From Welwitschia mirabilis (lineage: Eukaryota): 64,000 bases of DNA. The position numbers and the translations under genes were made by a program. The DNA lies in NCBI GenBank assembly GCA_051453625.1, contig JBOZIK010000001.1, positions 28,322,032-28,386,031 on the forward strand. The letters are read 5' to 3'. Below are positions 1-64,000 of the stretch, piece after piece. Position 1 is the stretch's first letter; each line of letters opens with the position of its first letter. The notes under the pieces were generated by a model. The model made no database searches, was not told the DNA's origin, and saw only the letters and a list, made by a program, of their open reading frames with translations.

Positions 1-3000
1 ACAAGGAATCTTTAGGAACTACCTTTAATACAAATATAAAAGTCTATACCATTTTAAACCCTAAGATCCTTCTAACATTAGAAAAACCTTTGGAGATTAT
101 CTTTGATTTCTAAAATCTGCAAATAGATCAATATTTTAAAACATTAAGTTTGAAAATCCTTATTATAAATAAAAATAATTTGATTTGATGCCTTTCATTA
201 TTACTTATTATCCTTGTATCTTCATCACCTTATCAATCTCATTCATCTTCTAATCTTTATCCATCTGATTAATAATAACATTCTTTATCTAATTCCTTGT
301 AAAAATCCCTAAGTACATGCTTGAAAATCTAAACTCAAGCTATTTATAATCATGAATAAAATATTAAGTAATATTTTTCCTTCTTAAGAAATATTAAAAA
401 AGGCCCAAATCCACACCTAACGTTTCCAATAAATTCTCTCTTCTTTAAACCATAGTGAACTTGAAAATCAACTTAACTTATTCAAACCTAATGTACGAAA
501 TCTTAGAAACCTTAAAAGTGTAGATTTTAATCAATCAATAAACTTGTTATCACTCTAGTTTATCCACATACCTATATCAACTTATAGACACCTATCACTT
601 AACTGTAATGACATAAGTTATAAGGAAGATTAAAATAATATTTAAAAGAATAAATTAACCAATATTTTATTAATTGAAATGCTCCAAATCTTGTTACAAA
701 GTAATAGCTCCTTAATGAAGGAGGCATAACCCAATATTAAGGACATCCTTCTCTATAACTAGTGGATGGATCCATTACTTAGTTTCTCTCCAAGCATCAC
801 AAGAATAATCGATACAAATGGGGTAAGTAAATGAGGAAACTAAGAGGGTTATTTATAATATTTAGGATAACTATTAGGATTATAAAACAATCATAAATAA
901 TTAAGGTTAATCATAATAATGATTACATAATTATGGGATTTGTTTTGTATTCTTCATATCTTCTACATACCTTCTTCTTTTCCAAACGATCAGGTAGATG
1001 ACCATTCATCATTTATCTTTTCATGAATTATTTTCTTCCATGTGCCTTTTTGGTGAATTTTGGATTTTCATCTTCCATGTCCATTGATCTTCTTAGTGTG
1101 ATATCTTCTTTGCATAACATCCTTTTGACATGTCTTTATCAAATGCTTCATAAATATTACACTTTAATGCAAATTATTTTTAATTCTTTTTCTTTGTTCT
1201 TAATAATAAAAAATGGTTCATATAAGTAATAAACTTATAAAAAGAACCTAAAAAACACACTTCAAACATGATGCTAATTATGACCAATTTGGCTTCCAAC
1301 ATACATTAAATAGCTCAAAACAGAATTTGAATGGCTAAATTTTATTTTTAATCTTTAATAATGAAAGTTTCTAAATTAATAAACAAATATAAGAATAACT
1401 ATCTAGAGAAATTAGAGTCTAAGAAAAAGAGCTATGGTTGAAACAAGCACTGAAATTCACTAGTTATTCTTTAAGAAAAGAGAGAGAAGAACTCATGTCA
1501 AAATAAATAATTTTATTTTCATGTTTTAGAAGATTCAATATGTCTGTGCTAAAGTTTTTATGTTATAGAATAAAAGAATCCATCATCCATTAATTAAGAG
1601 AAAAAATGAAATCAAGAGATATTGAACTAGAAAAAACAAGAATAATGGAGGAATAAAAAGAGACAAGAAATAGAAAATATGCTTCCTTTAATATAGAGTC
1701 ATCAATCATGCCAAATCAAATAATGCTATGAGGTATATTAAATTTTTTACAAACATATTAGCATTAAATAAGAAAAATGCTATAAGATTTCTAATTAAAT
1801 TACAAGGAATGCATGACAAAAATGAACAAACCATGTAAACAAAACTATAAAAAAATAAGAGAGAAAAACACTTATGAATCTTAGATTTAGTCATAGCTCT
1901 TTATATTAGTATTTAATACAAATTTTTATAATATTATATGCTTTCTCCTTATCTTTTATCATTTTTTCATGTATACTTTGCCACTTATAATGTCTTGTAA
2001 ATAGATTGAAAATGGAGGAAAAGGAGATGAAAAGTAAATTATAAAATAATGTGGAAGGCTAATAATAGATAAATGCTATAAAAATTAAGAATAAAGAATA
2101 AAGAAGGCTTCTAAAGTTGAAAGAGAGTAAATGAAAGAGAAATTATGGTTATAAACTCCTTCTAAACCATGAAAATGGCATAAAATAAAGTGTATAGTAG
2201 GTATTATACCTTAATATGCCATTGGTTTCATAGATATAAAGTTTGAAATTAATGTAAGAGTCTTCATGGATGTACCAGGATCAGTTTCAAGTGAGGGAGT
2301 TTCCATAACTTGTGAATTTTATCATTTGATTTATACACTAAGAAATGTCACTACATCATCATAAATGAATAAACTAGTAACCATAAAAACTACAAAGATG
2401 TAAATTTCCTTAGTTATATTCTTTGAATCTGATATTACATGAAAACATCATATTTAACTCAAAAATAGCTAGAAATGGCTAAACTATAGCTCTTAGAATG
2501 AAAGTTCTAAAGCACTACTGTCTTGACATGCTTTAATATCATTCAAGAGGTGTTAAATGTGTCACAAGTATTACATTAGTAAGTGGATGAAGTATGATAA
2601 TGGAAAATCGACTATAAAACATCTCTAGGGCTAATAAGTTAATATAGTTTTCATGCTATCCATGTTCATCTTAATTATTGACCTTCTAATCATGATCTTC
2701 ATGAGTTATCTTTAATTGTATTAAAGGGCATCATTTTTCTTCTCATCTATTGTTTGATGCTCTTATCCCCTAAAAAGTACAAATACGCCTCTAAATAAAG
2801 TATTAAAGTTCTAAAAGTATGAAAAATTATGACTTTTAATTTGACATCTTACCAAAAATTTAGGCTTCATCACTAGCTAAAACCTAGATTTATTTACTTC
2901 TAGTAATATGTTGGTTAGAAGAATTTCACATGACTTAAAAAATAAAAATAAAACAATAATATGAGAAGAATTATTTGTTCATGATAAGTTTTGTATTTTT

Positions 3001-4616
3001 AAGTTACACTCATGAAGTATGTTTATTATCAATATATATGTATTTGTTTGTAGATCTTTATTATTTAATGAAAATTACACATAAATCACTTGTCAAAATA
3101 GTACATGCTATATTATACAATGCAATTTACATAAGTAAAACAAATGAATGATTAAATTTGGTTTTTATCATTCATATTTAAAATTAAGCTCATATTAATT
3201 TTCAATATTTTTCATGTATTTTGGTGATGTTAAGTTTTAAAAATATGTTTGCTTATCTTTCTTAGCTTCTAGGGCATTATTAAATAAGAAGGATGGAAGT
3301 TTTACGTAAGGTATTTAAGTTTTTAAAATTTATTACTATGTCATTCTATCTTTGATCTAGAGATATCTAAATAAATTAAATATGTGTGCTACTCATAAAA
3401 TTATCCTAAATTTACTAGATTCTTGAATTTTATAATTATGGAATAGTTGTAAACCTTAAAAGCTTGGTAATAAGTTTATAAAATATTTTTACTAGTCTAA
3501 GATATTAGAAATCATAGAAATAATTATTGTGAATTAATTTTATTTTAAAATGATATGGTTAAACTACTGAAGATACAAATTAATATTTTTTAAAATATTG
3601 ATCAAGGATATTTTTCAATTTATTCAAAAGTTTATTCTCTTAGCATTATCTTTATAAAATATAAAACGATTAATGGATAGATAAGAAAATAAAGAGAGAT
3701 CAGGGGCTTCCATCAAATATGTAGAAAATCCCATGAGTTAGTAGTGCAACCCTATGCTTGTCTATGAACAACCATGATGATTCTAGTGCATGTTAGAAAC
3801 TACATGGTTTTTCCATATATAAAACACTAGATCATGGATTATATTCTTTCTTTTATTTTATTCATCCTATTATATTTTGATATGATATTATTATATAATT
3901 ATATTATTTCTAATGAGATTAATTTTATTGAAACTTAGATACTTGAATAAAATTACACTTACAAAAGCAAGTATAGAATAATGCCCTTCCATGATGGATG
4001 ACACAATAAATTAAAATCAATTGATATGTCTTAATTAAAAACTTAATAATAAAATTCTAAAACATAATAGAAAATATACTATACAAGTAGTGATTTTTCC
4101 ATAGGAAAACTTTTAATAACAATGCCCTTTTTCTAACACTTTAGATAAAAGGCTATGAATTTAAGTAAATTAAACTTATTTAACATTATAGAAAATTGAG
4201 GATTTTTTGAACGAATGATATATATTAATTTAATCACTAAAAATTTAAAAAAAAGTAAAAAAGTAATGGAAAATGATAAAACATAAAGAAACCAAAACAA
4301 ATTGAATAAACTTATTCAGCATCAAAGGATTAAAGCACTAGTGTAATGGAAGAGATTAAGATCGATAACTGGTAAAGTGAGAGCATAATAAAGCACGAGA
4401 TCATGATGTACCAAAATCATGACATAGCAAAAGGATGGACTAGGGCATAATTCTATGAAATATTAAATAGAAAAGTAAAAAGTTTCTATTTTATAAGGAA
4501 TTTCTTAAAGTTTAATTTTTTCCAACCCTAATGTTTTCATAGTGATTATTAAAAAACCTATTACTAAGTAATAATTGTTATTTTTTGACTTTTTAATAAC
4601 TTTTAATAGAACTAAA

Positions 4617-5140
4617 CATCATTAAATACATATTCTAAAATCAATAACTTTTAATACTTAAGAGCTATGATTATGATACATAATCATGTGTTACATGTTA
4701 TATAATGATAAAATACCATTAAATACATGATTTGAACATAATGGATTACACTACTTGAAAGCCCTCATTAGAGTAAACAATCATGTGTCACATTTTCACT
4801 TATTAATAATGGCTATTAAAAAAACTACCTTTAGCTACATTAACTAAAATAAATTGTTTTTACTACTTAAAAACTATTATTAGGGTAAATGATCCTGTTT
4901 CATTTGTCATATATAGTAAAAAACATTATAGTTAAAAAACTACTATTAAACTCATGATTTAAAATCAATATCTCGCACTACTTAAAAGCTAAGATTAGGT
5001 AGGTGATTAGTTTTCACACATTACATTTATTAATGGTGTTTATACCTTAGAACTACCATTAAATACATGAAGTAAAATTAATGTATCTTACTATTTAAAA
5101 GTAATAATTAGCAAAGATAATCATGTGTAACATTTTACAC
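4617..5140. repeat. Degenerate tandem repeat, about 5 units of ~100-115 bp
   Basis: Recurring blocks ccattaaatacat ... ctacttaaaagct ... taatcatgtgtcacat starting near 4617, 4713, 4826, 4940 and 5053. Confidence 0.7.
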
Positions 5141-5490
5141 CAACTGTATGGAATTGCTAATATGATGGTTACTTATCACAACCATAATTAAACATTATTA
5201 TCTTTTACAAATCATCATTAAATAGATATAGAAATAACATTTAATGGAGATGTGTAAACTACTATGAATTACATTTAATAATAACCTAACAATAGTTAAC
5301 AGATAAAACCACAATAAAGGAATTCTTATCATTATGAAATTAGGTAGATTAGTTAATTAACACACTAAAATGTTTGGTATATTTTTTTATTAATATTAAT
5401 CTATTTTAATGTTAAGATAAAAGAAAACTAATGCTTATTATCACTTAAACTAATTATTAATTTTATGTCAATAGGTTAATTATTACTCAT

Positions 5491-5512
5491 TATATATATA
5501 TATATATATATA
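5491..5512. repeat. (TA)11 microsatellite
   Basis: Seen directly. Confidence 0.95.
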
Positions 5513-6399
5513 CAGGTATAATAAACAATTGACATGATTAACAAAAATTAATAATAAATATAAATAAAATAGAAGTAGAGAAAAATGATCTTTATTTGGA
5601 TGAAATAATAATAGAAAAAGTTGTTAAGCATAAAGTATTATCTTAATTTATTAGTGAAACAGAAAAAAAGGTTTCCTCCTTTTCATAAAGAACCTTTAGC
5701 ATAAGGGAAATCATCTAGAGTAAATAAGAACTATAACAATTTAGAAGTCCATAGTATGAAAAAGTTTATAGCTTGTTGTCATTTAAAGGATGACAGAAAT
5801 TTTACACAATTAAATTGCAAGGCCCACTACTTAAATCATTTTAGCTCTATTAATCCCAATGATCTAGAGCTTCTTTAGAATGTTAAAAACATAACAAATT
5901 TCTTCAATATGTACTTTTGAAAAAAATACTTTATAAGAATACTTAATTTACCTAAGTTTATTTAACTCCTTTTGTAAAGATATTCATTTACAACTAGAAT
6001 GAAATTACTTGAGGTTTTTTCTCTTTTTTTAACCTCATATTTATAGACATTTGGAGAAATTGAACCCACAATCATAAATGAATGGAAACACTACTCTACT
6101 ATCAAGGTATCTTTGAAGATACTCCTTAAGGTATTTAAGGTATTATAGGATTTTCAATCATGCCTTCAAATCATGAAGAGTTCTTAAAAGTTCTTTCTTA
6201 GATACATTTCACTGTATTAAAGTATTAAAGGAGTTAAAAGAACAATTCTTAAAAATTAAATAAAATGAAAATAAGAGATTTAATGATTTTATGCATACGT
6301 ATAATGTATTATAGGATAAGTCTCTCAACCATGTCTACTTGAGAAAGAGGTATAGCTTGACATCAAATGAGTTGGATTTATTATGTAGAGGAAGCATAA

Positions 6400-9300
6400 A
6401 AACTAAGATACTATTAAAAATAGGTAAGACAATTTCTTAGTTATATAATATCAGTTAGGAATGGGAGTAGATAATGTGAAAAGGAGTAAGGTAAATGATG
6501 TATTAGTAAAAGAAATAAAATGAACTATGTATAGGTCTAAATACATTAGTCCTATAGAATGATTAGTTTAAAAGAAAACTAGTATAATGATAAAAAACTT
6601 TGATACATTAACCATATGACATTTTAAAGAATAATAGGTACCGACCTATAAGCACTATGGAAAAGATGATCAATAGGATATAGAGTACCATTTAACACAA
6701 GAATTTGTTCAATGACTAGATATAAACAAGTTGAATTTGAACTCAAAAATATAACTCTATTATTAAAAAAAAAAAATCATACCCTTCCTAAAATAAAAAG
6801 TGAAAAGGTAAACTAGAAAAATCTTATAAAAATATATATCCTCTAAGAGACAACAATAATATGAATACTATATAGATTCAATAAATAAGGATAAAAAATT
6901 ATATGGATAAATAAGAAGTAGAAAAGAAGAAGGAAATTATCTACTTAAGCTTAATTAAACTTTAAGAAAGGAACTAGTGAAGCAATGTATGCCATATTAG
7001 ACAAACCTATGATCACAAATTTAACTTCTAATAGCTTAATCAACATATTCATGGAAGAGGAAACAAATGTAGAAAATTAGATAATGATCAGAAAAAAATA
7101 AGAACCCCTATCCTTTCTAATGAAAAATGAAAAATCAAGCATACTAAGATTGAGAAATAATTAGAACACTTAGCCAAATAACTATGAGTTACATAAGTTT
7201 TGTTACCTCTTATAATAATTTTCAAAGGTATTTCTATGTATGAAAAAAAAGTAAAAAATATGTTTTAAAAACAAAGGAGTAAAAATAAATTTAGAAAAAT
7301 ATAGATATAGATTATTAAAAGAGGTAAAATTTATTAGGCCTCTACATAAGTTTTCTACAATAAATTACATGAAAAATATAATAAGATAGAAATCCATATG
7401 ATAGATATAAACGTTTGACAGTAAACTAAAAATTCAATATTTTGTAAATTTAGGAAAGAGTATGAATGTTATGAATTATGAAGCCTATGAGAAACTTGAA
7501 AAAATATAACTAACACCTAATCAAGAAATAGTTTATTTAGTAGATGGGTTAGTAGTAAGACCTTAAATACTATTAAAAGATATAATTATTAAAATTAAAG
7601 TATTCATCTATTTAATTAATTTAATAGTAATGAAAACCTAAGCAGATATATAACTATTATTGTAGGAAGGTCATAACTGACTAATACTAATTCCACAATG
7701 TAATCTAGAAAAGGGGCAATGACAAATAGTTTAAATGAAGCAAATAGAAAATTAAATTATCTAATGCTACTTTCAAAGAAGAAATAGTACCCTATACAAA
7801 GATAAAAAAATATTATCTTAACTCAAGAATGACATAAAAAATTAAAATAATAAAATTAATAAAACTATAAGGAGGATAAATTAACATCTTAAGAAGTAAA
7901 TAAGCCTCCACTTAAAGAAGGATTAGAATGTATAGAAGTGGTATCCAATAAACCTTTGGTTATAAATAGTAAGTTAAATTATTCCTAGGAAAAAAAAATC
8001 TTAAAGAATTTTGATTAAGAGAAAAGCAGTCTTTTCTTAGGATTAAACTAACATAAAAGGAATAGATTTAGAAATTTACTAACATAATGTCTATTTAGAT
8101 ACTTAAGTTAAGTCATGTAGATATCTTGAGAGAAGGTGTAACCTCAAATGCAAGGCATTAATAAATAAGTTATCAATAAACTCTTAGATATAGGATTTGT
8201 TTATTTTATACCATACTTAGAATGGGTTAATTATATTATATTGGTAATGAATTACTCTTACTATAATGGAACCTAAAAAGGGTAATAAATGGAGAGTCTA
8301 TATTAATTTTAAGATGTTAAATGCAACTTTATCTTTTTTTAATTAATTTATAGGCAGGTTATGTAAGCACTAGAATTGTAGTTTTTTATATGGATATATT
8401 GATTATAACCAAGTTCCTATAGCTTTAAATGACTAAGATAAAAATAATATCTTCCTATTATTAAAGCATTTATGTTTTAAAAGTTTTAAAATTTAGTTAA
8501 TGAATTGATAAGAGACTAATAATAAGTATTCTTAATACATATTTGGTAGATCATTAGAAGTTTTTATGGATTAATTCTCAATGTTTGGGAATAATTGATG
8601 GATTACTAAGTAGGTTGAAAAAAGTAATGCAAAGATGTGAAGAGAAAATATTAAAACTAAAATAGTCTAAAAGTTATCTTATCATAATAAAAGGGATAAT
8701 ATTAGGGTAAAAAATCTTTTAAAACATTATAGAAACTAATGAGTAAAAGGTTAGGTCTATAAAGAAAACACCCCCACCTACTAAAATTAAAGAACTAAGA
8801 AATTTTCTAGGACATGTAAGTTACTATAGGAGATTTATAGCAAACATTAGCAAATTTTCCAAACATTTAATCCTTTCATAAAATGTTGTAAAATTTTATT
8901 GTACATTTAAAAGAAAAGAAGCATTTCAAATTTTGAAAAAAAAAAAGTTGATAGAGGAACTGATTCTATAAGGTCCTAATTGGCCAAAAAATTTGCACAT
9001 AATAATTAATGCATATAATTATTCTTTAAGAGAAATTACACAAAAATGATGATTAAAATAAATCTTATGATATTACTTAGATAAGCAAAAAATTTAGAGT
9101 TATCTTAATAAAATTATATAGTAACTAAATAAGAAATGTTAACAATAGTGCCAACATTGGAAAAATTTATTCATTAATTATTAGAATATGAAATGATAAT
9201 ACACACTCATCATGATTCCATCATATTACTTGTAAATGAGGGAAAAAATTCTAAATTCATGATGTGGCTATTATTAATGGAAAAATATAATTTAAAAATT

Positions 9301-10030
9301 ATAAATAGAAAGGGTATTAAAAAGGTAGTCATAGATAATTTGTCAATATTACAATTCCATTATGTACATAAGTAGGTAGATGAAGGAATGAATTTCCTAA
9401 TGAACAAATTTTAAGAATTCAATGAGTTCCCTAGTTTACTAAAATATTTTATTTCATAGTAAGTTAAAAAACAACTTCTTACTTACATTACTATAAAACA
9501 AAAATATTACTAAGAGAAGTTAGGGATTACATATGACATGGTAGAACTTTTTTAAAAATGTTAAATATCATATCATAAGAAGATGTTTGAAAGACAGATT
9601 ACAAAAGAAAATATTAAATGAATCTCATAAAATGGATTATGAGGAATCCTATGGAGCAAAAAGGACAAGAGTTAAGATTTTAAACATCAGATATTACTAT
9701 TCAATTATATTTAAAGACACACAGCTCTATGTTAAAAGTTATGATAATTATGAAAAAGACGAAAAATTTTTCAAAATTTAGAATTGCCTTAAAAATGAAC
9801 TTAGACTTCAAAATAATTGATCTCTAAGATTAAGATTTTATGGGATCTATTAATTTCAATTTAGATACTAAAAACTATATGTTATTATATGTTTATTATT
9901 TAACTAAGTGGGTTGAGGCTAAAGTATTATTTCACTATTCCTCCCAAACTATTATGAATTCATTTCTTAATGATATCAGTTATTGGCTTACTACTTCTAA
10001 AAGTTTTATTTCAAAGTAATAAACTTACTT
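6400..10030 (+). mobile_element. Heavily decayed Ty3/gypsy (Athila-like) gag-pol relic, PR-RT-RH-INT order
   Basis: Manual translation: protease-like FVNLGKSMNVM (~7440), RT WRVYINFKMLNAT (~8290), LEVFMD*FSMFG (~8555; Athila EVFMDDFSVFG), FLGHVSYYRRFI (~8805), RNase H-like ORF 9193-9375, integrase DFMG (~9835) and LTKWVEA (~9900). Many stops; LTRs not identified; start approximate. Confidence 0.85.
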
Positions 10031-10599
10031 CACTAGGATATGATTTATTCTCAACTTTAAACTAGTAGTTCAATATGATTAATATAGTAAAATGGGTACC
10101 AAAACTTGGGAACAGTTTTATTATTAAAAGTTTATCAAGGGAGGTTCAAGTTTGAAAGGTTTCTTTAACTTTCATCTTATTACCAGCTATTCACAATTTT
10201 TTTCATATTTAAATTTGATTTAAAAAATAATAATGCTTAATCTCATATATCCCCTTAGAAATCCCATTTAACATTCTTTCTAATTACTCATTAAAATTAA
10301 TTCTAAAATATACTCATCCATATATTATATCTATTTTAACCTACCTCTCAAAGATCCCTTTGAATTCTTAAGGTTATTTTAAATTTTTAGCCTTGTTTAC
10401 AAGTCATTTCATACATGTTAAAGACCCCTTTCATTTTTTCACAATCTTGTTCAACCATATTTCCTTTCTAATTTGAAGTCTTCTTTGATTTTTAAAGTCA
10501 AGTTTGATCTTTTACATATCTCTTTGACTATACAACATCCTTTTGATTACTTTTAAATTCAATCATTCCACATATCCACCTTATCTACATTTGATTTAG

Positions 10600-13500
10600 T
10601 AGTCATACACCCTTATAAAAGCTCCTAACTAGTCATAGCATGCCACATTGATATAAGTAAGGAATAACATAAATGAAGAAAAGTATAGCATTTCTACAAA
10701 ATCAACAAAATTTCAACCAAGTTCACTGATTTTTTAGATAAGATTTAATGTAAATTAAGCTATTTTATTGAAGTATGTTCATGATAATAGTTCCATTGTG
10801 AAATTGTAATAAATTATTATAGAGTAGACTTAAGGTTAGAAATTTTTTATGGTCTATTTATTTTAAACCTTAGTATCTTCTATAGTATAATGTCTTTTTC
10901 ACCTATTGTAAATTTTTTAGTTGTTTTATTATTTTCAACACATTTTGAAGTATGCATATAATAGTAGAGGGATAGTGCTCTACAAAATTTTCTTACACAT
11001 TATGAAATTTATTTTTAAACCTCATTTTACTCTACATGAATTTTTATTTTTAAAAATAAGATAATTAGAGGTTGAACAAAAAAGATTTTATGAGCATCAG
11101 TTCATACAAATAGAAAGTTAATCTTAAACTATAATAAATCTTAATTTTAAAAGAAAATATAAAAATTACAAGTTTTATTGTTTTAATTCTAGTTTAAAAT
11201 AGAGTCTTTCTAAATCTAGGATATATTCATACTACTGTACAATGTAGAATCATTCTTTGAGAAAATTTTAAAAAGATATTTTTAGATTCCACTATAACAA
11301 AATTTAAGAAAATAATTAAAAAGTTTGAATGGTAAAAGTAATTAGTACTAAATAATAATATAACATAAAAGTAGTTTATAAACTTTATAAAAAATTAAAT
11401 TACAAGAAGATGAGAAAATTATTAGATATAAGAACAAAAGAAAACATAATTATGTTTGATCAAGAATTCATCAAAAATATTTTAAATTTATCTAAATAAT
11501 ACATCTTAGAAATACTCCTAATATCTCAAAATAAATGTAAGAGAACTTTTTTTATCCTAGTACTTCATGATATTTTGAAGATGTTTTATGAATACTTACT
11601 GATATTTTACATAAGTTGTACTTTTATTGCTAAGTATTATAATTTCTTGATCTTAATTTCTATAATTTAGGATGTGTATGTTTCTCATGATCTTAAGAAA
11701 GATTAGATGTTTTAGAAAATCTTTTTATTTCATCAAATATCCCTTCAATTTTTAGTAGTTATTTTAATAATTTAAAAAATTTAATAATATAGTTGGTATA
11801 ATTTTGAAATATCTTATGAAGAAAATGTTCAATAGTATAATTTTAATAAAATTTTCTATTTTGTAAGTCCTAAATTATACTTTTATAGTAATAAAATGAA
11901 TATTATTTTACTTATCATACCTATAAGAGATAATTAGGACATATCTTTTGGCATATTAGATATGTGTTACAATTCTTAGTCATCCTTTCCTACTAATTTC
12001 ATAAATAATTCTATTTGAATATTATTGATTTTTACTATTTTGCTATTTGATTCATGTATCTTTTAATTACTTCTTTCATGTCTCTATCTATGTTTTTAAT
12101 AAGCAAAAAGATATAAAGCTTCTTTAGAATAATTTACATGGTTTACTAGATGCTACTTGGTATCTTCTGGGTGACTTTAATATGGTTACTTCCTCTGGAG
12201 ATAAAGTAAGAAGATGTTCATTCCTTTTTAATACTTTAATTGGAATGATCTCATTATGTGATTTCATTTCTATGATTCTATGGATCTTACTAGAAGGACT
12301 TGTTCTCCTATTTTAACTTGGTCTAGTAGGTAGATGAGAAATAATCTAATGCTTAAATGTTTAAATATGATTTATATTTTTCATAATAATCATTTTTAGT
12401 TTAGTGATATTGATACTTATTTTATGCATAGCATTTTCTCTACAAATGTTTTAGATCATTTTTTCATTTACAACCTCGAGTTTCATTATTAATACTAAAT
12501 TTTTTTATTATAACTTCATAAATTCTATGATTCATTGCCTCTAATCCATGGCTAACATGATAAATAGTGGTATGGATTGACACTCTTAGTGAAGAGAGAC
12601 TTATTATTGTACTTTAATTTTAATGCAATAATTTGGTAAATTGGTAGTCGATCATTTCAAACAAGAGGCTCTTACTTATTCTAAGAAATATAAATCCATC
12701 ATTTTAGCTCTAGAAAGGTACCATTTTAATGTTGATCTTCAAGATGTTAATCTAAATGTATCAACTATAACTCAATACATGAAACCTCAATAGGCTTATG
12801 CTTATTGATTTCATTCTCAATTTCATTAACATAGTAATAGTTATCTAAATCATTTTTTATGATTCTAAAATTTGATCTATATATTTCTAATACTATTTTT
12901 GACGTTTAATTTAATGAATAAAAATTCATAGACCCTTTAGACATTGAAAATATCTTTTCTTATGAATTTTGAAACTTTTTAATTGTGAGCCTTATTTTAA
13001 TAAATAAATTTATTTTTGGGAAGATCTTATAGATTTTATATCTAGTCTTATACTAGATAATATTATCTTCCTTCTTGATCATCTTCTCTCCTTTAAGGAA
13101 ATTACTATTGCTATGAAGGAAATGAAAGATGATAAGGCTCTTATTCCTAATGGTCTTTTAGTTTAGTTTTATAAGCATTTATGGGATGTGATTATGGCTT
13201 ATTTTTGTGAAGTCTATAAAGAATATTTACCCTCTATTTCTATTAGTAGATTTATTAGTAATGGTTTGATCAAGTTTATCCCAAAAGATAAGGATGACTA
13301 TCAAATTAAATATTGACATCTAATTATGCTACTAAATACTTCATATAAGATTATTACTAAAGTCTTAACTAAAAGTTTGAATAAGTAAGTTATTTCTAAG
13401 GTTATCCATCCATATCAAACTTTCTTGATCAAAGGTCATTATAATTTAATGAGTATAATTAGTCTTGATAAATCTTAGGAGTGGGAATTTAAATCTAGTT

Positions 13501-13748
13501 AAGATTTTATTTTTTTAAAGATTGATTTCTCTAAAGCCTATGATGGAATTTCTTAGAATTTCATTTTAAATATTCTCCAAAAAATTAGCTTTAGACATGG
13601 ATTTTAACAACACATTATGATTCTCTTCTCTGATGCCTTTACTAGGGTTTATGTTAATGGTCTATCTGTGCTCCTTTTTTACTTAAAATATTAGTATTTT
13701 ATGGTTTTTCCTTAGCTCCTTACTTGCTCATCATTATTCTGATGCTTT
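10600..13748 (+). mobile_element. L1-clade LINE relic, 5' part (probable ORF1 remnant, APE endonuclease, N-terminal RT)
   Basis: WYLLGDFNMV (~12160), IMLLNTSYKIITKVL (~13325), FLKIDFSKAYDGI (~13512), VYVNG and PLAPYLL (~13650-13730). Start approximate. Confidence 0.85.
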
Positions 13749-14175
13749 CTATTGGGTATGCACTCCTTATGCCTAGCTCAACATATGGGTAAATATAAAG
13801 GGCTTTAGCTTCTATCTAGGTTATTACTTTTGGTGTAATGGTAAATGGCCTAATAATTGGTATTAAATCCATGGTTTATTGGTTGGTCTTAGTTTTAAGT
13901 CTTCCTAGTAGCTTCTTAATTTATGTAAGCACTTGGCATGTGGATCAAGGGGAAGACTATTAAATATATACTCCTCATGCTTAGCCTCACAAATGGGAAA
14001 ATATAAAGGGATTTAATTTCCACTTAGATCATGGCTTTTGTTGTGATAATAAAGGGCCTAAGAATTAGTATTAGAGCTATCATTATTGGCTTATTTTACA
14101 TTAGAGTCTTTCTTGCAAATTCCATGTTCATATGAGCATTTGATATGAGGATCAAGGGGGAGATCATTGGATATG
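13748..14175. repeat. ~208-bp tandem repeat inserted in the LINE; third unit split by element A and resuming at 31421-31515
   Basis: ctcc(t/c)atgc.tagc at 13763, 13971 and ~31423; ggatcaagggg at 13942 and 14149. Confidence 0.85.
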
Positions 14176-15391
14176 TGTTTTGATGCTAATTTGTATGTAT
14201 TTGATGGGCTATTTTAAGTACTTTCTAAGATATTTATATATTTTTAAATGCAACTTTCATGATTATTGAGAGTTGATATGATGATCATGGAAACGCATAA
14301 TTCTTAGTATATTTTGACGTATTTTAGGTATATTTTAATACTTAGTGTTTTGAAGAAAAGATCAATGATGTAGAAGGCTGATTTATCTTAAGCTGGAAAT
14401 ATAAGGAAGTCTATTATGCCCTGTGTTATTATCATAATAATCAATATGATAGTACTACTAATATGAAATAAAGTTGTGTGACTGACTACAGACTCAAAAG
14501 CTAATGACTCACCTATTATTGGGGCATCATTCCTAGTGTTTTCTAGATAATATAAAGAGCAATAACTATTTTATTTGAGTGAATTCAATTATCTTTTGTA
14601 TAGGGTCATGTAACCCATCTGGGCTGCTGGGGCTTCTTCTCTAACTTTTAGGGTTATGGTTCTAGAAACCCTAATTTAAAACTATAAATATCCTTATTGT
14701 CCTTATTTCCTACATATCTTTTATACCAGATATTATACGAGGTTCATCCCCATAGCTACAAAGATAAGTCTTAGTTAGTGTTGGGTTGTGTATCTTCTAT
14801 TGATGTGCTACTACTTTGTTTAGAAGTGGATGTTAATTCATAATTAATATAATAACTCTTTTCTATTCTATTGTGTAAACCTCCCTCATGGTTTACACTA
14901 GTTATGATTTTATCATAGCTTCATAGTTGATCTAGATCATGAGGGTAACCTTTATTAAGGTTAATATTTTTAGTTTAGATTTGTATTTATTTCATGTTGC
15001 ATTTTTATAATTACATATTCTATTCAATGTATCTTATAGATTTATGTTGGTTAGGATTAAGTGCTAGTTTCCTTAATTAATCTAAATTATAAGGACTAAT
15101 CTTAATGATAAGAAGATTGGCAGTCAAATATATTCATCATTTATTGCATTTAAATTTCATCATCATTTATCTTACATTACATTTGCATTATTTCTTATTT
15201 TATTTACATAAAAGAAAAAAGACTAAATATACTTTGTTGAAATCACTTCTCTAGTGTCTAGCCTTAGTTCCTTCAATGGATTATGATAGTTGGTTAACTC
15301 TCATTTATACTCGTTTGTGTTTTTCTATAGGTATTTTGATTTACAAGTTTTACCTAAGAACTTAAAGATTGTATAAATTCAAATGACAACA
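14176..15391 (+). repeat. 5' LTR of element A
   Basis: Colinear with 20823-21781 plus 31187-31415; TGTT start, ACA end, TATAAA at ~14683. Confidence 0.85.
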
Positions 15392-15967
15392 TTTTGACAC
15401 TACTATCAGTAAAGGGTATAAAGAGGGAGGATCATCACTATCCACATAAGTATCTTAGACTTCAGTTTAAGTTATTTATTTAAAATACTATTGTATTTAT
15501 ATTTTAGTTTTTATAGGTTTCTTTTTTAACAAATTTTTTATTTTAGTAGTGTTAATAAGTTCTGTCATCCTCTTTATCATTCCCATAACCAAGTGGAAAA
15601 CAATGTGCATTTTTGTCTTTTTTTATTTTAGTAATAAAATTTTCTAATTTTTGATAGTGTAATAAAGTTGAAATCATCCTCTTTATCATCCAAACAGTGA
15701 GGTGGATGACTATTTGTAGTTTTTGCTTTTGTTTCTAATATTTTTTGTAATTATTTTTTGGGTTCTTCACAAAATAAGTGTTTGTTATCCTTCATGTCAT
15801 CAAGACAACATCCAAGACAATGTTTTTATGCATCTTATGAGTAATTAAGGATTGACATGATTTGGTAAAAACATGAAATATTAGAGAAAACAGAGTTTAA
15901 TCTTCACATTATACTTATATTTTATCATCTTGATTAATTATCTTATTTTATCCTTCTTAATTATTTA

Positions 15968-17750
15968 ATGAATAGTGATAAAAAAATATTTGGAGAAATC
16001 CTTTCTAAAAGGAGGAAAAACTTGAGAAATTCTAAGGAAAATGGTAAGAAAGAACTTAGAGAAGTTTTTGCAAAAAGAGGAAGGAAAATAAAAAATAATG
16101 TTGAGAATAGGAATTGGGCTCATTCCTCTTTTTAACCTTTTTATTTTTTTCCCTTCTCTTTTTAGACATCATATAAAAATAATCATGAAAATTTTCAACA
16201 TTTTAGGTATTCCACGTTATCTAGAGAAACATCCTTCAATCATTTTAGTTATTCATCTCCCATGAATTACTATAAAGAAGATCCACCATCTATGAACTAC
16301 TATGAGAAAGAAAATAATCCAATGAAAGAAATGATTGATGAAATGAAGAATAGGTAAGAAGATACTAATAAGAACATAGAAAATTTGATTGAGATCTTTC
16401 AACAAATATTGTTATAAAATTAAAGTTCTTTTGTAATAAAACATCCTCAAAACTATTCTACTACATCCTAGCATAAGGAAAATGAGGAAAACTTAGTAAC
16501 AAGTAACAATGATTCTTGCTTTGAAATAGAAAATGACTTTTCAAAACAAAATTTAACATCTTACTCATTATGAGATGACCAAAAGGGAGACAGTGATAAC
16601 TTGACTCAATTTTTTAATAATAAGGATGAGGATGGTTATTCATTAGATTATGGCGTTAAGGTATTAGATTATATTCTTATCATCCATTTATTACTAGAAA
16701 ATCCATATGAGAAATCCATTCATGAAGAATCTAAAAACTTTTCAATCTATGATGAAGATGATGCTCACATTTCTCTTGATACTCTTTTTGATGAATCCAA
16801 CAACTTAAAGAATGAGAAGAATTCTCAATAATAGAAGAAAGATATAGTTAAAAAAAATGATGAAGAAAGTGAGGAAATAATTCAACAAACTAATTATGAA
16901 GATAATAATAAAGAATATGAATACAATGAAGGATACATATAGATTTATTCAAACTTTATAGATGATAGACTTGTTCATGCCAATACAATAAATAAACCTA
17001 AAAATTCTACCCATATTTCTCCATCCCTTTCAATTTTACATTCATGAAAAAGTTTAGATTAGATTCTTTCTTCTACTACTACTTTCATATTACCTTATCA
17101 TCTTGATATGATAACATTTTTCCTTTTCTTCTATTTGAACCTTTATGTCATTTTCAAAGCCATATCCCTTTTCTTAAATTCATGAAACTCATAATTTTAA
17201 AAAGCATATTCCTAATATCTATTAATCTCTTCTTTTTAAAAATCATTGTGATGCTTAAGATAACATCCTTCCCATTTCTATCAAATCATCTTGACATTGT
17301 ACCTTTCATGATTACTCATTTTAAAAGTATAACTTTAAATATCTTGGAATTTTAAATTTGGATAAACTTTATCTTCTTGATAATAATTCATTCTTAGAAT
17401 TAAATCCTAAGGAGCTTTTTAATCTTATTAAACACTCTATAAGGCCCTTAAAAACTTCTTGGATCCATTTTTTGAGTTATATCTTAAATGAATTATATAA
17501 TGATACTCAAGATTTATGATGTTTTAATAAGAGATTATTTATTCGTAAAATTTATCACTCCTTTATCTCTTATTTGGATTCTAAAATTTGTTCTATTAAA
17601 GTTTTATCATTTTACTCTCTTTTACTCAAATTGGTTTTACTTCAAAATGATTGTATACCTTTTATGTTTTATTAATTGTTTTCTATTTGGTTTAGCCCTT
17701 ATTTTTCTTAAAAGTAAAATACCTGAGTGCATCTTTTACTTAACTAATTA
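15968..17750 (+). pseudogene. Decayed basic/acidic ORF of unknown function inside element A, homologous to 59273-60940 in element C
   Basis: DQKGDSDNLTQFFNNKDEDGYSLD (A) vs EQRVDSDNLTTSFNNEDENSYLD (C); YLGILNLDKLYLLDNNSFLELNPKEL (A) vs YLGIINWQKPYLLDLNPCLELKVKEL (C). Confidence 0.6.
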
Positions 17751-18329
17751 GCCTTTTAATGGTTAGGTATTTATCATTTAGAAAAAGTAATTTTAATGGA
17801 TTAGTTAAAATATTCAATCTAAACACTCAGAAAATTTAGAAGTTATGGAAAAAAGGATAAACATCATTGGTATACTTATTGATTAAATCTTAAACATAAT
17901 AGAAGCACTTATCTTGGATTTTTTATTTTCTATTATTTAAATTCTTCGTTAGCCAATTCTTTGGTAAACATTATGGTATCACTTGAACATATTTAACTTT
18001 ACTAATGTTTTACTTTATGCATTTACCATGACTAGTAAATCTTTTACTTAGGAATTTTAAAGTAATAAGAATGACCCACCCAATTTTAAGACATTTAAAT
18101 ATCTATGAATTTCATGTCAAAGGAGGATGACTTTTTTTTTTTTTAATTCTCTTTCAGTGGTTTAAGTCTTTAGGTATTTAGGTGTACTCCTTTGTTTCGC
18201 ATTTCATTACTTCACCCTTATCCTTATGAGTCCTTAGTCATATGAAATTTAATAATTTACTTCTATTTAAAAAGAAAATAAATAAATGATAACCATGATC
18301 TTTTATCTCTGAGCTAAAACCATGGTGAT

Positions 18330-18483
18330 CATGATGTCCTACCACAAGCACACTAGGGCAAATTTTTCTAAGAGGAAACTTTGGTAATGTGATATGGTAT
18401 CTACAAGAACTCTATAAGGGAGTTATTTGGCCATGTTGTGTTGGTTCTTACTCCTCTAACATTGGTTTACTCCCCTCATCATG
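18330..18483 (+). other. Predicted conserved multi-stem RNA structure, copy in element A
   Basis: Closing stem catgatg/catcatg, ctacca/tggta., cacact./t.atgtg, gggagt/actccc; homologues at 23838-23992 and 58158-58312. Confidence 0.55.
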
Positions 18484-21400
18484 GAAATAATTATCACTTA
18501 CAGGATTTAGATCAGTTATGTTCCTAGTGTTAGAAGAGGTATTACTTATTTTTTGGACTAGATTTACATATAGTACTTTCATATGATCATTCTACTTTTT
18601 TAGATTAGTGCTATTTTGGAGTGTGAGTGAGTGAGTTTATTTCTGAGTTGCTTTTGATATTATCATTCATTGATCGAGAGCATTACGTATACTTCATGTC
18701 ATCATAATTATTGCCTATTCAAGTGGTACTTTATGAGTTTTTTAGATTATGTCATGCATCATTATTAGGTGGTTTTATGATTTCTACCAAATGATTTTAC
18801 TAGGTTAGAATCTTGGATAAGTAAAAAAAAAATCTTCTTCATGTTTCTAATTATCCAATTTTATTATGTTTTTCTTAGTTGTTTTATTTGATATTTTAAA
18901 TTCATTTCCATACTTTTTAAGAAATCATAATTAAGAATTGATAATTAAGTGGTTTTTTGTTTTCTTTTTATTTTTACTTAATGGTCTTTATTCATCAGGG
19001 GTGCTTTTCCTTTAGCACTTTGATTGATGTATGCATTTTACTTTGATTGATTCATTCCTTTTATTTTGTGATGATGCTATTTCTATTTCTTTTCTTTTGA
19101 ATTTGCATACATTTACTTGCAAATCTTGAATGACATATTGAGTTCTGTCACATCTAAGGATTTTCCTTTAGCATTAACTCTCTCTCTCTCTCTCTCTTCT
19201 TTGTGCATTATCACTACTTTCTTTGATATTCTTTTCTATTTCTTTGAGTTCTTTCCACTTGTAACTCCTTTATCATGATCATTTTGATGTCCATTCTTAG
19301 CTTTTTTCCATTTTTAAACTTTATGATAACTTTTCAAAGCTTTACTAATGCTATCATTGATTATCTAATCCTACTTGGATTTTACTATTTTTTCAAATCC
19401 TTCTTTTCCTAAGTGTGATCCCATGTCTGATATCCAAATGATGATATGGATGACCTGGTNNNNNNNNNNNNNNNNNNNNNNNNNNNNNNNNNNNNNNNNN
19501 NNNNNNNNNNNNNNNNNNNNNNNNNNNNNNNNNNNNNNNNNNNNNNNNNNNNNNNNNNNNNNNNNNNNNNNNNNNNNNNNNNNNNNNNNNNNNNNNNNNN
19601 NNNNNNNNNNNNNNNNNNNNNNNNNNNNNNNNNNNNNNNNNNNNNNNNNNNNNNNNNNNNNNNNNNNNNNNNNNNNNNNNNNNNNNNNNNNNNNNNNNNN
19701 NNNNNNNNNNNNNNNNNNNNNNNNNNNNNNNNNNNNNNNNNNNNNNNNNNNNNNNNNNNNNNNNNNNNNNNNNNNNNNNNNNNNNNNNNNNNNNNNNNNN
19801 NNNNNNNNNNNNNNNNNNNNNNNNNNNNNNNNNNNNNNNNNNNNNNNNNNNNNNNNNNNNNNNNNNNNNNNNNNNNNNNNNNNNNNNNNNNNNNNNNNNN
19901 NNNNNNNNNNNNNNNNNNNNNNNNNNNNNNNNNNNNNNNNNNNNNNNNNNNNNNNNNNNNNNNNNNNNNNNNNNNNNNNNNNNNNNNNNNNNNNNNNNNN
20001 NNNNNNNNNNNNNNNNNNNNNNNNNNNNNNNNNNNNNNNNNNNNNNNNNNNNNNNNNNNNNNNNNNNNNNNNNNNNNNNNNNNNNNNNNNNNNNNNNNNN
20101 NNNNNNNNNNNNNNNNNNNNNNNNNNNNNNNNNNNNNNNNNNNNNNNNNNNNNNNNNTACTTGTATAATTAGCATTATAGACATCATTTAGTAGGCCACA
20201 TTAGCATAATTACAGAACATTCTTATAGGTGTGATCCAAGATACTTAAGTGACCATGAACAAGGAAAGTAATATTATGATTATTTTTGTATTTACCCCTT
20301 GTAGATTGTATTTAAAACTTATTGATTAATTTTTATGCATCATTTTAAGTTATCACTACTTAGTTTATTATATCATTCTAAGTTATCAGTATTTTTGATT
20401 ATGCATATACATCATTATTTTCTAATTTACCATGGTTATATCTTATGGTAATTTTTGTGTATGACATTTAATTTTATCTTGTGATCTATTAAATCTTTTA
20501 AGTGGCAGGCTAATTAAGATTTCAATACTTGTTTTCTTTTTTTTAAATAATATGATCATGTTTACAAGAACTTAGTTTTAATTCTAATTTCCAAAGCCTG
20601 TCATCCTTACAATTGTCTAAATAACACATAAGACAACAGATATATTATGCGTACTACAGAAATATTACATTAGTTAATTAGTTTTTGATATTTGATCCAA
20701 TATGGTAAATATTTTTGAACTCAATTTACAATTTTCTAGTTATTATTTATCTTAGTTAAATTGGCTCATGATATTATTGATTAGTTACATTATCAGGAAC
20801 TGACAAGGCTAAGTGGTGGCTATGTTGCAATGCCAATTGATATGTATTTGATGGGGTACTTTTAGTACTTTTCTAGGATATTTATATAGGTCTAGATGTA
20901 ATTCTAATAATATGGAAAGTTGATGGAATGATCATTAGAACATATAATCATTGGTATATTTAGAGGTATTTTAGGCATATTCTAATACTTACTATTTTTA
21001 AGGGAAGATCAATAAAGCAAAAGGCTAATTTTTCTTAGTTGGAAATATAATGAAGCCTATTGTTCCCTTTGTCATCACCACAATAGCTAGGACGATAGTA
21101 CTGTTGACATAGAATAAAGCTATAAGGCTAACTATGAATCTAGAAGCTGATGGCTTACTTGTTATCAGGGCATCATCCTCAATGTCATTCAGATAATAAG
21201 AGAGATAAAAACTATTTTATCTAAGTGAATTTAATTATCTTTTGTAATGAGATCATTTACTCCATCTAGAGTACTAGGGTTTCTTCTCTAACTTTAAGGG
21301 TTATGATTCTAGAAACCCAAATTTAAAACTATAAACACCCATCTTGTCCTCATTCATAATTCATCTTTTGTACTAAATATTATTGTGATAGGAGACTGAA

Positions 21401-23837
21401 GAACAGGAGGTTTATCCATAGCTACAGAAAGAAGTCTTCCCTGGTGTTGAATTGTGTATTCTCTATTAAGGTGCTGCTACTTTTTTTGTAAGTAGATGTT
21501 AATTCATGATTAACACAAAAACTCTTTTCACCTCTATTGTGTGAATCTCCCTTATGATTTACATTGGTTATGATTTTGTGATAGCTTCATAGTTGATCTA
21601 GATCTAGTTGACATTGTTAGTTTATATTTGCATTCATTTCATGTCACATTTCCATAAATGCATATTTTAATTGATGTATCTTATAGCTTATGTTAGTTAG
21701 GATTAAGTGATAGTTTCCTTAATTGATTTAAGTTATAAGGACTAATCTTAGTTCCAGAAAGATTGGTAGATAAATCATCATTTTTGCAGTGTATATTTGT
21801 GTAAGTGATTAAGTCAAAAGGATTTTTTCATTCATAAAATAAATAGATATCTCACACAATACAACACATAATATGAGTGATAGTAGACCGAAAATGTTAT
21901 ATTCACTTTAAAGACTATGAGATAAGACTCAGATTACTTTGCACAAGAATAATAGAAACCAAAAATAAAGAATAATGTAAGAAATAAAAGGTATAATACA
22001 AATGCAAGATGCAACCTAATTTAACATGCAATGCAAAATGGAACTAATACTACTTTCTTTCAGCCTTAACAAAGGATGCCTTTGATAATCTATATTACCC
22101 AAGAAATTGTCACTAGATCAAGGGAAATGTATACTATAAGGGTTATCAGAAAATTTATAATACAAACATGAAAATAAAATAAGGTTTTTGTATTAAAAAT
22201 AGTAACAACATCTAGGTTATAAAATAGTTGAGATTTAATGAATGATACATAGCCCTCCATAAAAGAAACGTCTTTCTACAACACTTAAGATGAATCTCCC
22301 ACCCTTTAATCTCATATCATGAGAATTTTTGGTGTAATGAAGATGAGAAGAAGAGTTGAAGGAGGGCTTATTTATAATAAATCACAACAGAAAAGATAAA
22401 TAGAAGGCATAGCTAGGCATACTTTTTTACATAAATGAAATGAAATAGTTAAGGGTCACTATTAGAGTTAGTTACATATCAGTGTCGTCCTGACTATCAT
22501 CCGAATGATACAGGAATGATAGTTTATTATAAAAGGTAATTCAGCATGATGACTCAGTAGTGATTTATCAATCCTCATTAGCATTCAACAATGTTGTCAT
22601 CTTGCTTATCGTGGGAACGACAAAGGGGACAATGGTCTTCTTAATCATATTTTTAAGGAGAAACTTAGTATTTTTATCAGTAATTCTCCTTCAGAGCTAT
22701 GTACATCAGAATATGACTTAAATACATCAAATCTAGATAAGAATTATACATTTTTTAGATCTGTTATTGAATCTCCAAAATCCTCAGAATCATACTTAAA
22801 CCTATGTAAAAGTCCTATAAAATAACTCATAAAACCCCATCAAATAACCACAAATTGGTGATGTAACATATCCTCCCACTTAACCTTTCTCAGTTTCTAA
22901 TAAAATCTAGGTCAAAAACATAATTACCAGCTAATTTTTTTTTTAAGAAATAAATTTAAAATAATAAAATAGGCTTATAAAACACATTACATAGATAAAT
23001 AGTACGTAATGCATAATGTATATGAAAATTTGGAAAAAAATTTATCTCATGAAANNNNNNNNNNNNNNNACCCCTCCCCGTCTCTTCCGTCCCTCCATAA
23101 CCCCCACTCCCCCCTCCCCCTCTTCCCCACCTGAAAATAAAAAGCAATCGGTCCCATATTAGAAAATAAAGTAAAGAAAGTAGATGGGAGTGAGAAGGCA
23201 GGTAAAAGAGGAAAACTTTCTAAAATGAAGTGAAAAGCTAAGTAATGTCAAATTTGAAAAATACAAATCTATGAAATATTATAACAATGAATAATAAAAA
23301 TGTTTCGTTAAAAAAATAATTAAAAGTAGCACTTACAACACTAAAAAGAAAATTTATTAAAAAAACTCAACTAAGTAAGAAATCTACTTTTATTGAAGAC
23401 CAAATAAGAAAAAAATGATGATTAGAAAATATGGTAGTTACTTTGAAATAATTAACCAAACCATAAAAGAAAATAAATAAAATGGGCATAAGGTAATAAA
23501 AATGAAAGATAGATCACCGATCTGATATTTTAACCTAGCAAACTCCCAAGAAAGAAATCATAACATTACTTGATGTAAAAAATGAATGACTTAATGTATA
23601 AAAAATTTTATTCAATAAGGAAATAGTTATGACGATGCTAAAGATAAAATGAATGATTAGATCAAAGAATTGTTCAAAAATGAACTCACCTACCGTCATC
23701 TCAAAACAACATCCAAATCTCAAGAAATGAAATGATCATGTACAAAGACTAAAAGTTTAGGAAACAAGCAATACCTCTGATGAAATTAGGAACACCACTA
23801 ATCCCCTAGTTGTAAAGTTAAATACAACTTTATTATC

Positions 23838-23992
23838 CATGATGAGGGGAGTGCAACCATAGTTTAAGAAGCAAGAACCCATGAAACATGGCTAACTAAC
23901 CTCCCAGTGGAGTTCTCACAGCTACCATATTACACTACCAAAGGCTCCTTTCAGAAATATTTTCCCTAGTGTACTTATGGTAGAACATCATG
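23838..23992 (-). other. Predicted conserved multi-stem RNA structure, copy in element B
   Basis: Element sense: catgatg/catcatg, ctacca/tggtag, tacacta/tagtgta, gggag/ctccc, gccat-gttt/aaac-atggt. Confidence 0.6.
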
Positions 23993-25503
23993 TTGACTAT
24001 GTTTTTTTGAAATATCATAAATAAAGCATCATGGTCTAATTTACCCTTATGTTTTTCTTATATAAACAAAACAAACATTTCATATGATCAAACATTCTAA
24101 AAGACAAAGGTAAAAGTTGTAAGATAAAGATAGAAAAGAACACTTTTAAAGAATCTAAAACGTTTTCAGCATTAATAAAAATAAGCATCTTCCTCTAAAC
24201 TAAAGTTAATGAATGTATGAATGTCCTAAGATTGGGTAAATCCAATCCTACCACTAAAATACCCAAGTCAAAAGACTAGTTATGGAGATAAATACATAAG
24301 TAAAGTTTGAAGAATGATCAAGTAATTTCATAATAACCTCTAAAGGAAAAAAAAAACTAAGAGAAAATTTAGATGGTTTTCTTATGAAATTTCAAATTTT
24401 GTTCATTAACTTTCTGCAATTCTTAAGTAGTTAAATTAGAGATTTCAATAGAGCCATAAAAATGTATTTTATTAAATAATAGAAAACCAAAATTGATATT
24501 TTATTATCTATTATCTTAAGCATCATTTAGACGAAAAAAAGGATGATAGAGGTTGAGAAGCAGAAATTTATCAGAAAAACATAAAAAATTATCAGAAAGC
24601 TAGAAGAGTAGCAAAACTGACTATCGTCCATCTTATCATGAGGACAATAGAGGAGATGACAGATTATTATAATAGAAAATAGAAATACAGATTTCAAATA
24701 AACATAAAAACTAAAAACAGAAAATGAAATTAGAGACTATCAAAATAGAAGCTTAAAAAAATGGCAAGGCAAACAAATTTTATTCAATTTCTAAATCTAA
24801 CTCACACTTTTATTAAAAAAAAAAAAGAAAAAGAAAAATTTAAGAATCTATTTTGATCCCAAGATTTTTAGAGAAATAAGATCCAAACCAAAAATTTTCT
24901 AATTGATAAAAACATAAGAGATGTATAATTACTTCTAAGTAAAATTAATTGGATGAAGAGAGAAGTAATGGAGAGCACTCTATAATACCATATTAAAGCA
25001 CAAATTTTAAAAGTTAAATTAGAGAGAAATGGTAACTCTGATAAATTATTATCATTGAATGTAAGAGTTTTATTTTAAAAATATTAAGAAAAATTATATG
25101 TAAGTCCATTAAAAATATTTTCATCTAAATTTAAATTATGATCTTTAATTTTTAATTTATGTAATGAACAATCTTCTTCATAATCTTTCTTGAAAAGTTA
25201 GACTTCCTTACACTCTAAAGGTTTTAGTTCTTCTTCATTCTTAAGTTTTTCATCACAAATCACATGTTCATTTGATTTTATCTCTCTTTCTTTAAGTGGG
25301 TGATGTTATAGAAATAAATTTAATATGATATTATCTTCAATGTTTATTTCATTACCTAAATCTTTCTTAGCTGCATCAAAAACTGTAATTAAAAATGTTT
25401 TATTTCTAAAGTGACATTTCATTATTCTAGCACTTGTATCAATGATGCAATGGGATATTGCACAAAAGGCTCTTCCTCGAAGTAAAGGATGTCCTCTGTT
25501 ATG

Positions 25504-25881
25504 CTAAACTTTTATGATAATTACATCTATGGGGTAGCAAGCCTCTTCTATTTGAATTGCCAAATCTTTAATGATACCTATCGATTTCTTAACTGAAGTG
25601 TTTGCTAATTCTAAGACAACAAGAGTAGGCTCTATTCTATCCTCTGAATCAAGTCTCTTACAAATGTGAAGGGACATAATATTAGCACTCGCTCTAATGT
25701 CTAGAAAGGCTTTTTTAATCTTTTTGTTTCCCTCCAAAGTAATATTCATCATAGTTGCTCCTAGATATTTAGATTTGAATGATTTTTGTAATACTAAATT
25801 TGTAAGGGATTGGGCTAGAAAGACTTTACTAAGGATGATTTTAGGTCCTTCCAAAGTTTTGAGTACCTCAGATTTTTCCAA
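25504..25881 (-). pseudogene. Gypsy aspartic protease fragment (element B)
   Basis: KAFLDIRASANIMSL ... LELANTSVKKSIGIIKDLAIQI matches the Athila protease pattern LDLGASVN ... LQLAD ... GIIEDV. Confidence 0.85.
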
Positions 25882-28800
25882 AAGAGTAAGTTTATGCTTA
25901 TGTTTTTCATTAAGGGTTTTATATGTTTATTAAAAGTTGAATTGTTATTAGGCTTATCAAACTAAGAGGTGATTTTTTGAGAAGGATTTTTCATTTTCTT
26001 TTTTCCAAGAGAAGGGAAGTTATAATATTCTTATATTTAAATGTCTTCTTCCTCTTCTTCTTCATCATTTCTAAAATCATTTTAGAAGGTGTAAGGTTTA
26101 TTTGAAAAAGGGTTTGTTTCTTGTCCACTTTATGTCACAGCCTTATAATTTTTTCTTAGTTTATTTGGGTTTGGTAAAGGTTGTATAGCTAATGTTCCTT
26201 GAGGTTTTTAATTTGTTAGTATTTTTTATTGAAATATGCTTACCATGTTTTCCATGTTGGCATTTGTTCCTTCTAAGTTCCTTTATAAGGTTTGTGAGTT
26301 GATCATTTGGATATTGAAAGTTTGATGATCCTAATTAAGAGTTTAAGTTTTTAAATTGGTTTCTAAAAGGTTGAGAATTATTTTGGAAATGACTATTCAA
26401 TCTTGGTTGTTCTTAGTTTTGATTTCTAAATTTTTGGGATCATTGGTTAAAAGCATAAACTTCTTCTTAAATTCTTTCTTTGTATGTTAGCAAAAGAGGA
26501 TAGTTTTTAGTAATATAATAATTATGTTCACATAAGTCATAAGTTTGCATAACATTTCTTTTGGTTGTGATTTTAGTATCTATAATTATTTTCGCATACT
26601 TCTCTAAGGTCGTTGTAAAATATTTCACAGAATTTAGGATTCTATTCTACCTATTTTTATTGTTTAACCTTTTTTAAGTCCTTGATAAGTTGGCCTACAT
26701 TTTAATTTTCTTTAGGTATTGACCAGGTTTGATTAACCTCTACAAGTTCTTCTAATTTTATTCAGGCATCTTCTAATGTAAGATTTATGAGATTTTCACT
26801 ATAAGAAAAATCTATAATTTATTTTGTATGGGGAGTTAATCCACTATAAAAATGATCTAGTTGTTTTATTCTTAAAAAGGCATCTACTAGATTAGAATGT
26901 ATTGCTATAGGAAAATGTTCATAAGTAGAGGCATAATCTTCATTTGGTTTTTGTTGTAAGTTTATTACTTCTTTTTTGCTTTTTCTTATAGTTTCTTCAC
27001 TTATGAATCTTTCTATAATAGTTTTTTGACTTGATTCAAAGTTTTTAAGTTTTTGTAAGATATAGTTTTTAACCAAAGTTTTGCTCTGTCCTTTAATGTC
27101 ATGGAAAAGATTATCATATATGTTTTATCAATTATTTTTTTCTTTTTGTTTCCTAAGGTGAGGATTAGTTATTCAATGTCTTCAATGTGTTGAAGGGGAT
27201 CCTTATCATCTTCTCTGCTAAAAGTTTGATAGGCATGTAAATTTTTAATCTTAACATCATCTCCTAAGGGTAGGTCAAAAGGTGTTTGAATTTCTCTTTT
27301 CTTATTCACTAATAATTCCCTCAGGGTAAGGTTTGCATTAGGGGTAGAAGATCCGATGACTTATTTTTACTTAAAGGAGGCACTCAACATTGTAAATTGA
27401 TTCTCTCCTTCTATGAGGTCTTTATTAAGAAAATCTAAATTAAAAAAATAGATTCGAAAGGAGGTTTGAGTGCATATGAAGATTACTTGTTTGATTTATT
27501 TTATATACCTACCAGTCCTTCTTTGATGTCCTTTTCTATTAGCATCTTTTCTCTTAGATATCTCTTCTCTATGTTAATCATATCACATCATCTTGTAAAT
27601 AGTAAATAATAGAAAACAAGATCAAAAAATAACAAACTATCATCCTGTCTATTATGGGAATGATAGAAGGGATGACAGACACAGACCTAGAAAAAAACAG
27701 AAACAGAACTAAAATAAAAAATAGAAAGCGGAAAACATAAAAAACAGGTCTATTATTCACTTGGTCATCTAGATGTCATAGGAGATGAAAGAAATAATTT
27801 ATTTGTAAAAAGATCAAAATATAAAAATGAAACTAAGAACAAAAAGCACATGCTGTCATCCTTCCTGTCGTGGGGATGATAGTGGAAATGACCACAAATT
27901 TTTTATAGAAAACTGAAACTAAAAAAAATTGAAACTGAAAAATGGCACATAGAAAACCTATAATTCCTAATAAAATATGCTGCCACTATAGATAAATAAC
28001 TGAATAGAGGTCTGATATACTCATCTAAATGATAACAACCTTTATACTCCCCAATATCCTTCTCTAGTAATGACGCTACTTTATTGCAGTGTGCCTATCA
28101 TTTACCACCAAAATAGATATCTTACATAATACATCACACTAGTATGAGTGGGAGTAAATCCAAAATGTCATATTCACATTGAAGTCTATGAGTATGAGAC
28201 TTAGGTTGCTTTGCAAATGAATTAGGTACCAAAAATGGATAATAANNNNNNNNNNNNNNNNNNNNNNNNNNNNNNNNNNNNNNNNNNNNNNNNNNNNNNN
28301 NNNNNNNNNNNNNNNNNNNNNNNNNNNNNNNNNNNNNNNNNNNNNTTGAATATTAAAAGTTTTATGGTCCTATTTGAGAGTTTAAGTTTTTCAAATAGTT
28401 TCTAAAAGGTTGAGAATTATTTTGGAAATGAGTGTTTAACCTAGGTTGTGCTTGGTTTTGAGTTTTTAAGTTTTGAGATGGGTGGTTAAAAGCACAAAAT
28501 TCATCACATATTCTTTCTTTGTATATTGCAAAAGAGGATAGTTTTTGGTAACATTATAATTATCATCACATAAATCACAAGTTTGCACAACATTTTTTTC
28601 AGTTCTAGATTTGGCATCTAAGATCATTTTTATATACTTCTTTAAGATTCTTGTAAAATCTCTCATGTAATTTGCAGGATTAGATTTTACCTTTTTTTAT
28701 TTTTTAATCTCTTTTAAGTTTTTGATAAGTTAGCCTATAGTTGGATTTTCTTTAGGAGTTGACCAATTTTAAATAACTTCCACAAGTTCTTTTAATTTTA

Positions 28801-30084
28801 TCCAGGAATCATCTAATATAAGGTTTATGAGGTTTTCTCTATAGGAAAAATCTAAAACATGGAATTATCCTACTATAAAAGTAGTCTATTAATTTTGTTA
28901 ATGAAAAAGCATTTACTGGATTAGAATGGTAGGCTACAAAGAAACGCTCATATCTAGAGGCATAGTTTTCATTTGGTTTTTGTTGAAAGTTTGTTATCTC
29001 CTTTTCTATTTTATTTATGGTTTATTCACTTATAAATATTTTTATAAAGGTATTTTGGACTTGATCCCATGTTTTTAAGCTTTTGTAAGGTATAGTTTTA
29101 GCAAATGTTTTACTCTACCCTTTAATGTCATCTTAAATATTATCATATATGTTCTATCAATTATTTTTTTCTTCCCATTTCATGATGTGAGGATTAATTA
29201 TTCTATGTCTACTATGTGTTGAAGGTGATCCTCATCATCTTCTCCACTAAAAGCTAAATAGGCACTTAAATTTTTAAGCTCGATGTCATCTCTTAGGGGT
29301 AAATCAAAAGGGGTTATAATCCATCATTTCTTATGGGCTAATAATTCTCTAATGATGAGGTTTGCATTATGGGTAGAAGATCCTATGACTTGTTTTTGCT
29401 TATGAGATGTACTTAACATTGTGAATTAGTTTTCTTCTTCTATAGGGTTTTCATTAAGGAAATTTAACTCAAAAAAGATAAATTTAGAAGAAGGATTGAG
29501 TGCACCTGGAGATTTCTTTTCTGATTCATTTTCTATGTTCACCACTCCTTCTTTAATGTTTTGCTCTATCAATAGCCTTTCTCTTTGATATCTTTTCTGA
29601 AGATTGACTATATTACATCATCTTGTAAATAGCAAACAATACAAAAAAAGATCAAAAACAAAATACCATTGTCTTGTCTGTCATGGGGACAATAGAAGGA
29701 AAGATACACATAGAAACCAAAAAAATAGAAACAGCATAGAAACTGAAATAGAAAAACGAAAACTTAAAAAATAGGATTGTCATACATTTGGTCGTACAGA
29801 TGGCACATGAGATGATAGAGACTAATTTATTATAGAAAAATTTGAAATACAAAATAAAACTAAGAATAAAAATTATATATGGTCGTCTTGTCTATCGTGA
29901 GGATGATAGAAGGAACGACCAATATTTTTCTACAGAAACTAAAACTAAAAATCCGAAACTGAAAAACTGCACATAGAAAACCTATAGTTCCTAATAAACT
30001 ATAATGTTGTTACAAATAAATAACTAAATGGAGGTTCAATGTACTCATCCAAATGATGACAACCCTTAAAATCTTCAATAGCCT

Positions 30085-30102
30085 TCCTCGGCAATGGCAT
30101 CA
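30085..30102 (-). promoter_or_regulatory. Primer-binding site, tRNA-Asp type (element B)
   Basis: Minus strand TGATGCCATTGCCGAGGA, 3 nt inside the LTR; differs from Athila TGGCGCCGTTGCCGGGGA only by transitions. Confidence 0.85.
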
Positions 30103-31515
30103 ATTTGTTGCTGTGTGTATTTGTGTAAGTGCTTAAGTTAAAAGGATTCTATTATTCATAAAATAATAGATATCTCACATAATATGACACACTAGTATAA
30201 GTGGGAGTAGACCTGAAATGTTATATTAACATTAAAGACTATGAGACAAGACTCGGATTACTTTGCGAAATAATAATAGAAACAAAAAAAAATGAATAAT
30301 ATAAGAAATAAAGTGTAATGCAAATGCAAGATGTAACCTAATCTAACATGCAATGTAAAAATGGAACTAACACTTCTTACTTTTAACCTTAATAAAGTCT
30401 GCCCTTGATAATATATATCACCTAAGAAATTATCACTAAATTAAGGGAAATATAAAATATAAATATTATTAGCAAATCTATAATGCAAACATGAAGAAAA
30501 ATAAGGTTTTCTATTAAGCAAAGTAACAACATCTAGGGTATAAAATAGTCGAGATTCATTAGAGAATACATAGCCCTCCACTAAAGAAATGTCTTTCTAT
30601 AGCATTCAAGATGGATATCTCATCCTTCGATTTATTATCATGAGAATTTTTGGTGCAATAAAGATGAGAAGGAGAGTCGAAGAAGGACTTATTTATAATA
30701 ACTCACAATAGAAAAAGAAAAATAGAATGCATGACTAGATGCACTCTTTTACATAAATGAAATAGACAAAATGATCAAGACTCACTATTAGAGTCACTCA
30801 CATATTAGTGTCAGCTTTACTATCATCCAGATGACATAGGGAATAATAGGTTATTACAAAAGGTAACTTAGCATGATGACTCAGCAGTGATATATCAATC
30901 CTTGTCAGTATCTAACAGTGTCATCTTCCTACTTATTATGGGAACAATGGTCTTCTTGATCATGTTTTTAAAGAGAAACTTAGTATTTTTATTAATAATT
31001 CTCCTCTAAAAATCTGTGCATCATATTGTGCCTTAAATACATCAAATCCAGATAAAAATTGCACATTTTTAATCTTCTATTGAATCTCCAAGATCCTCAA
31101 AATCACACTTAAACCTATGTAAAATTCCTGTAAAATAACTTATAAAATTCCATTAAATAACCACAAATTGATAGTTAAATAATCATCATTTATCTTACAT
31201 TGCATTTGCATTATTTCTTAATTTATTTATTTAAAATAAAAAAGACTAAAAATACTTTGTTGAAATCAATTATTTAACTTCTAGCCTTAGTGCCTTTAAT
31301 AGATTATGACATTTAAGTTAGCTCCTATCTATAGTAGTGTGTGTTTTTCTACAAGTATTATGATTTATAAGTTTTACCTGAGGATTTAAAGATTGCACAA
31401 ATTTACACCACAATTGCATGTACTCCTCATGCCTAGCCCTATAAGTTGGTAAATATAAATATTTCTAGTTTTTACCTAGTTCATGGCTTTTGATGTGATG
31501 GTAAAGGGCCCAATA

Positions 31516-33449
31516 CTTTTAACCATCTGATTAAGTCTCATTTGCAACTAGGATCTCTTCGTGGGCTATTCCTTTCTCATCACTCTAGTTAGTTTTGTAA
31601 TTTTTACTTTTACAATGACTCTTTCTTTCTAATTCATAATACTCCATTAGATGTTACTTCTTTGCTTTACTACCTAAATATTTACTACTAGGCTTTTTGT
31701 TCTTATATTAATTGAGAAAAGTTTGCATATTTTTTTTCTATATCACTCTCTAATTATCAAACTTATTTGAATTGCCTTATCTAGCCAAGTGAGTTTTTAA
31801 TCTTCTTCATATGCCATTTGGTTTTTCAAGTCTCTCTTTTTTAGCTTTGGTTCTAGGGTGTAGAAAATATTCAATATAAGATTCAAAAATGGCTCTTCAG
31901 ATATATTTTCCTCATCTAGAAAAATTATTATTTGTGATTGAATCCTTGAAACCACTCATGTTTTCTAGTATGTTTATCTTTCTCCCTATAATTCTTCTTA
32001 TAATAAACTTATTGGGATTTTAAGGAACTTTCTTTAGAACTTTAAAATTCTAAACATAGATGATTTATTAGATTTTCTTGTGATGTTTCTACTTATCCAA
32101 AAAATCTTAGAGGATTAGGTATGAAAAATATTTTTCATTAAGTTAAAGTTATTAAAGCTCATTTTCTTGTTAAAGNNNNNNNNNNNNNNNNNNNNNNNNN
32201 NNNNNNNNNNNNNNNNNNNNNNNNNNNNNNNNNNNNNNNNNNNNNNNNNNNNNNNNNNNNNNNNNNNNNNNNNNNTAAAGCAAGGGATGGGGATGTGTAT
32301 GATAAGGTTCGTATTAGGAACTTCATTCAATATAATATTCCTCTTAATAAGATATCTTAGTTATCCTTCTCTCATTATCAGACTTTTCTCTTACCTATCC
32401 ACATAAAATTATAGTGTCCATTCTTCTTAAAGCACTTTGAAACTCTTGACTCTTTATTAAAAGTCTACTTTAAGATCCTAGTATTCTTGTTCACTAGAGT
32501 ACCTTCCTTTTACAGTCCCTTTAACTTAGTGATTCATAAGATAGTCTCATAGAGAAATATGTCTCTACTACCCTTTCTTTATGTCGTAAAGGAATCATGA
32601 AGATTAAAGATGTTTAATATCATCATTTTAGTTTTTGGCTCACTTAGACTCAAGCAAAGTAAAGGTTTCATCTCTCTAATAATAAGAGAATTACCTACTA
32701 CATTTTTTAGTTATGGTTTACTTTTGTTCATATTTATTTAACTGCTTAAAGTGCTTCTATCACTTTATAGTTGTGAGTATGATTTCTCAAAAATGTTTTT
32801 TAACCAAAAATAAAATTTCATGAAGAAATTATGATATGATTATACTTCAATTTTTTAGTGTCTAAATAAAATTATAGGTACTCAACTCTAAGAGGAATCT
32901 TAATATAATTTGTTTTTGTATAGTTGATAGCTTCTTTCTCCTCTTAAAATTTAAATTATTAATTGGTCCCTTTTTAAAATAGGCTTTCTCTTGGAATTCA
33001 GCTTCTTTATTTTTTAGGTTTTAAGCTCAGTTGTTCATATTATGATAACAAAAAATTCTTTGAATGCATCTTTTAGTCTTGTTATATATCTTCTTCTACT
33101 TGGATATGGCTAGTTACTCTTTGAGATAGAATTAAGTTTGGAAGATCTCTTCTCTCCTTAGATTTGGGAAAACTAGTAATCCTCTATAATGGTGGAAAAG
33201 TATTTATAGTATAGGATCTTATTTGAACTATGGAATATTCAGAATAAAGACATCTTTAATAATAAATTCTTAAGTTCTTTTCCTTTCTCTTCCAAATATT
33301 CTATTAGTTAGATATTAAGCTTTAAATTTTGTATGACTCCCTTGCTTTTTCTTTTGAGTTCTTTATTTGAATCTCTTTTCTAATTTGGAACCCACATTGA
33401 ATATGTTTATAATATCTTTTTTAATTATTTAAAATTTTAAAAAGCCTTT
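31516..33449 (+). mobile_element. Continuation (RT C-terminal part and 3' region) of the LINE begun at ~10.6 kb; poly-A tail at 44399-44419 beyond the copia
   Basis: Reading resumes NHLIKSHLQLGSLRG after DAF at 13741; decayed FADD-like region ~31610; after the copia the sequence reads cattcaaaaagtaaaaaaaaa. Confidence 0.7.
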
Positions 33450-34969
33450 TGATAGATAAGGATCGATCCTAGAGGGGGATGAATAGGACTTTTAAATTTT
33501 TGTCTCCTTATTCTTCATGACCTATAAAAATAATAAGTATAGAGTAATACTAAAACAAGGTGTTTAATGGTGGATAGACACCACCCTTCAGCTTTGTAGA
33601 TCCCTTGTTCTAGCTATCATATATTCACTCTTAAGAATGGTTTTCAGGCTCACCAAGTAACCTTTCACAACCAATGAGGATTTTATGACTTATCCTTAAT
33701 TACGCATAAATGAAAGAGAGAAGGATGCACTACTACATAGATGTGATCTCTATGGTTCATCAATCTTATTTCAAGAAAATGCTATGAGGCAAGTACAAAA
33801 GAAATCTAAATCTTTTTGGATGTTTAGATGCACTAGTAAAAGGTATATTATTGCTTGTTTAATCTTTGATTTGATAAGAATAGTATCATTATCCTCTAGT
33901 GTTTAGAGGAAAGCTTTTATACTTGAGATGTATCATATGACCGTTTCCTCAAAGGGAAATGAACCATTACGATTTTTTGAAGAACCTTATGCTTTTGCTA
34001 ATGAACTGTTGTGTTAATAATGGTTATATTTTTTCATCGTATAATTGACCTTTCATTATATTCAGTCAACCACAAATGTAGTCGCCCTTATTCTAATGTT
34101 TGATTAACCTTGCTTATCACAGATTTTCTCAGTATAGGATATGGTTCAAATTCAGTAGCCCTTGTGCAAATACTTGGTCCCTTAACATTACTACCTGATT
34201 GACCTTATGAAAGAAGATTCCTAATTGAACTTGGTCATCTGATATCATTTTATGTAGTTGGCTAGATATCACCTGGTTCATGTTCTACTGATTATCGTGT
34301 GATCACCTATATAGTGAATGTCGATCACCTATACTGTTATCAGAAAGATTCTTACTTCGTGTCATGCAGTCATTTGTATGAATATCTAAGGTTACCCATA
34401 TTTCTATCAAGTTTGATTTCACTGCATGCATTTTAGTTGCCTGTATGAATATATTCAGTCACCTATCAGTCTATCAAATTATATCAGGTTGAGTGAAATG
34501 TGGTCGCCCGTGTTAGGATGGTGGTCATCCATGTATTAATCAGTCTTCTTTATGTTCTTAATGTTTGGTCGTCTGGTAAGTCATGTGCAGTCGCCCACTT
34601 CTGAAGTAGTATTACAGTTCTTGAAGATGCGGTTACCTGATCTTATAAATTGGTCGTCTAGTACTGGAAATTAGCTGTATAAAAGACTAACTTATAAAAA
34701 CTTGTTAAATTAATTAATGACAATGGATTCTCAACAACTTCTTCTTTGTCAGTGATTAAGGAAAAATAATAATGTGACATTTGGGTTCTCCCCCTAATTC
34801 ATTTAACTTTGAACACAATTAAATTTAAATGAGTTTTGTATATAAAAAATCATAAGAAAAATTAGAAGTAATTTGCACAAAGATAAGTTTCTTTGTATTA
34901 CTCAAAAATTATCATTACATGTGAAAGTTATAAATTAACCCATTTGCAATACAAAGAAGAGACAAAGAT

Positions 34970-35147
34970 GTTATAAATTTTACTCTCCCTTTTTGATGAA
35001 ATCAAGGATGGGGAGGATACAAAAAGACTGGATGATATAAAAAGACATAAAAGACTCAGTTATAAATTTTACTCTCCCTTTTTGATGAAATCAAGGATGG
35101 GAAGGATACAAAAAGACTGGATGATACAAAAAGACATAAAAGACTCA
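34970..35147. repeat. 89-bp tandem duplication containing PPT-like tract (AAAAAGGGAGAG on minus strand)
   Basis: Units 34970-35058 and 35059-35147 differ at 2 positions. Confidence 0.95.
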
Positions 35148-35171
35148 GTTGAACTCTAAAGATTCAGAAGA

Positions 35172-36145
35172 CTAAGTACCTTCATATTGAGATGTATTAG
35201 CAACTAGAGTTTCACTAGCAATTATGGCCTCCTTGATGTGACAATTCTGTGAGTCAATCTGATGAATAAGATGGAGAATTTCTAAGGTCTGAGAGGCCTT
35301 AAACTTAGACCTATAAGGACCAATAGGTTCCTTAAAAATGTGCATCCTTGAAAGCGTGCCATGATCTATAGGCCCCATGGGCTTCTGAATCTCCTGTGTG
35401 GCGAGATGAGGAATGTCAAAATAATGATAAATCTGAGTGATGAGAAAAGGATAAGGTAGGGCATGCCGCTTGTGTGACTAAAGCTGGTTTACCATATGCT
35501 TGAGCATGATTGTAGGGGCATCCAAATCTCTTCACTAGTCCAATGCATACATGAGATGGATCTAATAATTTGAAAGCTCATCTTTGTGCCTGGTAACTAC
35601 GAGGAAGTTGCATGACATGATTAGGTATAGAAGACAAAATTTTGGAAGAATTTGAAAAGCTTTGAGAGTCTTTTTCCATGTAATGTATGTGGCACACACA
35701 TGGTGAGTGGCTGTGTACTTCTCTTCAAAAGACTCAGCCATGGACCAGTATTCTCCCCAGTTCCCTCTTAGAAAGCTAGTGAGAGATGTGATAATATCTA
35801 AAGTGATATGTATTTCTTCATCAAAAACAAAGGTAATGAATGTAGATTGGGCTACATCATACCTGGCATTGGAGTAGAATAACCTGGTAACCAAAGGGTA
35901 GCATGTACCAGAAACATGAATGAAATAACCTTAGTTTACTTCTTCTAATAAAGTCTAGACTTCCTGAGGCTGAGAAATTATATGAGTTCACAAGTCCTTT
36001 CTAATGCAATGGGGCTTATCTCAAAATGTTTCTCATAGTACCTTAGCTATTCTGTGCTCATCCTAGAAAAGACGTAACTAGGTGGTTTAATTGCAGCTTC
36101 CTTTCTTCTCTTTCTAGATCCCTTTCCTAGCTAAGATAAAGTCAT
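35172..36145 (-). pseudogene. Sirevirus env-like/extra ORF, decayed; second partial copy at 37752-38039
   Basis: YPLVTRLFYSN ... LLYLIMSCNFL ... TIMLKHM ... ALPYPFLITQIY, lying between RNase H and PPT; homologous to 63220-64000. Confidence 0.8.
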
Positions 36146-36759
36146 TTAAATCCCTAATAAAAAGCANNNNNNNNNNNNNNNNNNNNNNNNNNNNNNNNNN
36201 NNNNNNNNNNNNNNAAAAGAATAAGATAAGAGAAAAGGAGGGACGGATTTAAAAATCCGCGATGCACCACCTTAAACGTGGGCAACCAATTAGAAGGTCA
36301 GTCAACCTTTGTAAATTTTTAAAAACCTAATTGTAAGGCAATGGTTGACCCAAATAATTTGGCGATCAACCCTGCAAGAAGAAAATGTTACAGTCAAAAA
36401 CTAAATAAAACTCGGTCGACCTAAGAGAAATGAGAGGTCGACCTGATGTTACTGGAAAAATCATTAGAATGAGGTCAACCAAATTTTATTATTCAGTCGA
36501 ATCAGTTTCAACAAGATTTTATAGAAAAAATTGGGACTAATTCTGTCAACCCAACTTAACATGTGATCACCCAGTGAAAGGAAAATTTAACAATGAAGAA
36601 ATCTGAGAGAAAATCGGTTACCCTACTTGAAAAATACGTCAACAGAGGTTTAAATATATATGATTTGAAAAGATTTGAAATCCCCCACTAAATTTAATTA
36701 TTTAGATGAGTTTGAGTGAGGTAAGTCCTTTTTGGACTTGACACACAAAAAATACCAAA

Positions 36760-37651
36760 GGGTTGAAAAATGATCTGAAGATAGAGACTTTTTAAAAATA
36801 TCAGCCAATTGATCTTATATGCATAGATATTCTAAAGATATGATTTTCTTTTCTACTAATTCATGAATAAAATGATACCTGATATCGGTGTGTTTGATTC
36901 GAGTGTATTAGACTAGACTGTGAGCTATTTGAATAGCACTTGAGTTGTCAAAAAGGATTTGTACTTCTAAGATGTTCAACCCATAGTCCTTCAAGGTCTC
37001 TTTCATCCATAAGTTCTGAGTGCAACAAGCTCTAACAGCTATGTATTCAGCTTCAGCAGTAGAGAGGGATGTAGAGCATTGTTTTTTACTATACCAAGCT
37101 ATGAGACAATTTCTAAAGAAGAAACATCCATCACTTTTACTTTTGTAATCATCTTTACATTCAGCCCAATCCACATTGCTATATCCTATTAAACTTAAAG
37201 TAGTATCATTTAAAAACCATAAACCAAAATCTAGAGTACCTTTCACATAGTGTAGTATTTTCTTTGTAGCTATAAGATGTGATTCCTTAGGTTTTCTTTG
37301 ATACCTGACACACAAATCAATACTAAAGGCTATATCTGGGTGACTAGCCATTATATATAATAGACTTCCAATAATACTATGACATACATTTTGATCCACA
37401 TCCTTGCCATATTCATCTAAAAAAGTTTAACATTTGTGATCATTAGAGAGTCCATATACTTTGCATTTTCGAGTTTGAATTTTTTAATCAAATTTAAACA
37501 ATATTTTTTTTAATTGATAAAGATTCCCTATTTGCATTGTTGAATTTTTAAACCCAAAAACATATTTACGGGACCAACCATGCTTATTTCAAATTCAAAA
37601 CTCATGAGTTTGACAAAATTATTTGACAAGTTTTTATTTGTTGATCCAAAA
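36760..37651 (-). pseudogene. Duplicate copia RT-C/RNase H segment
   Basis: ORF 36908-37399 (SIIGSLLY ... SLSTAEAEYIA) parallels ORF 38874-39287. Confidence 0.9.
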
Positions 37652-38554
37652 NNNNNNNNNNNNNNNNNNNNNNNNNNNNNNNNNNNNNNNNNNNNNNNNN
37701 NNNNNNNNNNNNNNNNNNNNNNNNNNNNNNNNNNNNNNNNNNNNNNNNNNNATATCTGACATTCGAGTAGAATAACATAGTAACTAAGGGGTAGCATATG
37801 CCAAAAACATGAAGGAAATAACCCTAGTTTACTTCTTCTAACAGAGTCTGCACTTCCCTGAGGCTGAGAAATTGCATGGGTTCACAAGTTCTCTCTAATG
37901 CAATGGGGCTTGTCTCAAAATGCTTCTCATAGTGACTCAGCTGTTTCGTGCTCATCCTGGAAAACACATAACGGGGTGGTTTGACTACAGCTTCCTTTCT
38001 TCTCTTCTTAGATCCCTCTCCTGGCTGAGAAGAAGCCATTTAAATCCCAGATATGAGAAAAAGCACATGAAAAAAGTGGAAGAGAGTCCCATAGAATCTC
38101 AGAAAATGACAGAAAGTGGTGCCAAAAGAATAAGACAAGAGAAACGGATGAGGGGGAGGGCAGGGAACCGGGAGGGGCGGGGGGGAGAGGGGGGGGGTGT
38201 GTGGAAGGGAATTGGCTGGATTTAAAAATCCACAATGCACCAGCTTAAATGTGGGCAACCGATTGGAAGATCGGTTGACCCATAAAAAATTTTAAAAACC
38301 TAATCGTAAGGTAGTCAACCCAAAGAATTTTGTAGTCGACCCTGCGAGAAGAAAATATTACAGTCAAAATCCGAATAAAACTCAGTCAACCTATAAGAAA
38401 TGAGAGAACAGCAGTCACCCTAAGGGTAAAAGAGGTCGACCGAGGTTCAAATATATATGAAAAGTAAAGATTTAAACCCCCTCATTAAAACTTATTATTC
38501 AGATGAGGTTAGGTGAGCCAAGTCCTTTTCGGACTTGATACCCAGAAAATAATG

Positions 38555-41500
38555 CAGGGTTAAAAACCGATCTGAAGATAACAGTTTTGTAAAAATATCA
38601 GCCAATTGATCTTCTATGCAAACATATTCTAAAGATATTATTCTTCTTTCTACTAATTCATGAATAAAGTGGTACCTGATATCGATGTGTTTGGTGGGAG
38701 TGTGTTAAACTAGATTGTGAGCTATTTGAATGACGTGTGAGTTGTCACACAAGATTAACACTTCCATGATATTCAGCCCATAGTCCTTCAAGGTCTCTTT
38801 CATCCACAAGGTCTAAGTACAACAAGCTCTAGCTGCTATGTACTCTGCTTTGGCGGTAGAAAGAGATAGAGCATTATTTCTTGTTATACCAGGCTGTAAG
38901 ACAATTTCCAAAAAAAAAGCATCCACCGCTTGTGCTCTTGCAATCATCTTTGCATCCAGCCCAATCCACATCGCTATAACCTATTAAGCTTAAAGTAGTA
39001 TCATTTGAAAACCATAAACCAAAATCTAGAGTACTTTTTACATAGCGAAGTATTCTCTTTACAGTGGTAAGATGTGATTCCTTAGGCTTACTTTGATACC
39101 TGGCATACAAACCAACACTAAAGGCTATATCCGGACGACTAGCTGTTAGATATAATAAACTTCCAATAATACTATAATATACTTTTTGATCCATATCCTT
39201 GCCATGTTCATCTAAAGAAAGTTTAACATTTGTGGCCATTGAAGAGTCCATACACTTTGCATTTTCTAGTTTGAATTTCTTAATCAAATCTAAAGAATAT
39301 TTCTCTTGATTGATAAAGATTCCATGTTTGTGTTGCTAAATTTATAAATTGAAAAACATATTTACGAGACCAACCATGTTTATTTCAAATTCAAAACTTA
39401 TGAGTTTGGCAAAATCATTTGACAAGTTTTTATTTGTTGATCCAAAAATAATATCATCAACATAGATTTGCACTAAAATTAAATCATTTTTCAAACCTTT
39501 TGAAACAAAGTTCTATCAATTGAGCCTCTAGAAAAACCATTTTGAAGCAAGAATGATGAAAGCTTTTCGTACCAAGCTCTAGGAGCTTGTTTTAACCCAT
39601 ACAAGGATTTGTTAAGTTTATAGACATATTTAGGATTGTGAGGATTAGAAAAATCTCAAGGTTTCTTAACATAAAATTATTCTTCAATATTTTCATTAAG
39701 AAATGTACTACTTATATTCATTTGAAAGACTTTCATTTTCTTAAAATAGGCAAAAGCTAGAAACATTCTGATTGACTCCAACCTAGTAACCAGAGAAAAT
39801 GCATCTCTACAATGTACTCCTTCTATTTTCGAATACCCTTGAGCCACTAAACTAGTTTTATTCTTTGTAGTTTCATTTTTCTCATTCACTTGGTTTCTAA
39901 AAATCCACTTTGTACCTATGACATTCTTTTTTGTTGGTTTTGGAACAAGAGTGCAAACCTTATTCCTAGTAAATTGTTCAAGTTCATCTTGAATGGAATT
40001 TATCCAATTTGGATCAAAGTCAGCCTCTTCAAAATATTTTGGTTCAATTTGGAACAAAGGAGAGACATGATCACTAAAGTTCTTAAGAGAATTTCTGGTA
40101 ATGATACCTTGCTGAATATTTCCAATAATAGAATCCAAAGGATTATCCTTAAACTTCTTAATTTCTGGAGTTGCTATATCTCTTGATATTTTATCTGTTG
40201 ATTAATAGTACCAGAGGGAATAGGATCTTTATCAAGGTTAATGAATTTCAAAAAATCTGAAATATCATGTATTTTTACATTAATTTATTTTTCCATATAA
40301 AGAGTTCTTTTATTAAAAACTATATAGGCTCTACTAGATTAAGAGTATCTTAAAAAGATTCCCTCATTTGGTTTTGCATCAAATTTTGCTAAATCCTCTC
40401 GATCTTTCAAGATGAAGAATTTACTTCCAAATGTTTTAAAATAAGATATATTTGGTTTCTTACTTTTCCAAAGTTCATAAGGAGTTTTAGAAGTTCCAGG
40501 TCTCAAATAGACTCTATTAGATATATGACATGCCATCTTCATAGCTTTAGCTCAAAATCATTTTGGAATGTTTTTGTCATTTAGCATTACTCTAGCCATA
40601 TCTAGTAAGGTCCGATTTTTTCTTTTAGTTATTCCATTTTATTGAGGGGTTTTACGTGCTAAAAATTCATGGCCAATTCCATTTGAGTTACAATAAATTT
40701 TGGCTCTTTCATTTTTGAATTCTTTGCCATGATCACTTGATATATTTTTTATTATATACCCCTTCTCCATTTGAAGCTTTTTATAAATTTTAACAAAGTT
40801 TTCATAGGCATCAGATTTTGCATGAAGAAAAGCTACCCATGAAAATCTTGAGAAATCATCAACCATAACTAGAAAATATCTTTTTTCAGATAGACTCGTA
40901 ATTTGGATAAGCCTAACTAAATCCATATGAATTAAGGCTAAGTGTTTACAAGTTGTGATATCGTTGACCATTTTGTAAGATGTTCTAGTTTTTTCCCCTT
41001 TTGACAAGCATCACATAGCCCTTTGTGAGAAACAAAGATTTTAGGGAGACCTCTAACTATCTCATCATGACACAATTTCTTCAAAGATTCAAAACTAGTA
41101 TGACCTAAACAGTAATGCTAGATAACGTCATCTTGAGTATGAGATGATAGACATGTAAAGTTATTTGATTGATTTACATAATACATATTTTCATGTCTAT
41201 TTGCTACAAGTAGAGGTTGATTGGTTTTTCTGTGCTTCACAATACAAGAGTTTTCATCGAAAAAGACTTTATGACCATTATCACAAATGTGATTAATGCT
41301 TAATAAATTATGCTTTAAATCATTTACAAATAAAACATTATGAATATTTGATAAATTTACCTCCATCGATGCTTCCAATCCCTTCAATTTGAGCTCTTCC
41401 ATTATCCTCAAATGTGACTTCACCTCCATTGTATTCCTTGAAGCTAACGAAGTTTAACTTGTTACCTATCATATGTCTCAAGCAATCACTATCTAAATAT

Positions 41501-43023
41501 CAACATGAATGATTAGTTGCTTTTAAAGCTATTTGGATCAATAGAATCTTAGTTTTGAACTTGGGAATCCACCTCAAACATTTGTTTCTATTTGTAACAT
41601 GATGAGATTTCTTTGTAAAAGTAAACTTAGATCCTAAAAGGGAGTGTGAAAACCAACTTTTGCTAAAGACACAATCAATCTTAGAGTGATTCTTTTTGTT
41701 ATAATATTGGTAGGTGATATTAGCTAATGAATTCTTAGAATCTGCCTTAGACAAGGGCTTGAAATAAGAGAAGTAATAAGAATTGAAAGAGCTAGGAAAT
41801 GATTTTCTAAAGAATTGATCCTTTATTCTGTAGGAAGTTGATGTAAGGCTATTTTTCAAGTCATTAACTTCCTTTTCTCTAATCTCAAGCTTATCTAGAA
41901 GGAGCTTATTTTCTTTGCTAAGTTGATTTAACCTGTGAGATAGATTTTGGCATTCCAAATATAATTCTAATTTAAAATCATTAAGTGAATCTTCACTAAA
42001 GACTAAATTAATATGAGAAGTAGAACTTACCTTTTCATCGATGATTGCCATGAGAGAGATACCACCATGTTCTGAATCTAAGTTTTATTTACTCTTACTT
42101 TCGTCATTGTCCCATGTTGTAGATAGGACTTTATTTCCCTTTCTTTTGTTATCCTTTCTGTTATTTGGGTAGACATTTGAGGTATAACCAAAATCTTTGT
42201 AGGAATAGCATTGAATCTCATGACGTACTTCATCTTTTCTTCTTGGTGGCCTCCTAGACTGACCTCCACCTTGTCATCTCTGCATGAAGCATCTAAACAT
42301 TTTGATTAAGAGTGCTACTTCATTATCACTTTTTGGTTCTAGATCAGACCCTTTCTTGATTTCGGAAACTTCATGTGTGGAAGATAGTGTCACACTCTTC
42401 TTCTTCTGCTTTCCAAATTTTAGCTCAAAAGTGTGAAGGTTCTCTTAGAGTTCATTGAGTTTCATGATGTTTAGATCCTTACTTTCTTTTATAGTAGTCA
42501 CTTTTGATTTGAACCTTTTTAGTAGAGATCTTAAGGCATTGTGAATCACTCTTGATTCTTCTATTGATTCACCTAAACCATGCATAGAATATATAATATC
42601 TATTAGTTTTGCAAAGAAATCATTTATACCTTCATTGTCTTCCATCTTTACATCCTCAAACTGGGTGATTAGCATTTGAAGCTTAGCCTACTTTACTAGA
42701 TTTGTTCCTTCGTCAGTGGTTTCTAAGATATCCCATGCTTCTTTGGCAGTGGTGCAGTTCACCACTCGTTTAAAATATTCTGTACCTATGGCATAAAAGA
42801 TAGCATCTAGACCTTTGAAGTTGCATGTTGTGGCTTGTTTCTCGTCTAGCATCCATTTGTCCCTACTTTTTGGAATTGCCAACTTGGTAACCAGATCCTG
42901 CATAGTAGGAGAACAATACCCATTAATAATATACTCTCTCATCTTTGCTTTTCAATAATCATAATTCATTCCATCAAAGAAGGGAGGTCTTGTGACAGAG
43001 TTTCCTTCAGTGGTTTGATTCAT
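38555..43023 (-). pseudogene. Copia gag-pol (GAG-PR-INT-RT-RH), broken by stops and frameshifts
   Basis: ORF-track fragments 42688-42942, 42445-42675, 41118-41429, 40639-41007, 40339-40542, 39677-40138 and 38874-39287, in copia domain order. Confidence 0.93.
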
Positions 43024-43074
43024 TTTCTAGGGATGAATGGAGCAAAGATTTGTTAGGATCTAATGCTCAACCTT

Positions 43075-43086
43075 GCTCTGATACCA
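43075..43086 (-). promoter_or_regulatory. Primer-binding site, tRNA-iMet
   Basis: TGGTATCAGAGC on minus strand, 2 nt inside the LTR. Confidence 0.95.
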
Positions 43087-44429
43087 ATTGATAGATGAGG
43101 ATCAACCCTAGAAGGGGGTGAATAGGACTTTTAAAGTTCTGTTTCCTTGTTCTTCATGACCTGCAAAAAAAATAAGTATAAAGTAATACTAAAACAAGGT
43201 ATTTAATGATGGATAGACACCACCCTTCTGCTTTGTAGACCCCTTGTTCTAACTAGCATATATTCACTCACAAGAATGGTTTTTAGGCTCACCAAGTAAC
43301 CTTTCACAACCAATGAGGATTTTATAGCTTATCCTCAACCAAGAACAAATGAAAGAGAGAAGGATGCACTACTGCACAGATGTGATCTCTATGGTTCATC
43401 AATCTTCTTTTTAAGAAAATGCTATGATGCAAGTACAAAAGAAATCTAAACCTTTTTAGATGTTCAGATTGCTAGTAGAAGGTATATCAGTGCTTATTCC
43501 ATCTTTGATTTGACAAGAATAGTATCATTGTCCTCTAGTGTTTAGAGGAAAGATTTTATATTTGAGATGTATCATATGACCATTTCCTCAAATGGAAATG
43601 AACCATTATGATTTTTTGAAGAATCATTGCACTTTTGCTAATGAATCGTTGTATTCATAACAGTTACATTTTTCTATCGCATGATTAACCTTTCGTTATA
43701 TTTAGTCGACCACAAATTTGGTTGCCCTTATTCTAATGTTTGGTCGCCCTTGCTTGTCGTAGATTTTCTCAGTATAGGATATGGTCCAAATTCAGTCACC
43801 CTTGTGTAAATACTCGGTCACCCTTAGTTAGGTCTCCCTTAACATTACTACCTGGTTGACCTTATAAAAGGAGATTTCTGGTAGAACATGATCGTCCGAT
43901 ATCATTTTATGCAGTCGGTCAGATATCCCCCGATTCATGTTCTACTGATTATTATACGGTTGCTCGTATAGTAATTGTTGGTTACCTGTATTACTATCAG
44001 AAAGTTTCTTACTGCGTGTCATGCAGTCGCCCATATGAATAACTATGATCATCCATATTTCTATTAGGTTGGATTTCACTGCATGTGTTTTAGTCGCCCA
44101 TATAAATATCTTCAATCATTTGTCAGTCTATCAGATTATATAAGGCTAGGTAAAATGTGGTCACCCATGTTAGGATGGCAGTTGCCCATGTGTTAACCGG
44201 TCTTCTTTCTGTTTTTAATGTTCAGTCGCCCAGTAAGTCATGTGCGGTCACCCGCTTCTAAAGCAGTATTACAGTTCTTGAACATGCGGTCGCCTGATCT
44301 TATAAATCGGTCGCCCTATGCTGGAGGTTACCTACACAAAAGACTAACTTACAACAACTCATTAAATTAATCAATGACAATGGGTTCTCAACACATTTCA
44401 TTCAAAAAGTAAAAAAAAATTACGTTATG

Positions 44430-47400
44430 ATTCTTTTGTAGACTTAGATAACACTCTTTTTTCAAGTAATGCTAGGTTATTTTTAAGGATAAAAGTGTTC
44501 TTGCAAAAGTTTCATGTCTTGGTTTAAGAGAGAACATGAACCATGTGAGAAATTTTTCAAATTCCTAAAATGTAATCACACTCTTCCTAAATTATATGCT
44601 CTTAAAATTGATGATTGTATTATTAAATATCTTATAACCATTATTAATTTTTAGGTAATCACCTTTCTGTTATTTTTTTCCTTAAAAATTTTTATAGAAA
44701 ATAGCTCAAAGTTACTACTAGATATCTTCATAGGCTTATTAAAAAAATTCTTACTATTCTTAAAAATAAAATTATTTCTTAAGAGATTAAAATGAAAATT
44801 TATTTAGGAAATAGAAAAATCCCTAGATTTTTAGTGATTGTCTTACGAAATTTTGCAAAATCCACTAAGATATTATTGGTAAGGATCCTTTTATGTTTTT
44901 TAGGAAGTTATTCATCAATAGTCTTCAGACAATAGAATTAATATAGATATCATTCTATTCTTCTTAAATAAGATGATCTTTGGATTATTGGAAATCATAG
45001 ATCTTTTACACCTTTGAGTGATGCTTCTAAGATTATTGATTAGATTATTAGAACTAAATAGAATGTCTTTATTAAAGAAAAGTTCATTTTTAGTAATGTA
45101 TTATAGCTTGAAAAGCTTATTAATGGACTAATAATACAAATCAGACATGGATTTAATTAAGTTTGGTTATGTTAAACTCAATTATAAAATTAAATGAGAT
45201 TTCATTATTCCTTTCTTGAAAACATTTCTTCAATAAGTACTTGATTCATTTAGTTAATAAATTATTTGCTATTGCTAATATTAAAGTCACTAAAAATCTT
45301 GATTTGAATTACTTCTTCTTTATCTAGATATTAGTTTGTTATGGTTCTTGTTTAACCTCTTACTTATTTATTATTATTACATAATTTTTTTAAGGATAAA
45401 AGTATTCTGACAAAAATTTCATGTCTTGGCTTAAGAGAGAAGATGAACCATGTGAGAAATTTTTTAAATTCCTAAAATGTAATAATCCTCTTTTTAAATT
45501 ATAGACTTTTAAAATTGATGATTGTATTATTGAATATCATATAACCATTATTAATTTTTAGGTAATTACTTTTCTTTTATTTTCTTTCCTTTAAAACTTT
45601 ATGTAATAAATAGCTCAAAGTTACTAGTAGATATCTTCTTAGGCTTATTTAAAAAAGTACCTTACTATTCTTAAAAATAAAATTACTCCTTAAGGGATAA
45701 AAGAAAGAAAATTTATTTAGGAAATATAAGATTCCCTGTATTTTTTGTGATTTTCTTATGAAATTTTTCAATATCCACTAGAATGTTATTAGTGGGGATC
45801 CTTTTTATGTTTTTTAAAAAGTATTCATCAATAGTGTCTAGATAATAGAGTTAATATAGATATCATTCTATTTCTTCTCAAATAAGATGATCTTCAAATT
45901 ATTGAAAATCAGAGGTCCTTTACACCTTTGAATGATGATTATAAGATTATTGATTAGATTATTAGACCTAAATATAATGGCTTTATTAAAGAAAAGTGTA
46001 TTTTTAGTAACATATTATAGCTTGAAAATATTATTAATGGGTAATGATAATAATGAGGCATAGATTTTATTAAGCTTGGTTATGTAAAAGTCAATTATAG
46101 AATTAAATGGAATTTCATTATTCCTTCCTTGAAAACATTTCTTCAATAAGTAGTTGATTCATCTAATTCATAAATTATTTGCTAATGCTAATATTAAAGT
46201 TGCTAAAAATCTTAATTTGGGTAACTCAGTTTCTATCTAGATATCAGTTGGTTATGGTTCTCCTTTAGCCTATTACTTATTATTATTGTTGCATTTTTTT
46301 TCACATGGTATTTATCAAGATCTTTAATGTAATCTTAGAAAAGGAATTGATTATTCTGTTCTTTACTTACATTATATACAATTTAGAGATAATTATTTGT
46401 TATGATTAACAATAATCCTTAGGATGTGAGTTGGCTACTAGCTCACTTATATGAATATCGCCAAGATTATGTCTTACATAAACTAAAAAAAAACATTTTG
46501 GGTACTATGCTAATAATGTCAAAGATTAGGTTCTTTAGAAGAATTAAAAAAGCTTAGATAAAATAAATTACTATTAAGAATAAGATTTTATTTAAATCTA
46601 ATAACAAGTAGGTATAAAAATGTATTATTAGTAAAGTAGAAAATAAGTTAAATAGGTAGACAGAAAAAAAATCTCACACTCACTAGAAAATTTTTGATAA
46701 TAAACTATGTACTCTAAAATATACATGTTTATTACTCTTCTTGCTAGACTTTCAATAAATTTCTAATTAAAAAATAAATTAAGTTATCGAATGTTTTCTA
46801 TAGTTTAGCAATAAAACAAAGAAAATGGTTTTCTTAGAATAGCTTAAAACAATTTTGGATATAAAAAAGATGGAGTTTTTTGTCTTACTAATTATCATAA
46901 ACAAGAAGCTTCATTATGCTCTAAATGAATAGTAGAATANNNNNNNNNNTTTAGAAATAAAATTAATTAATGAAAACATAAAACTTTATGTATTTAGCAT
47001 GGTTATGGTTTCTTTTACCATGTTTTTTCCCTCTGAAATTATTTCTTTTTCAAGATATTTTTATTCAAAATAATTTTAAAAGTTTTAAAGATTTATTATA
47101 ATTATTGGAAGTACAAGTTATTAAAGTTTCCAAGCTGATGCTTCAATAATTGAATCCTTAGTAGATTTCACTTAATGAAGATCTATGTATTATTGATTCA
47201 CCTAGATTATGTTACACATGAAATAAGTTAGGAATTATTGTGTTTTGTTATCTTCACTTAAATAGAATATGGTTAACTTGGATGGAAGCAAGGAACCTAT
47301 ATAGTCTTAATAAAGCTTTAAAACATAAATATGATAATGGAATTGGATAGACCCTTTATAGTGGATTAAAATTTGTAGGAAGAAAATTTGGTACTTATTT

Positions 47401-47650
47401 TTAATATTTAGAATTTGCTTGTTTGATATGTCGTTTTTGCTATTGAGGATTCTTTTTTACCATGTTATTTTTCATCATAGACTCACTCAGAATTCATGAC
47501 ACTAGACTTTTACTTTTATGTGAATTTTAACTAACCATTATACATATTACTTTTTAAGACTCTTGTAAGATTTATAATTTCCTTCTTCTCATTAATATCT
47601 GTCTTTGAACTTTAGTTCTATATAAAATCTGGAAGGATTTTTATAAAATA
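44430..47650 (+). mobile_element. Second decayed L1-type LINE ORF2 fragment with ~0.9-kb tandem duplication (44480-45390 / 45391-46300)
   Basis: Relics of WDIIGKD, RPLTLLN..YKII, IKL.Y.K...RIKWNFI, SV..GSPLA.YL and QF.DN (~46380). Ends approximate. Confidence 0.7.
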
Positions 47651-48486
47651 ACTTCTAGATTCCTATGGAAAATAAATTTGGGATCAAAGAAAATGCAAAT
47701 TTCAACTATAGTTTCAAGCTAAAAATTAATATAAATGGGGAGAAATTGATATAGTTCTTACATTAGTAACTTAGTCTTTGTTATAGTTTTTTTGATTTTT
47801 GAATGTTGTTTATAAACTTATTCATCTCCAATCCACTTACCTATACTAATGCATTTTTTTTAATAAAATAACTTTTTAGGATCTAATGGCCCCTCTTACC
47901 CCTCAAATATTCCTGAACTTCCCATAAAAATTTAAGTTGTAACTCCTTTCAAACTAGTTTTTAGAAAGCACAGAGTTGTACTTGAGGAAGCACTATGATC
48001 TATGTTACAAATTTTAAATGTTCATTTGTGTAACATGCAACTTAGACAATATTGAGATGGGATTTATATAAGATGAAAAAAGAATTACTTATTTGAAAAT
48101 GTAAAGTTACATCATTATACTTTTTCATATGAATAAATATGCTATGATTGACCTTAGCCTTAGAGAGGGTTGTTACAAGATGAATGTACATAATTTGAAT
48201 GTCTAAATGTTCAAATCCATGGCTTCTTAAATAGAAGACAAAGGTCCTCACTAATTGGACTACCATTTAAATTGTGAATATATGGTGCATCGAAATAGAG
48301 TCAACTATAATGAAAAGTCCTCCAATTTGTTACAAAAATTACATACATAGAGTTTTCTAATACACGTTACAGAAAAGTAAACCACATTTCAAGCATGATA
48401 TGATTAAAGTTTCCAATGGCTACAAGATTTCGAGGAGACAATTCTACTACTTTAGTTTTGTATTATATCCCCAAGTAGACAATATG

Positions 48487-48561
48487 TAATATGAAGGCTA
48501 CATACCGACTTTTAAACCCTCCATAGAAGATTCTTAATATGAAGGCTACATACCGACTTTT
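48487..48561. repeat. Exact 27-bp direct repeat (48487-48513, 48535-48561), each containing TACCGAC (DRE/CRT-like core)
   Basis: taatatgaaggctacataccgactttt occurs twice. Confidence 0.95.
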
Positions 48562-48637
48562 TCATGTTTGACTATATTCTAAGAAAGAAACTTCTTCTTT
48601 GGCTGAAATTGCTTTTTCAACCAAAATTACAGAAACC

Positions 48638-48918
48638 CTAATTTGTACCTATGGAATCGGCTAATTCATCTTCAAGAGCGGCGGAGTCAAATTCAAAACC
48701 GGAAGCCTATGGCTTGCAACTGCTGCGTGTCTAGAGCTGCGTAGAGACGAAGAGACAGAGACAGCAAGGCCGGCATGAGATTTCTTACTATGCCCGCCGA
48801 ACACCTAACCGGAGGGAAACATGATTCCGAGAATCGAAGAGTTATGATAACGCATATACGATTCGTCCGCAATAGTGGAGGAAGATTACAAAATTTCAGG
48901 CTCGACATTACTAAGATT
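48638..48918 (-). pseudogene. Relic C-terminal half of the zinc-finger gene (dead finger 2 and dead EAR motif)
   Basis: In frame with the CDS: NLSNVEPEIL*SSSTIADESYMRYHNSSILGIMFPSG*VFGGHSKKSH ... RLPVLNLTPP; a shifted frame then gives LEDELADSIGTN*. Confidence 0.8.
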
Positions 48919-49485
48919 TTAGCAGAGGCTCGCGTCCAGACGCTGTTGTCGCAACTTCTTTAAACAGCTTGAGCGATGTCCGCCGAGTGCCTTAGAAGAT
49001 GCGAACCTGCGTCCGCACGTGACGCAGTCGAAGTGCCTTTCGGCAGGCCGAGAAGGAGTAAAAAGCGAAGAATATTTCGTCTGTAGCGCCTTAGACTCCT
49101 CCTGAGTCTCGGCTTTAAGAGAAAAGCTTATCAAAGAAGTTCCTGTACTTTCATCTGGCGATCGGATCCCTTCCACTTCGCGTGCTGCCTCCACCAGAAG
49201 CATCAGAGCATCTGAAGCTTGTCTACCTTCTCTGTCACGATAATCATGGGCGTCCGAGTAACAGAGATGATCAGCAGAAGAATCGGCTTCTTGACCTGTA
49301 GAAACAGAAGAGGGAACCGACGACAATTGATCTTCCTGAAAAGAAGGAGAAGGAGGTTGAATTTTTAGCGCTCGTGACCTCTGTCTTTTCGGGAATCCGA
49401 ACTCAAGACGATCCGCCATTCCTGCAATAAGACACTGTTGACCTCTGTCTTTTCGGGAATCCGAAGAATATGAGATACTCTGCAT
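48919..49485 (-). CDS. Intronless plant C2H2 zinc-finger protein, ZAT/C1-2i-like, truncated after finger 1 (likely start ATG 49419)
   Basis: 188-codon open frame in a CpG-rich island; basic box FPKRQRSR, L-box-like DALMLL, finger FDCVTCGRRFASSKALGGHRSSC (QALGGH family). Expression unknown; it could be a pseudogene. Confidence 0.72.
   Translation of the reverse strand: MQSISYSSDSRKDRGQQCLIAGMADRLEFGFPKRQRSRALKIQPPSPSFQEDQLSSVPSSVSTGQEADSSADHLCYSDAHDYRDREGRQASDALMLLVEAAREVEGIRSPDESTGTSLISFSLKAETQEESKALQTKYSSLFTPSRPAERHFDCVTCGRRFASSKALGGHRSSCLKKLRQQRLDASLC
49375..49465. repeat. Exact 27-bp direct repeat (49375-49401, 49439-49465)
   Basis: tgacctctgtcttttcgggaatccgaa occurs twice, 64 bp apart, so the copies are in different frames. 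Confidence 0.95.
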
Positions 49486-49517
49486 CTCTATAAGTACCGT
49501 AACCTAAATGGCGCGAA
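49486..49517 (-). promoter_or_regulatory. Possible core promoter of the zinc-finger gene (TATA-like TTATAGAG; E2F-like TTCGCGCC)
   Basis: Motif resemblance and position ~70-100 bp upstream of ATG 49419 only. Confidence 0.25.
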
Positions 49518-52500
49518 GCGTTCACTTTAGTTAGCAAGTTTAGTGAAAGTATAGTCGAAAGTGGAAGTATAGCACACATAACCCTACTTGCATGTCTTTG
49601 TTACCATTTACAACTATGTGAAGATTTATTCAAAATGAAAAAATTAAAATTAAGATTATGTCTTAAAGAAACGTCAATGTGTAATTGTCTGCATGTCAAA
49701 CATTTTAAAACTATTAGTGCGTATTAGCCTTTAAAAATTATAATTGGTCGTATCAAAGTATTCTGGCCTTATTTAGAATGATTTCAGATTCTTTACCTTG
49801 AGATCTTAAAGAATTCTTTTTAAGGCTAAATAAACATTTTTCTTGTAATTTGACTTGTAAATTTTTCTTCTAATTTGACTTCTAGGATAGGTTTAACCTT
49901 CATTGATAACCTTGAGTTCTTCTTTTATCATTGTCATCATGACATAAAATCTTTTCTCAACTCAATGTACTTATCAACAAAATATTCTATCATAGTTTGA
50001 GGGTGTATTAAAAAACATCTCTTTGTTGTCATGAAACAATTCCATCAAAAGAATTTAGCAACATATTCCAATAAATAACATTAGTTATAAATTATTGTTT
50101 ATCATTCTAATTATGCTTCAAAATGTTTCAATTCTTGTGGAATAAGCCCTTCCTTGAAGTCATATGATAAGTTTCTTTGCTATTGATTACTCAATATCCT
50201 TTCAGAATAGCTATAATTAAATTTACACAACCTACTATGTCCATACGATCTTCAACAATGTTACCCTTATCAAATTTTTAAAAAAATCTACTTAATCTTA
50301 CTTCTTCTTCATCTTTTTTCTTTGTAAACCTTACATAAGATGATTCTTAGAATTTAGGATATGTTAATGTTAGAAGGCTCATATTTTATTCCACATATAT
50401 AAAGCTGTAACATCATCCCACTTAATTGGGTATTTAATCTTAGTGATTTATTATAAGAATCATCAAAGAATATATGTTATTTAGAAACTCTATTAAATCT
50501 TTATTCTCTATTTTCTTCTTTATCTATTACAATCTCAAGTAGATTCTTTTACATAACATCACTTATAGATTTCTTCAATAAGCATTAGAGACAAACTTGC
50601 TAGCTATTATCCAAAGGATAAAGGCACATTAGGATTTTAATGTGAAACTCTAATATCTATATAGATTAATGGTTCTAGTCCCTTTTATCCCTATTAATTT
50701 AGTATCCAGTGAAGATAGTACAGGATTTGCAACCACTAGTTTTGCATACTCTGTGTTGCTAGTGCAAAATTTAGGTGTGAAACTTTCTAGTGTGGCTAAA
50801 AACATACTTTGACTATTTTGGTCATAACATTTGCATATCAAATCAAAATTTTAATTATAACCTTGCTCTAGAAATTTTCTAAAGAATTCTACAACATGAA
50901 AAAGAAAAACATTACTTTGTTTTTCCCCTTCAATGTTTTTACATTTTCATTTAACCATAAATCATGTTAAGTAATTTCAAGTAAAACATTAGCATAATGC
51001 TATGCAATAAGGAGAATTGTTACATATGGTTTAAAGGTATTAAAATAACTTCTAATTTTGAAAATATTTGAATAAACCACTTGTATTGGTCTCCTATAAN
51101 NNNNNNNNNTAGATGCAATAATGCTTAAAAAGTGGATTAATAATGATCATAAAATTTGTTCAAGTATTTCTCTCTATATAGACTACAAACTTCTCGGCAT
51201 AATCAATGATAATGTTTATGATATTATATGCTTATTCTTGGAAGCTTTTAAAAAGACCTTTAACTTAAAATTAAATTTATAATTTTTTAGTTTTACAAAA
51301 AAAGAATCAAATCCAAGTACATCATGAAAATTACATAAAATAGTTAATGTTTTAAGAATAATTAAATTAACCATTAATAGATATTTTAAAAATTAATGCA
51401 TCATATGATTTTTTCCTCATTTAATCATGTTTGCATATTCTAGATTACAAAAATTTATTATCTAGCTTATAAGCTAATGGTACATTGAAAAACATTTAAC
51501 TTTAAACATTTATCTAATAAGTTTATTATTTCTAATAAAACTTTTAAAAATGATTATGACAAATTAAATCAAAATCATAGTTTTCATCTTATATTGAATA
51601 TCCATTCTAATGATGAAATAAACTTTAGTTAGTTCTCTTAGAAGATCGCTAGAGGTAAAGGGAGAAGTGATAGAGGCTAAAGTTGAAATAGAGATAATTA
51701 ATGGTCCTCACATTAGAATACCTCACAAAATAAAAACAAAAATATAGATGTAAATGATATGAATAAAAAAGGTTATGTACTAGAAAACTACATTAGCCAA
51801 TACGATTGCAAAATTTAAGTAATTTGAAAATAATTTTTTTGACAATTGAGAGGATACTTTTACATTACATGACTAAGATAATGGTGGAGATAATCATTTT
51901 ATGAGTTTAGTTCACACCATCTATACTTAATGAACATAACCATCACATTATGTTACTAAAATACCTTTCTATGATGTAAGTAATGATTATGTTAAAAGGA
52001 TATTTAATCTAGCTAATATAGACTCAAAAAACATAGTTAAAAATGCAATTTTATTAATAATAACCACATGGATCATGACATAGGTGATAGTTAGCATGTA
52101 AATCTCTATTTACAACATTAAAGATAGAGGTATCAGGTTATATCATCATGGGAGGTAAACCAAGACTACCTATTAAAGGAAATTGCCAAATCACATTGGA
52201 ATAGATAAATCTTTATTATTTTATTCTTCTTAATTTTCTTTACATTTTCACCTTTAAAAAAATTATTATCACAATTAAATTTTGTAGCTCATGATTTTAA
52301 CCTTCATCTAAGTATTCTTCACCAAAATCTATTCATTATAGTAAAAAGATAAACATTAATAAAATAAACTAGGTAAGAAATCTTCCATAGGGATATTTAA
52401 GGTAAACTTAATAGAAGTAACTTAAAATTAATAATTCTATAATAAAATTAAAATGATAGGAAAATCCAAGAGTTGAGATTTTTGGTGAACTTTGATTAGT

Positions 52501-53482
52501 GACATAGACAAACAAACAATCTCCAAGGTCTAACTTAACTTATCCAATAGAATACTTTGTTAGATTATGTTTTGTTAATTAAAGTCAAAGTAATGTCTTT
52601 TATATAGCAAATTTTGTCTATTTTGTGCAAAAGAGTTCAAGATTTTTGTAAGTTGAAATATGGAACTAAAATATGCATCATAAATCTATTTATTCATTCA
52701 CCCTTCAGAGGGGTCAACCGGATCCTTAAGGGGTTGACCACACCTGAAGCTATCAAAGGAAAATGGACTACATCTAGAGGGTCTGACTAGATTTTGATGG
52801 GGTCGACCGGACCTATAACTTAAAAAACCAGTGTCCCTAAGCCGAATGGTAAGGGGTCAATCAGACTTTTATGAGATCGACCGGATTTGAGGACCTGACA
52901 AATAGTATTCCTAGACCGAGAGATAAGTGATTGACTAAACTGAGATGGGGTCCACCAGATATGAAGACATAAAAACCTGAAGTAACCGAAACTCTCTCTC
53001 CGACAATCTGTGTAACTCATGGTACCACATGAGGTCAACCAATTTTTTGTGGGGTTGACCGAATGGAGCGGAAAAGAAATTTTTCTAAACATTATGTATC
53101 CATTATCTAGTTATTAGGTAACCATTTTTTAGCCGTTTATAACTATTGGAGGTGTAATTCAAATGTAGTAAACCCTAATAGCCTTTGATTATAAATAGTT
53201 AAGCCATTGATGACCAATCAATGTTTTAGAACCTTTTTTTATTCGGACAAATCCATTGGATCTATAAGATTAAGCTATGTATTTGTGTTACTATCATTGT
53301 TATATCTTAACATCTACATTTCTAACTATAGGAGATCTACTATTGATATACTTACTTCATTAAAAGTCAGATCTAGAGCTTCATTATTTGTACTTATATA
53401 GGAGGAGAACTCCATCTATTATACTAACTTTAAAACTACTGATATCTATTCTTTCGAGGCATCACTACATCACTACCCAGTT

Positions 53483-53618
53483 TGCTAAAGGTTGAGACTA
53501 AGCCTTGAAAAGTCTATGCTAAAGGTTAAGACTAAGCCTTGAAAAGTCCATGCTAAAGGTTGAGACTAAGCTTTAAAAAATCCATTCTAAAGGTTGGGAC
53601 TTAGCCTAGAAATGTCCA
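53483..53618. repeat. 4 x 34-bp tandem repeat within the copia LTR
   Basis: tgctaaaggttgagactaagccttgaaaagtcta-like units at 53483, 53517, 53551 and 53585. Confidence 0.95.
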
Positions 53619-54149
53619 TTTGTAAAGATTACATGTATACCTAGAATACCTGGTCGAGTAACAGAGATTTAAGATCTAGCTTAGGAGAAGCTGATCATTA
53701 AGAGTGGAGTAGGAGAGTCCCAAACCACTATAAATCTAGCTTGCATCAAATTGGTAGTTTTTACTTTTTTTTTTNNNNNNNNNNNNNNNNNNNNNNNNNN
53801 NNNNNNNNNNNNNNNNNNNNNNNNNNNNNNNNNNNNNNNNNNNNNNNNNNNNNNNNNNNNNNNNNNNNNNNNNNCCCAAACCACTATAAATCTAGCTTGC
53901 ATCAAATTGGTAGTTTTTACTTTTTTTTTTATTCTTTACTTTTAGTATCTTATTATTTTGTGCACATCCTAAATTGATTTATTTTCATATGCAAGTCGTA
54001 TTTCAAATAGTTTTATTTTAGATTATTCGTTAAAGTTTTGAAAGAACCTATTCACTCCTCCTATAGGGTTATCAATCCTATCATTTGGTACCAGAGCTAA
54101 GTTGAGTCTACATTATATTTTAATTAATCTTGAACTTAGAACCCTAAAA

Positions 54150-56197
54150 ATGAGTAACCCTTCTATTGGTTGTTCAGCCGAGAATCCACCTATGTTTGAT
54201 GAGTCGAACTATGTTTATTGGAAAGCTAAGATGAGAATATTTCTTAGATTCCCAGATGCTGACATAAAGAAATTTATTTATAAACGTTATACTATGCCTA
54301 TAATAATCCAAACTGATGCAAATGGTAACACTATCCTAGTTCCCAAATCCTGAGACTAATGGATAGCCACAGACAAGTCTAAAATAATCATAGATACCCA
54401 TGCTCTTAATGCAATTTTTCGTGCAGTGTGTGTAGATGAATTCAAATGAATAGTGAATTGTAACCATGCTAAGGAAGCTTGGAACATTCTCAAAGTAGCA
54501 CGCAAAAGAACCTCAACTATTAAATAAGATAAACTCTAGATGCTCATTTTTAAATTTGAAGATATTCATATAAATGAAGAAGAAACATTGCAAAAATTTT
54601 TTACAAGACTTACAAATACTGTAAACTCAATAGCAAGCCTCGGAGAATGCGTGGAGAAAAGAAAAGTGGTGATAAAGGTCTTAAAATCCCTACTTAAGAG
54701 ATTTAAACTAAAGGTCACATCCATCGAAGAGAGCAAGAACATTAATACAATGGCATTGGAAGAACTTCATGGTAATTTGCAAACCTATGAGTTTTATTGC
54801 TTTAAAATGTATGCAAGAAGACTATAAATCTGACAGAGTAGATAAGGAATTTGATGATGATAAAGTGGTTCTTCTAGCCAAAAGATTCAAAGAATTTCTT
54901 CATAAAAATAAAAAGTAATGATAATCAAGTAGGAATACAAAGAGAATTCATTCAAAACAAAGAAGGGATCAATAAAAGAAGAAATAAATCCAATGCTACT
55001 CATGAAAAGGGTTTGTACATATGGCTAATGAATGTCCTAACACTAAGAGAGATAATAAAAAGTCAAAGAATCCCTCGTTCATGGCTACTTAAGATAATAA
55101 AGATGATGAGGATGAGAAAAACTATTCAGATCAGAAATCAGACAGAGATAGAAGATTGTCTTTCATAGCTTTTATGCCATTACTTAAAGATGTTCCTAGC
55201 ACATCAATTCCCAATAATTTGGAAATAATCAATGAAGAAGAGAATGAGTTAGAAGACACATATCAGGAGTCGTATGAAGAGTGTGAAAAGCTAGCTAAGA
55301 GAATAAATGAGTTGAACAAAATAATGAAGTCTATTACCAAAGAAAAGAAGGTAGTGGAAGAGAAATATAATGTGCTCAAATCTGAGAACATCAAGATAAT
55401 TTTTCAAGTAAAAAAATCTTTTTTTTTTTATAAATAAATTTTTTGATAGCTCTTCTAACCTATAATAGATTTTTGGAGTATAAAAGTCCACTGGAAACAA
55501 ATCAGGTATTGGCTTTAGTTCAAAAAACTTACAAGAATAGGTAAACCAAAAGAGAAAGTATGTGCCTAATCTTTTATGTAATTTTTATAGCAAATTTGAT
55601 CATTCAAAGTCTTTTTGCAAAGTTAGATATTAATTTTTTTCTTTGAAACTATAAACATCTTGAATTTTAAGTTTGTTCTTAAGAAAAGTATATCACCTAA
55701 GTCTAATAAACTAAGTGGAATAAGCTAACAATCTTCAAAGTTTTCTGACATAGATAACTTTTAGAGAATCACATATAAATAATTAATATCTAGATAGTGG
55801 TTGCTCAAGGCATATATCAGGTCAAAAATCAAACTTTCAACACTTGAAGAGCATAAATGAAAGAGAAGTCATCTTTGAAAATAATGAAATAACAAAAATC
55901 AAAGGTACTGGATGCATCAAGAGAGGTAAGTTACCTAAACTTGATGATGTGCTTTATATCAATGGGTTGAGACATAATTTATTAAGTGTAAGTCAATTAT
56001 GTAACAAAGGTTACAAAGTAATCTTTAATAAATTGAAATGCAATGTTGTAGAGAAAAAAATGAATGTTTCTATTTTCTTTGCAAAACGTGTGAATAATAC
56101 TTATAGATTAGATATTAAATTGATTGATCAATTGTTCCATGCAAACCAAAATATTAGGATAAATTTTAATGGAACTAAGCTTTTTTATAAATTCTGA
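54150..56197 (+). pseudogene. Copia gag and protease, decayed
   Basis: ORFs 54102-54353, 54540-54827, 55156-55437 and 55844-56197 parallel the gag/PR fragments of the first copia. Confidence 0.9.
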
Positions 56198-58157
56198 TGT
56201 AACATCTAGTATCAGTAACTATTGCAGTGTGTATTTATGCATGTTTTTACAGTCAAATAAATTTTTCATTAATAATTAAAATAAATATTATGCATAATAC
56301 AACATGCTAGTATAATGGGAGTGACCCAAATGTCATATCTCATTGAAGTCTATCCTTAAGGGACTTAGGTTGATTTTGCAATTAAATCTTAGGAACTAAG
56401 AATAAAAAATAACAATGCAAGAAATTAAACTATCATGCAAGATGCAACATGTAATCTATTCTAACATGCAATGCAAAATGATCCTAACCCTACCTTGTTT
56501 TTTAGTCCTAATAAGGACTGACCTTGAAAATCTATATCACCCAAGAAATTATTACGAGATCTTAGGCAACATTAGACTATAAGGGTCATAAGAAATCCTA
56601 TAATGCAAATAATACAAATATATAAAGAAAACCAAGATTTATATTAAAAGAGTAATGTTCATCTAGGTTACAAAATAGCTGGGTCCTTATAGAAGATACT
56701 CAGCCCTTTACCAAGTATTCATCCTTCTGCAACTCACAAAGATAGATCTTCCGCCCTTCTCTCTCTAATAACAAGAATCTCTGGTGCATTGAATATAAGA
56801 AGGAGAGTGTAGGAGGGTCTTATTTATATAAAAATACAATAGAAATGGATAGACAAAAGGTATAGTTAGGCATGCTTATTAAGCTCTCCAAAATAGAAAA
56901 AATGGTTGAGGAAATCTGTCAATAACATTTACATGTTAGTGTCATCCGAGATGTTATCTAGATAACCTAGGGGATGAAAAACCATTACAAAATATTATGA
57001 AAGTAATAACTCAATAGTCCATGTAAGTAATCATTGTCTGGTCTACCATGTGGACAATGGAAGGGACGATGGTCTTCTTTAATGACTTCTTGTGATGAAA
57101 CTTAGCAGTTTTATCATGAAAAGCTCTGTTCATTAGAAAGTTCCTTTATTGTATCAAATTTGGGTAATAACTACACATTTTTGAGATTTCCTCTTGTATC
57201 TTCAAAATCCTCAAAATTACACTTAAACCTGTATAAAATTTCTACATAACAACTCATAAAGCCCATTAAATAACCATAAATTGGTAGCATAACATAGCCC
57301 TCCACTTAGACTTTGTCAGTTCTTAACAAAAATCATGCAGAAAAACCATAATTGCGAGCTAATTTACTTTCCAAAAGATAATCTGAAAATCATAAAACAA
57401 GCTCATAAAAACACATGATATAGATAAATGACAAGTAATGCATAATGTGTATAAAATTTTGAAAATTTTTGTGTCATAAAAGCTTTAAAATTTTGAAAAC
57501 AAGTCATGTGAATGGGTCTTAATCCCCATCCAATCTAAAAGAAAAGGTAATATATCCATATTGGTAAAATAAAGCAAAAAAGATTAAATGGAAGTGGGAA
57601 GGTAGGAAATGGAAATGAGGACAACTTTTAAAACAAAGTGCAAAGCTAAGTAATGTCAGATTTGAAAAATATAGGCATATGAAATATTCTAACAAGTAAA
57701 GAAAAGATGGACAAAAATGTTTCATTATAAAAAGAATATAAGTAGCACTTACAACACTAAAAATCTGAAAAGTAATATAAACAAGAAGAATGGACATATA
57801 ATAATATAAACAAAAGATAGCTCACCACTCTAACATTTTAACCTACTAATTTCTAATGAAAGTAATCATAACATCACTTGATATAAAAAATGCATGGCTT
57901 AATGTACAAAAATTTCATTCAAAAAGATAGTGATTATGATAATCCTAGAGTAAAATGATTTAAACAATGAATGACTAGACCAAAGATTTTCTCAAAAATG
58001 AACTCTCCTACCATCATCTTAAAACAAACACCAAAATCTCAAAAAGTTAAATGATTATGTGGAAAGACTAAGAGTCTAGGAAACAAGCAATGCTTTTGAT
58101 GATACTAGAAAAACCACTGATTCCATAGCCTTAAAGTTTAAATTCAACTTTATTACC

Positions 58158-58312
58158 CATGATGAGGGGAGTGCAACCACCATTAGAGAAGTAAAGAATC
58201 ATAAAGCAAAACTAACTAACCTCCCAGTGGAGTTCCCACAGCTACCATATTACACTGCCAAAGGCTCTTTTTAAAAATATTTGCCCCAGTGTACTTGCAG
58301 TAGGACATCATG
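58158..58312 (-). other. Predicted conserved multi-stem RNA structure, copy in element C
   Basis: catgatg/catcatg, ctactg/tggtag, tacactg/cagtgta, caaa/tttg, gtgg/ccac, gggag/ctccc. Confidence 0.6.
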
Positions 58313-59272
58313 ATAACCATGTTTTTTAGATAAAAATATAAAACATCATTATCTTTATTTACTCTTTTTTTCTTTTTAAAGAAAAACAACATTCCACATG
58401 ACCAAATACTCCAGAAAACAAAGATGAAATTCAAAAGTTCAGGATAGGAAAAAACACTCTTAAATAATCTAAGACCCTTTAACCATTAAAAAAAGCATAA
58501 AAAATAAAGCATTTTCCTTTAATTTAAAGTTCATGGATGTGTGAATATCCTAAGTTTGGGTGAATCCAATCTTACCATTGAAATGCCTAAGTTAAAAGAC
58601 TAGTTATGGAAATAAATACATTAGTCAAGTTTAAAAGATGATTAAGTAATGCCATAATAATCTTTCAAATGAAAAATCTTAATAGAAAATTCAGGTGGTT
58701 TGCTTGTGGAATAACAATTTTTGCCCAATTACTTCCTATAATTCTCAATCAGTCAAGTTAGAAATTTTAATAGAGTCATAAAAATGTTTTTTTTCCAAAA
58801 ATAACAAAAAGCAAAAATCAACAATTTATTGACTATTATCCTGCTCGTCTTCCAGACGACAGAGAGGATGACATACATAAGAAAAAGAAATATAGCACAA
58901 AAAATTAATGGAAAAATAGAAGAAACTGTCATCCACCTTGTTGTGGGGACGACAGATGAGATGATTAATTATTTTTGTAAAACAAAAAATAAAAAATGGA
59001 AATGAAAAAAACTAAAAATAGAAAATAAAAAAAGAGACTCTGAAAACTGAAAATTGAAAGAAAAATAATAAGACAGGTAAATTTTATTCAAATCCTAAAT
59101 CTAAAACACACTTTTATTAAAAAAAAAAAAAGAAAGAAAGAAAAAGAGACATGATTTCAAGATTTTTAGAAAAATGAGGTCCACACCAAATATTCACCAA
59201 TTGATAAAACATGAAAGGTATGCAATCATTTTTCAGTAAAATCAATTAGAAGAAAAGAGAATAAAAAGATAA

Positions 59273-60940
59273 TTACTTGATAGCACATTTTTTAGAATTC
59301 AAATAAGAGACAAAAGAATGATAAGTGTCTTTGAAAAGTGATCTCATCTGAAAATTTTTAATATTGTGGGTATCATTGTGAAAGGCATGTAAAAAGAGAC
59401 TCAAAGAAAGTTTCCAATATTCTTTTGAAGGATTTCTAAAATGTCTCCTATTATTTGATTTAGAATATGAATTTTTAGGAAGATAAGGCTTTTTCAAATG
59501 AATACATTTATTTCCACAAGCATAAATGTAAGAGATAAAAAATTCATACAACTCATGGAAAAATAATTTCTTATCAAACTCATGATGTAAAGGATTTGAG
59601 ACATAAATTTCATTCAAGACTTGATATTGAATCTAGGAGGTATGAAAAAAATTGTAAAAAACTTCTTAGGATGAAAGATTAGGATAGGCTTTATGTACCT
59701 AAGAAGCTCCTTGACTTTTAATTCTAAACATGGATTGAGATCAAGAAGATATGGTTTTTGCCAATTAATAATTCCAAGATATCCCAAATCTTGTTTTGAA
59801 AAAGAATGATCAATGGAAGTACATGATAAAATTGACTTAGCAAATGAGAAAAATATAGTACTTTTTGCACATGAAGTTATCAAAGGAAGAGGTTGGAAGA
59901 TCTTTGAACTCAAGTCCTCAAGATGATGTGGTTCATTATTTTCAAGGATAAGAATGTGATTTTGAATGCTTTCTTCTTTGATTATATCTCCCTCTTCTTT
60001 ATGATTAATTATTTCATTTTCTTCTTTTTCATTTTGTTAAGGAACATTGTTCTTTTCAAAGATGGTAGAATCCTCAAAATAATCACTAAAAAGATTATAG
60101 AAAGAAACGCTGTTACTATTTTATGAAAGATATTCTAATGTTTCTTTTCTTAATTTCTCTTCCTCTTTAAATAACTCCATTAACTCAAAACTATAATCCT
60201 CATTTAAGTTAAGTTAATCATCTTCCATTGTCTTCATCTCCATCTCTATTAATTTTAAAAGTTAAATCTCATATATTAGTGGAACTCCTTTTTCGTTACA
60301 AAACATATGGAAATTTGGAATATGATCTAAAATCTTAATGACATCTTCCTCATCCTCTTCTTTACTATTATCATCATTTTCTTACATGTTGTTATTTTCA
60401 TAAGAAGGGAAAACGTGATCTTCACCATAGAGGTACTCATGAATGCTTTCTTCATTTAATAACAACACCTCATTATCATTATCTAAATAACTATTCTCAT
60501 CTTCATTGTTGAAAGATGTAGTCAAGTTATCACTATCTACCCTTTGCTCATTGTCCTCAAGGTAAGATGTAGAAGCATTAGTTTAAGGATTTTTCATTTG
60601 AAGAGAGAGGAAATTTTTATTGAAGAGTCTTAATTCTCATTTTGGATCATAGTAATTCATGAAAAATGGATAGGATGGATAAAAGTGATTAGATGAGGTT
60701 GAATCTTTAACATTTTCTTAATTAGTTCCATATTGGTTTTGAAAAGAAAAGGGGGCGTAATAAGGTGGTTAAAAAGAGGAATAGACCCTATTCATAATCT
60801 CAATATCTCTTTGTATTATCCTTCCATTTTCTGTCAAGAGCTTTTCAATTATTTTCTTCTTTTCATCCTTAGCTTTTTTTCTTTTTAATTCAGCTATAAG
60901 TTCCTCAAAGGTTTTTTCCCATTCATCCTTAGGGTAGTTT
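59273..60940 (-). pseudogene. Decayed ORF of unknown function in element C
   Basis: NYPKDEWEKTFEELIAELKRKK ... frame held through isolated stops; ORF-track pieces 59273-59617 and 59614-59913; homologous to element A interior. Confidence 0.6.
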
Positions 60941-63219
60941 NNNNNNNNNNNNNNNNNNNNNNNNNNNNNNAAAAGATGTTTAGATTTCTCTTTTCTTGTT
61001 AGTTAACAATTCCTTAAGGGTGAGGTTGACATTAGGGGTAGAGGATCCTATGACTTGTTTTTCTTTTAACGAGAGGCACTTGATATTATAGATTGATTCT
61101 CTCCTTCTATAGGTTTTTCATTAAGGAAATTAGATTTAGAAAAATAAATTTAGAAGAAAGATTGAGTGCATCTAGAGATTATTCTTTTGACTTCTTTTCT
61201 ATATTAATCAATTCTTATTTGATATTCTTTTTTATGAGTTGTTTTACTCTTAGATATTTCTTCTCTAGATTGACCATATCATAGCATCCTACAAATACAA
61301 AATAATATAAAATAATAGACTATTATCCTGTCTATCATGCAGATGACATAGGGAATGATGCACTCAGAAAATGGAAAAATAGTAACCAAACCAAAGCTAA
61401 AATAAAAAGATGGAAAAACACAAAAAAATGCCTTTTGTCCACCTGATCGTCTGGACATCACAGAGATGACAAAACTAATTTATTATAGAGAAAACATAAA
61501 ATAAAACCGAAAATAAAAATAACATAGTATCATCTTGATTGTTATGGGGATGATAAAAGAGATAAGAACATCTTTTTAATGAGAACCAAAATCTAAATAA
61601 AACTAAAACACAGCACACAGAAGACCTAAAGCTCCTAATAAAATATAAAGCCATAAAGACAAATAACTAGTATACTTATCTGAATGATGATGATCCTTGT
61701 ACTTCTTGATAGCCTTCCCTAGCTATGATGTCAATTTGTTGCAATGTGTATTTGTGCACACTTTTATATTCAAATAGATTTTATCATTAATAATTAAAAT
61801 AGATATTATGTATAATACAACATACTAGTATAATAGGAGTGATCTAAATATCATATCTCGTTGAAGTCTATCCATAAAGAACTTAGGTTGCTTTTGCGAT
61901 TAAATCTTAGAAATAAAGAATAATAAATAATAATGCAATAAATTAATCTACCATGCAAGATGCAACATGCAATTTATTCTAACATGTAATACAAAATGAT
62001 CCTAATTCTACTTAACTTTTTAGTCCTAAAAATGAATGCCCTTGATAATTTATAACACCCAAGAAATTCTCACGAGATCTTAGGTAACATTAGACTATAA
62101 GGGTCATAAGAAATCCTACAATGAAAATAATATAAACATATAAAGAAAATCAAGATTTATATTAAAAGAGTAATGTTTGTCTAAGTTACAAAATAATTGG
62201 GTCTCAATAGAAGATACTCAGCCCTCTACCAAGTGCTTGTCTTTCTGTAACTCATAAAGGTAAATCTTCCACCCTTCACTCTCCTGTAATAAAAATCTTT
62301 GATGCATCAAAGATGAAAAGAAGAGTTGAAGGAGTCTTATTTATAGGAAAATACAATAGAAATAAACAAATAGAAGGTATAGTTACATGAACTTATTAAG
62401 CACTCTGAAAGAGACAAAATGGCTAAGGGAATCTATTAGTGACAATTACATGTTAGTATCAGATGTCATCCAAAAGACCTAGGGAATGACAAACCATTAC
62501 AAAATATTATGAAAGTGATGACTCAGTAGTCCACATAAGTAGTCAGGTTTACAATTAATACAGTTAAGGGATAGTGATGTGAGGTTGTTGTTACATCTTC
62601 CAGTCTATCATGTGGATGATGGAGGGGACAATAGTATTTTTTAATGATTTCTTATGGAGAAACTTATTAGTTTTATCATGAAAAGCTCTGTTCATAGGAA
62701 AGTGTCTTTAATGTATCAAATTTGGATAATAACTGCACTTTTTTGCGATTTCCTCTTGTATCTCAAAAATCCTCAGAATTGCACCTAATCTTGTATAAAA
62801 GTCCTACAAAACAACTCATAAAATCCATCAAATAACCATAAATTGATAGCACAACAATAATCAATCTATTAATTATAAAAATGATCTAGAAGTTCAGTCA
62901 CCATCCCTTGACTGATTGTAGGAAGGTTGACTGAATCTTGATTCAGTTGACCGGATGTGGAAGATCAACTGGCTTAATAGCCTGGTCACCCAGACCTCTT
63001 CTAGTACTATAGACCCACATCTCAATGGGTCAATCAGAACCTTAAAATAGATTATAATGCAGAGGTTCAGTTGGTGGACTTGATTTCTTTCTCCATTTTA
63101 CCCTATCACTTAATCTATAAAAAGATAGAACCCTAACTTGATTTCATTGTACTCTATCTCTCTCTAGCTCTTCAGATCTAGTGATTTTCTTAGTCCTTTT
63201 GCTTGTAAGAGTCTCAGAA

Positions 63220-63910
63220 TGGTTGAAAGCTCATCCACAAGAAGAGCAAAGGAGGCTCCTTCAAGGGAACTAGCTTTCTTCTACTAAGGAATGTCAGAGG
63301 AGGATGTTGAAAAGTTCACTGAGAAGTTTGAGAAGAAGGCTGTGTGTCAAGAGTGATTTATAGCCACCTCAGAGCTAAGGGAACTCAAGGAAGTAATCCA
63401 ACTCCTAAGAGATCAAGATCTTGATCATTTCTTGGATGTTTTTGGTTTAGCTTATCCATTTCTTGCTAGAATGTTTTATTGTAATACCTGTTTTGATTGT
63501 GATACCAAAACCCTTAAAACCTTTATTTTGGGGAAGTAGATAAGAGTGATAGAAAATCTTATCTCAATGCTGAATAGTCTTCTAAGGGGAGACTATGAGG
63601 CATTTTGGCCTCTTAGGGATACCATGCAAGACAAGCTTGTGGTTACCAGGGAGTTTTGTGGTAGGTTTCATACTTGGAAGCATAATTTATCTACTTCTTT
63701 ATTGACTCCCAAATACTGTTTTCTATATTTGGTTTTCACCTATAACTTTTTACCTTTAGCTAGCCATTGGGATGAGGCCTTCTACTATCCATCTTATTTA
63801 ATGTATTTGGTAGGAACTAAGCATTCCATTAATGCTCCTGTTACAATACTAAAGAATATGGCCTTACAGCTGGGATACCATAGAACTAGGGCTTTATCCT
63901 ACTCCATCCT
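63220..63910 (+). pseudogene. Sirevirus env-like/extra ORF of the second copia
   Basis: MSEEDVEKFTEKFEKKAVCQE* ... LAYPFLARMFYCN ... LLRGDYEAFW ... PKYCFLYLVFTYNFL ... ALSYSIL aligns along its length with the extra ORF of the first copia. Confidence 0.85.
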
Positions 63911-64000
63911 AAGTTGGAAACCCTTCAACTTATATCATCCATTGGACGTGAGACCTTGTCTCACATGCATATCTTTATCCCCTCTAAGAAATCTTCTTCT

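Follow-up and report, generated by a model that had tools for sequence, protein, structure and literature searches.

The RNA transport elements of the mouse LTR retrotransposons IAP (RTE) and MusD (MTE) and the constitutive transport element (CTE) of simple retroviruses are a few hundred nucleotides long or less and are located in the 3′ part, upstream of the 3′ LTR; the CTE contains, in addition, a repeated internal-loop motif. In Ty3, the PBS is bipartite, with a second primer-contact site. According to a 2025 review, the IAP RTE and the MusD MTE are structured 3′ cis elements that are needed for the export of unspliced RNA, and the export of LTR-retrotransposon RNA has not been studied directly in plants (PMC12786077). 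Both export and packaging of plant LTR-retrotransposon RNA are essentially unstudied, and the parasitism of autonomous elements by pol-less ones is similarly open. Short conserved non-coding signatures of particular lineages have been described as LTR-internal junction seeds in ATHILA elements and as SIRE motifs in Sirevirus, the ATHILA motifs in the sections available being those of the PBS and PPT junctions (10.64898/2026.03.20.713144). Non-autonomous members include TR-GAG, which are gag-only LTR elements under 4 kb (PMC4350172), and the pol-less Athila families of Arabidopsis (PMC2410132); a conserved 3′ RNA block is not described in the available parts of these papers. Searches of the literature and the passages available disclosed, for ATHILA elements, no account of a structured RNA conserved in the internal region near the 3′ end, although supplementary files may list such motifs.

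Here, we describe a conserved block of 155 nt in three LTR retrotransposons, termed elements A, B and C, from a 64,000-nt stretch of Welwitschia mirabilis DNA (contig JBOZIK010000001.1), hereafter the window. Like the IAP RTE, the MusD MTE and the CTE, the block is located in cis in the 3′ part of the genomic RNA and outside the coding sequence, 0.9–1 kb upstream of the PPT, and it is kept in copies without pol. However, it differs from these elements in its plant host, in that no similarity to them was found at the sequence or Rfam level, and in that support is limited to the 5′ arm of its predicted fold; unlike in the CTE, a repeated internal-loop motif is not seen in it. The block resembles the ATHILA and Sirevirus motifs in being short, non-coding and conserved, whereas the former lie at junctions and the block is internal, ~1 kb from the PPT, 155 nt long and absent from the features described in the sections of that study available. 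The hosts resemble TR-GAG and the pol-less Athila elements in possessing LTRs, a PBS, a PPT and gag/protease remnants without RT, RNase H and integrase; unlike TR-GAG, their internal regions measure 4.4–7.2 kb.

The boundaries of the elements were obtained by self-comparison of the window and from junction sequences. Element B (21776–31188, minus strand) is bordered by LTRs at about 21776–22868 and 30098–31188 with 81% identity, and element C (56222–62856, minus strand) by LTRs at 56222–57293 and 61739–62856 with 80% identity. Element A, on the plus strand, spans 14183–21785 up to the insertion of B; the two LTRs of A share 75% identity, the 5′ one extending to about 15391, and its 3′ LTR (20830–21785, continuing at 31182–31411) is split by element B, which sits in it in the opposite orientation. 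The two halves of this 3′ LTR together match the 5′ LTR of A at 14183–15379 (75% and 84% identity), and both flanks of B read ...ATCATCATTT..., a short target-site duplication being likely although ambiguous owing to a CAT repeat. Element B also contains an internal tandem duplication of ~2 kb (26307–28244 versus 28346–30301, 75.5% identity), which spans the leader and the gag-like region; two stretches of gag-like reading frame can be seen when the sequence is translated. Overall, the LTR pairs of the three elements are 19–25% diverged, and LTR lengths of about 1.07–1.2 kb agree with the LTRs of more than 1 kb that characterize ATHILA, a Ty3/gypsy lineage of the OTA superclade.

In element B, the 5′ LTR end ...CAACA and a 3-nt spacer, AAT, are followed by the PBS TGATGCCATTGCC (30090–30102, minus strand), which has the position and character of an ATHILA PBS and differs by three mismatches, all of them transitions, from the motif TGGCGCCGTTGCC; at three mismatches, 0.43 chance matches per window are expected, and specificity comes from the position. 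The motif TGGCGCCGTTGCC is that given in the ATHILAfinder preprint (10.64898/2026.03.20.713144). The ATHILA PBS is complementary to tRNA-Asp/Asn and follows the 5′ LTR end after a few AT-rich bases. More decayed versions are recognizable by eye at the same position in elements C (61721–61733, minus strand) and A (15395–15407, plus strand), and element C carries a PPT-like run at 57296–57306 (minus strand). Six-frame Pfam scans, in which stops were read as X, revealed weak Retrotrans_gag and Asp_protease matches in B and no recognizable protein domain in C; RT, RNase H and integrase were detected by these scans in neither B nor C. The ATHILA ORF-1 domain PF03078, located downstream of pol, had no match in the frames scanned of B and C; since just 16% of Athila elements possess this domain (PMC6317226), it is not strictly defining. 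In element A, a single ORF was scanned and had no domain match. The original prediction had assigned all three hosts to pol-less Athila elements, which is borne out for B by the ATHILA-type PBS and the gag and protease remnants without pol; C, however, offers a decayed PBS and is domain-free, and the scan of A was limited to one ORF.

The copies of the block occupy 18330–18483 in A (plus strand, 154 nt), 23838–23992 in B (minus strand, 155 nt) and 58158–58312 in C (minus strand, 155 nt), exactly the positions, strands and lengths that had been predicted. Their alignment of 155 columns contains one gap of 1 nt, a deletion near the 3′ end of copy A, which is the most diverged, and it is indel-free over 138 columns. 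The ends of the block, CATGATG and CATCATG, which had been proposed as an invariant closing helix (P1), are indeed identical in all three copies. A 16-base invariant piece at the 3′ end occurs three times in the window at up to three mismatches, versus 0.17 expected occurrences, and none of 100 shuffles reached three. An nhmmer profile of the three copies matched just A, B and C in the window (E values of 4e-47 to 9e-52), the next match having an E value of 6.5. The block precedes the polypurine tract (PPT), which lies downstream in the sense of the element, by 858 nt in C and 968 nt in B; in A, the corresponding distance, like that to the 3′ LTR, is not meaningful, as a run of N (19454–20168, an assembly gap) lies between. 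Further runs of N within the elements are located near 23070, 28240 and 60970.

In reads of expressed relatives (25 reads, RNA run X14), similarity ends 2 nt upstream of the block start, where a purine run is found; conservation thus genuinely ends at the 5′ edge of the block. Directly upstream (58315 onward relative to copy C), these 25 reads contain a long AAAAG-repeat purine run, in place of which the window copies have AT-rich sequence. An origin of the block from a pseudo-LTR, considered because its start superficially resembles the LTR start and, in the expressed relatives, has a purine run before it, was rejected since local alignments of the block with the LTR start were no better than those of shuffled sequences (fractions 0.2–0.97).

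The block is better conserved than its surroundings in all three comparisons, with flanks of ~350 nt on each side. Copies A and B share 120/155 positions in the block versus 185/349 and 185/350 in the flanks, A and C 112/155 versus 198/342 and 184/339, and B and C 129/155 versus 241/338 and 246/331; identity is therefore 0.72–0.83 in the block, as compared with 0.53–0.58 in the flanks of A versus B or C and 0.71–0.74 in those of B versus C. The block is also richer in GC, as had been stated (0.35–0.42 versus 0.17–0.36), and the flanks are AT-rich and full of indels. In sliding windows of 60 columns from the protease remnant to the PPT, the best 5 of 149 all overlap the block. Conservation no higher than that of the neighbouring 3′ sequence had been named as an outcome that would speak against the prediction; the opposite was found, both among the copies and in the family-wide depth described below. 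Three secondary islands of three-copy conservation are present in the 3′ non-coding region (57839–57912, 57967–58026 and 58543–58668 in copy C), coinciding with secondary peaks of family-wide depth (43,000–90,000); these islands might likewise act in cis, or might pair with the block over a long range.

For a view of the whole family, public DNA contigs and raw RNA reads carrying the same species label were compared with copy C, which served as the bait, at 80% likeness. The numbers of DNA contigs placed on copy C were 48,097 and 47,327 in the two runs. Depth, which was taken as the sum of contig mean word depths and is a rough, non-linear measure, reached its maximum in two bins of 81 nt each (58177–58338, minus strand) in both DNA runs and in two RNA runs. 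The summed depth in these block bins was 539,861 and 166,003 in one DNA run (X1) and 384,702 and 119,577 in the other (X2), versus 228–89,709 in the other 27 bins with depth, the LTR start included, so that the block bins are 6–50 times deeper than the flanks and the LTR start. Raw RNA reads (314 and 71 placed), which derive from GC-richer relatives, peak in the same two bins. The family of the block is very abundant, and the coincidence of the DNA depth peak with the RNA read peak leads to the conclusion that the block, its best-kept piece, was under purifying selection family-wide while the family was active. Coverage varies inside the block: depth falls to only 4,454–10,015 at columns 100–104 (58209/58213), 58214 is a break point of many contigs, and the greatest depth is probably that of columns 56–99, so that the 3′ third of the block may not be conserved across the family.

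The same observations have to be weighed against an unlikely explanation in which the block has no function, being shared by recombination or capture with a much more abundant repeat, or being GC-rich sequence that aligns better, with a fold inherited from a deaminated GC-rich ancestor. Flanks with 17–31% GC and numerous indels could produce such an alignment advantage, and a few very deep contigs could dominate the summed depth, which is indeed uneven inside the block; however, coverage at single positions of the block exceeds 128 contigs in both DNA runs, the loose ends at the break points are, by eye, homologous continuations and not foreign sequence, and the secondary depth peaks match the secondary peaks of three-copy conservation. 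Between the block and the LTR start of the elements themselves, furthermore, no significant similarity was found. In addition, C and G sites decay fastest, for which reason a neutral GC-rich block should diverge faster than its flanks, whereas this one diverges more slowly.

The expressed relatives also show how the window copies have aged. Lines of loose ends, 30 letters in length and read by eye (14 and 13 reads in X14 and 10 reads in RNA run X17, agreement 0.82–0.93), yield 50 nt (columns 18–67) of the GC-richer expressed relatives. By eye, the three copies differ from these relatives at 12, 12 and 13 of the 50 positions, and 12, 11 and 11 of the differences, respectively, are C-to-T or G-to-A; where the relatives have CG, the window copies have TG, CA or TA, and no CpG is left in the block of any copy. 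In the block, which has 50 variable columns, transitions outnumber transversions by 37 to 11. Because all CpGs have been lost, the differences are of the deamination type and the LTR pairs are 19–25% diverged, copies A, B and C appear, as judged from their sequences, to be long-dead insertions in which the block was nearly identical at the time of insertion and subsequently decayed neutrally by C-to-T and G-to-A changes.

This history bears on the interpretation of paired changes in the predicted structure. Across the three copies, 9 of the 47 pairs of the RNAalifold structure are changed on both sides, whereas column shuffles give 3.2 ± 1.6 double-changed pairs and none of 300 reaches 9; none of the flank windows displays a comparable excess. 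The structure originally predicted has five such pairs, with 2.0 ± 1.1 in shuffles (4 of 500 reach five) and 0–3 in slid controls. When neutral, context-dependent deamination was simulated from random ancestors at 42–45 variable columns, 0 of 300 runs reached nine double changes; with heavier decay (~61 variable columns, as compared with 50 in the block), 5–11% of 150 runs did so, and up to 12 double changes were obtained from random ancestors, which would also suit a functionless block. The excess of double changes is real but modest. As a test of structure, the energy z-score from column shuffling was discarded since the flanks reach −3.0 in sense and −6.6 in antisense orientation versus −3.1 for the block.

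The original prediction carried the caveat that paired C-G to U-A changes can also arise from two independent deaminations, and this turned out to be the main issue: seven of the nine double changes are double transitions between G-C and A-U in dead copies. The remaining two, pairs 87–128 and 104–113, each lose their pairing in one of the copies. Sites that were once CpG or CHG are involved in pairs 20–62 and 26–56, and pair 21–61 has changed from G-C to A-U in all three copies. The double changes cannot record selection because the copies were dead when they occurred; what they preserve is evidence of G-C complementarity in the ancestor. More generally, in heavily methylated plant repeats the G-C pairs of an ancestral helix are converted to A-U by two deaminations, often with CpG facing CpG, which in dead copies mimics compensatory evolution. 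Scans of other contigs selected 3, 0 and 0 stretches among viral contigs, none (with a degenerate pattern of 23 positions) and at least 119 (with the invariant 16-mer) among metagenome contigs, and at least 120 among prokaryote contigs. Blastn of the block with 100 nt on either side against 242 of these loci gave no match longer than 40 nt; the short matches were all at seed or chance level, and the analysis of the fold rests on the three copies.

The fold had been predicted as a multi-branch RNA of ~155 nt composed of the closing helix P1, a long P2 arm, a short P3 hairpin and a P4 helix, GGGAG/CUCCC. The sequences of all the named helices are present in the copies, and the fold is essentially the minimum free energy (MFE) structure of A and B, whereas C reproduces only P1 and P2. 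The P2 helix written as CACACUA/UAAUGUG for copy A has both strands in place but contains a C·A mismatch at pair 24–58; the predicted P4 is at odds with RNAalifold, which pairs the GGGAGG strand with columns 121–128 and not with CUCCC. In the predicted structure, 90.5% of the cells pair and 21 of the 42 pairs never vary; P1 has no variation and is hence uninformative either way.

Compared with dinucleotide shuffles, the MFE of the whole block has z-scores of −0.63 (A), −0.90 (B) and +0.08 (C), with no excess stability, and single-sequence z-scores that are not significant would also suit a block without function. The 3′ half carries no folding signal (z −0.88, −0.19 and +0.38 in A, B and C). 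The 5′ arm (columns 9–72), in contrast, has z-scores of −1.37 in A (18338–18401, plus strand; 17 of 200 shuffles as stable), −2.65 in B (23921–23984, minus strand; 2 of 200) and −1.05 in C (58241–58304, minus strand; 29 of 200), its MFE structure has one shape common to all three copies, and RNAalifold retains it together with P1. In the expressed relatives, 10 of the 11 pairs of the two inner 5′-arm helices are kept by eye, with the tip CCC-GAGA-GGG; pair 25–57 is C·A in these relatives and became paired in the window copies only through decay. The pairs kept in the GC-rich relatives are a better argument for a real 5′ arm than the double changes are. The 155-nt multi-branch RNA finds some thermodynamic and comparative support in its 5′ arm, but not in its 3′ half or in the ordinary z-scores of the whole block. 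It is most likely that columns 9–72 form a stem-loop of ~64 nt, consisting of CUACCA/UGGUAG, a 7-bp helix, CAAA/UUUG and an apical hairpin of pyrimidines and purines; the closing helix P1 and the helices P3 and P4, which the 155-nt model also contains, are unproven.

A match to a described RNA family had been listed as an outcome that would contradict the prediction, and the Rfam search at gathering score, covering among others hammerhead and other self-cleaving ribozymes, miRNA precursors, tRNA, 5S and SRP, gave no match in the whole window. Searches around each copy at E values up to 10 returned chance-level matches of 11–24 bits, versus gathering scores of 34–85, their sensitivity being lowered by the decay of the copies. 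No tRNA genes were found in the window.

These searches also bear on a role of the block at the level of DNA or small RNA, namely as an internal promoter or enhancer, or as a hairpin of ~64 nt that is a Dicer substrate with a 21-nt arm. A retrotransposon-derived small RNA is known in siRNA854 of Arabidopsis Athila6; the 5′ arm is an imperfect hairpin of ~20 bp, the size of a miRNA precursor, and the strongest family-wide conservation coincides with the 3′ arm of this hairpin and ~30 nt beyond. RNA reads are about equal in both orientations (20.8 versus 24.8, X14), but this says little, as the libraries are of mRNA type and may be unstranded. Moreover, no Rfam miRNA family was matched at E values up to 10 in any copy, the placed reads have no discrete starts or ends, and a small RNA that targets the element itself would not obviously be retained by it. 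We regard such a role as quite improbable.

It is likewise unlikely, although marginally less so, that the block is a short remnant of protein-coding sequence kept for its peptide, either the end or another part of an additional ORF read in sense frame 1 or, as in the related Retand/Tat lineage, an ORF on the antisense strand. The 138 indel-free columns and the GC-rich island would be natural for coding sequence, and the stops of sense frame 1 all derive from CGG, CGA or CAA, those shared by at least two copies corresponding to CGG or CGA in the expressed relatives. Conserved stops are present in sense frames 2 and 3; antisense frames 1 and 2 have few, between one and three per copy, with none common to all three. 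However, similarity in all frames stops at the block borders, third codon positions hold no excess of the differences between B and C (by eye), and a second expressed subfamily differs from B in frame 1 by one synonymous and four non-synonymous codons (by eye). Pfam had no match for the block in B or C, in each of which all three sense frames were scanned, or in the three antisense frames of the 3′ region of B, and a HMMER profile built from the sense-frame-1 translations of the three copies found, among 1.84 billion representatives, a single spurious repeat match to a bacterial amidase. Word-based protein searches, run for sense frame 1 and for antisense frame 2, were empty as well, which is weak evidence given that the decayed protease ORF likewise finds nothing. 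Coding by the block is accordingly unlikely, though less so in antisense.

We therefore favour, tentatively and with somewhat less than even confidence, the reading in which the block is a cis-acting RNA or replication element with a real 5′ stem-loop that was kept by non-autonomous copies. Under this cis-element reading, an abundant LTR-retrotransposon family of the ATHILA lineage would carry the block as a non-coding, GC-rich island ~0.9–1 kb upstream of the PPT, and purifying selection would have kept it while the family was active, including in non-autonomous members with only gag and protease. Selection on the block that extends to such members makes a cis-acting signal on the genomic RNA the most likely explanation, and the signal may have been recognized by proteins supplied in trans. 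We infer that the block acts as RNA; by analogy with the 3′ transport elements of IAP and MusD, its role could be the handling of genomic RNA, i.e., nuclear export or packaging/dimerization. The original claim of a cis element that non-autonomous copies must keep is supported by the family-wide depth peak and the three-copy conservation, but not in the form of action as a 155-nt multi-branch RNA.

A more specific but doubtful proposal is that the block does in plants what the IAP RTE, the MusD MTE and the retroviral CTE do in animals, as a structured signal by which the unspliced genomic RNA of ATHILA-lineage elements and of their gag-only parasites leaves the nucleus or enters particles. If true, it would be the first such 3′ RNA signal defined for any plant LTR retrotransposon. 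The block is a concrete candidate for an export or packaging signal, and annotation could use it to mark the lineage.

The remainder of the window contains further repeats. A Ty1/copia element (33449–44393, minus strand) has LTRs at 33449–34736 and 43088–44393 that are 83% identical, an RVT_2 domain in the ORF at 39677–40138 (E 1e-20) and an internal tandem duplication of 1.8 kb (about 35859–37651 versus 37752–39447); directly after it, 44480–46301 consists of two tandem copies of a unit of ~910 bp with 86% identity. At 55787–56197 (plus strand), a copia-type Pol beta-barrel fragment (PF22936, E 6.5e-19) lies immediately next to the 3′ LTR of element C, which was probably inserted into or beside an older copia element. 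Finally, a 188-aa ORF at 48919–49485 (minus strand), located in a stretch of 37% GC and with a weak C2H2 zinc-finger match (22.8 bits, cutoff 25), is perhaps the window's sole candidate for a host gene.
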